This document shows, piece after piece, positions 1 through 64,000 of a DNA stretch of 64,000 nt. How positions within the stretch are numbered: the stretch's first letter is position 1; every line of letters starts with the position of its first letter. The notes under the pieces are model-generated. The model was not told where the DNA came from and searched no databases. It saw only the letters and a program-made list of their open reading frames with translations. A program made the position numbers and the translations under genes. The DNA is from a bacterium (GTDB taxonomy: Bacteria > Sumerlaeota > Sumerlaeia > SLMS01 > JAHLLQ01): contig JAHLLQ010000004.1 of the NCBI GenBank assembly GCA_020444065.1, positions 198,662-262,661 on the forward strand, written 5' to 3'.

Positions 1-436
1 CCAATCCTGGGACTCGGTGCCGCCGGCGCCGGAGTGAATATCCACGAAGCACGGCAGCTTGTCCTCGTCGGACGTCAGCAGCGTCTGGATCTCCAGCTTC
101 TCGTAGCGGGCGACGAGATCGTCGGTCAGGGCGGACAACGCCTCGGCGTCTTCCGAATCCTCCTGGCCTTCTTCCTTCAGAAGCTCGGCCATTTCGAGAT
201 TCTCGGTGGCCTCGCTCTCCAGCGTCTCCCAAGGCTCGATGCCGGCCTTCAGATCGTTCAACTGGCGCATCAGCTTCTGCGCGCGCTCGGCTTCGTTCCA
301 GAACTCCGGGTGTTGGGTTTCTATCTCGAGGGATTCGATCTGCTGCTTCTTTCCCTCGAAGTCAAAGAAACCTCCTGTTTTGGACGCAGGAGTCCTTGAT
401 TTCACGCAACTTGGTAATCGTCTCAGACAAAGTCAT
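1..436 (-). CDS. prfB: peptide chain release factor 2, partial (C-terminal part lies beyond window start); needs programmed +1 frameshift. Frame 0 = 436..365 (24 codons MTLSETITKLREIKDSCVQNRRFL, then in-frame TGA at 364..362); +1 frame continues from 363 to <1
   Basis: Reverse strand read by hand: ATG at 436..434, 24 codons, then CTT TGA C. Shifting +1 after CTT gives DFEGKKQQIESLEIETQHPEFWNEAERAQKL...DIHSGAGGTESQDW, which matches the RF2 N-terminal region as I recall it (E. coli RF2 ...DYDAKKERLEEV...WNEPERAQAL...). Track ORF 362..1051(-) ends in ...NRRFL, confirming the frame-0 stop. Confidence 0.9.
361..376 (-). other. programmed +1 ribosomal frameshift site of prfB: SD-like AGGAGG (376..371), 3-nt spacer TTT, slippery CTT (367..365), in-frame stop TGA (364..362), then C (361)
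   Basis: Reverse-strand sequence AAACAGGAGGTTTCTTTGAC; same architecture as the E. coli RF2 autoregulatory site AGGGGG-TAT-CTT-TGA-C. Confidence 0.85.
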
Positions 437-613
437 CGGGGGTCTCTCTTTCTTGATCGGCCCTGAATATCCAGGGGCGGCGAATCGTAGAGGCAAGAGG
501 CGGACCAAAGCAAGGGCGGAGAATTCCCGACAGCATCTAGCCCTGACGCGGCTCCAAACCTGTCCCACAATCTCCTTCGTATCCAGTTTCATTCGGGGAC
601 GAGGAGGAAGTCG

Positions 614-1213
614 ATGAAGAGCCTGGCATTCACGCTTGCTATCATTGCCGCAATTGCCCTGGCGCTGCTCATCAACCACAGCGCGAAGATCTTCTACACG
701 CCAGGTTTGGCCGACGACGACAAGGCGATTCGAGGACTCGTCCAACGCTACTACAGTCATCTGCGCGCCGACGAGTTCGAGCAGGCGGCTTTGTGCTACG
801 AGCCATCGGCATTCCTGGGCGTTCCATTCTCTGGCGCCGAGGCACTGAAGGCAGCCAAAGAACTGAGCGGAGAGATTCCCGAAGAAATCAGCGTCGAAGC
901 GCTGCGCATCAACGGAACGACGGCCTTCGGTGAAATCGTGATTCAACGCGATGGAATCGGTCCGGTCAGCATACAGATGACCGACTCCGAGGGGAACCGA
1001 ATCGGCACCTGGGCGCGCACGTTGCACTTCGTGAAACTCAACAACGGCCAATGGCGCATCGCCAAGGACGACGACCAGGCCCTGGAATTGGACCTGGACT
1101 CGACGTCAGGGGTATTGAATGTCGCGCGGCAATACCTGAACGATCCAGCCAACAAAGACGAGATTCAGCGAGCGATCCAAGGCGCCAGTCAGCAGGCAGG
1201 CACTGCGGAATAG
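614..1213 (+). CDS. membrane-anchored NTF2-like / SnoaL-like (DUF4440-like) protein, hypothetical
   Basis: Track ORF 199 aa; strong RBS GAGGAGGAAG 4 nt before ATG; N-terminal hydrophobic helix (LAFTLAIIAAIALALLI); NTF2-fold-like composition. Family assignment is an impression, not a search result. Confidence 0.5.
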   Translation: MKSLAFTLAIIAAIALALLINHSAKIFYTPGLADDDKAIRGLVQRYYSHLRADEFEQAALCYEPSAFLGVPFSGAEALKAAKELSGEIPEEISVEALRINGTTAFGEIVIQRDGIGPVSIQMTDSEGNRIGTWARTLHFVKLNNGQWRIAKDDDQALELDLDSTSGVLNVARQYLNDPANKDEIQRAIQGASQQAGTAE

Positions 1214-1223
1214 GTCTCAGTCC

Positions 1224-1907
1224 TCACGGCCGCGGGTGGATGATCACCAACTCGTTCGGAAGTTCATTCTTATCGTCCGGTTGGATGGGAAGCATTTCAG
1301 CCAGTTTGCCTTTTGCTTCGGCAATCGTTTGCGTGAAGGTCTCGGCGCGGCGGCCGGCGCGGAGTTGTTCGACGGCCAGATCGCGCAGGCTGTCCAGGAA
1401 GTCCTGTCCGACCTTTTCCGCCAAAGCATGGTCCGCGAGCACCACGACGCGGCGCTCGAAGAGCGAAAGGTACACGAGAATACCGCCGCGCAGTTCCGTG
1501 CAGGCCAATCGCCGCGATCCGAAGACATGCGACGCCGCCCGGGTAACCTCCGCGATCATTTCCTTCTCGCCAACGAAGAGCCGTCGCAGCAGGTGGACGT
1601 AGCTGGCAATGACGGAACCGGCGATGAATCCGAGCGTAACCGCCACGGCCTGCCAGCCGAACCCGATTCCGCTTGGCGAACCGAAGTTGCCGAGCGCGCC
1701 GCCTTCGCGCGAGAAGTCGATGAAGTTCACGCCGCCCAATACGACCAACGCCGCGATCAGGCCGCAGATCGACTCCGCGCGATCATAGCGGCCGGACTCG
1801 GTCGAGATCGCGCAAACGATCTCCGCGGCTGTGGCCTTCTCCGCCTCCGCGACGGCCTCTTCGACCTCGCGCTTCTGATTGCTGTTCAAGAAACTCTGAG
1901 CATTCAT
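1224..1907 (-). CDS. TPM-domain protein (putative), membrane-associated
   Basis: Track ORF 227 aa; N-terminal motif EVEEAVAEAEKATAAEIV resembles the TPM signature; hydrophobic segment; sits just downstream of a second TPM-like gene on the same strand. Confidence 0.5.
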   Translation of the reverse strand: MNAQSFLNSNQKREVEEAVAEAEKATAAEIVCAISTESGRYDRAESICGLIAALVVLGGVNFIDFSREGGALGNFGSPSGIGFGWQAVAVTLGFIAGSVIASYVHLLRRLFVGEKEMIAEVTRAASHVFGSRRLACTELRGGILVYLSLFERRVVVLADHALAEKVGQDFLDSLRDLAVEQLRAGRRAETFTQTIAEAKGKLAEMLPIQPDDKNELPNELVIIHPRP

Positions 1908-1941
1908 GCGTCCATGCCTTTGTCAGGTCGATGGGTTGTGA

Positions 1942-2790
1942 TTACCAGGAGCCGGTGGCTCCGCCGCCGCCGGAGAAGCCTCCGCCGAAACCGCCACTGC
2001 TGCCGAAGCCGCCGCCACCTCGGCTGCGCACGAAGACGGCCAGTATGCCGACGATGATCCAGGAACAGAACGCCATCGCCAGCAGCACTCCACCGGCGAT
2101 GAGCAGCTTCGAGCGGTACTCCGGGAAGAAGATCGCGAGGATCATCAGGAAAACCCCAAGTCCCGCCATCAGGAGAATGATGAAGAACGGGAAGAAGCTG
2201 AATGTCTGAACATCCTGGCCGAGTTGTGTGCTCTCAAGGCGATCGAAGAAATCCTGCTGCGGCAACGTCTCGGGATCCTGCGCGGCAAAGGCGCCCAGCT
2301 TGGCAACCCCCGCGACGATCCCGCCGGAGTAGTCGCCGGTCTTGAATCTCGGAATGATGTCGGTCTGCATGACCTGGTTCGCCGCATAGTCCCACCGCGA
2401 ACCCCAATCGGCCCCGAGTTCGATCCGCGCCTTTCGATCGCCCAGCGACACCAACAACAGGATTCCCTTGTTTCCCCCCGGCGCTTTCGAGCCGATTCCC
2501 CACGAATCGAACCAGTCGCGGGCGAAATCCTCGATGCTCTCACCGCTGCTGCCGTACTGGGCCATCGAGTTGATTGTCACGACAACAATCGGGACATCGT
2601 GCTCCTCGTAGGCCTGACGCTGGATGTTTCCGAGGACGCCGATGTCCTGACGTGTCAGGAGATTGGCGTAATCATTCACAAACGAGTCGTCGGTCGGGAC
2701 GGGCGGAATCTGCGCCGCGGCCAGGGCCATTGGGATCAGGAAAGCCAGGGCCAGCACCCAGAAGGCTTTCCTGCAAGAAAATCGTCGCAT
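1942..2790 (-). CDS. TPM-domain protein (YgcG-like), signal peptide, C-terminal TM helix and Gly-rich tail
   Basis: Track ORF 282 aa; signal peptide MRRFSCRKAFWVLALAFLIPMALAAAQ; TM segment FFPFFIILLMAGLGVFLMILAIFF; tail GGGGFGSSGGFGGGFSGGGG typical of YgcG-like TPM proteins. Confidence 0.6.
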   Translation of the reverse strand: MRRFSCRKAFWVLALAFLIPMALAAAQIPPVPTDDSFVNDYANLLTRQDIGVLGNIQRQAYEEHDVPIVVVTINSMAQYGSSGESIEDFARDWFDSWGIGSKAPGGNKGILLLVSLGDRKARIELGADWGSRWDYAANQVMQTDIIPRFKTGDYSGGIVAGVAKLGAFAAQDPETLPQQDFFDRLESTQLGQDVQTFSFFPFFIILLMAGLGVFLMILAIFFPEYRSKLLIAGGVLLAMAFCSWIIVGILAVFVRSRGGGGFGSSGGFGGGFSGGGGATGSW

Positions 2791-3009
2791 AGAGGGTCTC
2801 CAAGAAGGGGGTCAGGTGGCGTGTGTCCCACCTGCACGATCTATAAGAGGTCTCAGTGCCTTTATTCAGAGCGAAGCCCCGCAGAGGGGCAATGCTTTCC
2901 CTGGGCGAGCAGCCGCCATGACCCGAACGGCGCTTGACCGCCGGGCGGCTGGCGTGTTGGTTCGGGGCGCGCCCAAAGGGGCGGTTATTCTATCGAGGAT
3001 GGGCCCGAC

Positions 3010-4122
3010 ATGTCTTCTGTGCTTCCCAATGCAACGTCTCACCGCTGGCCGGGATTGATCGAACGTTACCGCGAGTACCTGCCGGTGACGGACAAGACAC
3101 CGGTCGTGACGCTGCACGAAGGCAACACGCCGTTGATTCACTGCCCCGCGGTCTCCGAACGCGTTGGCAAGGGTGTGAACGTCTTCGTGAAGTACGAAGG
3201 CCTGAACCCGACCGGATCGTTCAAGGACCGCGGCATGACCATGGCCGTGTCGAAGGCCAAGGAGGAAGGCTCGAAGGCAGTGGCTTGCGCATCGACCGGC
3301 AACACGTCTGCATCGGCGGCGGCCTACGCAGCTCGCGCCGGGATGACCTGCGCGGTTCTGATTCCGTCCGGCAAGAACGTTGCCCTCGGCAAACTCGCCC
3401 AGGCCATGATTGCCGGCGCCAAAGTGATCCGCATCGACGGCAACTTCGACGAGGCCCTCGAGTTCGTTCGCGAGGTTTGCGACAACCACCCCATTACGTT
3501 GGTGAATTCGCTGAACCCGTACCGAATCGAAGGGCAGAAGACCGGCTCGTTCGAGATCTGCGAACAGCTTGGCGGCAAGGCCCCGGAGCTCCACTGTATC
3601 CCCGTCGGCAACGCCGGAAACATCACCGCCTATTGGAAGGGCTACACCGAGTTTCACGCGGCCGGCAAGATCCCCGCGACCCCGACGATGTGGGGCTTCC
3701 AGGCAGAGGGCGCCGCACCCATCGTCCGCGGCCACAAGGTCGACAAGCCCGAGACCCTCGCGACCGCGATCCGGATTGGCAATCCCGCCTCCTGGAAACA
3801 GGCGGAAGCGGCACGCGATGAATCCGGCGGCCTGATCGACATGGTGACCGACGCAGAAATCACCGCCGCTTCGAAGTTCCTTGCGACGCGCGAAGGCGTC
3901 TTCTGCGAGCCGGCCTCGGCGGCTTCCGTCGCGGGGCTGATGAAGAAAGCCGAAGCGGGCCTCGTGGAACCGCTGGTGAAGGAATACGGCGAATTGAACG
4001 TCGTCTGTATCCTGACCGGGCACGGCCTGAAGGACCCCGACTTCGCGATCGGCAACACCGGGGGACTGATCGACATTCCGGCCAGCATGGATGCCGTGCT
4101 GGAGGTCCTTGGGCTGGACTGA
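3010..4122 (+). CDS. thrC: threonine synthase
   Basis: Track ORF 370 aa; PLP-lysine motif GSFKDRG; overall fold-type II PLP enzyme resemblance to ThrC. Confidence 0.92.
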
Positions 4123-4155
4123 TCGCCGGGCGAAACCTCACAAAAGTCTGTCGTA

Positions 4156-4197
4156 CCAGGGCCCGCGGGAAATGTTCCGCGGGCCCTGGTTTGTGTG
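4156..4197 (+). terminator. rho-independent terminator downstream of thrC
   Basis: 15-bp stem CCAGGGCCCGCGGGA / TTCCGCGGGCCCTGG (one G-U pair), 4-nt loop AATG, followed by TTTGTGTG; 34 nt after the thrC stop. Confidence 0.75.
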
Positions 4198-4374
4198 ATC
4201 GAAGCGGCGCAATCCATCCCGCGACTATGACTCTTCTCCAAAAATCGGTCCAAAAATGCTAAATCTCAATTTCCGAATTGTTGGAAATATCGGTCAAAAT
4301 ATGGCCAAAATGGGCATGTTTTGACCAAATAAAGCGCTCAAAGTAGGTTCACCAAATATTAACACAAAATATCG

Positions 4375-4403
4375 TTGACTACACCACGCGCGCTATGCAT
4401 ATT
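4375..4403 (+). promoter_or_regulatory. putative sigma70-like promoter of the nuclease gene (-35 TTGACT, 17-nt spacer, -10 CATATT)
   Basis: Hexamers read directly in the AT-rich island about 55 nt upstream of the GTG start at 4458; 5/6 and 4/6 match to consensus. Confidence 0.4.
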
Positions 4404-4457
4404 CCTCTGTTCTACTGAAGGCAGGCGAAAAATTTTCTCTCGGAAGGAGAAGGCGCC

Positions 4458-7079
4458 GTGACCCCCCATGAGTCATTAGCTTCTCGCGCACATTCGATGC
4501 GCACCCTCTGCAGTACTCTTCTGGTTCTTTCCCTCACATTCCTCATGTCGAGTCTGGCCCTGGCGGATGAATACGATCCCCCTTCCGGCTACTATGATTC
4601 GGCATCCGGACTCACCGGAAGCGCTCTCAAGAACGCTCTCCACAACATCATCGACGATCACACGAAGCTCTCCTACACGCCCGGCGTGTGGACGGCTCTG
4701 CGTGAAATCGATCAGGACCCCAGCAATTCCAACAACATCCTCGACCTGTACTCGAACCGCTCGATCCCCAAGACCGATCAGGATGGCTCGAGCAGCGCGA
4801 CCTACGTTTGGAACCGCGAGCACTCGTTCCCGAAGTCGTTCGGCTTCAACTACGAGAGCTGGCCCCCCTACACCGACGTTCATCACCTGTTTGCGTGCGA
4901 GAAGAACATCAACTCGACCCGCAACAACCACTATTTCGACTGGGCAACCGGTGGCACCGAGTACGCGGTCGTAGGCACGACCGACGTCAACAAACTGCTC
5001 GGCGACGCTTTCGAGCCCTGGGATGGACGCAAGGGCGACGTGGCCCGCGCGCTCTTCTATATGGACACCCGCTACAATGGCGACCAGTCCAACGAGCCGG
5101 ATCTGTCCCTGGATGATGGCCAGCCCGTAACCGGCGAACCCCACATGGCGAAGATCAGCACACTGCTCGAGTGGCACGCGCTTGACCCCGTCGTGCAGTG
5201 GGACCGCCGCCGCAATCACTTGGTCTACACGAACTACCAGCATAACCGTAATCCGTACGTCGACCATCCGGAATACGTTTGCTCCGTTTACGGCGGAGCA
5301 GCCTGCAGTGGCCCGACGCCGACTCCGACCGCTACGACAACGGCCAGCCCGACGCCGACCCCGACGCCGACCCCGACGTCGACCGGTGGCACGTTGACCA
5401 GCGGCGTGACGGTCAGCGATTCCGTCGCCCAGGGCGCCTGGGATCACTACTCGATTTACGTTCCGGCCGGTGCGACTCAGTTGCAGGTCGTCATGACCGG
5501 CACCAACGATGCCGACGTCTACGTCAAGCAAGGCAGCCAGCCGTCCTCGAGCAGTTGGGACTTCCGTCCGTACGTCAACGGCTCGAGCGAGACCGTGACG
5601 GTCAACAGCAGCTCCAACCCGACGCTTGTTGCCGGCAGCATGTACTACGTTTCGGTTTATGGCTACAGCTCGTCGACCTCGTCCTACTCGCTGACGGCGA
5701 CGGTCACCGGATCGTCCACCCCGACGCCGAGCCCGACGGCGACGGCCACGGCCACCGCGAGCCCGACGCCTTCGAGCGCCGCGAACCTGTTCTTCACCGA
5801 GTACGTTGAAGGCTCCAGCTACAACAAGGCCGTCGAGATCTACAACGGCAGCGGCTCCTCGGTCAGCCTCTCCGGCTGGTCCGTGCAAGTGTTCTTCAAC
5901 GGCGGCACCTCCGCCGGTTCGACGATCAACCTGTCCGGCACGCTGGCCGCGGGTGATGTCTACGTCATCGCCGACGATAGCTCCGTTTCCGCTCTGACGA
6001 GCGTTTCGGATATGCTGTTCTCCAACAGTTCCTGGAACGGCGACGATGCCGTGGCCCTGGTTTACAGCGGCACCACCGTCGACGTGATTGGCCGCATCGG
6101 CCAGGATCCGGGCAGCGCCTGGAGCGCCAACGGCGTCAGCACGCAGGACCAGACGCTGCGTCGCAAGTCCACGGTGACCTCCGGCGACTCCAACGGCACC
6201 GACACGTTTGATCCGAGTGTCCAGTGGATTGCCTACAGCATTGACGACTTCTCGAATCTGGGAACCGCCGGCAGCACGTCGCCGACCCCGTCTCCGACGC
6301 CTACGCCGACACCCAGCCCGAGCCCAAGCCCGACGGCTTCTCCGTCGCCCTCGCCGACGCCGAGCTCCGGCGGACTGACCAGTGGCGTGACGATCAGTGA
6401 CAGCGTCGCCAATGGCGCCTGGGATCACTACACGATCTACGTCCCGTCGAATGCGACCCAGTTGCAGATCGTCATGACGGGCAACAACGACGCCGATCTG
6501 TACGTCAAGAGCGGCAGCCAGCCGACCGCCAGTTCCTGGGACTTCCGTCCTTACGTTGGTGGCTCGAGCGAGACCGTGACGATCAACAGCAGTTCCAGCC
6601 CGGCGCTGAACACTGGCGTGACCTATTACATCTCCGTGTACGGCTACGCTTCGGCGACCTCGTCCTACACGCTGACCCCGACGATCACGACGAGTTCCGC
6701 CACGCCGAGCCCGACACCTTCTCCCACCCCGACGGCGACAGCGACATCCACTCCAACCGGTGGCGACATGACGAGCGGCGTGACGATCAGTGAGAGCGTT
6801 GCGTACCATTCCTGGACGCACCACTCGATCTACGTGCCCGCCGGCTCGAGCCAGTTGCAGGTTGTTATGACCGGCAGTGGCGATGGCGACGTCTACGTGA
6901 AGCAAGGCAGCCAGCCGACATCGAGCAGTTGGGACTTCCGGCCGTACGCCTGGGGTTCGAGCGAGACGGTGACGGTGAATGGCAGCTCCAGCCCATCGCT
7001 GGTGGCCGGCAGCATGTACTACATTTCGGTGTATGGATACGAGGCATCCAGCATCAACCTGACGGCGACAATCAACTAG
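4458..7079 (+). CDS. secreted multi-domain nuclease: signal peptide, endonuclease I-family domain, PPC module 1, lamin-tail domain (LTD), PPC modules 2 and 3, joined by Pro/Thr-rich linkers
   Basis: Track ORF 873 aa; RBS GGAGAAGG before GTG 4458 (alternative ATG at 4497 gives MRTLCSTLLVLSL... signal peptide); endonuclease-I-like region (VWNREHSFPKS, ARALFYMD); LTD-like region (ANLFFTEYVEGSSYNKAVEIYNGSG...GDVYVIADD); three about 105-aa modules of the type GVT(V/I)SDSVA...W(D/T)H(Y/H)(S/T)IYVP...DVYVK.GSQP...SWDFRPY resembling pre-peptidase C-terminal domains. Confidence 0.8.
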   Translation: MTPHESLASRAHSMRTLCSTLLVLSLTFLMSSLALADEYDPPSGYYDSASGLTGSALKNALHNIIDDHTKLSYTPGVWTALREIDQDPSNSNNILDLYSNRSIPKTDQDGSSSATYVWNREHSFPKSFGFNYESWPPYTDVHHLFACEKNINSTRNNHYFDWATGGTEYAVVGTTDVNKLLGDAFEPWDGRKGDVARALFYMDTRYNGDQSNEPDLSLDDGQPVTGEPHMAKISTLLEWHALDPVVQWDRRRNHLVYTNYQHNRNPYVDHPEYVCSVYGGAACSGPTPTPTATTTASPTPTPTPTPTSTGGTLTSGVTVSDSVAQGAWDHYSIYVPAGATQLQVVMTGTNDADVYVKQGSQPSSSSWDFRPYVNGSSETVTVNSSSNPTLVAGSMYYVSVYGYSSSTSSYSLTATVTGSSTPTPSPTATATATASPTPSSAANLFFTEYVEGSSYNKAVEIYNGSGSSVSLSGWSVQVFFNGGTSAGSTINLSGTLAAGDVYVIADDSSVSALTSVSDMLFSNSSWNGDDAVALVYSGTTVDVIGRIGQDPGSAWSANGVSTQDQTLRRKSTVTSGDSNGTDTFDPSVQWIAYSIDDFSNLGTAGSTSPTPSPTPTPTPSPSPSPTASPSPSPTPSSGGLTSGVTISDSVANGAWDHYTIYVPSNATQLQIVMTGNNDADLYVKSGSQPTASSWDFRPYVGGSSETVTINSSSSPALNTGVTYYISVYGYASATSSYTLTPTITTSSATPSPTPSPTPTATATSTPTGGDMTSGVTISESVAYHSWTHHSIYVPAGSSQLQVVMTGSGDGDVYVKQGSQPTSSSWDFRPYAWGSSETVTVNGSSSPSLVAGSMYYISVYGYEASSINLTATIN
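5390..7076 (+). repeat. three diverged tandem coding modules (about 5390-5700, 6360-6680, 6765-7076; roughly 80-85% nt identity by eye) plus CCGACGCCGAC-type Pro/Thr-linker microrepeats inside the nuclease gene
   Basis: Hand alignment of the DNA encoding the three PPC-like modules shows long shared stretches (e.g. ggcgtgacg.tcag.ga.agcgt.gcc...gggacttccg.cc.tacg...ggctcgagcgagac.gtgacg). Confidence 0.7.
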
Positions 7080-7128
7080 GCTTTCCCCCCGACTAGCCTT
7101 CGGTTGTCCTCCCTGAGGGACCCGACCG

Positions 7129-7172
7129 CCGCCCCGCCGAATTTCCCCCCTCGGCGGGGCGGGGTTCTTTTT
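7129..7172 (+). terminator. rho-independent terminator downstream of the nuclease gene
   Basis: 12-bp perfect stem CCGCCCCGCCGA / TCGGCGGGGCGG, loop ATTTCCCCCC, followed by GGTTCTTTTT. Confidence 0.75.
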
Positions 7173-7258
7173 AGAGGAAGCCGTATCGCGCCCCTGCGCT
7201 TGACTTCCGCTCAATCATTGGCCCCAGTAGTGTCATATGCTCCAGGGAGTTCGAGTCC

Positions 7259-7828
7259 ATGTCGAGTGAGTCCGTCCCGCGCCTTCAGCCCTCGTTGGAG
7301 ACCAGGCGCCTTATTCTCCGCCCGTTCGCGCTCACCGATGCGCCAGAGGTGCAGACGCTGGCGGGGGAGCGTGAGATCGCTGAGACAACTCTCAACATCC
7401 CCTTCCCGTACGAGGATGGCCTGGCCGACCAGTGGATTCGCACGCACCGTCGCGACTTCGAGCAGGGACGGGTTGCGATCTTCGCGATCGTGCGCCAGAG
7501 CGATGGTCTGCTGATCGGTGCGATCGGGTTTGTGCTAACGCTCAATCATGGTCACGGCGAACTCGGCTACTGGATCGGGCGTCCTTTCTGGAACAAAGGC
7601 TACTGCAGCGAAGCCGCTGAGGAGATGTTGCGTTACGGCTTCGAGGAATTGAATCTCCACCGCATCCATGCGCACCACTTCACACGCAACCCGGCTTCCG
7701 GGCGCGTGATGGAGAAGATCGGTATGCAGCACGAAGGGCGCATGCGCGAGCACGTCAAGAAGTGGGATCACTTCGAGGATATTGAGATTTACGGTATACT
7801 GCGGAGTGAATTCGAGCGTCGCGCCTAG
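7259..7828 (+). CDS. GNAT family N-acetyltransferase (RimJ/RimL-like)
   Basis: Track ORF 189 aa; typical RimL-like pattern (RLILRPFALTDAPEV...; acetyl-CoA-binding-like core GYWIGRPFWNKGYCSEAAEEMLRYGFEEL). Confidence 0.85.
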   Translation: MSSESVPRLQPSLETRRLILRPFALTDAPEVQTLAGEREIAETTLNIPFPYEDGLADQWIRTHRRDFEQGRVAIFAIVRQSDGLLIGAIGFVLTLNHGHGELGYWIGRPFWNKGYCSEAAEEMLRYGFEELNLHRIHAHHFTRNPASGRVMEKIGMQHEGRMREHVKKWDHFEDIEIYGILRSEFERRA

Positions 7829-8511
7829 TCGGCACTTGGGATCAGGATTCGGCCACCCAATCCCGCGGCGATTTCCATCAGAATCCAACTCGCATACGGC
7901 ACCGCATCAGGACGCACGCCAAACAGCGACACGATGAACGGGGTCTCCGTCCCTAGTTTCTCTGCGCCATATCGTTCGAGAAAGTGCGCGCGGAATCGGA
8001 CGTTACGCCAGTCGCTGAAGCGATAGGGAATTTCGGCCGTGAATCGATTCGGGTCGGGGGATTTCCAGTCCTTTACAAACTGCCACAGTGGGCCGAAACG
8101 TTCCGCGTGAAGTTCCTCGAACGCGGCGAGGTACTCCAACCAGCGGTGCGAGAGGTCCTTCGAGAGATCGTCTGGCAGCGTGAACTCCACGACAATTCCC
8201 ATGCCGTCATCATTGTCACCGCAGAATGGATTGGGCGTCTCGTTGGGGAATGCGCCATCCACATCCACCAGAGTTTTCGAGATTGTCTGGGAATCGAGAT
8301 CGGGATTCAGATCGAGATCGAGCCCCGCCAGTCGGTCGAGCGATGCGCTGCCGAGTTGCCAGGTAACGCTCGAATCCGACATCGCGCGATGGTGCAGCAA
8401 CCGCGCGGGGAAATCCATATACGCGCGCAGATCGCTCGCAACATAGCACAGTACTTCCGGGCTATCCTGGGGGGTCCAGCCTTCGTCGATGATCAGGCGA
8501 TCCATGTGCAC
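7825..8511 (-). CDS. hypothetical protein (acidic, cytoplasmic-looking)
   Basis: Track ORF 228 aa with protein-like composition; its stop overlaps the GNAT stop by 4 bp (convergent). No family recognised. Confidence 0.5.
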   Translation of the reverse strand: MHMDRLIIDEGWTPQDSPEVLCYVASDLRAYMDFPARLLHHRAMSDSSVTWQLGSASLDRLAGLDLDLNPDLDSQTISKTLVDVDGAFPNETPNPFCGDNDDGMGIVVEFTLPDDLSKDLSHRWLEYLAAFEELHAERFGPLWQFVKDWKSPDPNRFTAEIPYRFSDWRNVRFRAHFLERYGAEKLGTETPFIVSLFGVRPDAVPYASWILMEIAAGLGGRILIPSAD

Positions 8512-8549
8512 CGTCGGGCCACCTTCCCGCCCGGCGGTTCGTCCAGGCG

Positions 8550-9992
8550 TCAGGATTTCTTCCAGATCGTGCCGCCGGGACGGTCTTCCAGGGCAATACC
8601 CAGGTCGCCCAATCGATCCCGAACCATATCGGCGAGTGCGTACTGTTTATCCTGACGCGCGCGCGCGCGTATGTCGATCAGAAGTTGCAGCAGATCCTCC
8701 TCAAGACCGGCGATCTGCTCCTCCTCAGGCTCCAGTTCGCACGTCACGCCGAGGACTTCGCGAAAGACGCCCAGCAGGGCCGTTGCGCCGGCCAGGAACG
8801 CCTTTTCATCGGTCTCGCCGCGTTCCACTCGGGCGCGTTCGCTGTTCACAATCGTAACAAGATCGAACAGGACGGCCAGGGCCTGCGCCGTGTTGAAATC
8901 GTCGTCCATCGCGGCGGCGAAGCGCTTCTCGACCTCGACCAACTGCTCGTGGTTCTCCCACTCCTCGGGCTCTGGCAAATCGCCGAGCAAGTGTAGCGCC
9001 TCGCGATACGCATCGCTGTATCGAGTCGAGGCCTTCTGGGCTGCTTCCAGGTTGTCCACCGTGAAGTCCAGCTCCGTCCCGTAGTGCGCCGAGATCAGGA
9101 AGTGGCGCAGCGTAATAGGATCGAACTTCTCAAGCAATGCATCGATCGTCTTGAAGTTTTTCAGCGACTTCGACATCTTCTCGCCATCGATGTTCAGGAA
9201 GCCGTTGTGAACCCAATAGCGCACGAACGGATGCCCCGTGTGGCATTCGCTCTGCGCGATTTCGTTTTCGTGGTGTGGGAAGCGCAGATCCGCGCCGCCG
9301 GCGTGGATGTCGATTGTATCCGAACCCAGACATGCCATCGACATGACGGAACACTCGATGTGCCACCCGGGGCGCCCCTTGCCCCAGGGCGAATCCCACG
9401 CGGGCTCGCCGGGTTTCGCGGCTTTCCAAAGGCAGAAATCAAGCGGGCTGCGCTTCAGTTTCTGCTGACTTTCCAATACGCGTTCGCCCTGCCTCATGTC
9501 GTCGAGTTTCTTCCGCGACAGGCGACCGTACTCCTTGAAGGATCGAACGTCGAACCAGACCGAGCCGTCCTCGCTCGCGTACGCGTGATCTTTGTCGACC
9601 AGACTCTTGATCAGGCCGATCATCTGGCCGATGAATTCTGTCGCCTTCGGATGCCGCGTCGCGCGGCGCACGCCGAGCGCCTCTGCGTGCTCGAAGAACA
9701 ACTTCGTGTACTTCTCCGCGACCTCCTCGGCGGGAATGCCTTCTTCAGTAGCCCTAGCGATGATCTTATCGTCCACGTCCGTCAGGTTCTGCACGAAGTT
9801 TACATCATAGCCGCTGTACTCCAGCCAGCGCCGCATCACGTCGACGACAACGAAGTTGCGCGCATTGCCAATGTGAAACGGCCCATAGACAGTCGGCCCG
9901 CAATTGTAGAAGAGGACCTTCTTCCCCTCGGGATCGAGAGGAACGAATTCTTCCTTCTGGCGCGTCATGGAGTTGGTGATGCGAAGGGACAT
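8550..9992 (-). CDS. cysS: cysteine--tRNA ligase
   Basis: Track ORF 480 aa; class I motifs HIGN (FHIGNARN) and KMSKS; Cys-binding-like region GWHIECS. Confidence 0.95.
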   Translation of the reverse strand: MSLRITNSMTRQKEEFVPLDPEGKKVLFYNCGPTVYGPFHIGNARNFVVVDVMRRWLEYSGYDVNFVQNLTDVDDKIIARATEEGIPAEEVAEKYTKLFFEHAEALGVRRATRHPKATEFIGQMIGLIKSLVDKDHAYASEDGSVWFDVRSFKEYGRLSRKKLDDMRQGERVLESQQKLKRSPLDFCLWKAAKPGEPAWDSPWGKGRPGWHIECSVMSMACLGSDTIDIHAGGADLRFPHHENEIAQSECHTGHPFVRYWVHNGFLNIDGEKMSKSLKNFKTIDALLEKFDPITLRHFLISAHYGTELDFTVDNLEAAQKASTRYSDAYREALHLLGDLPEPEEWENHEQLVEVEKRFAAAMDDDFNTAQALAVLFDLVTIVNSERARVERGETDEKAFLAGATALLGVFREVLGVTCELEPEEEQIAGLEEDLLQLLIDIRARARQDKQYALADMVRDRLGDLGIALEDRPGGTIWKKS

Positions 9993-10038
9993 GGACGTCT
10001 CCTGGCGAAATCGATGTTTGTTTAAGAGAGGTTCTGAA

Positions 10039-10719
10039 TCAGGTGGCCAACTGCTCGACGGGGCTTTCGCGCACGACTGAACAGATCAGGCTCACGACGG
10101 TGTCCTCATCCAGGTCCGTCGTGTCGACCAATGTGGCGTCGTCCGCGATTCGCAAGGCGCCCCACTCGCGGCGCCGATCGCGTTCGTCCCGATCGATCAG
10201 ATTACGATAAATCTCTTCGTGCGGAACGGGCTTGCCCATTGCTTTCAACTGAGCCGCGCGTCGCTGCACGCGCACTTCGGGCGAACCGTCGAGGTAGATC
10301 TTCCACGCGGCATCCGGGAAAACGACCGTGCCGATATCGCGACCTTCGAGAACGCTCGATCGTTGCAGTCCGATGCGGCGCTGCTGATCGACCAAGGCCT
10401 CGCGCACATCGATGTTATCGGCCGCGCGGTGCACATTGCGTCCGACCTCTTCGTCGCGGATGGCCTGTGTGATTTCCTTCCCGTCCAGCCACACCGTTCC
10501 GTCATCGCGCAGTTCCAACGACAAATTCCGCGCCAGCGCGACCAGTCGATCGGTCGTCGCTTGCTCATCGGTCAACTGGAGGAAACTCCAGGCGACGGCG
10601 CGGTACATGGCGCCGGTATCGATGTGTCTGAAGTGGAGTTGTTCGGCGACGCGGCGCGCGACGGTGGATTTCCCGACCCCAACGGGGCCGTCGATAGCAA
10701 CAACTGGAGCCTTCTGCAC
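10039..10719 (-). CDS. cmk: cytidylate kinase
   Basis: Track ORF 226 aa; P-loop AIDGPVGVGKST; Cmk-like overall pattern. Confidence 0.9.
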   Translation of the reverse strand: MQKAPVVAIDGPVGVGKSTVARRVAEQLHFRHIDTGAMYRAVAWSFLQLTDEQATTDRLVALARNLSLELRDDGTVWLDGKEITQAIRDEEVGRNVHRAADNIDVREALVDQQRRIGLQRSSVLEGRDIGTVVFPDAAWKIYLDGSPEVRVQRRAAQLKAMGKPVPHEEIYRNLIDRDERDRRREWGALRIADDATLVDTTDLDEDTVVSLICSVVRESPVEQLAT

Positions 10720-10849
10720 TGTGAGCTGTCTCCCGGAATTTGGCGCGCGGCCGCCCGCGCCCGGACAACGGATTGCCTAGGCCACCGCGGGCCCGTCGGG
10801 CAAGGGAAGATACAGGAAGCAATGGGTTGGATATGGCGTGATCGAGCTG

Positions 10850-12319
10850 TCACGTCTTGCGGAACTTCGTCCCCAGCCGCATCAGCAAATCGTAAGTCTC
10901 GCGATCCCAGAAGCGCAGCGCCGCGCCGTAGAGCAGCGTGGGCACCGCGGCCAGCAGGAACGACACGATCTGGTGATCCGGCAGCAGCGCGCACAGGCCC
11001 CACAGAGCCAGTCCGAAGAGTCCCCACAGCGGGATGAAGCGCATCCACGAAAGGAAGAACTTCGTGTAGCCTGCCCGCAGCAGCCAGGCCAGCAGCCCGC
11101 CGTAGACGAGCCACATTGCAGCGGAGCACACCGCCAGGGCTGCTATTGCGGTCTCCACCCCTCGCGATGCTCCCCAGATCAGAGCGCCGGCTCGCACGAT
11201 CAGGTTCGCGCCGTTCCAGAACAGGCCGACCTCTGGCCGATCGCGCAGGACGTCCAGGCTCGAAATGGGCGAGAAGAGGCCCTGGAAGACCAGGTAGAGC
11301 GCCAACCACTTGAACATCGGGGCGGCGCTGTCTACCCAGTCCGCACCGAGGATCAGGTGGACCAGGATCGGGGCATAGAACGCCAACCCGAGCAGAACGA
11401 TCGGAATCGTGGCAGACGCTCCGCGGAGAGTCAGGAGAACCCGGCGTTGGAGCTCGTTCTCTTCCAGTCCCGCCAGCGCCGGGAAGGCGACTCGCCCGAT
11501 CGCGTGCACGAGAAGGAACATCGGCATCGCAATCAGTGCGTTGGCCATCGCGAAGACGCCCGCTGCCGCCTCGCCCACCAGCGCGCCAAGAATCAGCACC
11601 GGCGCCTGGGCGCCGCTCGCATTCAGAAGTTGATCCGCCGTGAAAACCGAGCAGAACCGTCGATGCTTGCCAACCAGGGCTCGAAACTCGCGCCACGCGG
11701 CACCAACCTGGAAGATTGTACCGAAGGATCGCCCCCGCCATAGGATCGCCACCTCGACGACGGCAGCCACCGCATACGCCGTGTAAAGCGCCGCCACGGA
11801 ATGCCACAGCAGGACCAGGGCGGCTCCGCCAAGCAGCGTCACGGCCGTGTTGCTGAACTCCGCCACGCCGATCCGCGCGAAGTTCAACTCCGCCACGTGC
11901 AGCGGCTTCACGTTCAGCTTCAGTGTTTCCAGAAAGACGATCAGCGGGAAGAACCAGAGCAGGTAACTGCTGTCGCCGAGGCCCATCCAGCCGGCGATGA
12001 CGCCGTGCCCCGCCCAGGCAACGATTGCGAGGATCGCGGCCCCGAGCATCAGGGCGCCGCGCAAGGCCCGCCCGTAGCGTTCGCGCTGCTCGGCCTCGCG
12101 CACGACCAACTGATCGAACCCGAGTGAAAGCGCCGCCCAGACCATCAGGTGGAGCGAAATGACCTGCCGATAAACACCCCATTCCGCTTCGCTGACCAGG
12201 CGCGCGATGATGGCCAGGCCGGCAATGCCGATCAGGCGCTGAGCGAATGTGAACGCCAGCACCCATCGGACGGCGGTGACGGGGGATCGACTCTTCATGC
12301 AGTTAGCTGGATGCAACAC
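10850..12319 (-). CDS. polysaccharide biosynthesis / oligosaccharide flippase-like (MOP superfamily) membrane protein
   Basis: Track ORF 489 aa, highly hydrophobic with many predicted TM helices; start either GTG at 12319 or ATG at 12298 (MKSRSPV...). The overlapping 564-aa ORF in another frame (10572..12266) has Arg/Gly/Ala-rich composition and is rejected. Confidence 0.65.
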   Translation of the reverse strand: MLHPANCMKSRSPVTAVRWVLAFTFAQRLIGIAGLAIIARLVSEAEWGVYRQVISLHLMVWAALSLGFDQLVVREAEQRERYGRALRGALMLGAAILAIVAWAGHGVIAGWMGLGDSSYLLWFFPLIVFLETLKLNVKPLHVAELNFARIGVAEFSNTAVTLLGGAALVLLWHSVAALYTAYAVAAVVEVAILWRGRSFGTIFQVGAAWREFRALVGKHRRFCSVFTADQLLNASGAQAPVLILGALVGEAAAGVFAMANALIAMPMFLLVHAIGRVAFPALAGLEENELQRRVLLTLRGASATIPIVLLGLAFYAPILVHLILGADWVDSAAPMFKWLALYLVFQGLFSPISSLDVLRDRPEVGLFWNGANLIVRAGALIWGASRGVETAIAALAVCSAAMWLVYGGLLAWLLRAGYTKFFLSWMRFIPLWGLFGLALWGLCALLPDHQIVSFLLAAVPTLLYGAALRFWDRETYDLLMRLGTKFRKT

Positions 12320-12366
12320 GCGAACACGGGCAAGGGGGATTGCCCGCTGCCGCTATTCGCTGCGCC

Positions 12367-13017
12367 TCATTCGAGGTATTCCCGAAACCACTGTCGAGCG
12401 TGCAGAATCACGTCTGCCAGTTTTCCGGGTTCCTCGAACAGGTGCCCGGCATCGGGAATAATCTCGAAGTGCTTGTGGCAGACAATGTGCTCCACGGCCG
12501 CCTCGTTCATGCGGATCACCGGAGTGTCATCGCCCCCGACGAGCAACAAGATCGGGGCGTGGATGCGACCGAGAGCTTCCTTGCCAGCGAGGTCCGGGCG
12601 CCCTCCGCGCGAGACGATGGCTTTGACAATTCCCGGATTCCAACTGGCCGCGACAATCGCCGCTGCGGCGCCGGTGCTGGCCCCGAAGTAGCCGATATTC
12701 AATTGATGCGTTTCGTCCTGGCGCGTCAGCCATTCGGTTGTTTCCGTCAAACGCGTCGCGAGGAGTCCAATATCGAAGCGATGCCGCCGTGTGCGTGCAT
12801 CGATTTCCTCCTCCTCCTTCGTCAGCATATCAAAGAGAAGAGTAGCGAGGCCGCTCTCGTTGAGATCCTCTGCAACAACCCGGTTCCGCCGACTGTTCCT
12901 GTTGCTGCCGCTGCCATGTGCAAACAGAACAATCCCCCTGGCCCTGGGCGGAATCTTCAGGATTCCTTTCAGTTCAGCAGAGCTTGTCTGAATCTCGACC
13001 AACCCTTCCTCGCTCAT
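12367..13017 (-). CDS. dienelactone hydrolase family alpha/beta hydrolase
   Basis: Track ORF 216 aa; nucleophile elbow GYFGASTGAAAA; DLH-like pattern (VLFAHGSGS, ...IPDAGHLF). Confidence 0.8.
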   Translation of the reverse strand: MSEEGLVEIQTSSAELKGILKIPPRARGIVLFAHGSGSNRNSRRNRVVAEDLNESGLATLLFDMLTKEEEEIDARTRRHRFDIGLLATRLTETTEWLTRQDETHQLNIGYFGASTGAAAAIVAASWNPGIVKAIVSRGGRPDLAGKEALGRIHAPILLLVGGDDTPVIRMNEAAVEHIVCHKHFEIIPDAGHLFEEPGKLADVILHARQWFREYLE

Positions 13018-13035
13018 AGTATCGTCCTTTCGTTC

Positions 13036-13719
13036 TTAGAATTCTGCAAGCAGCCGACGGACTTCCTCATCGTCGGTCTGCGTAAAATCCGAGTACCACG
13101 CACCAACGCCGCCGAACGGCGATGGTGTGCTCAGGCAGACGAAGTCCTCAGCTCGCTTCTCGAATGTTGACTTCGTATCCTCCGGCGCCACGGGCACCGC
13201 GACAATCGAGTGCGCAACTTTCAAGTCTTTCAGCGCAACCAGCGCACTCCACATCGAAGCACCCGTTGCAATCCCGTCGTCTACAAGAATCGAAGTTCTT
13301 CCCGCCAACATCATCGGTACGCGATCGCCGCGATACAGCGATTCCCGCCTCATGAGCTCGGCTTCTTCCCGCCGTGTTACTTGCTCGATCTCGCGATCGG
13401 CAATTGCCAGCGCCTCGATCACGTCGCTGTTCAGAACGCGCACGCCTCCCGTTGCGATCGCACCCATCGCCAACTCCTCACGCCCGGGCACGCCGAGCTT
13501 CCTGACAATAAAGACGTCGAGCGGAACGCCCAGGGCTTTGGCGATTTCATAGCCCACGGGAACGCCGCCGCGGGGCAGCGCCAGAACGATGACATCGTCC
13601 CGGCCCGCATAGGACGTGAGTTCCCGAGCCAGCAGCCGGCCCGCTTCTCTGCGGTCCGTGAAATGGAGGCCTTTTCCCCAGTAGGGCATTGCATTGATCC
13701 CGGTGCGAGTGGCGCCCAC
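13036..13719 (-). CDS. phosphoribosyltransferase (type I PRTase domain protein)
   Basis: Track ORF 227 aa; PRPP-binding motif ILVDDGIATGASM; start GTG 13719 or ATG 13689. Confidence 0.8.
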   Translation of the reverse strand: MGATRTGINAMPYWGKGLHFTDRREAGRLLARELTSYAGRDDVIVLALPRGGVPVGYEIAKALGVPLDVFIVRKLGVPGREELAMGAIATGGVRVLNSDVIEALAIADREIEQVTRREEAELMRRESLYRGDRVPMMLAGRTSILVDDGIATGASMWSALVALKDLKVAHSIVAVPVAPEDTKSTFEKRAEDFVCLSTPSPFGGVGAWYSDFTQTDDEEVRRLLAEF

Positions 13720-14320
13720 TCTCGAAGAGAAGGTCGATTGAACTCACAGTTGCACGGACGATCCCAGAGCTCAAGTCCTCACTGCACAGGATGTCCAGGA
13801 ATCGGATCATAGAAAGGCATGGTAGGGTCCATTCGGAGCAAAACGGCGTCGTTTGGACCGGTCAATCTTTAACAGCCGTGAAAACCGGCGGGCAAAGTGA
13901 GAGCGGAAATTCGAAGAGAAGTGATTTTCCATGCCAAGCGCCTTCGTTTTATCAAAATCCTGCGACGCGGCTTCTTGTCTTACTCAGTTTGAGCGCACCA
14001 AGACTTCATCGTGAAAGATTGATATAATTGGATTTGTGCTGTTTATTTACCGCTTGAGAAACCGCGGGCGAGCAAGCCCTTAACCAGAGGCCTGGGCACC
14101 CGGTTTTTATAAAACGTTTCATTGTATTTTTCCAAATTTTCGGAATTCGAAAGATTAATCGCGTTGCACGTTCGCACCGTTTTTGATTGAAGTGGTCCAA
14201 CGTCAATAAAGGCTTTGCCTGTCGGGGGGAAGCCCAAGTGACGAAATCCAAATTGTCCGAAAAGTCGAGCGTCGCACCGCACCGCATCGCCGGCTCAGAA
14301 GGGCAGAAGGGAAAGTCACC

Positions 14321-15736
14321 ATGAAGAAATTTAGTAAAGCTCTCGTTGCCGGCGCCGCACTCGCCCTCGCACTGCCGGCAGGCCTCCAGGCCGGTGTTAT
14401 GATGCAAGGCTTCTATTGGGACACCCCCAATGGTTGGTACAACACGATGAAGAACAACGCCTACAGTCTGCGCTACATGACTGGCGGCGAAGGCATCGAC
14501 CGCATGTACTTCCCGCCCCCGTCGAAATGCGCCGGCGGCGGCTACTCCATGGGCTACGACCCGCACGACTATTATGACGTTGGCCAGTACTATCAGCACG
14601 GCACAACCGCCACCCGTTTCGGAACGCAGGCTGAGTTGAAGGCCGCCACCTCCAAGTATCGCGGCTACGGCGTTGTGACGATGGCGGACATCGTCCTCAA
14701 CCACCGCAGTGGCGGTAACAGCGAATACAACCCCAACGCCGGCTACAACACCTGGACGAAGTTCAATAACCAGTCCTCCGGCATGTGCGTGTGGAACTAC
14801 AATGACTTCCACCCGTCGACCTTCGAATGGTCGGACGAAGGCGTTTTTGGTGGCTATCCGGACGTCTGCCACAACACTGGTTCTGCTCCAGGCCAGCCCT
14901 ACGGCGACTTGATCAGTTGGGGCAACTGGCTGAAGAACACCGGCAACGCCGGCTTCAACGGCGGATGGCGCTTCGACTACGTGAAGGGCTATCACCCGTG
15001 GATGTCCAAGGACTTCCGTTACAACACCGGCTACGGCATGGGCGTTGGCGAGTACTGGGATTCCAACACCAGCACGTTGAACTGGTGGGCCGGCTCTGCC
15101 GACTGCCAGGCGTTTGACTTCGCAGCCTACTACACGCTGAAAGATATCTGCACCAACACCGGCGGTGGCGGCTACATGCCAAACCTCGTCAATAGCAACA
15201 AGTCCTTCGCGGCCAAGAACAGCTATCGCGCCGTCGGATTCGTCGGGAACCACGACACCGACGAGATCTTCACCGACAAGATGCTGGCCTATGCTTACAC
15301 GATGACCTACAAGGGCTATCCCTGCATCTACTGGAAGGATTACTTCAACTACGGTCTTGCAACCCTTGGCGGCCAGTGGGGCAACGGCATCAAGCAGTTG
15401 ACCTGGGTTCGTAACAAGCTGGGCAACGGCGGACCGAACGTCCAGAACCTGAAGACCAACGATGGCAACCTGTTGATCTACGGCGACGCCGACGGCAACA
15501 GCAGCCACCCGGGCTTCATCATCGCGATCAACGACGACAGCTACTCCTGGCGCGGCTCCTGGGTCCAGACTTCGAATGGCAACCTGAAGAACAAGACCCT
15601 GAAGTGCTACGCCTGGTACTCGCCCAACAGCGGCCAGAACTATCAGCCCTCCAGCAAGTGGTGTAACAGCAGCGGCTGGGTCGAAGTTTGGGCACCGCCG
15701 CGCGGCTACGCCGTGTACGCGCCTAACGGGTACTGA
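14321..15736 (+). CDS. secreted alpha-amylase, glycoside hydrolase family 13
   Basis: Track ORF 471 aa; signal peptide MKKFSKALVAGAALALALPAGLQA; GH13 conserved regions DIVLNH, GWRFDYVKG, GEYWD, FVGNHD; Asn/Tyr/Trp/Gly-rich composition. Confidence 0.9.
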   Translation: MKKFSKALVAGAALALALPAGLQAGVMMQGFYWDTPNGWYNTMKNNAYSLRYMTGGEGIDRMYFPPPSKCAGGGYSMGYDPHDYYDVGQYYQHGTTATRFGTQAELKAATSKYRGYGVVTMADIVLNHRSGGNSEYNPNAGYNTWTKFNNQSSGMCVWNYNDFHPSTFEWSDEGVFGGYPDVCHNTGSAPGQPYGDLISWGNWLKNTGNAGFNGGWRFDYVKGYHPWMSKDFRYNTGYGMGVGEYWDSNTSTLNWWAGSADCQAFDFAAYYTLKDICTNTGGGGYMPNLVNSNKSFAAKNSYRAVGFVGNHDTDEIFTDKMLAYAYTMTYKGYPCIYWKDYFNYGLATLGGQWGNGIKQLTWVRNKLGNGGPNVQNLKTNDGNLLIYGDADGNSSHPGFIIAINDDSYSWRGSWVQTSNGNLKNKTLKCYAWYSPNSGQNYQPSSKWCNSSGWVEVWAPPRGYAVYAPNGY

Positions 15737-15796
15737 TCCGCAGGCTTGACTCATGGGGGGACGCTCGGATGCCTCGTTTGAGCGTGTCACCGTGAC

Positions 15797-15864
15797 GGGG
15801 GCTTCGGCGATAAAGTCCGTTCTTCGGGGGAAAGCGGACCTAGCCGAAGCCCCCTTTCTTTAAA
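15797..15864 (+). terminator. structured 3' element / probable intrinsic terminator downstream of amylase
   Basis: 12-bp stem GGGGGCTTCGGC / GCCGAAGCCCCC enclosing a 34-nt loop with an inner GTCCG/CGGAC pair, followed by TTTCTTTAAA. The long loop makes a simple terminator assignment uncertain. Confidence 0.5.
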
Positions 15865-16050
15865 GTCTGTCGGATCGCGCCACACCTCGGCGCCGGCCGG
15901 ATCGATCGCAAGATCGGTCCGGCCGAATTCCTTTTTTAGGCGAGGCATTGCCTCAAGCCACTTGGCCGCTCGCGCAACTCGCCGCAATGGAGCACACTCA
16001 CATGGTGCTTCTATTCAGCACTGCAAAGAATTGAAAGGGGAGAGGAGAGA

Positions 16051-17793
16051 CTACTCGTTGTCGCGCCGCAGCAGATCGACCATTGATTGATCAAGCAGGC
16101 TCAGTTGCTTTGGCTCGACGTAATAGGTGCGGCCGCCGGTGCGAACCAGCGGATCGCCATTGGCGTCGGCCAGTAGCTCGAACTGATAGATCACTTCATC
16201 GTCTGCATCGAGGAACTCGAGCTTCAGATTTGACGCCCCGGCATCACCGGAGACGAGTTCACTGTTCCATTCGAGTGCTTCTGCACGAGCGATGAACGTG
16301 TCTACCTTATCATCGGACACGACACGCGTTGCCTGGCCGGGGAAGGAGAGCTTCCACACGCCGGACTGTTTTGTGATTTCCACGGTGTTCTGTCCGGTCA
16401 GCAGGCGCACGTGTTCCGTACGATCGCCGAAGCCGGTCTGGATACGCCGCTCTTCCAGGTCGCGACGGAACTTATACAACTCATTCACCCGCTGGAAGTC
16501 GATTCCCCAGATCGTGTGATCTTGCAGGCGTTCTGCGTAGGCAATGCCCTCTGCCGTGTCGACTGTGCCGACGCGAAGGCCCTGGGCCTTGCCGTCTGCG
16601 CCCCACGCAATTAGCTCGAGGCTCGGCGAATCGAGTCCGTAGCGCCGCAGCGCCGCCCCGCCGATCGGGCGATCTGCGGCAAAACTCGTGGCGGCCTGCA
16701 GGAAGCTACTCAACTTCTCGGGGTTCATTTCAAGGTCCGGGAATTCCTCGAACTCCCAATTGCCCTCTTCGTTGCGCGCCATCGCCATCTCGGCGCGGCC
16801 AGAGCGCGTCTCGAGGCGCTGAATCTGCTCGGGAGTCAACCACAGGAAGCGCTTCGTGCTCCACTCCATCCGCGGGCGCAGGAAATCCGAGAACGTAGTC
16901 GAACGCAGCACGCCGATCGTGTCGTTCAGATTCGAGCGCGCAAAGAAATCTCCCTCGCCGGCCAGCTTGTTACCGACCTCCAATCGCTGTTTCTTGCCAT
17001 CGGCCAGTGCAATCTCCACCGTCAGCGTCGGCGATGTAAATCCAAGCGCTGCGGTCGACGTGGCCGGATCGTCCATCATCGCGACGGCGCGCGCCTGAGA
17101 GAGCGACGCCAACATGCGATCGACCATCTCGCCATCGGCCGGTGTGCGATCGTCGTCGAGTAACCACGGGAATTCTCCCTTGGTGTCTCTCTTCAGTTCA
17201 AATTGCTGGCGTTGACCGCCGATCGCGATTGTCTGAACATCGACCGGATCGAAACGCAGCAGCATCTTGTCGCGCAGCAGTTGCAGATCCTTCTGCGCCT
17301 GGTTGCGCACCCAATCGCCAACGGTGAAAACGTCGTCCGTTCCATCCACCATCGCATAAACGCGGCCCAACTGGCTGGCCTCTCTGCCGAAGAGCAGTCG
17401 AACCTTCTCGTCCTTGCCCGCGACGCTAGCCTGGACGGTCACGATCGGCATCGGATCGTCGAGGCCGTACGTCTCCAAGTCGTCCGGTCTGAAGGGGAGC
17501 GACTTCTTCGCTCCGCGGATGTTGTCGACGAGAGCCTTCACCTGTCCCACATCCGCCCGCATTTCCACGGGGGTCGTCACCCACCACTCGTCTCCGTCCC
17601 TCTTTTCCAGGCGATAGGTTCCCGATTCGTTTTCGAGCAGCACCATCGTCGCATCCATGAAATCGAACTCCATGATGCGCATCGCCTGGGCCTGCTGGAG
17701 ATTCTCTGTTCGCGTGCGATTGCGATCTGCCAGGAATGCGCCCAGCAGAAGCGCCGCCACGATCGCCGCGATGATCGGCTTGCGGAGGTTCAT
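16051..17793 (-). CDS. DUF4340-like protein, N-terminal TM anchor (last gene of the ABC/GldG operon)
   Basis: Track ORF 16051..17973; preferred start ATG 17793..17791 (MNLRKPIIAAIVAALLLGAFLA), which overlaps the GldG-like stop (ATGA). DUF4340 assignment is from context and general resemblance. Confidence 0.65.
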   Translation of the reverse strand: MNLRKPIIAAIVAALLLGAFLADRNRTRTENLQQAQAMRIMEFDFMDATMVLLENESGTYRLEKRDGDEWWVTTPVEMRADVGQVKALVDNIRGAKKSLPFRPDDLETYGLDDPMPIVTVQASVAGKDEKVRLLFGREASQLGRVYAMVDGTDDVFTVGDWVRNQAQKDLQLLRDKMLLRFDPVDVQTIAIGGQRQQFELKRDTKGEFPWLLDDDRTPADGEMVDRMLASLSQARAVAMMDDPATSTAALGFTSPTLTVEIALADGKKQRLEVGNKLAGEGDFFARSNLNDTIGVLRSTTFSDFLRPRMEWSTKRFLWLTPEQIQRLETRSGRAEMAMARNEEGNWEFEEFPDLEMNPEKLSSFLQAATSFAADRPIGGAALRRYGLDSPSLELIAWGADGKAQGLRVGTVDTAEGIAYAERLQDHTIWGIDFQRVNELYKFRRDLEERRIQTGFGDRTEHVRLLTGQNTVEITKQSGVWKLSFPGQATRVVSDDKVDTFIARAEALEWNSELVSGDAGASNLKLEFLDADDEVIYQFELLADANGDPLVRTGGRTYYVEPKQLSLLDQSMVDLLRRDNE

Positions 17794-19382
17794 CGCATGC
17801 GCCTCCTTGCGATCGTGTAGCCGACACCGCCTGCCAGCAGGCCCAGTCCAAGGAGCAACAGGCCGCCGCAGATGATCCAGAAGCGCTTCTCGGTCAGTTC
17901 CAGGTGCGTGGCCGGCAGCAGTTTCGGCGGAATCGCCATCTGGTCCTCGCGCGCAGCCAGCCAGTTCACACACTGGGTCAGGAACGTCGCGGACTCATCC
18001 TGAACGAAGTCGTTGCCGAACGTATCGGAATCGCCGATCACGACCATCCGAGCAACATCGCCCCGCACGCCGCCGGGGGTTCCGAATATGGAAGCCATCG
18101 CCGTCGGCCACGCATGAATCAGCGCCTCATCTTCGGGCGGAGTTGCCTTCAACGTGTCGCGCAACTCCTGGGGATCTTCCGCCCACACCTTGTCATGGCT
18201 CGCCAGCAGGGGAGTGATCATCGCGTCCGCGGAAGCAAGTTCCGGCCGATTCTCCAGCGGACGAACGTTGTTCATCAGGAACGGCTTGTCGCTCGATGCC
18301 GCAACGATCGCGTGCTCTCCGACCGGGCGCACCATCACGGGCAGGCCCTGCATGACATCGCGAGGTGCGAAGCGATCGATCAGAATCTCGTTCGGAGCGT
18401 CGATGCCTGCTCGCTGCATCACGGCGCGCAGATTCGGGAAGTCGCGCCCCTGGATCAGCATCGGATCGATCAAGATCAGAATCGATCCGCCTTCATCCAG
18501 GTAGCTCAGCAGAATCTCGCGCTCCCGATCATACAGATCGATTGTCGGCCCGGAAATTACCACGACACCCGCATCGGTCGGGATCTGCGCGGCTGTCTGC
18601 AGATCCAATCCCGCAACCGGCATGATGCTGTCGGACATCTGCTGTGCGGCCTTCTGCAGGGAGAAATCATTCTGGCCGGGACGACGATCCTTGAGCGGAG
18701 TCAATCCCCGCTCGCCCTTGTCGGACAGGAAGTAGATCTTCTGATCGCGACCGCGAACGACTCGCAGCAGAGCGTTGGAAAGGCTGTTCTCCCGATAGCG
18801 ATCCGTCGCGCGAATCACCGTCCGTTGACGGCGCAATTGTTCGCCGCCACGATATGCCGTCACAAACACATCGCCGGGATACACACTGTCTGCAAACTGC
18901 ATTGCCTCGGCTGCGTTGATTGTCGGATCGAAGATCTCGAAGTGGATCTTGTCAGATTCGCGCTCGTACAGATCCAGGAAATCCCTCAGCGACGCGTGAT
19001 CGGCCAACTCTGCAAAGACCGTGACCTGCACTTGGGTGTCCAGTTGGTGCAGGAACACGCGCGTTTGCTCCGACAATGTATGAACGCGATGCTCGGTGAC
19101 ATCGATCGGCACCGAGTGATTCGCGACCATCAGATACACGAAAATGCAGGACAGGAAGATGAAGAGGCTGTAGGCGATCGAGGCAACGCTGTCGCGAACG
19201 CTGCCGCGCTCCTGCCACACAATGCCGAGGACCAGCAGCACCAGGGCTGCGCCGCCCATGCCGAGCAACCATGCCTGGAAGCCGCCCAGGATCGCACCCC
19301 AGATCAACGTGCCCAACAACAGTACCGCGCCGAGGATCGGCAGAAACAGTTGGCGCAGCATGTAGAAGGACGATCGATTCAT
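17790..19382 (-). CDS. GldG-like auxiliary component of an ABC-2 type transporter
   Basis: Track ORF 17790..19394; preferred start ATG 19382..19380 overlapping the permease stop (TGATG); N- and C-terminal TM segments flanking a large soluble domain, typical of GldG-family proteins. Confidence 0.7.
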   Translation of the reverse strand: MNRSSFYMLRQLFLPILGAVLLLGTLIWGAILGGFQAWLLGMGGAALVLLVLGIVWQERGSVRDSVASIAYSLFIFLSCIFVYLMVANHSVPIDVTEHRVHTLSEQTRVFLHQLDTQVQVTVFAELADHASLRDFLDLYERESDKIHFEIFDPTINAAEAMQFADSVYPGDVFVTAYRGGEQLRRQRTVIRATDRYRENSLSNALLRVVRGRDQKIYFLSDKGERGLTPLKDRRPGQNDFSLQKAAQQMSDSIMPVAGLDLQTAAQIPTDAGVVVISGPTIDLYDREREILLSYLDEGGSILILIDPMLIQGRDFPNLRAVMQRAGIDAPNEILIDRFAPRDVMQGLPVMVRPVGEHAIVAASSDKPFLMNNVRPLENRPELASADAMITPLLASHDKVWAEDPQELRDTLKATPPEDEALIHAWPTAMASIFGTPGGVRGDVARMVVIGDSDTFGNDFVQDESATFLTQCVNWLAAREDQMAIPPKLLPATHLELTEKRFWIICGGLLLLGLGLLAGGVGYTIARRRMR

Positions 19383-20155
19383 CACGCCCTCCACCGCAGC
19401 GATTCAATCTGCCGCACCGCCAGGAACAGGAACAAGAAGGCGAACAGCACGAAATACGCGCCATCGACTGCCGATATCGATCCGGCCAGGAATCCTTCGA
19501 TATGCCCGACGATCGTCAGATGTTCTGCCAACTGCGCCAATTCCGGCGACCGGAAGGCTCCGAGCAACGTCGAGACGATCAGAAGCATGAAGATGACAAT
19601 GTATGTCAGCACCGCGGCGACGACTTGCGATTCCGTCAGGCTGGAGAAGAAGACACCCAGGGCGACGTACGCCAAAGTCGCCAGCACCAGCGCGCCGTAA
19701 CACGTCGCCACGACCGCCCACTCCGGATCGCTCAACCACGTGACGATCGCAGGAAACACGAGAGTCAGCGCGAGGTAGACGAGAAGGGCGGTACTGTTGG
19801 CGAGGAACTTCCCAAGCACCAGGCTCCATTCTCCGGCCGGCGTGGTTCGCAGCAGCGCGAGCGTGCCGTGTCGGCGTTCCTCAGCAAACGCACGCATCGT
19901 CAGCATCGGAACCTGCATCAGTAGGAAGAAGTGAATGACCTGGAAGAGTTGTGTGACCAGCGCGACCGTAACGTTGGAACTGACGTTGTTCTCCTGCGCA
20001 TATCCTGGATCGGCGAAACCCAGCATCATAACGACGAAGACGAGGCCGCTGGCCAGGAAGAACACGCCCGACAGGACCCAGAAGAGCGAAGTCGTGAACA
20101 GCGCACGCAGATCGCGACGATAGACGAGCATTGTCTGGCGAATGGCGGCCATCAT
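19382..20155 (-). CDS. ABC-2 family transporter permease (GldF-like)
   Basis: Track ORF 257 aa, six hydrophobic helices; start overlaps the ATPase stop (ATGA at 20152..20155). Confidence 0.75.
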   Translation of the reverse strand: MMAAIRQTMLVYRRDLRALFTTSLFWVLSGVFFLASGLVFVVMMLGFADPGYAQENNVSSNVTVALVTQLFQVIHFFLLMQVPMLTMRAFAEERRHGTLALLRTTPAGEWSLVLGKFLANSTALLVYLALTLVFPAIVTWLSDPEWAVVATCYGALVLATLAYVALGVFFSSLTESQVVAAVLTYIVIFMLLIVSTLLGAFRSPELAQLAEHLTIVGHIEGFLAGSISAVDGAYFVLFAFLFLFLAVRQIESLRWRA

Positions 20156-21108
20156 GACTCCGTCCCCACTTTCGCCATCGGATCGTTGATCGCGCGCAGG
20201 AAGATTTCTTCCAGAGTCGCTTCCTCTTCATGGAGATCCAGTAGTTCCATGCCGCCATCGAGGATCGCACGTGCGATCAGCGGACGGAACTCCATGCGCC
20301 CCTGCCATTTCACGCGCAGATAGCCTTCACCCTTCGGTGCGCCGGAGAGCACCTCGATCTCCGTATCCGGTGCGGCTTCGCGCAACAGGTCCGCCGCCTC
20401 GGCGGGCAAGCCTTGCACATGCACGCGGACACGGCGCTCGGCGCTTTGCTGGCCAATTTCTTTGACCGGGCCCTGTGTTACGATACGGCCCTGGTTTAGA
20501 ATCACGACGCGCGTGCACGTCATGGCGACTTCCGGCAGGATGTGCGTCGATAGAATCACTGTGCGGTGTCCGCGCATCTTATGAATCAGATCGCGGATTT
20601 CTGAAATTTGGCTGGGATCGAGCCCCACGGTTGGCTCGTCCAGGATCAGGACACGCGGATCGCCGAGAAGGGCCTGAGCCAAGCCCACGCGCTGCCGCAT
20701 GCCCTTGGACAAGTTCCCGACCAGCCGTCCGCCCACGTCAGAGAGACCGGTTTCCTCGAGCGACCGATCCACCTGGAAGTTCACATCGCGCGCTTCGACC
20801 AGCTTCATCCCCGCGACGAACTTCAGGTAACTGCGCACTGTCATCTCGGGATAGAGCGGCGCCTCTTCGGGCAGGTACCCGAGCAGCCGGTGAACGTCGC
20901 GGTGGCGGCGCGTCACGTCGAAGCCGCCGATCTGCGCCGAACCGCTGGTGGGCAGCGCGAGACCAGTCAGGATCTTCATTGTGGTTGTCTTGCCTGCACC
21001 ATTCGGGCCCAGAAAGCCAAGGATCTCCCCCTCCGGCACGTCAAAGGACAAGCCGTCGAGGGCCCGATTCGGCCCGTAGAACTTCGTCAGGCAATCGACA
21101 TGGATCAT
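20152..21108 (-). CDS. ABC transporter ATP-binding protein (GldA-like)
   Basis: Track ORF 318 aa; Walker A GPNGAGKTT, signature LSKGMRQR, Walker B ILDEPT. Confidence 0.9.
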   Translation of the reverse strand: MIHVDCLTKFYGPNRALDGLSFDVPEGEILGFLGPNGAGKTTTMKILTGLALPTSGSAQIGGFDVTRRHRDVHRLLGYLPEEAPLYPEMTVRSYLKFVAGMKLVEARDVNFQVDRSLEETGLSDVGGRLVGNLSKGMRQRVGLAQALLGDPRVLILDEPTVGLDPSQISEIRDLIHKMRGHRTVILSTHILPEVAMTCTRVVILNQGRIVTQGPVKEIGQQSAERRVRVHVQGLPAEAADLLREAAPDTEIEVLSGAPKGEGYLRVKWQGRMEFRPLIARAILDGGMELLDLHEEEATLEEIFLRAINDPMAKVGTES

Positions 21109-21158
21109 CGTCGAGAAGATTCCGGCTTCATCGCGAAGGTGGCGTCGCCGGCGAGCGA

Positions 21159-21995
21159 TTACAGACGCTCGATAATGCCGGCAACCAGTTGACAGAATTT
21201 CTCACCAACCAGTTTGCCCGTCTCCATCACTTCCTCGTGGGTCGTGACGACGTCGGACTTCAGCACCAGCGAGTTCGTGATCACCGAGATGCCCAGCACG
21301 CGTGCGCCGGCGTGTACAGCCACGAGGTTCTCCGGCACGGTCGACATGCCGACGGCATCGGTCATGCTGCGGAACATCTGGACTTCGGCCTGTGTTTCAT
21401 AGGTCGGGCCGGTGCTGGCCAGGTACGTGCCTTCCTGCAGTGTGATTCCCAAGTCGCGGGCCGTGCTGCGGGCCAACTCCATCAGCTCCGGATCGTACGG
21501 AGCCGACATATCCGGGAAGCGCGGCCCGATCGAATCCAGGTTCGCGCCGATCAGCGGATTACGGAACTGGTTGTTGATGTGGTCGTTGATCAGCATCAGG
21601 TCGCCGGGCGTGAAGAGACGATTCACACTGCCGGCGGCATTGCTCAGAATCACTGTCTCGACCCCGAGCGACAACAGCGCACGCAGCGGAATCACCGTCT
21701 CGCGCACATCGACGCCTTCATAGACGTGCTTGCGGCCGCTCATGACGATCACGGGCTTACCGCCGACCTTGCCCCAGACCAGGCGCCCGGCGTGGCCAAC
21801 CACGGTGCTTTGGGGGAAGTGTCGCAGCTCGTCGTAGGAAACCGACTTGGCATCCTCGACGGATTCGCCGAACTTGCCGAGGCCGCTGCCGGCCACGACC
21901 AGGATCTTCGGCACATCGCCGACCTTCTCGCGCACGCTGTCCGCGGCGTCCTTGATCAGCGCTTCATGTTGTTTCGGATCGTCGAGATGACTCAC
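21159..21995 (-). CDS. purine nucleoside phosphorylase (PNP/MTAP family)
   Basis: Track ORF 278 aa; PNP-family pattern (VVGHAGRLVWG, YEGVDV, STVPE). Confidence 0.85.
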   Translation of the reverse strand: MSHLDDPKQHEALIKDAADSVREKVGDVPKILVVAGSGLGKFGESVEDAKSVSYDELRHFPQSTVVGHAGRLVWGKVGGKPVIVMSGRKHVYEGVDVRETVIPLRALLSLGVETVILSNAAGSVNRLFTPGDLMLINDHINNQFRNPLIGANLDSIGPRFPDMSAPYDPELMELARSTARDLGITLQEGTYLASTGPTYETQAEVQMFRSMTDAVGMSTVPENLVAVHAGARVLGISVITNSLVLKSDVVTTHEEVMETGKLVGEKFCQLVAGIIERL

Positions 21996-22021
21996 GTCTT
22001 CTTCCTCATTTCAGAAAATGC

Positions 22022-22729
22022 TCAGCCCAGCTTCTTGCGCAGGCGCCACAGTGTCACGAAGGCTTTTACGATTTCCAGCCCTGAAATCTTCGATTCTCCT
22101 GCCCGCCGATCGTGGAAGACGATCGGGATCTCCCGGATGCGCGCGCCGCGGCGCTGGCAGACAGCCAGCAGCTCCATCAGGCAACTGTATCCATCCGAAC
22201 GAATCGAATCCAGATCGATGCCGCGCAGCAGCTTCGTGCGATAGCACCGATAGCCGCTCGTGCAATCCCGTGCCTTCAGTCCCAGGATCATTCGCGCGAG
22301 CGTATTCGCGCCCCAACTCAGGACGTAGCGATGCGGACCCCAGTTCCGGATGCCGCCCCCGGCGATATACCTCGACCCGACGACCACATCCGCGATCCGC
22401 GCCATGTGCAGAATCTCGTACAGGTGCCTCGGATTATGCGACAGGTCCGCGTCCATCGTGATGGCGAGGTCGTATTCCCGCTCCATCGCCCAACGGAACC
22501 CCGCCAGGTAGGCCGTTCCCAGCCCCAGCTTGCCTTCGCGCTCCAGCAAATGCACGCGCCCGGGGTACTCTTCGGCCCGCTCGCGAACCAGGTCGGCCGT
22601 TCCATCCGCCGACGCGTCATCCACGACCAGCACATCCACCTGTCCGCGCTGTTCCATCAGACCATCGATCAGATGGCCGATGTTCTCCACTTCGTTGTAG
22701 GTCGGAACGATGCAAACGGCACGCGGCAT
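22022..22729 (-). CDS. GT2 family glycosyltransferase, polyprenol-phosphate mannose/glucose synthase-like
   Basis: Track ORF 235 aa; CIVPTYNE...VLVVDDASADGT...MDADLSHNP pattern typical of Dpm1-like GT2 enzymes. Confidence 0.85.
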   Translation of the reverse strand: MPRAVCIVPTYNEVENIGHLIDGLMEQRGQVDVLVVDDASADGTADLVRERAEEYPGRVHLLEREGKLGLGTAYLAGFRWAMEREYDLAITMDADLSHNPRHLYEILHMARIADVVVGSRYIAGGGIRNWGPHRYVLSWGANTLARMILGLKARDCTSGYRCYRTKLLRGIDLDSIRSDGYSCLMELLAVCQRRGARIREIPIVFHDRRAGESKISGLEIVKAFVTLWRLRKKLG

Positions 22730-22840
22730 GACGGGCTCGCTTCGGGGAGTGGCCGCACTCGTGGCACAGCCCGTAAGGTCTGCGGATTCAGGGCCCGGGT
22801 GTCAAGGCCCGCGGGGATAGAACCGATCAGACTGGCCTCA

Positions 22841-22872
22841 TGAAAAACCGCCCCTTCAGTTCGAAGAGGCGG
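22841..22872 (-). terminator. putative intrinsic terminator downstream of gspG
   Basis: Reverse strand CCGCCTCTTC-GAACT-GAAGGGGCGG (10-bp stem, one mismatch) followed by TTTTTCA; 28 nt after the gspG stop. Confidence 0.55.
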
Positions 22873-22899
22873 CTTTCCGTAGTGAGGTGACTTGGTTGG

Positions 22900-23346
22900 T
22901 TATTCCTTTTTTGTCCAACTGGTGACGTCGTCGTCGGTGCCTTCCTGGCCATCCGGACCGTCGCTCCACAGGTCGTAGTCTTTGCTGTGCTCGCCGGGGG
23001 CGCGATAGCGGAACTCGTGGCCCCATTGGTCCTTGGGAACCGAATCGGCGTCAAGATAGGGACCTTCCCACATGCCTTCAGGGGCGTCGCTGGGTTCTTC
23101 GAACAGAGCCTCGAGGCCTTCATTCGTGTCCGGGAAGCGTCCCAGGTGCATCTCGAACTGCGAGAGCCCGAGCTTGATGTTGTGAATCTGGGTCTTGGCA
23201 GCCTGAATCCTGGCTTTCTTTGACTTACCGGCGAGACGCGGGCCGACGATGGCCAGCAGCACGCCGATGATCACGACGACGAACATGATTTCCAGGAATG
23301 TGAAGCCTCTGCGGCCGCGGTTGTTGTGACGAATCATCAAACTCAA
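22900..23346 (-). CDS. gspG: type II secretion / type IV pilin-like pseudopilin (GspG-like)
   Basis: Track ORF 148 aa; prepilin leader and N-methylation motif RRGFTFLEIMFVVVIIGVLLAIVGP. Confidence 0.8.
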   Translation of the reverse strand: MSLMIRHNNRGRRGFTFLEIMFVVVIIGVLLAIVGPRLAGKSKKARIQAAKTQIHNIKLGLSQFEMHLGRFPDTNEGLEALFEEPSDAPEGMWEGPYLDADSVPKDQWGHEFRYRAPGEHSKDYDLWSDGPDGQEGTDDDVTSWTKKE

Positions 23347-23520
23347 ACCTCCTTCAGATTAGGAAAACGCTCCGCATTCTCCCCTGTGTGATTGCCCCTC
23401 GCCGAACTAAGACACCTGTTTGTGCTGTCCGGTTTGGCGATGGACACCGATTCTAATGGCAAGCATCGGGCCACCGACGGCGGGGGAGGGAAAAAAGGGA
23501 GAAACGCAGGCAGGGGGAGG

Positions 23521-24975
23521 TCAGTTCCCCTGCCCGCGCTGAATCTGCTTGGTCAGGTACCCCACGATGCTCGCCATGTTGGCGTCCGCATCCACGGCCT
23601 TCTTGATCTTGCGGAACGCATAGATCACTGACGTGTGGTCCTTGCCGCCGAATTTCGCCGCGATGTCGGGGAAGCTCAGGTCCGTCAACTCGCGGCACAA
23701 GTACAACGCCAAGTGACGTGGTTGACTGAATTTCTTGGACCTATTGCTGCCCAGCAGCTCTTGCGGCGTAATCTCGAAGTAATCGCACACGCAGCGCTGC
23801 ACGTCCTCGATACTGACCCGGCTCTGGGGCTGGCCGACCATCAGGTGTCCCAACACCTCGCGGGCGGATTCCAGGTTGATCGGACAGTCGTGCAGTCCCG
23901 CGTAGACCTTGATGCGTTTCAGGGTACCCTCCAGCTCACGAATGTTCGACTTCACGCGCTCGGCGATGAACTGCAGCACGTCGCTCGGGATCCGCAGGCC
24001 TTCCTGGCGCGCTTTCTGCCGCAGAATTGCGATTCGGGTTTCGAGGTCCGGCGGCTGGATATCCGCAATCACGCCCCACTCGAAGCGCGACCGCAGCCGC
24101 TCCTCGAGCGTCGCCAGGTCACGCGGGGGGCGATCGCTGGAAAGCACGATCTTCTTCCCGTCGTCGAACAGCGTGTTGAACGTGTGGAACATCTCGTCCT
24201 GCGTGCGTTCCTTTCCCATCAGAAACTGCACGTCATCCAGCAGCAGAACGTCCACATTCCGGTATTGATTACGGAACTCCACCTTGCGGTTCATCTGGAT
24301 GCTCTCGATGAAGCTATTGATGAACTGCTCGGAGCTCGCATACATCACGCGCACCGTGCGGTCGGCCTCGTACAACGCGTGACCGATGGCCTGCATCAGG
24401 TGCGTCTTGCCCAGACCCGACTGTCCGTAGATGAACAGAGGGTTGAAGGCCTGGGAGTTAGAGTCTGCCACGGATTGGGCCGCTGCGTGCGCGTAGCGAT
24501 TGCTTTCGCCCACGACGAAATCTTCAAACCGATACCGGGGATTGATCCGTGGCGGATCCACGACCCGCGGGCTGGGTGCCGAATGCTGGAAGCCTCGGCG
24601 GCCGCCCATCTGGCGGAAATCCACAACGCTGCGGCGGTGAGACATCCCACCGTCGAATGGCGTCTGCTCTTCCGTGGAAGAGGACTCTTCAGTGCTATCT
24701 GTTTTCTCGCGGACGATCAGATCGACGTCCACATTGCGGCCTGCAGCCTCGCTCATGACCGAGCGCAACTGCCGGCCGTATTTTCGTTCAATCCAGTTCT
24801 GGTAAAACTCGCTTGTGACGGACAAGGTCACCCGCTGTGACTCTTCGCAAATTCCATCAAAAGTTATGGGCAATAACCACGCATTATACTCAGCTTCTCC
24901 CACATTTTCGCGCAAGATATCACGAACCCTGTCCCATACATCGGGCGTGATGCGGGTCATGAAAGAGTGTTCCAT
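23521..24975 (-). CDS. dnaA: chromosomal replication initiator protein DnaA
   Basis: Track ORF 484 aa; AAA+ Walker A GQSGLGKTHL; Walker B LLLDDVQF; C-terminal DnaA signature ...KDHTSVIYAFRKI. Confidence 0.95.
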   Translation of the reverse strand: MEHSFMTRITPDVWDRVRDILRENVGEAEYNAWLLPITFDGICEESQRVTLSVTSEFYQNWIERKYGRQLRSVMSEAAGRNVDVDLIVREKTDSTEESSSTEEQTPFDGGMSHRRSVVDFRQMGGRRGFQHSAPSPRVVDPPRINPRYRFEDFVVGESNRYAHAAAQSVADSNSQAFNPLFIYGQSGLGKTHLMQAIGHALYEADRTVRVMYASSEQFINSFIESIQMNRKVEFRNQYRNVDVLLLDDVQFLMGKERTQDEMFHTFNTLFDDGKKIVLSSDRPPRDLATLEERLRSRFEWGVIADIQPPDLETRIAILRQKARQEGLRIPSDVLQFIAERVKSNIRELEGTLKRIKVYAGLHDCPINLESAREVLGHLMVGQPQSRVSIEDVQRCVCDYFEITPQELLGSNRSKKFSQPRHLALYLCRELTDLSFPDIAAKFGGKDHTSVIYAFRKIKKAVDADANMASIVGYLTKQIQRGQGN

Positions 24976-25055
24976 TTCGTGTCGAGATCGTCTTCGGGAG
25001 ATGTCCCGGCTTCGTCGCCTAGGTCTTGAGAGGTATCAAAGAATCGGAGGGGCCA

Positions 25056-26099
25056 TCAAGGCTTTTCTAGTGGCCTGGAATCTAAGTCTGAAATGAACTC
25101 AAGTCCAGTAGTACCAGTGATGTAGAGACTTTGTGGCGAGCAGCTTTCCGGCGTGTCCCGAGGGGTGTGCCAGGGAGCGAAGTCGAAGTCTATCAGGTTT
25201 ATACACGGCCATCCATGGGCCAAATAGGGCAGATGATCGTCGATCACGGGACGGCCGATTTTTTTCGCAAAAACCTCCGGCCAGAGCCGCTCTCCGATCC
25301 CCCAGAACCGATCCACCGTTTCCGGGGCCTTTTGGGTGCTGTAACGTTCCTGGGGAAAATGCAAATCGGCATCTGCAACCATGTCAAAGTTGACTCCGGC
25401 CTCAAAACCGTCCGGACTTAACCAGTCGTTAGCCAAATACCTGGACCCGATGCAGTATTCATAATACGGGTCTCGCACTTTTTGGCCCTGTCGGGCACCC
25501 AAATCCTCGACATCGTGAAAGACCAGATAGACCCCCACGTTCTTCGGGGGGTGTTCAGCGATCGCCCGGGCCATTCCAAGGAGGACAGCCACCCCGCTGG
25601 CGCCGTCGTTGGCTCCCGGCACGGGCTGGATGATCTCGCGGGCGGTCTTGGCCTGGTCGCTGATCGGGCGGGTATCGTAGTGGGCCGAGAAAAACAGCCG
25701 CCGGGCCCGCCCGATTTCCCATGTGCCGATGATATTATAAATGTCGACTTCCTGGCCGGTCAGGGTCGGCTTTACGGGGCCGGCCTGGCGGATCTCCACG
25801 TCGAATCCGGCCTTCTCCAGCTCGGTGCGAATGTACTCGATCGTTTTCCCATGCCCGGTGCTTCCTGGGATGCGCGGTCCGAACTCCACCTGCGTCACCA
25901 GATCCTTCCACGCGCGATTCATATCGAAAGCCGCAGCCAGCGGAGACATCGGTGCCGCCGCCGTGGGGACGGAGGGGACGGAGTTCGTCATGCTCGTTGC
26001 CTCATCGCTGCTTTGCGTTTGAGCAGAGACCATTCCGCTCGCCGTCATTGCACCGGCTAGGAACAACCCGATTGCCCAATTCCACTTCGATCGATTCAT
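25056..26099 (-). CDS. M28 family peptidase / glutaminyl-cyclase-like, secreted
   Basis: Track ORF 347 aa; signal peptide; start overlaps the gltX stop (ATGA at 26096..26099). Family call from general resemblance (metal-binding His/Asp/Glu pattern); moderate certainty. Confidence 0.7.
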   Translation of the reverse strand: MNRSKWNWAIGLFLAGAMTASGMVSAQTQSSDEATSMTNSVPSVPTAAAPMSPLAAAFDMNRAWKDLVTQVEFGPRIPGSTGHGKTIEYIRTELEKAGFDVEIRQAGPVKPTLTGQEVDIYNIIGTWEIGRARRLFFSAHYDTRPISDQAKTAREIIQPVPGANDGASGVAVLLGMARAIAEHPPKNVGVYLVFHDVEDLGARQGQKVRDPYYEYCIGSRYLANDWLSPDGFEAGVNFDMVADADLHFPQERYSTQKAPETVDRFWGIGERLWPEVFAKKIGRPVIDDHLPYLAHGWPCINLIDFDFAPWHTPRDTPESCSPQSLYITGTTGLEFISDLDSRPLEKP

Positions 26100-27577
26100 G
26101 CCGTTGGCACCGTTCCCTTTTCGATCAGTTCCGCCGCACGATTAATGCGTGCGACACATTCGCTCTTTCCAAGATTCACAAGCACATCGAACAAGCCGGG
26201 ACTCGCCATTCGCCCTGTCGTTGCAAGGCGAATCGGCTGCGCGATCTTGCCGAAGCCGATTCCGATTTCCTCCGCTAGAGCGCGCAAGGCTGCTTCGAGT
26301 CCATCATGCGAGAAATCATCGAGCGCCTCGATGGCCTTTGCTGCGGCGCGCAAGTTCAACTCCGTCCCTTCTTTTCCGAACGCCTTCTTCACGCCCTTCT
26401 CCTCGAAGGTTTCCGGCGCGCGGAAGAAAAAGTCCAGCGCTTCGGGAAATTCACTCAGCAATCGAACGCGCTCGATCGCCAGTCCGATGATCGTCGCCAG
26501 CCATTCCTCACCGCGCTCCGGCGCAGAGAGCCCGGCGCGCTCCAGGAAGGGCTTTGCACGTTCGACAATCTCCGCCGGCGGAAGGTTCCGCAGCCAGTAC
26601 CCATTCATGTACAGGTACTTGTCCTCGTCGAAGTTCGCATTCGACTTTGAAAGGCCGTCCAGCGAGAACTTCTCGATCAGATCCTCGGCCGAGAAGATCT
26701 CCGCCTTGTCATCGAAACTCCAGCCTGCCAGCGCGATGAAGTTCATCGTGGCCTCGTGCAGGTAACCGAGATCGCGTCGCGCAGACACCGAAACGGGGAA
26801 GCGCGGATCCGCGTCCTCGTCGCGTTTGCTCATCTTCTTGTTCGCCTTCATGATCAGCGGCAGGTGCGTGTACGTCGGCACCGGATAGCCCAGGGCCTCC
26901 AGGACCATCATCTGGCGCGCCGTATTGGTCAGGTGATCCGAGCCGCGGATGACGTGCGTGATCTGCATGTCCGCGTCGTCGATCGCGCAGCAGAAATTGT
27001 AGAGTGGCTTGCCCCAGTTGCCTTCCGTTCCCGCACGCGTCAGATTGAAATCGCCGAGATCCTCGTTCACGAACCGGCAGTCGGCCGTTCCGCTTAGCAG
27101 TGTCTCCGGGACATTCGTCTCGCCCTCGGGAACGCGGAATCGCCACGTGAACGGCACGCCGTCGGCAAGGCGCTGCTCCACTTCCTCTTCGGACAGCTTC
27201 AAGCACGCCCGATCGTAGGTGAAGTTGCGCTTCTCGGCCATGGCCTGCTGGCGCAGCCCATCGATGCGCTCCGGCGTACAGAAGCAGCGGTACGCATGGC
27301 CGCTCTCGACCAGACGCCGCAGGTGCTCCTCGTACACGTCGCCGCGCTTGCTCTGATAAAAGGGGCCCTCATCCCACTTCATGCCGAGCCATTCGAGCGA
27401 ATCGAGAATCTGCTGGGTCGACTCCTCGGTGCTGCGTTCCGCGTCGGTATCTTCGATACGCAGGATGAATGTGCCGTTGTTGTGGCGCGCCCACAGCCAG
27501 TTGTACAGCGCCGTGCGGGCGCCGCCCACGTGCAGGAACCCGGTGGGGGAGGGAGCGAATCGAACGCGGACAGTCAT
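26096..27577 (-). CDS. gltX: glutamate--tRNA ligase
   Basis: Track ORF 493 aa; class I motifs HVGG (PTGFLHVGGART) and KMSKR. Confidence 0.95.
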   Translation of the reverse strand: MTVRVRFAPSPTGFLHVGGARTALYNWLWARHNNGTFILRIEDTDAERSTEESTQQILDSLEWLGMKWDEGPFYQSKRGDVYEEHLRRLVESGHAYRCFCTPERIDGLRQQAMAEKRNFTYDRACLKLSEEEVEQRLADGVPFTWRFRVPEGETNVPETLLSGTADCRFVNEDLGDFNLTRAGTEGNWGKPLYNFCCAIDDADMQITHVIRGSDHLTNTARQMMVLEALGYPVPTYTHLPLIMKANKKMSKRDEDADPRFPVSVSARRDLGYLHEATMNFIALAGWSFDDKAEIFSAEDLIEKFSLDGLSKSNANFDEDKYLYMNGYWLRNLPPAEIVERAKPFLERAGLSAPERGEEWLATIIGLAIERVRLLSEFPEALDFFFRAPETFEEKGVKKAFGKEGTELNLRAAAKAIEALDDFSHDGLEAALRALAEEIGIGFGKIAQPIRLATTGRMASPGLFDVLVNLGKSECVARINRAAELIEKGTVPTA

Positions 27578-27663
27578 GAGGTCTCCTTCGGAGCGAATGA
27601 TGTTGGGTGGGAGGTTTCCGCGCGGGGCGGCGGGTCGTCAAGCGGGCGGTCCTGATTGCCGGC

Positions 27664-27717
27664 TTTGGGGATAAAAACAAACCCTTCCGGGACGGTCGAT
27701 CCGCCCCGGAAGGGTTT
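27664..27717 (-). terminator. rho-independent terminator between rpmB and gltX
   Basis: 13-bp perfect stem AAACCCTTCCGGG / CCCGGAAGGGTTT with 13-nt loop, followed on the reverse strand by GTTTTTATCCCC. Confidence 0.65.
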
Positions 27718-27876
27718 CAATTCTTCGAGCTGGAATCCGCGACCGGCGGGGTGGACAACCGGACCGTTCGCGCACCCGGAACGGTAAACTTATGGCTGCT
27801 TCCTTCCGGACCTGACCAGGTTCGTTCCCGTCCGTCGCACGGGGCCCGGCTGTCCACTCCGCCGGCCCGCGGGGGA

Positions 27877-28110
27877 TCAGCCCTGCTGGCGCTTCAGTTC
27901 TTCGAGGATGACCTTGCGCGGGGCGGCCTTGGCCACGGCACCGCTCTTCAGGGCCTTCGTCGAGACGTAAGCGTGACGAGTCGTGCCGTTTTCGTCGACA
28001 ATCTTGACCCGCTGGATGTTCGCACCAAAGGTGCGCTTCGTCTTGTTATTGGCGTGGCTGACGTTGTTGCCAACAGCCCGACGCTTGCCTGTCACTTCAC
28101 ACTTTGCCAT
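27877..28110 (-). CDS. rpmB: 50S ribosomal protein L28
   Basis: Track ORF 77 aa, [28 protein letters not shown]... matching the L28 pattern (C.VTGK....GN.VSH....KR.F). Confidence 0.9.
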
Positions 28111-28255
28111 GATTCTATTCCATACACCGAAATCGGATTATTTCCCGCAAGGGCGCAGCAAGCTAGGACCGGCCCCGGTCCCAGGTCAAACACAAAACGC
28201 GCCCGATCGCCCTTGCGAGGCCGGATTTACTGTCCGGCGTGGCTGATTTCGAGCC

Positions 28256-29365
28256 TTACAGCGCCTTCTTCAGCACCGAAACGACCTCTTCCAACTCCTC
28301 GTCTTTCATATAGGCGAACAAGGGCAGGTTGAGGACGCTCTTCGCCAGCCAGGCCGCCGTCTCGCCGCCCACCTGGCCGGCCATCCAGGCCGCCGCGCCG
28401 GGCTGGGTCGACATGGAACCGGGGTAAACATTGCCGAAGCCGATCCCATTCTCTTTCAGAACGGCTTCGATGGACGGGCGTTTTTCTGGATCCGGAAGTG
28501 TCACGTTCAGGTACCCATTCTCGACGTAACCCTCTGGCGGACCAACGGTTCGGACGCCGATCGCTTCCAGATTCTCGCGGTACCACTCGGCGCTCTTGCG
28601 CCGCGAGGCCAATCGCGGATCGGCAAACTCCAATGCCAGGTTGAGATAGGCCGCGTCGAAACCGCCCATGCGGCTGTTCCAGCCTACCAGCCCGTGGCCG
28701 TAGTGGCTCGTCCGACCGTGGTTGCCCAGGACGCGTACGCGCTCGGCCAGGTCCTTCGTCGAGCAGACGACCGCACCCGCGTCGCCGCAGGAACCCAGCA
28801 CCTTGGCCGGATAGAAGGAGATCGTCGACAGGAACGCGTCCTTGTAGATGGACTCGCCCTTGTACTGAACGCCGAAAGCCTGGGCGCCGTCTTCGATCAG
28901 GGCGATGCGGCGCTCGGCGCAGAACTGCCGGTAGTCGTCCAGGCGGGCCGATCCCCATCCGTACAGGTGGACCAGAATCGCGGCCCGCGGCGAGAACTCG
29001 TCGACGGCCTGGCGGAACTGCTCGAAGTCCATCTGCAGGTCGTCTTCGCTGATGTCCACGGTCACCGGCTGCGCGCCGACGTTGACGACGGCCTCAAAGG
29101 TCGCCCAGAAGGTCGAATCGGGCACCAGCACCATGTCGCCCGGGCCGACGCCCGCGGCGCGCAAGGCCAGTTGCAGCGCGTCGGTCCCGTTGGCACAACC
29201 CACCACGGCTGGGGCGCCGCTCAGGCTCACCAGCTTCTCCTCGAGTGCGGCCGCTTCCGGCCCACCGACGAACTTCGTGTTCTCCGAGACGTCCCGGCAC
29301 TTGTCCATCCAGCGGTCCATAAAGCCGGGCTCGAACCGCCGCAAGTCGATGAAAGGAACTGCCAT
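28256..29365 (-). CDS. DegT/DnrJ/EryC1/StrS family PLP-dependent aminotransferase
   Basis: Track ORF 28256..29470; preferred start ATG 29365..29363 (MAVPFIDLRR...); DegT-like pattern throughout. Confidence 0.85.
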   Translation of the reverse strand: MAVPFIDLRRFEPGFMDRWMDKCRDVSENTKFVGGPEAAALEEKLVSLSGAPAVVGCANGTDALQLALRAAGVGPGDMVLVPDSTFWATFEAVVNVGAQPVTVDISEDDLQMDFEQFRQAVDEFSPRAAILVHLYGWGSARLDDYRQFCAERRIALIEDGAQAFGVQYKGESIYKDAFLSTISFYPAKVLGSCGDAGAVVCSTKDLAERVRVLGNHGRTSHYGHGLVGWNSRMGGFDAAYLNLALEFADPRLASRRKSAEWYRENLEAIGVRTVGPPEGYVENGYLNVTLPDPEKRPSIEAVLKENGIGFGNVYPGSMSTQPGAAAWMAGQVGGETAAWLAKSVLNLPLFAYMKDEELEEVVSVLKKAL

Positions 29366-29760
29366 AGTTGATCGCTTTCGAAATGAAGTTCCGGAGATTC
29401 TCCTCCACTCCGGCCGGCAAGAATGCGGAGCGGCGTGGCAGGGAGTCAATGGCAGGGCGATCAGATTCACCCAATCTCTTCGCCGGGCGGGATCGATCCC
29501 TGGCCAAGGCGGCTCCCGCGCTCAGTCAACCATCCCGTGAGCCGGATCTGGAATGTGGCATAAACCCGGTGATTCCAGGGCCATATAAAGGTGCTTTAGT
29601 GCCAAGTTCCTGCCCGAAGCGGGGAAAACCCTTGCGGCACAACGGCCGTGGCACGCAAATCGCCCGTGGCGGCCGTGTGAAAGGCGGGGGGAAGTGCGTC
29701 TGCTTGACGGCCTGTAACTGTACCTCCCCAGAACCAGACGGGACGACCAAGAGGAACCGA

Positions 29761-31047
29761 ATGACGAATCCACTACATCAGCAAAATGCCGGCGCAGCGG
29801 CCTATCCCTTTAATGTCGTCGAAGTCTCCGGCGACGAAGCTGCGCCGACTCCCTGCGCCCCCATTTTTGATAAGGCGTCCCGATTCACCAAGGCCGACGA
29901 AATGGTCGACCTGGGGTTGTATCCTTATTTCCGCTGCATCGAGTCCGCCCAGGACACCGAGGTCTTCATCGACGGCAAGAAGATGCTGATGCTCGGGTCC
30001 AACTCGTACATGGGCCTGACCAACGATCCGCGGATCAAGGAAGCTGCCAAGAAGGCACTCGACACGTACGGCTCCGGGTGCGCCGGTTCGCGGTTCCTGA
30101 ACGGCACCCTGGACATTCACGTGCAGCTCGAAGAGCAAATCGCCGACTACATGGATATGGAAGCGGCGCTGGCTTACACCACTGGATTCCAGGCCAACCT
30201 GGGCACGATTGCAGCCCTCGTCGGCAAAGACGATCACGTTTTTATCGACCGAAGCGATCACGCTTCCATCGTCGATGGCTGCCGCTTGGGCTTTGGCAAG
30301 ATCCACAAGTTTCCCCACAACGACATGGAGCGGCTCGAGCGCGCCCTGAAGCAGCACGATGCGACCGGTAAAGTCATCGTGGTCGACGGCGTGTACTCGA
30401 TGGAGGGCGACATCGCGAAGCTGCCCGAAATCGTGGCGCTGGCGCAGAGATACCACGCCGGCATCATCGTAGACGACGCACACGGCATCGGCGTCCTCGG
30501 CAAGAAGGGCAATGGCACGGCGGATCACTTCAACCTGACCGCCGAGACGGACCTGGTTGTCGGTACATTCTCGAAGTCGCTTGCCTCGGTCGGTGGATTC
30601 GTCGCCGGCAGCCGCAGTGTCATCAATTTCCTGAAGCATCACAGCCGCGCGCTGATCTTCTCGGCTTCGATCTCTCCGCCATGCGTGGCTGCAGCCCAGA
30701 AGGCCATGGAGATCATCGAGAACGAGCCCGAGCGCCGCGAAGCGCTTTGGCGGAACACGCACTTCATCGCCGAGGGCCTCAAGAGCCTTGGCTTCAACAC
30801 TGGCCACTCGGAAACGCCGATCATTCCGATTCTGATCGGCGAGACGATCACCTGCTTCCAGTTCTGGCGGGCCTTGCACGACGCCGGGATCTTCGTGAAT
30901 CCCGTCGTTGCGCCGGCTACTCCGCCGGACCAGGCCCTGATCCGCATCAGCGTCATGGCGACCCACACGATCGACCAGTTGACTTACGCGCTGGAGCAGA
31001 TCGAGCGCATCGGAAAGCAGACAGGCGTCCTCCAGGCCCTGACCTGA
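29761..31047 (+). CDS. alpha-oxoamine synthase family PLP enzyme (8-amino-7-oxononanoate synthase / serine palmitoyltransferase-like)
   Basis: Track ORF 29368..31047; preferred start ATG 29761 behind RBS AAGAGGAA; PLP-lysine motif [16 protein letters not shown]; AONS/SPT-like overall. Confidence 0.85.
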
Positions 31048-31074
31048 GTCGGAAAACCCAACCAGAATGCAGTC

Positions 31075-31108
31075 GCCGGGGTCGATTGAACGGCCCCGGC
31101 TTTTTTTT
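31075..31108 (+). terminator. rho-independent terminator downstream of the alpha-oxoamine synthase gene
   Basis: Stem GCCGGGG / CCCCGGC with 12-nt loop followed by eight consecutive T. Confidence 0.75.
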
Positions 31109-31211
31109 GTCTGGCGGACCGCCGGGATTGCGTCCCGGAGCCCCGAGCCCTTAGGTCTGGGCGGTCCGGGCGGCGGCCGGGGCAAATCCAACACCGAGCA
31201 ACTCATTCTCC

Positions 31212-34200
31212 ATGGCAACCTTCGCGAATCACCGAAGTCTGGCGTTCAGTTCCCTCATCCTGCTGCTTACTCTCTGTGCCGGGACGGCTTTGGCCGCAAA
31301 GATCCCCGCCAAGGGCATCGAATCCCTGCCCCACGAATACCTGTTCGAGCAGGCCGATAGCCTTCGGTCATTTTCAGATCGGATTGAACTCCAGGGATCC
31401 ATCAACTCTGACGAGTTGCACCTGCTGCGCCGTGCATGGGTGGTTGCCGCTCCTCCGGGAGAGATCGAATACGAGATTCGCAGCCTTACCATCAAAGATC
31501 ACATCACGGGCGTTCCGGTGGAACTGACTTCCGCCGAGGGCATTGACGAGGTCCGGGAGAGCTACGGATTCAGAACTGGTTTCATCGTGGAAGAAATGGG
31601 CATCATGCGAAATGTCCGACTGCTCCGCGTGGTCGTGAACGGCGATGCCCAGATTCTCTACAACAAGCGCAGCTTCTCGCTTCGTCAGTTCGACATCGTC
31701 ATCAAGTTCCCAGAATGGAGCCCAGAGGATGTCTCCAACGGCTCCTTCTCAAGTGAACAAAGCAGCTTGCGCCAGATGCTCGAACAATCGGTCGCGAACC
31801 CCGAGATGCTGGACCTCTACGCGCAGGCAGACCCGCCTGAGACCGAGACAAGCCTGCACGCAAAGTCCGCTTGGCAGCCGCGTCCCGAACTGACAGCGGA
31901 GGACTTCCCTTGGCTGAAGATTCCGATCACCGAGGACGGCTTGTACGCGATCGACGGGCGCTGGCTGTCGGGTCAGGGGCTGGATCCCTCGACGATTGAT
32001 CCGGCATCGCTCTTCCTCGTGAACCGCGGCGAAGAAGTCGCCCTGGTGCAAGCCGGCCCTGAGGGGGCATCGTTCGCCACCGGCGCCCGTCTAATTTTCC
32101 TCGGGCTGAAGAATCACTCCAAAGAAACAAACGAGCGCATCTACTTTCTTGGTCGTCGAGAGACGCCCCAGGAACGTCCCGCTCTCGCCACTGCTGAAGA
32201 TCTCGATGAAGATGCAGAAGTCGAACGCACCTACCGCCGGAAGACGCGCATCGAGGAGGACGTGAACCTCGAAACGCGCGTTGGCAGCTTCCTGAGTATT
32301 CGCGAGATGACATGGGTATGGGATGAATTGCCGCGCGACACGCCGGAGAGTTTCACCTTCGATCTGCAGACCCTTCCATCGTCGGCACCCGCAGCCAAGG
32401 GATCGATCAAGGTCTACTACGCGGGCGTTGGCCTGACCGGCGTTGTGACCCTCGCGGTGAAACTCAATGGCAAGGAACTGGTGCCCGGTGCGACCCTAAC
32501 AAGTCGCCGCAACGTGGTGGATTTCGATATCCCCGAAGGCCTCCTGCAGGTGAACGACAACGTGTTCGAACTCACCATGAAGCAGCCTACGGGCTCGGGC
32601 AATCGCCAGATTCCGCCCATCTATCTCGATTACATCGAACTCGAGCATCAGAGTCTCTTCCGCGCGCACGATGGCCAGCACCTCGCGGACTTCGGCAGCG
32701 AGAAGAGTATCTCCGGCAACGTTCGGCTCGGCGCCGTTGGCTTCCGTCCCTATCGGATGCTGGCAGTGGACGTGACGAAGCCTGAGCAGCCGCTCCGACT
32801 TCCCGTCGTTGAAGGCGAAGGCATCATTTACGTCCTGGCCGATGTCACGCCCGAAACTCGGATTCTCATGATGGAAGACGACGTCGTTCCACGTGCCCCA
32901 GCCGGCGAGCCACTGCATTGGCAGGATTGGCGCGCGCAGGATTCAAGCGCTCAAGTCGTGGTCATCTATCATCCGGATTTCGAAGAGTCCGCACATCGGC
33001 TCGCCGCAGACATCGAGTCCTCCGGACGCGATGTCGTCCTCGCCGATGTAGAAAGCATCTATGAAGCCTACACGGACGGTGAACTGAGTGTCGATGCGAT
33101 CCAGATGTTCCTGCGCGATGCTATCTATCGTTGGGATGGTGAGCGTCCGACTCACGCAATCCTCGTTGGCGATTGCACGAGCGATGGGCAACGCGTTTCG
33201 CGCAACGACGTGATCAACTACGTGCCGACGCATGTGATCGAGGAAGCAGAGACGCATGCGATCGATGAGTACGCGACCGACCAGTACTACGCTTGGCTGG
33301 CCGGCGACGATGAAGTCGCCGATATCATCGTTGGTCGTATCTCCGTGAACAACATCACCGACGCCGACACCGTGGTGGATAAGTCCATCGAGTATCGCCG
33401 GCAAGACCCGTCAATTTGGGCCAGCCGCTTTGTTACGGTCTCCGACCCGGCCGAGTTCGAAAGCGTCTCCTCGATGCTGGTTCACACGTCTGTCGACCCG
33501 TGGTTTGACTACACGGCAATCAATACAGCGGATTATCCCTGGGAGGATAACTTCTACCTGCCGCGGAACTACATCCAGGGCGACGAGATCAAAGTCGCTC
33601 CGGTTGTGACGACGAAGTTGCAGGAAGAAATCGACAGCGGACTCGGCGTCATTTCCTTCTTCGGTCACGGTTCGCCGAATATTTGGTCGAATCAGCGCAT
33701 CTGGTTCGGCGGCGACAGCGAGAACAGCGATAACCTTCGCCTGCGCAACCGCGACCGGCTGGCGTTCATGACGTCGTTCACCTGCAATAATGGTGCGATC
33801 GACTATCCCGTACCGCGTTGGAATGTCTGCATCGCGGAAGACATGATGCGTGTTCCAAAGGGGGGAATGGTGGCGTGCTTCGTACCGTCCGGTCCTGGGT
33901 ACTCCGAGCGCCACTTGCGTCTGGCTGAAGGCTTCTTCCGCACCCTGACGCATTTGAAGGTTCGTGAGTTTGGCCAGGTCGCCGAGATGTCGCGACTCAC
34001 CTATCAGGCCATGCTTGGCTCCGATGATCACGCGCGCATGTTCATCTTCCTCGGCGATCCCACGCTGAAGTTCCCAGCGATCGAGCGCGATGCGGAACTT
34101 TCGATTCGCCCCGACGTCTTGTCGGCGGCCGTTGATCGTCAGCCTATTCGTGCGGCGATGACCACCGAGGAAGAAGAACTGACAACGGGGACGATGATCC

Positions 34201-35738
34201 TTCGCGGCCGCAATGGCCAGGTGATTGCCGAAGGCGAAATGACTCCGGATGGACGTGGCGGCGTTGTCGGTGCCGTGATGGCTGAATTGCCCCGCGACCA
34301 GATGGAGTATCGTCTGATCACGCGAGCGATGGGAAAGAGCGGCGAGCTGTATCGCGCGGGTATGCGAGTCCCTCGCGCGCCCTCGAAGGTCGTCATCGAA
34401 CTGGTCGAAATCGGCGACGTTAGCTATGATCCGCCGTCGCGCGAGTTCACTTACGTTCTCTACAACCAGGGAAACTTCGCGCAGTGGGGTGAGTTGAATG
34501 TCACCCGCCTTCACGACGGAAAACGCATTCAGGCAGGCGTGATTCCATTCGAACTGAAGGCGAAGGAACGCCAGTCCTTCCCGATTAGGCTGGAAGCGCC
34601 CCCCGGAGCTTACGTGATTCAAGCCAATGTGCATCCCTCGCGTACGTACGACTTAAACGAGGAACTTCCCAGCGCGTTGTCGACCGATTGCCTCGTCATT
34701 CCGGACCAGGAGAATCCCGAGGCGGATCTTGTGATTCCGACCGATGCGTTCCGAATTCTTCCTGCGAAGAGCAAGTCCTCCTCGCCATTGGCAGAGACGT
34801 TTATCGCAAACACCGGTGGTAAGCGTCCACGCGCGCGGCTGATTTACCGTGCAGCCTATCCGAATGGCAAAGTCGTGGAAGGCAGCCGGGTGATCGGCTG
34901 GGTCGATCCGGGAAAGGCTGTCCGTTCCACGATCCCAATGCAGATCGAACTCGAAATGACTGCCGATTTGAAAGTTGAATTAATCAGTGAGTCGATGGAT
35001 TTCGAGGATCCGAATCCAGACAATAACTCCCTGACGCGGACGGTTACGGCGGAGTCGATGCCGGACATTCAACTCATTCCCGGCAGCCTGAAGATCTCGC
35101 CCCCGCACCTGGCGGAAGGCGTGACGATCTTCGTTGAAGGTAAGGTCGTCAATCGCGGCCAGACACGTTCTGCAGGTTGCAAGGTTGCGCTCTTCCCGGC
35201 CGGAGACACGGGATTCAACGAGCCTCTGCGCAGCCTGGCCGGACAGAATGGTTCCGACATTCCGCCCCTGCAGCCAGGTTCATCGTGGCCGTTCAAGATT
35301 CGCTGGGATGCCCACGACAATTTGAACGTCGATTCCGTTCAATTACTCCTCGACTCGGATCAGATCCTCGTCGAATCGAACAAACGGAACAACCTCATCA
35401 GCGTGCCACTCGAAATTAAATCGAAGTGGAAACTGGCTCCGCGCGGAATTGCTTTCAAGCAGGATCGCCCGGGTTACTTGACTCTGATCGCGCGTGTCGC
35501 GAACGAAGGCCAAACCGACGCCCGACGCGTGAATGTGATGTTCTATCGAACCACTGACCAGAACGATGAGACCTTCCTCGGCGAAGTGCTCGTCGATCGC
35601 ATCCCCGCCGGCAACATGGCTCTCATCCAGTTCCCATGGAACCTGGAAGGCGAGAACATGCGCCAGAAGGTCCAGCCCAGCTTCAACGTATCGCTGAAGG
35701 GCAGCCTGCAGCGAATCTCGTCGGTCACGGAAGAGTAA
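31212..35738 (+). CDS. giant secreted clan CD cysteine peptidase, gingipain-like (C25-like), with C-terminal CARDB-like repeats
   Basis: Track ORF 1508 aa; signal peptide MATFANHRSLAFSSLILLLTLCAGTALA; putative catalytic His-Gly dyad in FFGHGSP (His codon 33666..33668) and Cys in SFTCNNG (about 33783..33785); C-terminal Ig-like/CARDB-like repeats. Family call from motif memory. Confidence 0.7.
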   Translation: MATFANHRSLAFSSLILLLTLCAGTALAAKIPAKGIESLPHEYLFEQADSLRSFSDRIELQGSINSDELHLLRRAWVVAAPPGEIEYEIRSLTIKDHITGVPVELTSAEGIDEVRESYGFRTGFIVEEMGIMRNVRLLRVVVNGDAQILYNKRSFSLRQFDIVIKFPEWSPEDVSNGSFSSEQSSLRQMLEQSVANPEMLDLYAQADPPETETSLHAKSAWQPRPELTAEDFPWLKIPITEDGLYAIDGRWLSGQGLDPSTIDPASLFLVNRGEEVALVQAGPEGASFATGARLIFLGLKNHSKETNERIYFLGRRETPQERPALATAEDLDEDAEVERTYRRKTRIEEDVNLETRVGSFLSIREMTWVWDELPRDTPESFTFDLQTLPSSAPAAKGSIKVYYAGVGLTGVVTLAVKLNGKELVPGATLTSRRNVVDFDIPEGLLQVNDNVFELTMKQPTGSGNRQIPPIYLDYIELEHQSLFRAHDGQHLADFGSEKSISGNVRLGAVGFRPYRMLAVDVTKPEQPLRLPVVEGEGIIYVLADVTPETRILMMEDDVVPRAPAGEPLHWQDWRAQDSSAQVVVIYHPDFEESAHRLAADIESSGRDVVLADVESIYEAYTDGELSVDAIQMFLRDAIYRWDGERPTHAILVGDCTSDGQRVSRNDVINYVPTHVIEEAETHAIDEYATDQYYAWLAGDDEVADIIVGRISVNNITDADTVVDKSIEYRRQDPSIWASRFVTVSDPAEFESVSSMLVHTSVDPWFDYTAINTADYPWEDNFYLPRNYIQGDEIKVAPVVTTKLQEEIDSGLGVISFFGHGSPNIWSNQRIWFGGDSENSDNLRLRNRDRLAFMTSFTCNNGAIDYPVPRWNVCIAEDMMRVPKGGMVACFVPSGPGYSERHLRLAEGFFRTLTHLKVREFGQVAEMSRLTYQAMLGSDDHARMFIFLGDPTLKFPAIERDAELSIRPDVLSAAVDRQPIRAAMTTEEEELTTGTMILRGRNGQVIAEGEMTPDGRGGVVGAVMAELPRDQMEYRLITRAMGKSGELYRAGMRVPRAPSKVVIELVEIGDVSYDPPSREFTYVLYNQGNFAQWGELNVTRLHDGKRIQAGVIPFELKAKERQSFPIRLEAPPGAYVIQANVHPSRTYDLNEELPSALSTDCLVIPDQENPEADLVIPTDAFRILPAKSKSSSPLAETFIANTGGKRPRARLIYRAAYPNGKVVEGSRVIGWVDPGKAVRSTIPMQIELEMTADLKVELISESMDFEDPNPDNNSLTRTVTAESMPDIQLIPGSLKISPPHLAEGVTIFVEGKVVNRGQTRSAGCKVALFPAGDTGFNEPLRSLAGQNGSDIPPLQPGSSWPFKIRWDAHDNLNVDSVQLLLDSDQILVESNKRNNLISVPLEIKSKWKLAPRGIAFKQDRPGYLTLIARVANEGQTDARRVNVMFYRTTDQNDETFLGEVLVDRIPAGNMALIQFPWNLEGENMRQKVQPSFNVSLKGSLQRISSVTEE

Positions 35739-35740
35739 GC

Positions 35741-37012
35741 ATGTCTCGTCGCTTCGCACACCTGCTTCTGATTTGCTTGATCGCAATCACCGCGATTGGA
35801 TGTTCCCGCGCGAAGCGCGATGCGAACCTGAAAGCCAACGCACCGACAGGAACGGCGGAGTTCGGTCTTTGGGTTCAGCCGGAGACGGCAGCCGAGTCTT
35901 TCCAGACTGTGGCAGAGGCGACGGCCTTCTTCGATGACCTGAAAGAGCAAAAGGTTTCGACGGTCTTTCTTCAGGTCAAAGATCGCCAGGGCGATGTGAT
36001 CTTCGCAACGAAGCACGCGGCCGCCATTCCTGGTGCAGAGCATCTGCTCGCAAACGCCGCGCGGGGGGCGAACGCGGCCGGTGTCCAATTGATCGCCGCC
36101 TATCCAGTCTTTGTGGGCAATCCTCGGCCCGGTGAGGAACTCATCGAATACACTTACGATGAGTCGGCTGGTCATGCACGCGTCCAACCACGCGAATCAG
36201 GTCCGCTACCGCGTCTGAATCCATCCATCCGCGCTGTCCGCGACCGAGAACTCGCCATCCTGCGAGAGCTGGCTGCTGTGCCTGTAGATGGATTCTGTCT
36301 GACGCATGCCGGCTATCCGGGAAGTCAGGCGGACTTCTCCGACGAGGCGCGCGCGGGTTTCGAAGCCGCCATGGCCCGTCCTGTCAAAGTCTGGCCGGAT
36401 GATATCTTGGGCTTCCGCCCGGGCGAGCATCGCCCCGTCGCAGAGCCAGGGGATTTGTGGGAAGCGTGGGTTTCCTGGCGCGCGAGTCTGTTGCGCGACT
36501 TCCTCTTCCAGGCTCAGGGGGCGTTGACTGTCGGCACGGAAGTTCGTCGGCCAGTGCTCATCATGGCCGAGGGCTACTACCCCCTGCATTACCGCCAGGG
36601 TGTGAACTGGGCCAGCCCCGCCGCCTCCGTGCAGAAGGCCTTTCCATCGGCTCCGCCACGCTACGGCGGAACCGGTACCGGGGCGATCTTCGACGGCGTC
36701 GTGTTGGAGCTGCTGGCTCCGATCCCAACGATCGAGGAAGCGGTCGCCAACGAGATGGCCTGGTGGTCGAGCGCCGAGGGGGCCTCCCGACTGGCATCCG
36801 AGCTATTGCCGCCCGACGCCACGCGATGGGCGGCGGTCACGCCGATGCCCTTCGCGGATTCAGAGGGTAACCTGAGCAGTGGCGCGCGCGAGGCCTTCCT
36901 GCGCTCCACACACGAATGCGCCCGGGCGAACCCGGGCGTACTGGTACTTGACCTGGACTACATGAATGGCTGGGGCCTGTGGGCGGATGTTCAGGGCGCG
37001 CTGGCGCGCTAA
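35741..37012 (+). CDS. lipoprotein, possibly glycoside-hydrolase-like family 10 (GHL10/DUF187-like) TIM-barrel protein
   Basis: In-frame ATG 35741 two nt after the protease stop; lipobox LIAITAIGC; resemblance to GHL10 is tentative. Confidence 0.55.
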   Translation: MSRRFAHLLLICLIAITAIGCSRAKRDANLKANAPTGTAEFGLWVQPETAAESFQTVAEATAFFDDLKEQKVSTVFLQVKDRQGDVIFATKHAAAIPGAEHLLANAARGANAAGVQLIAAYPVFVGNPRPGEELIEYTYDESAGHARVQPRESGPLPRLNPSIRAVRDRELAILRELAAVPVDGFCLTHAGYPGSQADFSDEARAGFEAAMARPVKVWPDDILGFRPGEHRPVAEPGDLWEAWVSWRASLLRDFLFQAQGALTVGTEVRRPVLIMAEGYYPLHYRQGVNWASPAASVQKAFPSAPPRYGGTGTGAIFDGVVLELLAPIPTIEEAVANEMAWWSSAEGASRLASELLPPDATRWAAVTPMPFADSEGNLSSGAREAFLRSTHECARANPGVLVLDLDYMNGWGLWADVQGALAR

Positions 37013-37015
37013 CCA

Positions 37016-37336
37016 TCATTCCACGTCGTCATCGCTCTGGTCGCTCGAGGCGACATCGATGCTCTTGATTTCCTTGCCCGGTTTGAAAGTCACCACGCGG
37101 TGCGAGGGAATCGGGTAGGATTTCTTATTCTTTGGATTCCGGCCCATCCGCGCCTTGCGCTGCTTGACCTGGAAGACTCCGAAGTCTCGGATTTCCAGTC
37201 GCTCATCGCGGATAATCACTTCTTTCACCGACTCGATGATCTGGTCGACGATAATGAGGGCCTCCTTGTCCTTGATCTGTTGTTGATCGTTGGACAGGCC
37301 GTCCGAGATTCGTTTGACGATATCGGCTTTGATCAT
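37016..37336 (-). CDS. HU/IHF family nucleoid-associated DNA-binding protein with acidic C-terminal tail
   Basis: Track ORF 106 aa; IHF/HU arm pattern ...GVFQVKQRKARMGRNPKNKKSYPIPSHRVVTFKPGKEIK. Confidence 0.85.
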   Translation of the reverse strand: MIKADIVKRISDGLSNDQQQIKDKEALIIVDQIIESVKEVIIRDERLEIRDFGVFQVKQRKARMGRNPKNKKSYPIPSHRVVTFKPGKEIKSIDVASSDQSDDDVE

Positions 37337-37484
37337 TTCGGAACCATCGCTCGCATTTCAGGTGTTCTCGACCAAGAAAGAGAAGAGGCACCGCCGTCGC
37401 AAGTCAAATTACTTCAAGCGTTCAAAATTCCTGTGAGGGCAGCGGAGAGACTCGGTCGGAGAGCCCCGGCCTGCTGCATTCTCC

Positions 37485-38546
37485 TCATCTCTTCTTCCGC
37501 CGCACCTTCTCGGGGGGCGGGTTCTTGAGCAAATCCATGTACTTGGCGAATGCGCTGGGCATTTCGCTTGTTTTCGTGATCCAGCGGCTCGTCTTGATAG
37601 GATGCTGGAATTTCAGCCGGATCGCGTGCAGCATCATGCGCTTCGACGGGGGGACCTGGCGCCCGAAACGCTGGCTGTCGTGGCGCATCCGGGCCAGCTT
37701 CACGTAGACCGGATCGCCGATTACCGGGTGTCCAGCTTCTGCGCAATGGATGCGAATCTGGTGAGTTCTCCCCGTTTCCAGTCGCAACTCAAGAAGGGTG
37801 GCCCCCGGGAGGCGCTCCAGGACTTTGTAGTGCGTGATGGCTTCCTGGCCGCCGGGGCCCTGCTTGGCAGGCTTGGGCTTCGGCTTGGCGCCGGTCTCCT
37901 CCGGCTCGGGAACTGGACCAACCACTTGGCGCAATTTGCCTTCGCCGACGCCGATCAGGTTGTGCCATGTCCCCCGATCCTCGCGAATCCGGCCTTCGAC
38001 GAGGGCAACGTAACGTCGCTCCATGAAGCGCCCGGCCGCCTGGCGCTGCAGGTTTCGCCCGGCGTCCGCCGTCTTGCCCATGACCATCAGCCCGCTGGTT
38101 TCCTTGTCCAGGCGCTGCACGACGATCGGGTTGACGGGACGTTCGCCCTTGGATTGCCAGTAGTGCTTCAGCAGCTCAACCAACGGCGTCCCACGCGTGC
38201 CTTCGACGGGTTGGACCAGGATGCCTTCGGCCTTGTCCACGACGACAACGTGCTCGTCATCATGGACGACCTTCATCTGATCCAGCAGGGGGCGGTTCTT
38301 CGAGCGCCCCTGCCCGCGGGCACCGTGAGTCAGGTCGACCGTGAGGTCCGCGCCGCTGGGGATTGGAGCATCCAGATCGTCCAGCTTCTTGCGGTCGGCT
38401 TTGACCAGGCCATTGGCGACGATCAGGACAAGGGCGCGCGAGGACACCTTCGGCAGAACCTCGGCCAGGATTTCCTTCAGCCGGCGGTCTTGCCAGTCGG
38501 CACGCCAACGGAACTCGTATTTCTTCTGTGGAACGGGCAGTTTCAT
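37485..38546 (-). CDS. RluA-family 23S rRNA pseudouridine synthase (RluD-like)
   Basis: Track ORF 353 aa; catalytic motif QRLDKETSGLMVMGK; S4-like N-terminal region; contains a Pro/Lys-rich insertion. Confidence 0.85.
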   Translation of the reverse strand: MKLPVPQKKYEFRWRADWQDRRLKEILAEVLPKVSSRALVLIVANGLVKADRKKLDDLDAPIPSGADLTVDLTHGARGQGRSKNRPLLDQMKVVHDDEHVVVVDKAEGILVQPVEGTRGTPLVELLKHYWQSKGERPVNPIVVQRLDKETSGLMVMGKTADAGRNLQRQAAGRFMERRYVALVEGRIREDRGTWHNLIGVGEGKLRQVVGPVPEPEETGAKPKPKPAKQGPGGQEAITHYKVLERLPGATLLELRLETGRTHQIRIHCAEAGHPVIGDPVYVKLARMRHDSQRFGRQVPPSKRMMLHAIRLKFQHPIKTSRWITKTSEMPSAFAKYMDLLKNPPPEKVRRKKR

Positions 38547-38612
38547 GGTCGCGAATGGTGGTCAGGTGGCTCGTCCGTGGCAAGGCAATAGCAGTCGTGC
38601 AGGAATCTTCGA

Positions 38613-39593
38613 TTACTCCATCAGGCGGCGTTCTGCAACGCGACGCGTCAGGAATTGGAGGAAGGAGCATCCAATCGCGAACTTGATCAGGATCAGCGGC
38701 GGGAAGATCAGCAGGAACGTCCACGGGAGCAGTGCCGATCCGAGGAAGGCACCGGAGATTCCGATCAGGAAACCGAGTACCAGGCAAACGCCAAGGCCGT
38801 GCGTGGCGGCCTCGGCAAAGCTGTCCGATGTGAACGCGAACGATATGGCGATCGATCCCGTCGCGAAGATCGTCGCCGCCATGTGGACGGGAAAGAGGAA
38901 GCACAATGGGAGAATCAAATAGGGACTGAGTACCTCGCTGGATCCCAGGATGGAAGCTCCGATACCGATTGCCAGCAGCGCCGGGCAAAGGGCCGCCGCG
39001 ATGTATGCAATCGGCAATGTGGCACCGACCAGCATCCCCCATGCAATCTCCTCGGGGCGCAGCGGAGTGACGGCCAACTCATCGAGCATCGATCGGCTTT
39101 CCGAATAACGGATCGTCCCGGCAGCAGTGAAGAACCCCAGCAGATTGCAGCCGAGATGAATCAGCGCGAAGAGGGCGTAGTAGATGCCCGCGAACAGGGG
39201 TTCCTGACCGGACTCGGCCAACATCGACTGGATCTGGAGAAAGATCGGTGTCGCAATCGTGGCGAGCAGAATCGGAATCAACAGCAAGAGGTACCAGGGT
39301 AACAGAGAGAAGAGGAAAAGCTTCCGGCGCGTTCGCAACCACTCGCGGCGGAACATCGCATTGCTGCTCGGCGATGCCAGGAAGCCAAAGAAGAACGTGA
39401 AGAATGCAGCCGAGAAGAATCGAGGGACTCCCAATTGCGAGTCATCCAACACGACCACCGGACGTGATTGTTGATAGACTCCCTGGCGAGGCTGCTCCAC
39501 GCGGGGACGGACGTAGTCCTCCTCGTCGCCGGGCATTGGAATGCGCGGATCGTTGCGCCAGGGAGGGATATCGCCTTGCTTCTGGCCAGTCAT
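38613..39593 (-). CDS. hypothetical polytopic membrane protein
   Basis: Track ORF 326 aa; hydrophilic N-terminus then about 6 hydrophobic helices; no family recognised. Confidence 0.6.
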   Translation of the reverse strand: MTGQKQGDIPPWRNDPRIPMPGDEEDYVRPRVEQPRQGVYQQSRPVVVLDDSQLGVPRFFSAAFFTFFFGFLASPSSNAMFRREWLRTRRKLFLFSLLPWYLLLLIPILLATIATPIFLQIQSMLAESGQEPLFAGIYYALFALIHLGCNLLGFFTAAGTIRYSESRSMLDELAVTPLRPEEIAWGMLVGATLPIAYIAAALCPALLAIGIGASILGSSEVLSPYLILPLCFLFPVHMAATIFATGSIAISFAFTSDSFAEAATHGLGVCLVLGFLIGISGAFLGSALLPWTFLLIFPPLILIKFAIGCSFLQFLTRRVAERRLME

Positions 39594-39614
39594 GGCTCAC
39601 TTCCGCTGGATTCG

Positions 39615-39628
39615 TTGCACCGGTGCAA
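39615..39628. promoter_or_regulatory. perfect 14-bp palindrome TTGCACCGGTGCAA, candidate operator
   Basis: Read directly; 22 nt upstream of the minus-strand membrane-protein start (39593) and 270 nt upstream of the divergent LacI-HTH gene. Confidence 0.45.
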
Positions 39629-39897
39629 TGATGTGGAGCGATCTGAGCCCGGTCTAGCGAAACAATCGTGGAATCAGTGGTTCACTTTGTCCATTCAGGC
39701 TATTTTTGACGCTCCAATTTGGTCCGATTCTCACATGGGTCTCTGCGCAGTGTCAGACCGCGGTGTGCATAAACAGCTTTATTGTTAGGATACGGTTCAA
39801 GATAGTGGCAAAGCCCTTTTATGGCACGCCCTTCTCTAAGGCAAGGCGTGGGTAGTAACACAACACCAAGTTGTTCCTTCAGAGGAGAATACACAAA

Positions 39898-40155
39898 ATG
39901 TCGAATCTCAATAATGACGGTGGTTTGACCATTCGCGACATCGCCCGCATCACCGGGTACAGCCGCTCGACGGTCTCACTCGCCATTAACGATAGCGATA
40001 AGATCAACGATGAAACCAAGACGCTGATCATGGATACCATCAAGCGCGTGGGCTACGTGCCGAATCCGGCCGCCCGTGCACTCGGCGCCCGCAGCCGCCA
40101 GGTTGTTGCCGCTCGCAAGAGCCGCGGCGATTCCATGGGACGCATTCAAGTCTGA
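39898..40155 (+). CDS. stand-alone LacI-type HTH DNA-binding protein (85 aa, no ligand-binding domain)
   Basis: ATG 39898 behind RBS AGAGGAGAA; LTIRDIARITGYSRSTVSLAINDSDKINDETKTLIMDTIKRVGYVPNPAARAL matches the LacI/PurR HTH pattern; ORF stops 25 residues later and is followed by a strong terminator. Confidence 0.6.
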   Translation: MSNLNNDGGLTIRDIARITGYSRSTVSLAINDSDKINDETKTLIMDTIKRVGYVPNPAARALGARSRQVVAARKSRGDSMGRIQV

Positions 40156-40175
40156 CAGTTCTCCTGAAAGAGCCT

Positions 40176-40220
40176 GCGCCCGGTCTTCGCGTCAGGCGAA
40201 GACCGGGCGCCCTCTATTTC
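40176..40220 (+). terminator. rho-independent terminator downstream of the LacI-HTH gene
   Basis: 15-bp perfect stem GCGCCCGGTCTTCGC / GCGAAGACCGGGCGC, loop GTCAG, then CCTCTATTTC. Confidence 0.7.
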
Positions 40221-40455
40221 GCTCTCTTCCCAAAACCAGGGACGCACACATTGGCAGATACAGAACCGAAGAAGTCGGCGCAGTCGTCGGCACAATTCGT
40301 CAAGCCTCGGCAAGCCCTTTCACGCTGGTGCTACAGGCGAATCTTACGCGGCGGCATGCGCAAGAACGGCACCGTTGGCATACGCCCAAACGGCAACCGC
40401 GGCTACAGACAATAACAATCAGAACCCCGGATGGAATGTCCGGCGGGGGTGAAAC

Positions 40456-41031
40456 TCACTGAGGCGCAGTCTTCAGTACGGCGAAGCACGTGTTCGTAAT
40501 CGTGCGCGCATAGGGACGCAGTTTGCCCTTCAGCCGACCGTAGCGATTGCCCACGGCGCTTTGCATCACCATGCCCAGCAGCAACTGCGTGGATAGCGCG
40601 ACGTTCTGCTCCGGAATCTCGCCGCGCTTGATCGCGCCGTCGATCACGCTCGTGATGACGTCGACCGGGTTCGCCATATCCTGGCGTACCGCGTCGAGCA
40701 ATTCGTGCTGCACCAGCAGGACGAATTGGAACCCCTTCGGATCCTCGTCGTACGCGGCATAGAAGCCGTCGATCATTGCGAAGAGCTTATCCTCGATCGC
40801 CCGGCCCTTCTGGTCGGCCGCCTTCATCAGGTCGGCGTATCCCTGGAAGTACTGGAAGAACAGGTAGCGGACAAGATCGTCCTTACTGGCGTGGTGGCGA
40901 TAGAGCGCCCCCTCGGTGACTTCGGCGCGTTCAGCGATCTGGCGAATGCTGGCGCCGTCGATGCCGCACTCGACGAAAAGCTCCAATGCGGCGCGTTCAA
41001 TGTCTTTCTTTTTCTTTGGCGGGCGAGCCAC
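40456..41031 (-). CDS. TetR/AcrR family transcriptional regulator
   Basis: Track ORF 191 aa; N-terminal HTH ...GASIRQIAERAEVTEGALYRHHASKDDL. Confidence 0.85.
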   Translation of the reverse strand: MARPPKKKKDIERAALELFVECGIDGASIRQIAERAEVTEGALYRHHASKDDLVRYLFFQYFQGYADLMKAADQKGRAIEDKLFAMIDGFYAAYDEDPKGFQFVLLVQHELLDAVRQDMANPVDVITSVIDGAIKRGEIPEQNVALSTQLLLGMVMQSAVGNRYGRLKGKLRPYARTITNTCFAVLKTAPQ

Positions 41032-41181
41032 GACGCGCTTCCTTCCCTTCGAAATGTAAGCAAACGTTGACCGGCTCCCCGAACCAAAGCAACTCCAAAT
41101 CGCTGCAGTTTCTCTTGTTGCCTCGCGGGGGGTCCCCCTGGACTATGCTGATAACCGAATATAGACAGGGAGGACGGCACG

Positions 41182-42639
41182 ATGTTCCCTCACCGCCGCC
41201 TGTTGCTCGCGCTGCTCTGTTTGCCGGCGTTGACGACCTGCACACACGCCCAGGTTTTGCTCAACGGTTCCCACAAATTCGTTACCTCGGATGAGAACGA
41301 GATGTTCATCGACCCCCGTCGAGCGGTTGATCGATCCGATTGTGGACAGATCGCCTTCGTTTCTTACGAGGCCCTGCAATACACCTTCCATCGCCTGCTA
41401 CTCTACGAAACCTTCGAAGGCGGTGGGGCAGGCGAGGTGACCGAACTGCCGAGAGGTTTCAACACCGAAGCCGACGCTGCCTATGATTCCGACTGCAGGC
41501 TGTTCGTCTATCTCGCCAGCGGATCCCAGACGGAGACCCGTATCCGCCAGGATGACGGCGCTTTCCTTACTTTCGAGAGGAATCTAGCCATCCCCGACTT
41601 CACGGGTGCCGCCTACAATCTGTTGGACTTTTTTCGCGGAGAAGACGGCAATCTGCACGCGGTGCACTTCGCCTATCGGTTTGTTCGAGACGGACGGGCC
41701 TCTGAGAAGCGCCTGATTTGGGGCACCTGGCGCAACGGAGCTTGGGAGGACCGCGTTATCAGTGACTACAGCGGCACGATCTTCGGCCCGCTGGACGCGG
41801 CTGTGAATGCATATGGGCATCTCTATGTGCTGGCCGATCCGCCGAGTTCCCACAGCTACTCCGAGGATCTGTTCTTCAATGTGTACTCGCCGGAGTTGTC
41901 GACATCGGAGAACGTTCGGCCCGCGCCGGGGATGGATTTCCATCCGTTGGAGGCAAGCCTTGCCCTCGGTCCCAATGGCGAGATCTCCATCGCTGGAACA
42001 TTCATGCAGACCGTCGAGACCGGATCGCCCACTTACATCAACCTTCGTTACTTACGGCGCACCGGGGACAATCAGTGGAACGAGACGTCCATCGCGACAA
42101 GCGACGACGACTATCACGGCAGCGACGGCAGCAATTACACGGGCCGCCGGCCACTGCTTGAGTATGACGAAAGCGGAGGTTTGCATCTCGCCTTCAGCGA
42201 TCATTCGAACTGGCATAATCCCTACAGCGAATCCGAGATTGGCCAGGTGCGTTACGGTTATCTTCCGCCAGGGGGAACTGCCTGGACGCTGACAACGGTC
42301 TTCCGTCAGCCTGGGCGCTCTGCCAGTCCAGACCCGTTGCACGGCTTTCGCCTTGGCGGACTCGCGCCTTCTCCCAGCGGCCGCCGCGCAAACATCTTCG
42401 GCGCCGAGCGAATCGTCGTGTACAACAACGACCCCTTCGCTGCGCCCGACATCGTGACCATGAATGGTCTGCAATTCGATGTTCAGAACACTCAGGCTGC
42501 CTCCGTTGCTGCGCCCAATTACGCCGTGCTGAACTGGCTGCTCGGCCGGCCGTTCGCTGGGGGTGCCCCAGCGGATGGAAACGGCGACGGTGCACTTGGC
42601 TCTGCGGATTTGATCGGAACGATCGCACTGGAGCCCTAG
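41182..42639 (+). CDS. secreted hypothetical protein with C-terminal dockerin/EF-hand-like Ca-binding motif
   Basis: Track ORF 485 aa; signal peptide MFPHRRLLLALLCLPALTTCTHA; C-terminal ADGNGDGALGSADLIGTIA motif; divergent from the TetR gene. Confidence 0.6.
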   Translation: MFPHRRLLLALLCLPALTTCTHAQVLLNGSHKFVTSDENEMFIDPRRAVDRSDCGQIAFVSYEALQYTFHRLLLYETFEGGGAGEVTELPRGFNTEADAAYDSDCRLFVYLASGSQTETRIRQDDGAFLTFERNLAIPDFTGAAYNLLDFFRGEDGNLHAVHFAYRFVRDGRASEKRLIWGTWRNGAWEDRVISDYSGTIFGPLDAAVNAYGHLYVLADPPSSHSYSEDLFFNVYSPELSTSENVRPAPGMDFHPLEASLALGPNGEISIAGTFMQTVETGSPTYINLRYLRRTGDNQWNETSIATSDDDYHGSDGSNYTGRRPLLEYDESGGLHLAFSDHSNWHNPYSESEIGQVRYGYLPPGGTAWTLTTVFRQPGRSASPDPLHGFRLGGLAPSPSGRRANIFGAERIVVYNNDPFAAPDIVTMNGLQFDVQNTQAASVAAPNYAVLNWLLGRPFAGGAPADGNGDGALGSADLIGTIALEP

Positions 42640-42737
42640 CAGGTCCGTATCGCGAAACAAGCCTCATCTCCATTGCGCCGGTCCGGTTCGTTGACGCAGC
42701 GTTCCTGTTGCTGCAATTCCCGACCGAAAGGCCCTTC

Positions 42738-44117
42738 ATGTTCGCCAACCTCTGTCGTTTCAGTCTCCTGCTTGCGATTTTGCTCGCTGCCAGCGCCGTC
42801 GCTCAGAGTGACGATGCTCCGACCAGCGGCACCACCGCGCTAATTGAGGAGGCCGTGGCTCTCATCGATCAGACCGATGTGCCCATCCAGGAGCGCATTG
42901 CCCGCACCGAGGCGATCTTGCGCGAGCACCCCGGAGCAGCCGAAGTCTGGGCGGCCCTCGGTGAACTGCGACGCGACGCTGGAGAGGACGAGGCGGCGCT
43001 GCTGGCCTTCGAGCGCGCCGTCGCCAAGGACGATTCGCTGTACTCTGCGTGGCACTGGATTGGGATCCTGAACAAGCGCGAACGCCGCGATCTGGATCGC
43101 GCCCTGGAAGCCTTTCAACAGGCGATCGATCACGGGGCCAGGAAGAGCCGCGAGTTGAATGAGATCGCGGTGACGCTGGCTTACAAGGGACGCATGGCCG
43201 AGGCGCTGCAAACCTGGGAAGAGACAATCGCCGACGATCCCGGCTGGGCGGTGCCATACGCGAATGCGATCAAGGCCGCCCTCTACCTGGACGATGAAGA
43301 CAAGGCCCAGGAACTCTTCGAAGCCGGCATCAAAGCCGATGAGTTCGAGGAGAACATCGCGCTGCATTGGGGTCAGTATCTGCTTAACGACGGTGACGAG
43401 GATGAGGCAGCCGACGTCTATCGCCGCGCGCTTGAGCGCGCTCCGGAAAATGCCGTGCTGCGGTTCTACTACGGGTTGGCGTTGCGCGAGTCCGGCGACG
43501 AAGACGCGGCGATTGAGAATCTGAAGCGCGCCTATACGTTGGGCCTCAAGGAAGGCCGCCCAGATGTCTACGAGGCCGCAAACGAGCAACTGTTTGCGAC
43601 GCGCTATCCGAAGGAATGGAAGCGCCTTCAGAAGGCCGCCAAGACCGTTTTCGCAAACCACGAATCACAGGAAGACATTGTGAAGGCCGCCGAGAAGGGG
43701 CTGAAGATCCTGAACCCGATCATCAGCGATCACCCGGACATCTGGAATGCTTACCTGGTGCGCGGTGTGGCGTATCGACGCATGAACGAACCGGCCCTGG
43801 CGAAGCGCGATCTGCGTCGCGTTCTGGAACTGAGTCCCAACGAACCAAACGCCTGCATTCACCTCGCCATGTTGCATCGCGATCTTGACGAAATGGAAGA
43901 TGCCACGAAGTACGCGCACGAAGCGGCAGAGGCCGCCCCACGCGATCCTTCGATCCTGGCCAACGCAGCATTTGTGTTCCTTGACGCCGACGACTGCAAA
44001 TCGGCGCGCATGATGTTCGATCGCGCGCGCGACCTTGTCCCGGAGGGCAGTATCCCCGCCGACCAGGATCCCCTGTTCCCGCTGCAGGATGAAATTCAGG
44101 CGAACTGCGGCCAATAA
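42738..44117 (+). CDS. TPR repeat protein, secreted
   Basis: Track ORF 42708..44117; preferred start ATG 42738 (MFANLCRFSLLLAILLAASAVA); multiple TPR-like helical repeats. Confidence 0.75.
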   Translation: MFANLCRFSLLLAILLAASAVAQSDDAPTSGTTALIEEAVALIDQTDVPIQERIARTEAILREHPGAAEVWAALGELRRDAGEDEAALLAFERAVAKDDSLYSAWHWIGILNKRERRDLDRALEAFQQAIDHGARKSRELNEIAVTLAYKGRMAEALQTWEETIADDPGWAVPYANAIKAALYLDDEDKAQELFEAGIKADEFEENIALHWGQYLLNDGDEDEAADVYRRALERAPENAVLRFYYGLALRESGDEDAAIENLKRAYTLGLKEGRPDVYEAANEQLFATRYPKEWKRLQKAAKTVFANHESQEDIVKAAEKGLKILNPIISDHPDIWNAYLVRGVAYRRMNEPALAKRDLRRVLELSPNEPNACIHLAMLHRDLDEMEDATKYAHEAAEAAPRDPSILANAAFVFLDADDCKSARMMFDRARDLVPEGSIPADQDPLFPLQDEIQANCGQ

Positions 44118-44144
44118 GCTCCGGACACCGAGGGACTACCGATC

Positions 44145-46127
44145 GTGCTGCTTCTGCTCTTCGATGCTCTAGCCTCACTGATTGCCGGCCGCGTCGCCGC
44201 GGGGTGGGTGTTTTCCGATGAGGAAACGCCCGACCGGCTGACGCTTTGGCTGCTGTGGTCGATCAGCTTTTTCCTCCTAACCCCATTGGCAATTGGAACC
44301 ATTGCCGGCTCGCTGACGGTGAAGTCATTGTACGTTGGTTTCAGTATTCTGACTGTGGCCGCGATCATCGCGCACATCGCGATCGGTCGACGCCTGACGT
44401 CCTGGAAATACGACAAGGTCGGTCTCGGCGATTCAATCCTGCTGGCCTGGGGGCGCGAGATTCTCGGCGCCTCGTGGAAGGCGCGCTTCGCGTGGGCGAT
44501 CGTTGTCCTTTGGGTGCTTGGCATGTCGGCGCCCGGTTGGTTTCTGACGCCGCGCACTTGGGACGCCGTCGAATGCTACATGCTGCAACCCGTCGATTAC
44601 CTTCCGCCGCACGAGTTCTCGCTGTCGCTTCCGTTGCCTGGCGGCCCCGAGCAGTACCGTACGCTCGGCGAGACGTTCCCGAACCTGAAGGGCTTCTGGG
44701 CCATCCAGGTGATGCTCGGGCGGGACTCGATGAAGGGCGCCGGCCTCGCACAAGTTCCGTTCCTGTTCATCGCTCTCGTGGCCCTGTGGGGGATCGGACG
44801 GCGACTCGAATTGCCCGCCTGGACGACGGCCGTTGGGGCGTTCTTTCTGATCTCAATGCCGGAGGTCATGCTGCAGTCGACTGAGCTCTACACTGACGTC
44901 CAGACCAGTTCGACATTGCTGATCGTCTTATGGGCCTTGACCGGCCTGGATCGCGAGGCCTTCCCGCGCCGCTGGATTGTCGTCGCCGGCCTGGCCTTCG
45001 GACATCTGGCCGCCGCAAAAGCGTCTCTCCTGATCACCGGCGGCCTTCTTGGGCTCCTGGCCGTGGGGCTGGCGATGCATCGCGCCGGCAAAGGGAAACG
45101 CATCCAGTTCGGCGCGTTGATGCTCGCATCTGGCCTTATCGGAGGAGTCGTTCTTGCGGGGCCGTGGCTGCTTCGAGGAGCCATCGTCTACCACAACCCA
45201 ATCTACCCGATTTCGGTATCCGTCGGCGATCACATGATTCTTCCAGGGACCGGACCAGCAAGTCTGAATACCGGTGTCCTGATGAGTCAGACTGGCTTGA
45301 CGGAATCGCAGGCCTACTTGAACTCGGCCCTCGAAGGCGGAGGAATTACGCATCTTGGGTTCATCGCGGGCGGGTGGGGACCACAGGGCCTGGTTTTCGG
45401 ACTGCCCGCTCTCATCCTGCTGGCAGTGCTGGGATTTCGAAGGAACGCGACGCGCTGGCGCCTCATCCTCGCAGTTGTTGCGCTCGTCATTCTGGGTTCG
45501 CCGGATCTCTGGTGGCCGCGTTTCGGGCTCCAGGTTCTTATCTTTGCAACCGTCGGCGTGGCTGCATGGATGGCACTGGCAGACCGTTGGCAGCGTATTC
45601 TCCTGATGATGCTCCTGATCGTGTTCGCAGGCTGGAATGGGCTGCGCGTTGTCCCATCGATCCTCTTCCGCTGCTATGAACCCATCATACTGGCCTATCC
45701 ATTCATTACTGGCGACCCGATCCCCCTTTTGGAGGAACATCGTCCCGACGAGTTCGCCGCGCGTGACTTTGCCCGTGAAATAGCCGGCTCTGATCCAGGC
45801 GTTCGCATGGCATACATTGGCGATGCCACATACAGGATGCCGCCCATTCGGCTAATCCCCGATGAAATGCGCAACCCACTGGTTCCAACCGGTCGGATTG
45901 AAGACACCGATGGGCCGGAAGCGTGGATGGCCGATCTTCTCGATTCGGAAGCGACTCATATCATCCTGCCATTCGGGCGCCCCGAAGGTCGGCTACTCGA
46001 CGAGCATCCAGAGCATTTCCAGTCATTGTACCGGGATCGTCCCTGGCGAGCGGAGCACCCCTGGGGACCTTCGCAGTATCCACGCGAAGCGGTCTGGGCC
46101 ATTCAGCGGGAGGGCGCCGATGAATAA
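44145..46127 (+). CDS. large polytopic membrane protein (660 aa), function unknown; possibly GT-C-like glycosyltransferase
   Basis: Track ORF from GTG 44145; more than 10 hydrophobic helices plus a C-terminal soluble region; GT-C idea is inference only. Confidence 0.65.
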   Translation: MLLLLFDALASLIAGRVAAGWVFSDEETPDRLTLWLLWSISFFLLTPLAIGTIAGSLTVKSLYVGFSILTVAAIIAHIAIGRRLTSWKYDKVGLGDSILLAWGREILGASWKARFAWAIVVLWVLGMSAPGWFLTPRTWDAVECYMLQPVDYLPPHEFSLSLPLPGGPEQYRTLGETFPNLKGFWAIQVMLGRDSMKGAGLAQVPFLFIALVALWGIGRRLELPAWTTAVGAFFLISMPEVMLQSTELYTDVQTSSTLLIVLWALTGLDREAFPRRWIVVAGLAFGHLAAAKASLLITGGLLGLLAVGLAMHRAGKGKRIQFGALMLASGLIGGVVLAGPWLLRGAIVYHNPIYPISVSVGDHMILPGTGPASLNTGVLMSQTGLTESQAYLNSALEGGGITHLGFIAGGWGPQGLVFGLPALILLAVLGFRRNATRWRLILAVVALVILGSPDLWWPRFGLQVLIFATVGVAAWMALADRWQRILLMMLLIVFAGWNGLRVVPSILFRCYEPIILAYPFITGDPIPLLEEHRPDEFAARDFAREIAGSDPGVRMAYIGDATYRMPPIRLIPDEMRNPLVPTGRIEDTDGPEAWMADLLDSEATHIILPFGRPEGRLLDEHPEHFQSLYRDRPWRAEHPWGPSQYPREAVWAIQREGADE

Positions 46128-46965
46128 GTATCTTTCCCACCTGATGATTGGTTTGGCAGTGGCGGCTCTGATCCTGACCATCATTTATGCTGTTCAACCG
46201 GCGCGAACGATGGAGATCAAAGCGCTGAAGGTCGAATTCTACGGCGCGCTCCCCCGGGCCGGCATATCCCTCGATGGCCGTCACACGCGAAACCACCTGG
46301 TGGCGGGGAAATTCACCCCGTGGACGCACATGACCTCCCGCGCGATGCTGACGCGATGGCGTGAGCGCGAAGCAGCACCCTTCGCCGTTGAGTCGCTCTA
46401 CAGTCGCTGGGAATCGGGGTTCTGGCGGCTGCCGACTTTGGGAGAATGGACGGAAACGCTCGAACAAGTCGACCGCGAGTGGCTCGAGCAACGGGCTGAA
46501 TACAGCGAACCGTGGGAGATATCCGCGGCGGATGCACTCGATCAGAACTGGACGTTCACCGTCTATCCGGCCGACGCAGCCGAACAGATCCCGATTGTCC
46601 GTGACGATGAATCGATCGAGTTTACTCTCACCCCGGATGCGCCTCCGACGATCCAGTTCCTCGTCAAGCCGGCCGGCCTTCCAACGGCACGGATCGGCGA
46701 TGTTCTGCTGGTCGAGTGGGGAGAAGAGGGTTGGGAGATGCCACCGACACTCTACTGGTCAACGACCCAACTCGCAATCAGCGGACGGCGAATGAAGGTC
46801 GGAGAGACAACGGAACCGGACACGTCGGCCTACAGTTTTCCGGCCGAGCCGGGATGGATTTGCCATGGGGCGGAGGCCTGGACATGGCGGTTCGATTTTG
46901 CTCCGAAGGGCGGAAAGATCGTGCTTCGCGGCTTCCGCGGGGAGGATTCGGGGCGGATTTACTGA
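46120..46965 (+). CDS. hypothetical membrane-anchored protein (281 aa), translationally coupled to the preceding membrane protein
   Basis: ATG 46120 in the track ORF frame (45862..46965); 8-nt overlap (ATGAATAA) with the upstream gene stop; N-terminal TM helix MNKYLSHLMIGLAVAALILTIIYAV. Confidence 0.6.
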   Translation: MNKYLSHLMIGLAVAALILTIIYAVQPARTMEIKALKVEFYGALPRAGISLDGRHTRNHLVAGKFTPWTHMTSRAMLTRWREREAAPFAVESLYSRWESGFWRLPTLGEWTETLEQVDREWLEQRAEYSEPWEISAADALDQNWTFTVYPADAAEQIPIVRDDESIEFTLTPDAPPTIQFLVKPAGLPTARIGDVLLVEWGEEGWEMPPTLYWSTTQLAISGRRMKVGETTEPDTSAYSFPAEPGWICHGAEAWTWRFDFAPKGGKIVLRGFRGEDSGRIY

Positions 46966-47051
46966 TATCTCCGCATGAATTCCCGAGTTGACCCGTCGCC
47001 TCTGCCCGGGCGAGGCTGTTCGATCATCATACCAAGGGATGGTGTGCTCGT

Positions 47052-47960
47052 ATGAACAAAGATTCGGATGCTCTGGTAGGACAAATCGCGGACGTCGTGA
47101 TGCAGGTAATGGCCGAGCGCGGCCTTCTCGGTGGGGGAGACGCCCCCGCCGCATCTGCGACGGTTGGGACAGGAACGGCCTGTAGTTTGCCCCACGGCAT
47201 GGCTGCCCAAGGCCCTCCGCCCAAGCACGATCTCGTGCAGGCCGGCGCCGAGCGCATCGGCCACACCGGCGAGCAGCCTCCCAGCGGCGAGGCCTGCATG
47301 CGGCTGTCGAACTACATCGACCATACGCTGCTGAAGGCGACGGCGACCGAGGACGAGATTCGGCGCCTCTGCGAAGATGCTCGGAAGCATCAGTTTGCAT
47401 CGGTCTGTGTCAACTCGGCTTACGTGCCGCTTTGCAAAGAAATGCTGGAAGGCTCCGGCGTCAGCGTCTGCACCGTCGTCGGATTTCCCCTGGGGTCGAT
47501 GTCCAGCGAGGCCAAGGCCTTCGAGACCGCCGATGCCGTGACCAAGGGGGCCGACGAAGTCGACATGGTTATCAATGTCGGTAAGCTTCAGTCGGGCGAC
47601 TTCAAGTACGTCTGCGACGACATTCGGGCCGTTGTGTCCGCGGCGCGCGGCCGCACCACCAAGGTCATCATCGAGACATCCTATCTGAACAACGACGAGA
47701 TCGTGCATGCCTGTGTGCTCTCCAAGGCTGCAGGTGCAGACTTCGTGAAGACCAGCACCGGATTCGCCGGCGCCGGGGCGAAGGCCGAGCACGTAGCGCT
47801 GATGCGCAAGACCGTCGGCAAGGAAATGGGCGTGAAGGCCAGCGGCGGAATCCGTGACTGCGACGCAGCCCGCCAGATGATCGACGCAGGGGCCAATCGT
47901 CTCGGCGTCAGCGCCAGCGTTGCCATCGTACAGGGCAAGAAGTCGGACAGCAGCTACTGA
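47052..47960 (+). CDS. deoC: deoxyribose-phosphate aldolase with 82-aa N-terminal extension
   Basis: Track ORF 302 aa; canonical DeoC begins at internal MRLSNYIDHTLLKATATE; Schiff-base lysine region DFVKTSTGF; also KVIIETSYL and VKASGGIR. Confidence 0.85.
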   Translation: MNKDSDALVGQIADVVMQVMAERGLLGGGDAPAASATVGTGTACSLPHGMAAQGPPPKHDLVQAGAERIGHTGEQPPSGEACMRLSNYIDHTLLKATATEDEIRRLCEDARKHQFASVCVNSAYVPLCKEMLEGSGVSVCTVVGFPLGSMSSEAKAFETADAVTKGADEVDMVINVGKLQSGDFKYVCDDIRAVVSAARGRTTKVIIETSYLNNDEIVHACVLSKAAGADFVKTSTGFAGAGAKAEHVALMRKTVGKEMGVKASGGIRDCDAARQMIDAGANRLGVSASVAIVQGKKSDSSY

Positions 47961-47964
47961 GTAA

Positions 47965-49446
47965 ATGACCACAAAACTCATCGAATTGATCGAGTCGTTC
48001 CCTGGCCGGCGCGTGCTGGTGGTGGGTGATGCGATTCTGGATCACTATGTCATTGGAAGCGTCAGCCGCACGTCGCCAGAGGCGCCGGTCGCTGTCCTGC
48101 GCGTCACGGAAGACGAATGGCTGCCGGGCGGGGCGGCAAACGTCGCGCGTAACCTGGCGGCGCAGCGCTGCCAAGCCACGCTGATTTCTCTTCGCGGCGA
48201 CGACGAACACGGTCGGCGCCTGGAGGAGTTGCTCGGCCGTGATGCGAGCATTCGTCTCGCGTTTGTCGTCGACAAGACGCGTCCCACAACGCTTAAGACC
48301 CGCTGCGTGGCTCAGGGTCAGCAGATGATGCGTCTGGACCGCGAAGAGTCCGGCCCAATCTCCGACACGGTTCGGAAGCGCGTAATGACCGCCGTGCGCC
48401 GCGAGATGAAGCAAGCCGATGGGGTGATTCTCAGCGACTATGGCAAGGGCCTTCTGACGACCGCCCTGGTGCAGGAGATCATCGCCGCCGCTCGTGAGTA
48501 CAACGTTGAGGTGCTGGTCGATCCGAAGGGAACCGACTACTCGCGCTACAAGGGCGCGACTCTGATCACGCCCAATCAGAAGGAAGCCCAGGAGGCCAGT
48601 GGCATCTCGATCGTCGACGAGGAATCCGCTCGTGAAGCCGCCCGCATCTTGCAGGCGAAGGTGCGTGGCAAGGCGATCTGCATTACCCTCGGCGGGCGCG
48701 GTGTGGCTGTCTTCCCGCGGCGCGGTCGCTCCGTTCAGATTCCTGCCCGCGCGCGCGAAGTCTTCGACGTCACGGGCGCGGGCGACACGTTCATCGCGCT
48801 GTTCAGCCTGGCGCGATTCTGCGGCGCGACCTTTCCGCAGGCCGCAGAGATCGGTAATGTTGCCGCCGGCATCGTTGTTGGACGCGCAGGCGTTGCGACC
48901 GTTTCTCTCGATGAATTGAAGCGCGAATTCCTCGGCCAGTCTGCCAACCGCAAGGCGATGGGAATGCGCGAACTGGCGGAAGTCTGTCACTCGCTCTCAC
49001 GAGCCGGCCGGAAGACGGTGTTCACCAACGGCTGCTTCGATGTCTTGAATGTGCGGCACATCCGGCTGCTGGAGCAGGCGCGCGCCCTCGGCGACGTGCT
49101 CGTCGTTGCGCTCAACAGCGACGCGAGCGTCCGACGCCTGAAGGGCGAGCCGCGACCGCTGCTGACCGAGTCGGAACGGGTTGAATTGATCGGCTCGTTG
49201 CCGTACGTTGACTACATCACGGTCTTCGACGGTGAAACGCCGAACGAACTGCTCGAACGGTTGCGCCCGGATATTCTGGTGAAGGGCACTAACGTTGAGA
49301 ATGTCGTTGGCCAGGAAATTGTCGAAGGCTACGGTGGCGAGATTCGCCTGCTCGATCTCGGATTCGGCCCCAGCGTCGACGAGGTCATTCATCGCGCTGC
49401 CGAGGGCACAGCCCCCAATAAACGTAAGCGAAAAGGACGCACATGA
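47965..49446 (+). CDS. hldE: bifunctional D-glycero-beta-D-manno-heptose-7-phosphate kinase / heptose-1-phosphate adenylyltransferase
   Basis: Track ORF 493 aa; N-terminal ribokinase-like domain (DVTGAGDTFIA) and C-terminal nucleotidyltransferase domain (TNGCFDVLNVRHIRLL); starts 4 nt after the deoC stop. Confidence 0.85.
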   Translation: MTTKLIELIESFPGRRVLVVGDAILDHYVIGSVSRTSPEAPVAVLRVTEDEWLPGGAANVARNLAAQRCQATLISLRGDDEHGRRLEELLGRDASIRLAFVVDKTRPTTLKTRCVAQGQQMMRLDREESGPISDTVRKRVMTAVRREMKQADGVILSDYGKGLLTTALVQEIIAAAREYNVEVLVDPKGTDYSRYKGATLITPNQKEAQEASGISIVDEESAREAARILQAKVRGKAICITLGGRGVAVFPRRGRSVQIPARAREVFDVTGAGDTFIALFSLARFCGATFPQAAEIGNVAAGIVVGRAGVATVSLDELKREFLGQSANRKAMGMRELAEVCHSLSRAGRKTVFTNGCFDVLNVRHIRLLEQARALGDVLVVALNSDASVRRLKGEPRPLLTESERVELIGSLPYVDYITVFDGETPNELLERLRPDILVKGTNVENVVGQEIVEGYGGEIRLLDLGFGPSVDEVIHRAAEGTAPNKRKRKGRT

Positions 49447-50558
49447 GTTCCGGGCATTTCGTTGATCAGGTTCAGATCCACGTGAAGGCCGGGGACGGAG
49501 GACATGGCTGCATTTCCTTTCTGCGGATGAAAGGACAGCCATTCGGTGGCCCCGACGGTGGAGACGGCGGGCGCGGCGGTTCGGTGATTCTCGAAGCCGA
49601 ACCGGAGATGCTGACGTTGATCGATTTCAAGTCGCGGCATCACGTGAAAGCCCCGCGCGGTGCAAACGGCGGTGGTAAGAATTGCTCCGGCCGCAGCGGC
49701 TCCGATGTCGTTCTTAAGGTTCCCCTCGGCACGGTTGCCATCGACGCGGACACGCACGAAGAGCTCGGCGATCTGACGCAGCCCGGCCAGCAGCTCGTAA
49801 TCGCCAAAGGGGGCGACGGCGGAAACGGCAACCAGCACTATGCGACCCCGACCAACAAGGCGCCGCGGAAAGCGCAGGATGGCTTCCCCGGTGTGGAACG
49901 AAATGTCGTTCTCGAGCTGAAGGTCATCGCCGATGCCGGGCTCGTCGGCCTGCCAAACGCCGGCAAGTCGACATTGTTGGCCGCCATGACGCACGCGCAT
50001 CCGAAGATTGCGCCCTATCCGTTCACGACAATTCATCCGAACCTGGGCGTCTTCGTCGCATCGGACTTCCAGCGTCGGATTACGCTGGCCGACATTCCGG
50101 GCCTCATCGAGGGCGCCCATACTGGCCAGGGCCTCGGCCATCGATTCCTGCGCCATATCGAGCGCACACGCGCCCTGGTACATCTCGTGGCACCGGAAGC
50201 CGGCACGGACGACGACGGAACAATCACGCTGGCCGACGCGCATCCGGAGACGCTTCTCTACGCGTACGATCTGGTTCGCAGCGAGCTCGAAAGCTACAGT
50301 TCCAAGCTCCTTCTGAAGCCCGTTATCGTGTGTTTGAACAAGGTCGATTTGATGTCCGAAGAGGAAGTCGCGGCAATCGTCGACGCCTTCCGAACCGAAC
50401 GCGACATCGAAGTCCACTTGCTCTCTGCGCAAGACAAGAGCGGAGTAGTGGAACTGCAACGCAAGATCGAGGAACTGGTGCTGGATCCCCCGACCGAGGA
50501 ATCGGAAGTCCGATCCAGGTCCCTGCCTCAATTCGAACTTCGCGAGGAGGAGTCATGA
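49443..50558 (+). CDS. obg: GTPase Obg/CgtA
   Basis: Track ORF 371 aa; Obg fold N-terminal Gly-rich region; G1 motif GLPNAGKST; start overlaps the hldE stop (ATGA). Confidence 0.95.
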   Translation: MSSGHFVDQVQIHVKAGDGGHGCISFLRMKGQPFGGPDGGDGGRGGSVILEAEPEMLTLIDFKSRHHVKAPRGANGGGKNCSGRSGSDVVLKVPLGTVAIDADTHEELGDLTQPGQQLVIAKGGDGGNGNQHYATPTNKAPRKAQDGFPGVERNVVLELKVIADAGLVGLPNAGKSTLLAAMTHAHPKIAPYPFTTIHPNLGVFVASDFQRRITLADIPGLIEGAHTGQGLGHRFLRHIERTRALVHLVAPEAGTDDDGTITLADAHPETLLYAYDLVRSELESYSSKLLLKPVIVCLNKVDLMSEEEVAAIVDAFRTERDIEVHLLSAQDKSGVVELQRKIEELVLDPPTEESEVRSRSLPQFELREEES

Positions 50559-51166
50559 CTCGCCGCATCCTATTTTCGCTGATTCTACCGGTCATCCTCT
50601 TGACTGCCGGTTGTGTGAATATCGCGCCCAAGCTCGGCACCGGGCGTGCCGAGGTCGAACGCTTCGAACGCGCCGTGGACGTGAACCCTGCCAACGAGCA
50701 CGCCTGGTTCCTGCTCGGGAAACGCTTCCTCCAGGGAGAGGATTTCTCGAACGCTGAAAACGCGTTCGAGCACGCGATCGATCTGCGCCCTGACTTCTCC
50801 GAAGCCTATGTGGGCATCGGGGTGAGCCGCCTGCAGCGGGAAGACTGGCGCGGAGCAGCCGATGCCTACGAGCGTCTCCTCGCCATCGAGCCGCAGTCCG
50901 TCGCGGCATACGAGGGCCTGGCCGCTGCGCACCTCGGCGCAAAAGATATCGACGACGCGGAAGCGGCCGCTCTTGAAGCGCTCAAGATCTACGACGGCGC
51001 CCTGCAGGCTCACCGTATCCTTGGCGAAGTCTACTACATTCGCGGCAACTACGCGGGTGCGGTCGAGCAATGGAACATCTCGCTCGAAGAAGGCGAACGC
51101 GCCAGCGATCTTCAGCCCCTTGTCGATGATCTGACCCACTACATGCGCAAGTACGGCGCGGACTGA
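50555..51166 (+). CDS. TPR-repeat lipoprotein
   Basis: ATG 50555 in the track ORF frame (50330..51166) behind RBS GAGGAGGAG; overlaps the obg stop (ATGA); lipobox LLTAGC; TPR-like repeats. Confidence 0.75.
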   Translation: MTRRILFSLILPVILLTAGCVNIAPKLGTGRAEVERFERAVDVNPANEHAWFLLGKRFLQGEDFSNAENAFEHAIDLRPDFSEAYVGIGVSRLQREDWRGAADAYERLLAIEPQSVAAYEGLAAAHLGAKDIDDAEAAALEALKIYDGALQAHRILGEVYYIRGNYAGAVEQWNISLEEGERASDLQPLVDDLTHYMRKYGAD

Positions 51167-51211
51167 TTTCTTCTTCGCGGCCGGGCTCGATACACTTCAG
51201 TTGAGTTCTGA

Positions 51212-53629
51212 TTATTCTGTGATGATGGCCGCATCGGCCAGCGGAGCCGGTTCCGGCATTTCTCCGTCCGGGTAGGCACGCCAGACAGCCTCTTCATCAG
51301 CCGTTGCGGCAGCAGACGCCCAACCGGTCGAGAAGTCCACCAATTCCAATCGCCATCCCCGCGGCATCGGCAGCTCGGTGCGCGCGTGCGATCGCGATGT
51401 CCAATAATCCGACACAAATTGCGCCCAGATCGGTCCGGCGGCCCGTCCGCCGGTTTGCCCGGCACCCAGGGGAAGCGGCTGGTCAAAGCCGACCCAAACG
51501 GCAACGACGGCCTCCGGTGTATAGCCCACGAACCAGGCATCGCGATTGTCGCTGGTCGTGCCCGTCTTTCCCGCGACGGCGTCGCGCAGTTGCTCCGGCA
51601 GCATTTCGCGCAGGCGTTTGCCCGTGCCGCGCGTCATGACCCCGACCAGCATCTGCTGCATCCAGGCCGCCGTGCGCGAATTGAGCTGGTCCTTCGGCTG
51701 GCGCTTGTGCGTGACGAGTGGATGGCCCTCCGCGCTGCGGACAGAACGAATCGCCGTCGGGACCGATGCCTCCCCGGCGTTTGCAAAGGCAAGGTAAGCC
51801 GCGGCAGCTTCCAGCGGCGTGACACCTGATGTCCCGAGCGCGACGGGATACTCGACCGGCATTTCCCAGTGCGGCGCGCCAGGCGTGACATCGAACTCGC
51901 GAACGCGCCGGATGCACTCGCGCAAGCCAGCCTCCTGCACCATCTGGATTGTGACAACGTTGCGGGAGTGCTCGAGCGCTGTCTGCAGCGACGTCGGGCC
52001 GAAGTGAATGTTCTCGTAGTTGCGCGGCGAGTAGCCGTTCGAGAACTCGATCGGCTGATCGTCGAAGATCGTCCAGGGCGCCATTCCGCGTTCCATCGCG
52101 GCGGCGAAGAAGAACGGCTTCAGCGTCGATCCGGCCTGGCGCCGCGCACGCATCGCCCTGTTAAAATACCCGTTGTTGGCGCGATCTGCCCACTCGCGTC
52201 CACCCGCCAGCGCCAGAATCTCGCCGGTTCGGCTGTCGAGGCAAACCAGTGCGCCTTGCAGGCGGGTCTGTGGGAGCAGATCGCCGCGGAACAGACCCTT
52301 CTCAGGCATGACTTCGCGAACTTCCAAGTCAACGCCATCGCCTGGGCCGACATGGGCAAAGTAAGTCGCGGTTGCTTCTGGAATTTTCAGATCGCCCCGC
52401 CAACTGCCCGCGAGTTCGACGACCAAAGAGCCCGGGAACGTGCGCACAACCCGGCCCATGCGAACCTGCCCCGGTCGGGGGGTCTCCCACCACTCGGCGG
52501 CATCGCGTGCTGACGCGAATCGGTCCGCGCGCGTGGCCAGCCACTCCGATTCGGCCTTGTCCAGCCCCGCACGGAGAGCAGCCAGCGCCAGCTTCTGCGC
52601 TTCGCCATCCATCGTCGTCCGAACGGTCCACCCAGCGGCCCGGGCGCGTTCGCCTAGCAAGGCCGGTTCGGCCGCAAGCTCTGCCCGCACGGCATCCAGG
52701 AAGTAATCCGCATCTCCCGCGCCGCTTCGGGTCGGCCCCGCAACTCGCAGGGGGGCCTCACTGGCCTGCGCATATTGCGCCTCTCCGACCCAACCCAGTT
52801 CCTTCATCCGCGCCAGTACCTGTTCGCGCCGGCGGAGCGCGGCTTCCGGATCGTTCAGCGGCGAGTAGCGCTCCGGCAACTGGGGGAGTCCCGCCAGCAG
52901 GGCGCTCTCTGAAAGTTCCAGATCGCGTGCGGACTTGCCGAAGTACATCTGCGACGCGGCCTCGACGCCGTAGTTTCCGCTGCCGAGGTAGATCTGATTC
53001 AGGTAGACTTCGAGAATCTGGTCCTTGGAGTACCGCCGCTCCATCTGCAGCGCGATCAGCGTCTCGTGAACCTTGCGGCGCAGTGTCTTCTCGCGGCCGA
53101 TTTCCGGCAGCAGGTTGCGTGGCAACTGCTGGGTGATTGTGCTGGCGCCCTGCGACAAGGTCCCGCGGCTGGCGTTGATGACCGCCGCGCGCAGGATGCC
53201 TTTGGGATCCAGGCCGATGTGGTGGCGGTAATTCGCATCCTCGATCGCAATGAACGCCTCCGGCAGATGCGCCGGCAGATCGTCGAGGTGCACGACCTGG
53301 CGGCGCTGCTCGAACATTGTCGCGATGGGCCGGCCATCGCGATCGAGCAGTGTGGTCGTTTGGGGGGGATCGTATTGCTCGAAGGCCTCGATGGGAGGAG
53401 CCATCTCGAGCCAGGCGACCAGGGCACCGGTCGCGAATCCGCTGACCGTGATTCCCAGAAGAATCGCCAGGCTGCCCACCCACCAGGCCAGACGAGCGGG
53501 GCGGTTACAGCCTTGCCGACGGCTGCGGGGGGCTGGCGTCTCGTCAGCGCGTTCCTGTGCCCCGCGAGATCGCAGGTGGCCCAGCATTGCATTCGATTGT
53601 CCGGCTCGCGCCAAGGCAGTCCTCTCCAC
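51212..53629 (-). CDS. mrcA: penicillin-binding protein 1A (bifunctional transglycosylase/transpeptidase)
   Basis: Track ORF 805 aa; GT51 motifs (AIEDANYRHH, TITQQL); transpeptidase motifs STLKP and KTGTT; N-terminal TM anchor. Confidence 0.9.
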   Translation of the reverse strand: MERTALARAGQSNAMLGHLRSRGAQERADETPAPRSRRQGCNRPARLAWWVGSLAILLGITVSGFATGALVAWLEMAPPIEAFEQYDPPQTTTLLDRDGRPIATMFEQRRQVVHLDDLPAHLPEAFIAIEDANYRHHIGLDPKGILRAAVINASRGTLSQGASTITQQLPRNLLPEIGREKTLRRKVHETLIALQMERRYSKDQILEVYLNQIYLGSGNYGVEAASQMYFGKSARDLELSESALLAGLPQLPERYSPLNDPEAALRRREQVLARMKELGWVGEAQYAQASEAPLRVAGPTRSGAGDADYFLDAVRAELAAEPALLGERARAAGWTVRTTMDGEAQKLALAALRAGLDKAESEWLATRADRFASARDAAEWWETPRPGQVRMGRVVRTFPGSLVVELAGSWRGDLKIPEATATYFAHVGPGDGVDLEVREVMPEKGLFRGDLLPQTRLQGALVCLDSRTGEILALAGGREWADRANNGYFNRAMRARRQAGSTLKPFFFAAAMERGMAPWTIFDDQPIEFSNGYSPRNYENIHFGPTSLQTALEHSRNVVTIQMVQEAGLRECIRRVREFDVTPGAPHWEMPVEYPVALGTSGVTPLEAAAAYLAFANAGEASVPTAIRSVRSAEGHPLVTHKRQPKDQLNSRTAAWMQQMLVGVMTRGTGKRLREMLPEQLRDAVAGKTGTTSDNRDAWFVGYTPEAVVAVWVGFDQPLPLGAGQTGGRAAGPIWAQFVSDYWTSRSHARTELPMPRGWRLELVDFSTGWASAAATADEEAVWRAYPDGEMPEPAPLADAAIITE

Positions 53630-53867
53630 GATAGGCTATCGCTGCATGCCTGCCGGTCCGTCGGGCACAACGGCAACATAAAATGCCAGGCGCCGCGTTC
53701 CATGGCGCCTGGGCGTTTCGACGAGATGAGGCGATTGTCAGGAAGGAGTCAAGATATCGGGCGTAGCGAGTGACGATCTGCGAATCGCCGAATCCATGCT
53801 TGCATTTCCTTCCGGGGCAGGGCTTCGATCATGCTCCGTGAGCGGATCGAATGGAGGCTCGAGAACA

Positions 53868-55292
53868 ATGAGTGGATCAAGCCGCCGCCCGGCGAATCGA
53901 GGGAACTGGGCGAGGCGGCTCTTCGTGGGAGGTAGGACCGGCGGAGGTTCGGATGTTCGCCAGGGCCAGACGCTCTCGACGATCGAGGGCTGTTTTGCCA
54001 ATGTTCACATCATTCTGGTTTCCGGGGCGTTCCTGACCGGATTCGCGCTGATGCTCGGGCTGAAGGACTTCCACCTTGGCCTGATCGGTGCTCTGCCGGC
54101 CTTCGCAAACATCCCGGGAGTCTTCAGCGCGTGGCTGTCGGAGCGCGTTGGATCGCGCAAGACGATCACGTTTGTCGGTGCTCTCGTGTCGCGACTGCTG
54201 TGGCTGCCGATGCTGGCGCTGGCATTCCTTCCCCTCGATCCCGAGACCCGAATCTGGTGGTTCGTGGGGCTGTTTGCCGCTTCATCTCTCGCCGGTGGGT
54301 TTGCCGGGAATTCCTGGCTGAGTTGGATGAGCGACCTCGTGCCGGCGCGTCTCCGCGGCCGTTACTGGGGGCATCGCAACCGAGTTCTGAACATGGTCAG
54401 CATCGTCGTGATGCTGGCGGGCGGATGGGCGGTTGACTTTTTCCGCGCGCACGATGCCGAGCGCGCCGGCTTTGCGGTCATCCTGTTGATCGCGTGCTTC
54501 TTCGCCGTTCTCGCGGCATTGACCCTGCGCCGCCAGTACGAGCCGCCCATGGCGCCGATCCAAACGAATAAGTTCTTCGCGAATCTGCGCAAGCCGTTGA
54601 TGAACAGGGAGTACTTCCTGGTCATCAAGGCGTTCGGGATTTTCCAATTCTTCATCGGGCTGGTGGCCCCGTTCATCGCGGCTTACATGCTGGAATACCT
54701 GAAGCTCAACTTCACGACCATCAGCCTCTACTCGATCTATGGGCTGGTGATCGGCTTGTTCTTCAACCCGTTCTGGGGACAGATCATGGACAAGGTCGGG
54801 ATCCGATCGGTCTTGCTCCTGAATCTGGCAATCATCGGATTGTTGCCCTTCGCGTGGATTCTTTCGCTATCTTTTGGCGGCGGCTTCGTACTGCTCGTCT
54901 TCACGCTCAGTGGAATCGGCTGGTCGGGTTTCAACCTCGCAGCCTTCAATCTGCCGTTCTCCTACTCGCCGCCCGAGGGACGGACTTACTACCTGGCCGT
55001 GCTGAATATCAGCAATGGGGCGCTTCTCTTCTGCGGATCGCTCGTTGGGGGCATCCTGGCCCAGGCGATGCGCGGATTCGAGCTTCATATCGGTCCGATC
55101 CACATCATCCACTATCATATCCTGATGCTGGTTTCAGCCCTCGGTCGCCTGAGTGCGGGGCTGTTGTTCGCCCGGATCCACGATGTCCGGTGCCGCGGAC
55201 TGCTGTACACGATGCAACTGTCCAGCAACATCTTCTACTCGCGACTGATGTCGACAGGCCGTCTGCTGTTCTTTCCGCGGCGCGGCGCCTGA
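53868..55292 (+). CDS. MFS transporter
   Basis: Track ORF 53796..55292; preferred start ATG 53868 behind GGAGG; about 12 hydrophobic helices. Confidence 0.8.
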   Translation: MSGSSRRPANRGNWARRLFVGGRTGGGSDVRQGQTLSTIEGCFANVHIILVSGAFLTGFALMLGLKDFHLGLIGALPAFANIPGVFSAWLSERVGSRKTITFVGALVSRLLWLPMLALAFLPLDPETRIWWFVGLFAASSLAGGFAGNSWLSWMSDLVPARLRGRYWGHRNRVLNMVSIVVMLAGGWAVDFFRAHDAERAGFAVILLIACFFAVLAALTLRRQYEPPMAPIQTNKFFANLRKPLMNREYFLVIKAFGIFQFFIGLVAPFIAAYMLEYLKLNFTTISLYSIYGLVIGLFFNPFWGQIMDKVGIRSVLLLNLAIIGLLPFAWILSLSFGGGFVLLVFTLSGIGWSGFNLAAFNLPFSYSPPEGRTYYLAVLNISNGALLFCGSLVGGILAQAMRGFELHIGPIHIIHYHILMLVSALGRLSAGLLFARIHDVRCRGLLYTMQLSSNIFYSRLMSTGRLLFFPRRGA

Positions 55293-55388
55293 AATCCCGC
55301 ACGCCACCCGCCGGTTCTTCTTGCGTTCTCCGGCCGCATCTTCTCATCTGAAGATTCAAGAAGGCGAATCGTTTGAGGAGAGAAACGC

Positions 55389-55739
55389 ATGGAATTGGAT
55401 CCCAAGGAACTGCGCCAGATCTTTGTAGATGCCTTGGAGGAGTGGTTTGGGCCGGCGCACCAGAAACTGGGCGGACGGTGGCACGGCGGGAAGATGATCC
55501 TGCAGCCCGAGAACGAATCCCTGAAAGCCAAGGAACTCGACGTCGAGGTCTTCTTTCACAAGATCGTGATGATGCGCGAGTCCCTCCGCGTGTTGGAGCA
55601 GAAGATTAACAATCACCCAAAGCTGGATGACGAGGATCGCCTCGTGCTGCAGCAGTACATCACGCGCTGCTACGGCACGATGACAACCTTCAACGTGCTG
55701 TTCCGCGATGAAGAGGATCGCTTCGCCGGCCAGCGCTGA
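55389..55739 (+). CDS. hypothetical protein (116 aa)
   Basis: Track ORF; RBS GAGGAGAGAAA before ATG; no family recognised. Confidence 0.55.
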   Translation: MELDPKELRQIFVDALEEWFGPAHQKLGGRWHGGKMILQPENESLKAKELDVEVFFHKIVMMRESLRVLEQKINNHPKLDDEDRLVLQQYITRCYGTMTTFNVLFRDEEDRFAGQR

Positions 55740-55769
55740 TTGCCTTTCATTTCCCCCAGGAGGGCATTG

Positions 55770-56966
55770 ATGGAAACCCTGACAAAGACTGAGTGCTCCG
55801 CTTTTCTGCTGAAATCAAACCTGACCGTGGACTCGCTCGTCGATCTGGCCATTGGTCGACTCGAGCAGTTCGTTCCTGGCGGAGTCGAAATCACGACTGA
55901 TGCCGACAAAGCGGACGTCGTGCTCGTTTGCAGCGGAGGCGTGGAGGGCGACTACATCCGCTTACTCGAAGGCGCCACCATCCCGCCCGTCATTCTGGCC
56001 GGTGCGGAAGCGAACGCCTTTGCCGCCGCGACGGAAATCTGCGCGTATGCCCGTTGGCGCGGGCGCTCCGTGCTCTTTGAGCCACTGGCGGAGGAGAATC
56101 ACGAGCAGGTTCGCCAGGCAATCGCCGCGGCACGTGCCGCGCGCAAGTTGCGCCAATCGGTCCTCGGCATCATTGGAATGCCCTCTGCATGGCTAGTCGC
56201 ATCGATCCCCAGCGAGTCCGCCATCCGCGATCGCATCGGCGTGCGGCTGGAGCGCATCCCCTGGTCGAACGTGCCGATCGATCTGACGCCGGACAAGTCA
56301 GAGGAAAGCCCTTGGCGGGACGCTCCGCGGCACACGCACGAGGTCAGCGAGGACGCACTTGAGCGCGCGCTGGCGTTCAGTCGGAATCTGCGCCGATACG
56401 TCCGCAGCAAGCAACTCGACGCTGTTGCCGTCGAGTGCTTCTCGTTGCTGAAAACTCACCACGTCAGCGGTTGTCTCGCGCTGGCCGACTTGCTTGAAAA
56501 CGGCCTGCCGGCTTCCTGCGAAGGCGATGTTTGCAGTGCACTCGGGATGATGTTTGCACAGGCTGCATTGCCCGACGACGTGCCGTTGCCTTGGATGGCC
56601 AACATGACGTTCCGCACCGGCAATCGATTCTGGTTCTCACATTGCACCGTGCCGCCCGGAAATGTGAAGTCCGTCGAACTGCGGACGCACTTCGAAAGCG
56701 ACAGCAGCGTCGCGATTCACGGGACGTATGAAGAAGGGTCGACGGTTACGCTGTTGCGCCTAGCAGCGGACTTGAAGACAGCCTATCTGACTCGCGGCGT
56801 GATCGCGAGCGCCGAAGCGGTCGAAACGCGTTGCCGCACACAAATCGCTGTCGACGTCGAAGCGCAGCCCACCGAGATCCTCGGCAATCACCATCTCCTC
56901 ATCAGCGGAGACCAGACGATGCCGCTCGAGATGTTGCTGAAGCTGCTCGGATTCCGCCTGGTGTAG
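55770..56966 (+). CDS. hypothetical protein (398 aa), possibly sugar-isomerase-like
   Basis: ATG 55770 behind RBS AGGAGGG, in frame with track ORF 55740..56966; protein-like composition; family not recognised with confidence. Confidence 0.6.
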   Translation: METLTKTECSAFLLKSNLTVDSLVDLAIGRLEQFVPGGVEITTDADKADVVLVCSGGVEGDYIRLLEGATIPPVILAGAEANAFAAATEICAYARWRGRSVLFEPLAEENHEQVRQAIAAARAARKLRQSVLGIIGMPSAWLVASIPSESAIRDRIGVRLERIPWSNVPIDLTPDKSEESPWRDAPRHTHEVSEDALERALAFSRNLRRYVRSKQLDAVAVECFSLLKTHHVSGCLALADLLENGLPASCEGDVCSALGMMFAQAALPDDVPLPWMANMTFRTGNRFWFSHCTVPPGNVKSVELRTHFESDSSVAIHGTYEEGSTVTLLRLAADLKTAYLTRGVIASAEAVETRCRTQIAVDVEAQPTEILGNHHLLISGDQTMPLEMLLKLLGFRLV

Positions 56967-56992
56967 GCAAGAAACACAGACTTGGGAAAAAT

Positions 56993-57033
56993 GCCGGCCT
57001 GTCGAGTGAGTTCGACAGGCCGGCTTCTTTGTT
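56993..57033. terminator. bidirectional intrinsic terminator between convergent genes
   Basis: 13-bp perfect stem GCCGGCCTGTCGA / TCGACAGGCCGGC, loop GTGAGT; T-rich on both sides (TTCTTTGTT on plus; reverse strand ATTTTTCCC). Confidence 0.75.
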
Positions 57034-57040
57034 ACACTCT

Positions 57041-60000
57041 TTAGTGGAACATCCACCCGCGCGGTGCCGGCGTGTCCGGATCTCCAGCCAGCACAAAGAT
57101 GCCGTAGTCGGTCATCGGCGCGCTGACTTCGCCGCGCTCTTCGATGTGATGCGATGTCAGGGCATCCCAACTCGAAGTGGTTTCATTCCACTTGAACAGC
57201 CCCAACGTTGATGGATCGACTCGATAGAGCGGATCGACGTACTCGGAGTACGTGATCATCACGCCCGTCTTGCCGGCGATGGGACTGTCGTCTGCACTGA
57301 CGATGCGATATGGGCCACGCACAACGTTCTTGCCGGCCGGCGCGGGGCGCGTCACCTCCGTAATGCTCAGGACCGTCCCGGAAGGAATGGCACCGGCCGT
57401 GCCGAAGATACGCAGTGGATCGCCCGACGCCCCCCAATGGATTTCGGCGCTGTCATCGTTGAACGGCACGAAGTGGAACGTGCTCATGATGTCCAACTGC
57501 TCGCCTTCCCAGTCGACCGTCTCCACGACGACGGATCCACTCGGCGCATCGGCATCCCACAGCGACGTCTCTGCCGTGTAGGCACTCTCCCCGGCGTTCC
57601 ATTCAAGATCGATCGTCTTCACCCAGCCGTCCAACTGCTCGGTGCGAATTGTTGCGCGGGGCGGTTCGCTCAGCTCTTCGCTCGACGTGAGGCTGACAAG
57701 CATGAGCGTTACCGTTGTGCCCGGCGACACATCAAGTGCCAGTTCCCGATCCGGCGTCAGCATGCGCTTCTTTGCCCGATCGGGTGCACCACGTGCGCTC
57801 TCCGTCAACGTGCGCGCCCCGTATCGATCATCCGGAAGATCGAAGTAATGCAGCACAGGCTCATCGGCCCCCTCGATCACTTCCAGGATCACGGCGCGGT
57901 CCGAGGGCCAAATATTGTGCAACGTCGTGTAGCCGTAATCATCGGTCGCCATCATGGAGAGCGATGAGCCGTCGGCGTGCTCAAGCAACACAGAGCGTTT
58001 GTCCCACGGCGTACTGTCCGCCTTCAGGAAGCGGAACGTGCCGCCGTAGCCGTAGTAACTCGGTGTGTCGAAGATGTAGACGCGGTCCCAGGCATCGCAC
58101 GGAAGCTCATCGGGCCCCGGCACATGGCCGCCTCGTTCCTCCGGGCGTGTCAGAAGCCAGCGCTGGTAATGCGTCGGCCGAAGGAAATCATTGAGGTTTT
58201 CCTTGATCGTCTCCCAGCACGGCTCGTTGCGATATCGCTCCTGCGCCGTCTCGTGATTGTGAGCATTACCAGTGCCGTCGTCGCAGAAATTGTACGCGGC
58301 GCCCTGGTTGTCCATCACGCAGGCCGAGAGCGGACCGTGAGCTGCAAAGGGAGATTCTTCATCGAGGCGTTGCAGCGTGCAGTTCGAATCGTCGCAGTAC
58401 CACAGATCGTCACTGTAGTGCGTGATGTATTCATCGTAGAGATTCAGCGCGTAGTGCCCCATCTCGTGGATGAAGGTACGATGGTCCGTGATGGCAGCGA
58501 ATTCCATGTTGTTCCAGGAGTACCGTGAATATAGCCCATTGATGTTGGCATTCGCTCGGTAGTTTCGGAAGTGAATGCGCCCATCGCCGCCATCGTCCCA
58601 GAACGACCGATTCTCGTACAACTCAACCAGCTCAAGGAACATCTGTCCGTCGCTGACGTTGTAGAAGTAATCGCTCGCCCGTTCGATCTGGTGGCGCATA
58701 TACTCCCAGTAGATGCCATCCGGATTCCAATCCGTTGCCATCACAAGATGGAAGCCGATCAGTGGATTGCGCCGTTCCAGCACCAGGTCCATCGGGCTGC
58801 CCATATCGCTGACGATGTGCCCTGTCATCTCGCCGTCATCGCCAATGGTGATGTTTGTCAAGTACACGTGGTATGCCCAAGGCGAACCGCCGAGTTCTTC
58901 ACGATCTCTCCGATCGGATTCTTTCGTGTAGACCTTGTAGAGCGCCGTAATGCGATCGCCGATATAGACATCGGGAACGCGAATGGCACCGGCGGCATTC
59001 GTTTCGCCCACGTAGTCGTCATTGTGATAGACCTTCGCGCCGGCGCGTGCTTCGAACGTCGGAGAATCGCCCAAATGCGGAATCTCGACTTCGATGTTCA
59101 CGCCGAGATCTCTCTCGAATCGAGTCGAGCGCCAACCCGTCATCGTTGAACTGTGTCCGACATTATCGTGGAACTGGGCGGCGATCTGGTATTCCGTGTT
59201 CACGTCTGGAGGAGTAAAGAAGACAGTCTGTTCCGGCGCGTGATCGTAGTAGATCCCATACTCCGTCCATTCCGTCATCCCGGCTTCGCGGAAGAAAAGC
59301 TGCCAGTAGTTCAAGCCGCTGCCGCGGTCGCCAATGTCGAAGACTTCCACACGGACGCGGCTTCCCGTGTCATCGTCCGGCGTGGCGTAGATCAGTCCAC
59401 CTGGTGGGAACACATCGACGCGCAGGGGATCGGAGTGCGCGATGTCCGACAGGTTCCCCGCTCGATCTACAGTGACGGCATGCAGGTACCACGGTTCCGT
59501 CCAGTCGTACCCTTCGGTTGTGTCGGAGAATCGGACGCCCTCGTAGTAAATTCCTGCGGACGGATCGGATGTCGGATTGTGCGTGATCAAGTAGCGCATC
59601 CCCACAGCGTCTGTGAAACCATCATCGCCACGCGTGATTGAGAAGGTGGTGTGCGCGTTTGCCCAGTCGGGCCAACTGACGTACCCATCCAGATGGAAGG
59701 TCGGGGGATCCGGCCGGTGCGTGTCGATGTAGAACGGCCCGTCTCGCAATGTCCCGACCGAGATATTGCCGGCGTTGTCGACGGCTCGCAGGTGGATGTA
59801 CCAGTCCGTCGCATCGGCAAGCTCTTCGGTCATTTGCAGACGCGCACCCATGCTGAATTCCGTCACGTCATCCGGCTCGGTGTCGGGATTCTGATCCACG
59901 ACCACGGAATAGCCTGCGATGCCGCTGTGCGCATCTTCGCTGGCCGGCCACGAGTACCGAATCTGATCGATCTTGCTCCACGGCCCCCAGGCATTCGGCT

Positions 60001-61483
60001 CATGCCGGAATGTGTACAGCAGCGATGGCAAGCCCGGCGGCTCCATATCGATTCGCACGGTGTACTCGGGACTGTGGCCAACGTTGCCGGCCGCATCTTC
60101 GATGTGGAATCGAATCCGATAGTTGCTACCGTTTGAATCGAAGGCTGCCACTGTTGTGGAAAGAAGTGCGTGGCTTTCGTCCGATGAGATGACTTCATCG
60201 ACGGGCGCAGTCGTGCTCCATGAGCCGCCGCTGTCGGTGGAGTACTCGAAGGTCGCTGTGCCCGTGGAAAGCTCGACGTTATCTTCCACCAGTACCGAGC
60301 AAGTTGGTGCTGTGTATGTCAGCCAACCGTCCGGTCTGAAGTCCGCCCATCCCGCGGGCGGTGCGCCGTCCTGGCTGTAGAAAAGGCGCACAACCTTCTC
60401 GTTTTCGATGGCAATCATATCAGGCCAGACATCGTTATCCAGGAACTCAAACGATGAGCGCGTAAACTTGTTTCCATCGCCGACCTTCACCGCCTCCTTG
60501 GGGGCGCCCCACTTCTCAACGTCCTCACCGCTCAGGATGAAGAGACTGTCATTGGTGGTTCCGAGAATATCGTAGTGCCCATCGCGGTCGTGATCCATGA
60601 CCGAGAGCCACTTGTAAACATAGCTCTTTTCGGAGTGAACGAGTTCCCACGGATCCGTTGCCCGATTCATCAGAATCAGCAACGTCCCATCCCCATCCAG
60701 AGCATACAGATCCATGTAGCTGTCCTTGTTGAAATCGAAGGACCAGCACATCGTGATTCCCAGGTCCTGAGGCAAGTTCTTGCGATCGACGATCCACGTT
60801 GGATCATCGTATCGAAAGAGAAAGAGGGCGCCGGTCGAATCCACGCACATGGCATCGTGGAAGCCGTCCTTCTCAAAGTCGCCGACGGCCAGCCACTTCA
60901 CAGACAGACCACTTGTGTCGCCCACCGTCCGATCCCAGCCGCCACCTCCGCCGCCCGGGACGAACTTGAAGATGTCTACGCCCTCCGCGCTCGGCGGAGA
61001 CGCAAACACCACGGGCATCGTATCGCCATTGATGTAGCCGAAATCCAGCGTCGAGTAATTCATCGCGGGCGACATGGGGTAGGACTTCAGCCAGCCGTTG
61101 TTCTCCCACTTGCAGAAGTGGATGCCTTCGGTGGTTTTGCTGAGGAAGAATGCCTCCTCGTGATCGTCCAGGTCGATGTCGCGCAGGAAGATGTTGGAGA
61201 AGGTCGGCCAACCCGGGATATCGGCCGTCGTCGCATCCGTCCATGTCGCGCCGCCATCGCCAACGAAGTACATGGCGCCGGCCCCGGTCCCTTCCGCCGC
61301 GAGCATCAGATCCGTATCATTGTCGTCATCGGGATCCGCGGCGTCGTAGCCCTGTCCGGAGAGCCCGTGCCCGGTCTGCTCCGTCCACGAGATCTGCGCA
61401 GTGACGGGCGCAATAAACAAGAATGCGGCGCAGCACAAGAGCGCCAGTCGACGGGAAACCCCCGTCAAAAAAGTCAATTCCAT
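57041..61483 (-). CDS. giant secreted zinc metalloprotease with N-terminal FG-GAP/VCBS-like beta-propeller repeats and Ig-like domains (possibly M6 / InhA-PrtV-like)
   Basis: Track ORF 1480 aa; signal peptide; FG-GAP-like repeats (VGDFEKDGFHDAMCVDSTGALFLF, FDFNKDSYMDLYALDGDGTLLIL, MDHDRDGHYDILGTTNDSLFIL); zinc-binding HEXXH in TFIHEMGHYALNLYDEY. Confidence 0.75.
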   Translation of the reverse strand: MELTFLTGVSRRLALLCCAAFLFIAPVTAQISWTEQTGHGLSGQGYDAADPDDDNDTDLMLAAEGTGAGAMYFVGDGGATWTDATTADIPGWPTFSNIFLRDIDLDDHEEAFFLSKTTEGIHFCKWENNGWLKSYPMSPAMNYSTLDFGYINGDTMPVVFASPPSAEGVDIFKFVPGGGGGGWDRTVGDTSGLSVKWLAVGDFEKDGFHDAMCVDSTGALFLFRYDDPTWIVDRKNLPQDLGITMCWSFDFNKDSYMDLYALDGDGTLLILMNRATDPWELVHSEKSYVYKWLSVMDHDRDGHYDILGTTNDSLFILSGEDVEKWGAPKEAVKVGDGNKFTRSSFEFLDNDVWPDMIAIENEKVVRLFYSQDGAPPAGWADFRPDGWLTYTAPTCSVLVEDNVELSTGTATFEYSTDSGGSWSTTAPVDEVISSDESHALLSTTVAAFDSNGSNYRIRFHIEDAAGNVGHSPEYTVRIDMEPPGLPSLLYTFRHEPNAWGPWSKIDQIRYSWPASEDAHSGIAGYSVVVDQNPDTEPDDVTEFSMGARLQMTEELADATDWYIHLRAVDNAGNISVGTLRDGPFYIDTHRPDPPTFHLDGYVSWPDWANAHTTFSITRGDDGFTDAVGMRYLITHNPTSDPSAGIYYEGVRFSDTTEGYDWTEPWYLHAVTVDRAGNLSDIAHSDPLRVDVFPPGGLIYATPDDDTGSRVRVEVFDIGDRGSGLNYWQLFFREAGMTEWTEYGIYYDHAPEQTVFFTPPDVNTEYQIAAQFHDNVGHSSTMTGWRSTRFERDLGVNIEVEIPHLGDSPTFEARAGAKVYHNDDYVGETNAAGAIRVPDVYIGDRITALYKVYTKESDRRDREELGGSPWAYHVYLTNITIGDDGEMTGHIVSDMGSPMDLVLERRNPLIGFHLVMATDWNPDGIYWEYMRHQIERASDYFYNVSDGQMFLELVELYENRSFWDDGGDGRIHFRNYRANANINGLYSRYSWNNMEFAAITDHRTFIHEMGHYALNLYDEYITHYSDDLWYCDDSNCTLQRLDEESPFAAHGPLSACVMDNQGAAYNFCDDGTGNAHNHETAQERYRNEPCWETIKENLNDFLRPTHYQRWLLTRPEERGGHVPGPDELPCDAWDRVYIFDTPSYYGYGGTFRFLKADSTPWDKRSVLLEHADGSSLSMMATDDYGYTTLHNIWPSDRAVILEVIEGADEPVLHYFDLPDDRYGARTLTESARGAPDRAKKRMLTPDRELALDVSPGTTVTLMLVSLTSSEELSEPPRATIRTEQLDGWVKTIDLEWNAGESAYTAETSLWDADAPSGSVVVETVDWEGEQLDIMSTFHFVPFNDDSAEIHWGASGDPLRIFGTAGAIPSGTVLSITEVTRPAPAGKNVVRGPYRIVSADDSPIAGKTGVMITYSEYVDPLYRVDPSTLGLFKWNETTSSWDALTSHHIEERGEVSAPMTDYGIFVLAGDPDTPAPRGWMFH

Positions 61484-61597
61484 GTCCTCAACCCTCCTGG
61501 ACAGACTTTTCGAGCTTGCTTTGATTTGTAGAAGGAAGTGTGTGGCGGAGGGACAGAAGTGTCAATCGAAGTGCCCCACGGATAGTGCAATCGAATA

Positions 61598-61621
61598 GGG
61601 GGGCGAGTCGCCTCGCCCCCC
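61598..61621 (-). terminator. putative intrinsic terminator downstream of accD
   Basis: 10-bp stem GGGGGGCGAG / CTCGCCCCCC with 4-nt loop, 5 nt after the accD stop; reverse-strand tail TATTCGATT is only weakly U-rich. Confidence 0.5.
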
Positions 61622-61626
61622 TGGAA

Positions 61627-62529
61627 TCAGCCTTCGGAGCCTTCCTCCGCCTCGTCGTCCGGCAGCGCTTCCATGTGCCGGATCTGGCGGAGAATCTGGA
61701 TCATCTTTCGTCGCATCTGTTTGCGCTCGATCACCATATCGACGAAGCCGTGTTCCTGAACGAACTCGGCCGTCTGGAAGTTCTTCGGCAGGGACTGGCG
61801 GATGGTCTGCTCAATCACGCGTCGGCCGGCGAAGCCCACGTAGGCGCCGGGCTCCGCGATGATCAGGTCGCCCAGCGAGGCGTAGCTTGCCATGACGCCC
61901 GCCGTCGACGGGTCGGCCAGAATCGAGATGTACGGAATCCCCTTTTCCTGCATGCGCTTGCAGAGAATCGACGTCTTCGCCATCTGCATCAGCGACAGGA
62001 TGCCTTCCTGCATGCGCGCGCCGCCGGTCGAGGCAACCGTGATACAGACCCGGTTTTCCTCGAGTGCCAGTTCCATCGCGCGCGCGACTTTCTCGCCGAC
62101 CACGCACCCCATCGAGCCGCCCATGAAGAAGAAGTCCATGATGCCCAGCGAAACCGGCACTTCGCCGATCGTCGCCCGGCCGGTCAGGATGGCGTCGTTC
62201 CGGCCCATCTTCTTGCGGGCCTGCTGGACACGATCCGTGTACTTCTTACTGTCCTCGAACCCGAGGGGATCGCCGGACGTCAGATTCGCGTTCGTCTCCT
62301 CGAAGGTGCCCGGATCGATCAGCAGATTAAGCCGCTCGTCGGCGGTCAGGCGTTCGTGCCGCCCGCAGCGCGGACACACCTTCCAATTCTCCGCCCAGTC
62401 CTTCTGTCGCATGATGAAGCCGCAGGACACATCCGGGCACTTGTGCCAGAGGTCCTTCGGAATGCGGTCGCGGCTGCGCGCCGGCGAGATGGTGATGAAC
62501 TCGGGAGTGGGACGACGGAACCAACTCAT
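61627..62529 (-). CDS. accD: acetyl-CoA carboxylase carboxyltransferase subunit beta
   Basis: Track ORF 300 aa; N-terminal Cys4 zinc finger (CPDVSC...CPRCG); carboxyltransferase pattern (GGSMG, GGARMQEG). Confidence 0.9.
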   Translation of the reverse strand: MSWFRRPTPEFITISPARSRDRIPKDLWHKCPDVSCGFIMRQKDWAENWKVCPRCGRHERLTADERLNLLIDPGTFEETNANLTSGDPLGFEDSKKYTDRVQQARKKMGRNDAILTGRATIGEVPVSLGIMDFFFMGGSMGCVVGEKVARAMELALEENRVCITVASTGGARMQEGILSLMQMAKTSILCKRMQEKGIPYISILADPSTAGVMASYASLGDLIIAEPGAYVGFAGRRVIEQTIRQSLPKNFQTAEFVQEHGFVDMVIERKQMRRKMIQILRQIRHMEALPDDEAEEGSEG

Positions 62530-62613
62530 GAGAGGTCTTTCCTGACGGGGTCGTTGTGCTGCCAGATTACGGGTTTCTCGTAGCGGAGAGACGGCAACGC
62601 CGTCAATCCTCTC

Positions 62614-63591
62614 TCACGGTCTCCACATGTACTGGAAGACCTCGGTCGAGGGGGCGCCGAAGGTGTCCAGATTCATATTGAAGAGGTTGAACTGCGTGCC
62701 GCCCGTCTCCGGGGCCTTCGACGAGGCATAGGCCGTCGAGACTTCTTCCCGACTGCTCCGCATGATCAGCACCACGTCCGGGTCCTTGCCGACATCCTTT
62801 TTTGCCATTTCAATGACTTCATCCAGGTAGGCGACGCCATCGATCAGGCCCTTGTCCAGCGCCTGCTTCGCCGTGTAAATGCGACCGTCGGCGGCCGCCA
62901 GCAGTTCGTCGTGGGTCAGGTTCGTGCGGTTCTTCTCGATCACGGCCAGGAACTGGCTGTACATGTCCTGGATCACGTCCGTGTAGAGCTCGCGCTCCGC
63001 GTCCGTCATGTGATCGTAGAATGCGCCGGCGTCCTTCATCTCGCCTGTGCGGATGGCGTTCATCTTCACCCCGGCCATGTCCATCAGTCCCTTGACCTCC
63101 GGGAACATCGCGATCACGCCGATCGAGCCGGTGATTGACGTCGGGTGGGCATAGATACGATCGCCAGCCATCGAGATATAGTACCCGCCGGAAGCCGCCA
63201 GGTTCTGCATCGAGACGTAAATCGGAATATCGCGCTCTTGCTTGAAGCGCATCAACTCGCGGTACATGATGTCGCTGGCCGTGACGCCCCCGCCCGGGGA
63301 ATCGACGCGCAGGATGATCGCTTTGACATGCTTGTCCTCGCGGGCCACGTCGAGCTTCTTCGTCAGGCTCACAACCGAGCTGTCGCTTCCGAAGAAGGAT
63401 TCCGAGGCGCCTCCGGATGTCAGCACGCCGGACACGTCGATGATCGCCACCTTGTCGCGTCCCTTACCTTCCTTGTACATGACCATCTGGTCGGTCGGCA
63501 TGGTGGGCAGGCTGATTGGAATGATCACGCAGCCCTGCAGCAGAAGGACAAACCCCAACAGAAGTCCCAGGAGCGGCGTTTTTCTCGTCAT
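62614..63591 (-). CDS. sppA: signal peptide peptidase SppA (S49 family, 36K type)
   Basis: Track ORF 62614..63885; preferred start ATG 63591..63589 behind RBS AGGAGAA (MTRKTPLLGLLLGFVLLLQGC); S49 pattern (ILRVDSPGGG, SGGYYIS). Confidence 0.85.
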   Translation of the reverse strand: MTRKTPLLGLLLGFVLLLQGCVIIPISLPTMPTDQMVMYKEGKGRDKVAIIDVSGVLTSGGASESFFGSDSSVVSLTKKLDVAREDKHVKAIILRVDSPGGGVTASDIMYRELMRFKQERDIPIYVSMQNLAASGGYYISMAGDRIYAHPTSITGSIGVIAMFPEVKGLMDMAGVKMNAIRTGEMKDAGAFYDHMTDAERELYTDVIQDMYSQFLAVIEKNRTNLTHDELLAAADGRIYTAKQALDKGLIDGVAYLDEVIEMAKKDVGKDPDVVLIMRSSREEVSTAYASSKAPETGGTQFNLFNMNLDTFGAPSTEVFQYMWRP

Positions 63592-63719
63592 GATCTGAAT
63601 TCTCCTATCGAAACGGCATCGTCTTGACTCAAGGTCTGCCCAGCAGGTCACGCCGGCCGCACAATCCGCAACCACAGAGTGCAAAGGGCGGCCAGTTGCC
63701 AAACTCCGGGGGCGTATCA

Positions 63720-64000
63720 GTGGAATTCGAGCTGCACAAATTCGAAGGCGCAGGAAACGACTTCGTGATCCTCGACGATCGGGAGGATCGCTTTCCCGCG
63801 GGGGAAGAGGGACGCCGCCTGATCCAGTTACTCTGCGACCGGCGTCGCGGCATCGGCGCCGATGGATTGATGCTCCTTCAGCCATCTCCCGAGGACGGGC
63901 TCGACTTCCGCATGCGGTACTACAATGCCGATGGGGGAGAGGCCGAAATGTGCGGCAACGGGGCGCGCTGCCTGGCTCGTTTTGCCCACCAGGTCGGCGC
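63720..64000 (+). CDS. dapF: diaminopimelate epimerase, partial (N-terminal part; continues beyond window end)
   Basis: Hand translation from GTG 63720: VEFELHKFEGAGNDFVILDD...RMRYYNADGGEAEMCGNGARCLARF, matching the DapF N-terminus including the catalytic Cys in CGNGARC. Confidence 0.8.
   Translation, partial: MEFELHKFEGAGNDFVILDDREDRFPAGEEGRRLIQLLCDRRRGIGADGLMLLQPSPEDGLDFRMRYYNADGGEAEMCGNGARCLARFAHQVG

Follow-up and report, generated by a model that had tools for sequence, protein, structure and literature searches.

Gene, signals and domain layout

The window, i.e. the whole 64-kb stretch of DNA that was analysed, carries a complete gene for a 1480-aa protein, deposited as the 'hypothetical protein' KQI84_12260 on a contig of 431,957 bp (Table 1). 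The ATG start codon is supported because the orthologue P0003 aligns from residue 1. Just beyond the stop codon lies a hairpin whose 14-bp stem includes 10 GC pairs and which has T-runs on either strand. An earlier note on this DNA had described the ORF as encoding a secreted protein, which is confirmed by the intact coding sequence and its Sec signal peptide. Cleavage presumably takes place at a VTA↓Q-type site, and all relatives of the protein open with a signal peptide or a lipobox. The 1508-aa neighbour encoded 21 kb away, which the same note took for a gingipain-like protease, is indeed a Peptidase_C25 + CARDB protein. No sorting tail common to this C25 protease and the 1480-aa protein was found, a crude six-frame motif search of the 64-kb window gave no canonical prepilin site, and no conserved secretion partner is present at three orthologous loci.

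Table 1. Position of the 1480-aa protein gene, its domains and its flanking signals in the window
Feature	Residues (aa)	Position	Strand	Remarks
Intrinsic-terminator-like hairpin, bidirectional		56993..57024	both	Between the 1480-aa gene and the convergent ORF 55740-56966
Complete CDS	1-1480	57041..61483	(-)	1480 aa + stop codon, ATG start; identical to MCB2155651.1
Beta-sandwich D3 (ZU5-like topology)	1343-1472	57068..57457	(-)	In 116/119 members
Beta-sandwich D2 (Ig/FnIII/CBM56-like)	1246-1342	57458..57748	(-)	In 101/119 members
Disordered basic linker (RGAPDRAKKRMLTP)	1231-1244	57752..57793	(-)	pLDDT <50 at model residues 86-99
Beta-sandwich D1 (transthyretin-like)	1146-1230	57794..58048	(-)	
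Metzincin-type catalytic domain, CLCA/igalysin 'DEY' kind	~900-1145	58049..58786	(-)	
Met-turn and metal/disulfide region	1035-1090	58214..58381	(-)	C1035, C1055, M1057 (Met-turn), C1067, H1075, C1089, W1090
Zinc-binding motif HEMGHYALNLYDEY	1006-1019	58427..58468	(-)	Conservation, CLCA1 alignment, predicted active-site helix
Transthyretin/CarboxypepD_reg-like beta-sandwich	~809-880	58844..59059	(-)	Always before the catalytic domain
About four tandem Ig-like units (Big_3_2/Big_13-type; PF12245/PF19077)	378-792	59108..60352	(-)	Boundaries approximate
Seven-repeat FG-GAP (integrin-alpha-like) beta-propeller, predicted	31-377	60353..61393	(-)	PF13517 match, repeats, profile search
Signal peptide (MELTFLTGVSRRLALLCCAAFLFIAPVTA, followed by Q)	1-29	61397..61483	(-)	Sole hydrophobic segment in the protein
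Shine-Dalgarno AGGAGG		61493..61498	(-)	9 nt 5' of ATG; read from sequence

The propeller-like repeats proposed earlier for the N-terminus are borne out by an FG-GAP_3 (PF13517) match in five stretches of aa 1-375 (41.1 bits, cut-off 26.9), by seven repeats of about 48 aa each and by similarity to solved structures. An orthologue profile of this region matches the FG-GAP propellers of 8w20 (E 3e-14), CRTAC1 (E 2e-10) and integrin alpha-V (E 2e-6), with further matches to the propellers of integrin alpha-6, YenB and ITFG2. Propellers of the integrin-alpha, CRTAC1 and ITFG type likewise consist of seven FG-GAP repeats with Asp-rich loops. Unlike these, the propeller of the 1480-aa protein precedes a protease core in the same chain and its D-x-D-x-D-G loops are degenerate in several blades. 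The Ig-like domains also hold up, with a Big_3_2 (PF12245) match in unit 1 (aa 432-479; 26.7 bits, cut-off 23.3), 28-43% identity to the repeats of protein P0002, mutual similarity of units 2 and 3 (E 2e-8) and a D-x-A-G-N motif common to units 1-3. As the fourth unit has diverged, their boundaries are approximate. The conserved part of the protein is a core of about 660 aa, in which a beta-sandwich is followed by the metzincin domain and then by three further beta-sandwiches on the C-terminal side; the propeller and the Ig modules were added to the N-terminus of this core in a lineage-specific manner.

Zinc motif and predicted metzincin fold

The protein contains a single HEXXH. By itself this proves little, because about 0.09 such motifs are expected by chance, from composition, in a protein of this size; it is significant because it is near-invariant in the best 150 of 706 related clusters. 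In these 150 clusters, the H, E and H of the motif are kept in 150, 149 and 150 cases, the Y in 146 and the D, which is the third ligand (D1017) of an extended metzincin zinc motif, in 147. The motif HEMGHYALNLYD is one residue longer than the metzincin HExxHxxGxx[H/D], as it is in M64 and CLCA, i.e. in the 'DEY' metzincins, which comprise eukaryotic CLCA (MEROPS M87) and the bacterial igalysins (M64). The M6/InhA-like spacing that the earlier note had read here is not upheld: the motif of immune inhibitor A (M6) is one residue shorter. Neither the HExxHxxGxxD spacing nor a profile match of M6/InhA (PF05547) was found, the latter in a search of both the 1480-aa protein and family members, and it is very improbable that the protein is an M6 or immune-inhibitor-A-like metalloprotease.

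The predicted structure shows the elements of a metzincin, with a twisted beta-sheet, a backing helix alphaA, an active-site helix alphaB and a C-terminal helix alphaC; the predicted active-site helix (aa 1001-1013) contains the motif. The candidate Met-turn residue M1057 is conserved in 149/150 of the best 150 of 706 clusters and corresponds to CLCA1 Met238 in a sequence alignment, while C1035 is kept in 147/150 and W1090 in 148/150. For the HEXXH region, a metzincin fold is predicted with high confidence. This sustains the metalloprotease part of the earlier description as a C-terminal HEXXH metalloprotease, but the region is not C-terminal, as about 335 aa of beta-sandwich domains come after it.

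The same residues bear on whether the protein might be a catalytically dead pseudo-protease, that is, a surface adhesin or binding protein which keeps a metzincin-shaped module. According to Lenart et al., many CLCA-family members have substituted active sites, and binding-type domains (propeller, Ig-like units, beta-sandwiches) dominate the 1480-aa protein, both of which would fit such a role. However, all catalytic residues are intact in the 1480-aa protein and near-invariant in the best 150 of 706 clusters, and only one member has HQxxH instead of HExxH, so that we give this explanation hardly any weight.

Besides the motif, two further sets of residues vary together in the best 150 of 706 clusters. 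C1067 and H1075 occur together in 89 of 89 cases, exclusively with E1018, and C1055 and C1089 in 44 of 44. For the E-C-C-H tetrad (E1018, C1035, C1067, H1075), the covariation gives Fisher p values of 6e-40 and 7e-20. Its residue types are those of the second zinc site of CLCA1 (E168/C187/C250/H255). In the alignment, C250 and H255 are the counterparts of C1067 and H1075, and the CLCA1 partner of C1035 is ambiguous, being C210 by hhalign and C187 by spacing. In M64, a second zinc is bound by the Glu of DEY and three Cys, one at Met-2, one immediately ahead of alphaC and one in its first turn. C1055, which also precedes the Met-turn Met by two residues, and C1089, where alphaC begins, recall these cysteines; a third is absent.

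Relation to CLCA, igalysins and other proteases

Relatives of the catalytic domain form at least 706 clusters (50% identity) at E<=1e-3 and 363 at E<=1e-10, and are found in Chloroflexota, Acidobacteriota, Armatimonadota, Planctomycetota, Myxococcota, Actinomycetota, Bacteroidota and Sumerlaeota-like lineages. The peptidase models in Pfam and NCBIfam do not match the 1480-aa protein even at E<=10, nor do PDB sequences. On the profile level, the metallohydrolase domain of human CLCA1 (aa 22-317) matches the family alignment A1 with an HHalign probability of 96.5% (182 columns, betaI through alphaC; E 1e-9), versus 3.7% over 34 columns for MMP-3 as a control. The CLCA1 sequence used agrees with the 16 numbered residues of the paper. 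In this comparison, H156/E157/H160/D167/E168/Y169 of CLCA1 fall on the motif, and M238 on M1057. The bacterial protein P0158, in which a CLCA-like domain is followed by VWA, matches the family at 97.8%. Based on both HHalign comparisons, the homology to CLCA_N covers the whole domain and is not limited to the motif. Family member P0020, with 33% identity to the catalytic domain of the 1480-aa protein (E 3e-41), exceeds the PF08434 cut-off (32.9 vs 25.6 bits), and sub-threshold matches to this model, spanning profile positions 14-80, 128-149 and 188-251, were obtained for 9/24 members (8 besides P0020). The 1480-aa protein itself does not reach the PF08434 gathering threshold and gives no match even at E<=10. 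As judged from these alignments, it is a member of a divergent prokaryotic CLCA/igalysin-like family, with human CLCA1 as its closest characterised relative.

Several differences set it apart from CLCA. The alphaB-alphaC segment of CLCA1 counts 118 aa and holds a disulfide-rich 'thumb' with three disulfides, whereas that of the 1480-aa protein has about 75 aa and no thumb. In CLCA, VWA, BSR, ID and FnIII domains follow; here, three unrelated beta-sandwiches take their place, and a Pfam/NCBIfam profile search found no VWA domain. Also unlike CLCA, a transthyretin-like sandwich precedes the catalytic domain, the host is a bacterium and the Tyr after the second His (HExxHY) is family-specific (93% of the best 150 of 706 clusters). 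The igalysins (M64, PF09471), such as the Thomasclavelia ramosa IgA protease, BACOVA_00663 (3p1v) and BF3526 (4df9), are likewise bacterial and secreted. They share the spacing and the Leu of HExxHxxxxLxDEY, which L1015 matches exactly, and M64 proteins also have a beta-sandwich (PF16217) before the catalytic domain. PF09471 does not match the 1480-aa protein and reaches E 0.0086 in orthologue P0003 over the motif only; profile matches to 9ekk, 9qdh, 3p1v and 4df9 in the PDB span about 26 residues (E 0.04-0.6), with no igalysin match beyond the motif. The metzincins ADAM/ADAMTS (M12B) and CpaA (M72) have no detectable sequence homology to the 1480-aa protein and differ in having His rather than Asp as third ligand, prodomains with a Cys switch and other ancillary domains.

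The C-terminal domains D1-D3 accompany the catalytic domain at a near-fixed distance in about 85-97% of the untruncated members. D3 contains the invariant W1439 (alignment position W294) and ends 11-30 aa from the C-terminus across members, leaving an 8-aa tail (...PRGWMFH) in the 1480-aa protein. In the lipoprotein members, which are short, there is no room for a prodomain, and igalysins and CLCA1 likewise have none. These features invite comparison with CLCA1, in which a C-terminal inhibitory domain blocks the cleft and contains the site of autocleavage. By this homology, the metzincin could mainly cleave its own chain, e.g. in the basic linker, with the C-terminal beta-sandwiches as intramolecular inhibitor or chaperone, and the protein would then be a regulated adhesin or remodelling factor instead of a bulk degradative protease. 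The constant company of D1-D3, the low-confidence basic linker between D1 and D2, the missing prodomain, which most metzincins need, and the propeller and Ig modules, typical of adhesion proteins, are in line with such self-processing. However, D1-D3 give generic beta-sandwich matches only and are not homologous to the BSR/ID/FnIII domains of CLCA, the linker is not conserved (alignment A2), and igalysins are ordinary trans-acting proteases without a prodomain. We therefore regard self-processing as unlikely, if clearly less so than a dead enzyme or an M6-type protease.

Proposed function and significance

We consider it likely that the 1480-aa protein is a Sec-exported multi-domain zinc metalloendopeptidase with a CLCA/igalysin 'DEY' metzincin unit, and we take it to be a real secreted metzincin that is probably active. 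By homology to CLCA1, H1006, H1010 and D1017 would bind the catalytic zinc, E1007 would act as the general base that activates water, Y1019 would stabilise the site and M1057 would form the Met-turn below the zinc. A second, structural zinc like that of CLCA1 is probably held by E1018, C1067, H1075 and C1035 (or another Cys), and a probable C1055-C1089 disulfide would tie the Met-turn to helix alphaC. The most likely role of the predicted seven-bladed propeller and the approximately four Ig-like domains is to bind a macromolecular substrate or surface ligand or to hold it in position. We infer the peptidase activity and the zinc stoichiometry from this homology; the presumed substrate would be a protein or glycoprotein, and the presumed final location the periplasm, the cell surface or the medium. 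A protein-scavenging lifestyle has been suggested for the phylum Sumerlaeota, and a large secreted protease with a C25 peptidase encoded 21 kb away, in an uncultured and Sumerlaeota-like host, fits with this suggestion.

More tentatively, and with some doubt on our part, the relatives may make up a bacterial family of CLCA-type metzincins that is large, old and practically unannotated, with an E-C-C-H second metal site of the CLCA1 type in many members. In that case, the metallohydrolase domain of animal CLCA would be of bacterial origin. This would turn round the published proposal, in which CLCA was transferred from Metazoa to prokaryotes, and would be at odds with a description of CLCAsins as eukaryotic, and the three-domain C-terminal module might be the bacterial counterpart of the intramolecular regulation in CLCA. 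Human CLCA1 is a mucus protease of relevance to disease. A broad bacterial family with the same motif, Met-turn and second-site residues would give CLCA a prokaryotic context, its members may be tractable models for the unusual double-metal site, and a functional label would become available for hundreds of large 'hypothetical proteins' from environmental genomes.

The protease gene and its setting

The open reading frame proposed in the earlier note was recovered on the minus strand with the same boundaries and length, and its product has the same sequence as NCBI MCB2155651.1 ('hypothetical protein KQI84_12260 [bacterium]'), encoded on a contig of 431,957 bp. It has a Shine-Dalgarno sequence and a bidirectional terminator hairpin, the latter shared with two adjacent ORFs without Pfam match that run towards the protease gene. 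Upstream, on the same strand, AccD and SppA are encoded, followed by an MFS transporter, PBP1, Obg and HldE, while tRNA synthetases, DnaA and an ABC-transporter cluster are found elsewhere in the window. The genes flanking the protease gene are housekeeping genes. The neighbours are unrelated at three orthologous loci, with no conserved partner gene, so the protease gene stands alone.

Since dnaA is located in the window, the window may be close to the replication origin. The cumulative GC skew has a shallow local low around 44-46 kb and is still falling towards the window end, without a sharp switch. Some of the large ORFs without a Pfam match overlap opposite-strand ORFs and therefore possibly are no genes; the one at 41182-42639 starts with a signal-peptide or lipobox-like N-terminus.

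Features of the window and conserved residues of the protease (conservation among the best 150 of 706 relatives)
Feature	Position	Strand	Remark
Protease gene	57041..61483	-	1480 aa, ATG start
Shine-Dalgarno AGGAGG	9 nt upstream of ORF 57041..61483	-	
Bidirectional terminator hairpin, 14-bp stem	56993-57024		just past stop codon of protease gene
Convergent ORF	55389-55739	+	116 aa
Convergent ORF	55740-56966	+	408 aa
dnaA	23521-24975	-	
ORF without Pfam match	4476-7214	-	
ORF without Pfam match	10572-12266	-	
ORF without Pfam match	14006-15790	-	
ORF without Pfam match	41182-42639	+	
ORF without Pfam match	44145-46127	+	
Cluster of DUF4340, ABC_transp_aux, ABC-2 permease, ABC ATPase	16051-21108	-	co-oriented
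C25 protease	31212-35738	+	1508 aa
ORF, weak DUF4985 match	35636-37012		overlaps end of 1508-aa ORF by about 100 nt
Residues H1006, H1010			conserved 150/150
Residue E1007			conserved 149/150
Residue D1017			conserved 147/150
Residue Y1019			conserved 146/150
Residue C1035			conserved 147/150
Residue M1057			conserved 149/150
Residue W1090			conserved 148/150

A predicted metzincin family related to CLCA

The sole HEXXH motif of the protein lies in HEMGHYALNLYDEY (aa 1006-1019). Searches of Pfam, NCBIfam and PDB sequences with the whole protein and with aa 786-1250 returned no peptidase family, even at E<=10, and word-indexed homologue searches were nearly empty (two matches with the whole protein, four with the family alignment). 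The family came to light only when 1.84 billion representatives were searched exhaustively with HMMER, which gave 706 clusters at E<=1e-3, 363 at E<=1e-10 and 67 at E<=1e-30, aligned over approximately aa 814-1140. Judged from these sequences, the HEXXH region is a real, hitherto unannotated family. Among the best 150 of the 706 relatives, the motif HExGHYxLxLxD[E/S]Y is near-universal, with the conservation of single residues listed in the table; that the protein is a pseudo-enzyme is very unlikely. Based on loci from species-representative genomes, the family occurs mainly in Chloroflexota, and also in Acidobacteriota, Armatimonadota, Planctomycetota, Myxococcota, Actinomycetota (including a Streptomyces isolate), Bacteroidota and others. 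This genome scan used a back-translated pattern and missed the window's own genome, in which YFYNVSDGQM does not match the pattern. Among named relatives, the one closest to the protease domain comes from Ca. Sumerlaeota, and all members with a source name go under 'hypothetical protein'. The CysS encoded in the window likewise has its best matches in proteins labelled Sumerlaeia / Candidatus Sumerlaeota (66% or less), apart from one 68% match named Poribacteria, which is located on a 3.4-kb contig.

The earlier note had described the spacing of the motif as M6/InhA-like, which did not hold. The M6/M7 motif is HExxHxxGxxD, and that of the window protein is one residue longer, equal in form to those of the M64 igalysins (HExxHxxxxLxDEY) and CLCA (HExxHxxxGxxDEY), leaving an M6 assignment with only a slim chance. 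CLCA_X, with the motif HExxHxxxD and phage- or plasmid-borne, was ruled out, as the spacing of the third ligand differs and the genomic setting here is one of chromosomal housekeeping genes.

When the family profile was compared to the PDB, the M64 structures 9ekk, 9qdh, 3p1v and 4df9 were matched over the motif only (E 0.04-0.6). The link to CLCA reaches further. PF08434 matches were found in 9 of 24 members (profile positions 14-80, 128-149 and 188-251), and the family member P0020, which resembles the window domain with 33% identity (E 3e-41), scores above the PF08434 gathering threshold (32.9 vs 25.6 bits). The bacterial protein P0158 (803 aa, from metagenomes) matches the family profile at 97.8% and bridges the family and CLCA. 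It carries a CLCA-like metallohydrolase domain (HEMGHHVWGLGDEY) directly before a VWA domain, the canonical CLCA arrangement.

Residues 22-317 of human CLCA1 also match the family profile (96.5% probability, E 1e-9), the 182 aligned columns reaching from the first strand of the sheet as far as alphaC. The CLCA1 sequence used agrees with the cryo-EM preprint at 16/16 numbered residues; a control with an MMP-3 sequence gave 3.7% over 34 columns. In the alignment with CLCA1, H1006/E1007/H1010 pair with H156/E157/H160, D1017-E1018-Y1019 with D167-E168-Y169, M1057 with the Met-turn Met238, C1067 with C250 and H1075 with H255. The preprint assigns H156, H160 and D167 to the catalytic zinc, places Y169 nearby and Met238 in the Met-turn, and gives E168, C187, C250 and H255 as the ligands of a second zinc. 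The CLCA1 counterpart of the almost invariant C1035 is ambiguous, being C210 by hhalign and C187 as suggested by the spacing.

Within the family, C1067 and H1075 co-occur in 89/89 cases (Fisher p 6e-40), only with the DEY motif and never with DSY (p 7e-20); DSY members have a Cys at position 1076 instead. C1055 (two residues ahead of the Met-turn Met) and C1089 (with which alphaC begins) co-occur in 44/44 cases (p 1e-18), and this pair too is confined to DEY proteins. The window protein carries the full set of E1018, C1035, C1067, H1075, C1055 and C1089. The first four may form a CLCA1-like structural zinc site and the last two a disulfide, both assignments being kept putative because C1055 and C1089 also recall two of the three cysteines in the second site of igalysins and archaemetzincin.

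For aa 805-1150, AlphaFold2 gave a confident model from a 24-sequence alignment (pLDDT 87, pTM 0.88). It starts with a beta-sandwich (about aa 809-880) and a long strand, followed by helix alphaA (aa 923-943), more strands, alphaB with the HExxH (aa 1001-1013), a loop region containing M1057, and alphaC (aa 1089-1097). The top 50 Foldseek matches in the PDB are all metzincins (igalysins, MMPs, ADAM/reprolysins, ADAMTS-5 and BMP1), yet all weak (E>=5e-3).

Fold comparison of the modelled domain (figures as given)
Structure	Figure
ADAMTS-5, CpaA	9.5
ADAM8	9.3
Ulilysin	9.1
Mirolysin	8.1
InhA2	7.6
Pappalysin	7.1
Archaemetzincin, Amuc_1438	6.6
IgA protease	6.3

Pfam's own criterion keeps the family out of PF08434, and CLCA's thumb and VWA domain are missing. 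It is for these reasons classed as a predicted divergent prokaryotic sister group of CLCA_N.

Modules around the protease domain

Family members differ little in the length of the stretch between HEXXH and the C-terminus (quartiles 450/463/483 aa), and three C-terminal units were detected by HMM in 113/119, 101/119 and 116/119 untruncated members, the last one stopping 11-30 aa short of the C-terminus. Based on this, the conserved unit has the metzincin domain behind one beta-sandwich and ahead of three others, and spans about 660 aa (aa ~809-1472 in the window protein). The N-terminal extension is highly variable (motif position quartiles 342/588/975), with additions by lineage of propellers (FG-GAP, LVIVD, PD40), Ig-like repeats and CBMs. 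The whole propeller-Ig-core layout is kept end to end in the orthologue P0003 and in P0004 (44-45% identity), and is also found in the database proteins P0156, P0009, P0010, P0011 and P0014 (27-30%), some with an extra propeller. The short members are lipoproteins; their first beta-sandwich comes immediately after the lipobox, so that no prodomain would fit in between, and igalysins and CLCA1 likewise have none.

At the extreme C-terminus, 44/156 family proteins carry [VI][YF]LP[LVF][IV]x[RK] within the last 8-12 residues, for example ...RVYLPLVMR and ...KVFLPFIQR (carriers within P0010-P0151, e.g. P0060, P0098, P0055 and P0036). This looks like a sorting or processing signal, without match to any known one, and is absent from the window protein. 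In the window-type subgroup, a Pro-rich linker instead leads into a short aromatic tail at the end (..WRSYQ, ..WRLY, ..GWMFH).

In the window protein, the only strongly hydrophobic segment is aa 1-29, ending VTA|Q, which looks like a Sec signal peptide with a putative cleavage site. Seven repeats of ~48 aa, registered by motif and Pfam, cover aa 31-377, where PF13517 FG-GAP_3 scores 41.1 bits (cut-off 26.9) over five stretches. Self-BLAST of the protein for internal repeats gave no match, and an HMM from the seven segments was scored on those very segments, so that its E-values are circular and were excluded as evidence. A propeller profile of ten orthologues matches solved FG-GAP propellers, namely the secreted esterase 8w20 (E 3e-14), CRTAC1 (E 2e-10) and integrin alpha-V and alpha-6 (E about 2e-6), as well as the propellers of YenB and ITFG2. 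The proposed integrin-like propeller is thus upheld at the level of sequence profiles. The Ig-like domains of the earlier note are likewise present, as about four units (aa ~378-792). Unit 1 passes the Big_3_2 threshold and has 28-43% identity to the tandem repeats of the database protein P0002, units 2 and 3 resemble one another (E 2e-8), and a D-x-A-G-N motif is common to units 1-3.

Export and possible function

The 1508-aa neighbour, noted before as gingipain-like, indeed belongs to C25 (Peptidase_C25, E 1.6e-66) and also carries a CARDB domain and a signal peptide. No common C-terminal sorting tail was found between the window protein and this protease or the other large ORFs. In the co-oriented cluster at 16051-21108, we take the ABC_transp_aux protein to be GldG-like and the cluster to resemble a gliding-associated GldA/F/G-type ABC system. 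A lone pseudopilin gene, also reported from the first reading, was not confirmed: crude six-frame regular expressions for the canonical prepilin motif (G-F-[TS]-L-[IV]-E plus a hydrophobic stretch) found none in the window. Judged from the 64-kb window, the sole supported statement on export is a predicted Sec-dependent translocation. None of the secretion terms looked for was found in the one Sumerlaeota genomics paper searched.

The window protein is probably secreted and active as a metzincin endopeptidase of the CLCA/igalysin 'DEY' type; its propeller and Ig modules would target it to a macromolecular substrate. Since CLCA1, igalysins, CpaA and Amuc_1438 target O-glycosylated substrates, one may reasonably guess at a glycoprotein substrate here, though this is no more than a guess. 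The strongest rival reading, still rather improbable, is that the protein processes and inhibits itself in the manner of CLCA, with the conserved C-terminal module regulating the cleft. Prokaryotic CLCA homologues have been viewed in the literature as rare imports from animals, and the breadth of the family fits awkwardly with that view.
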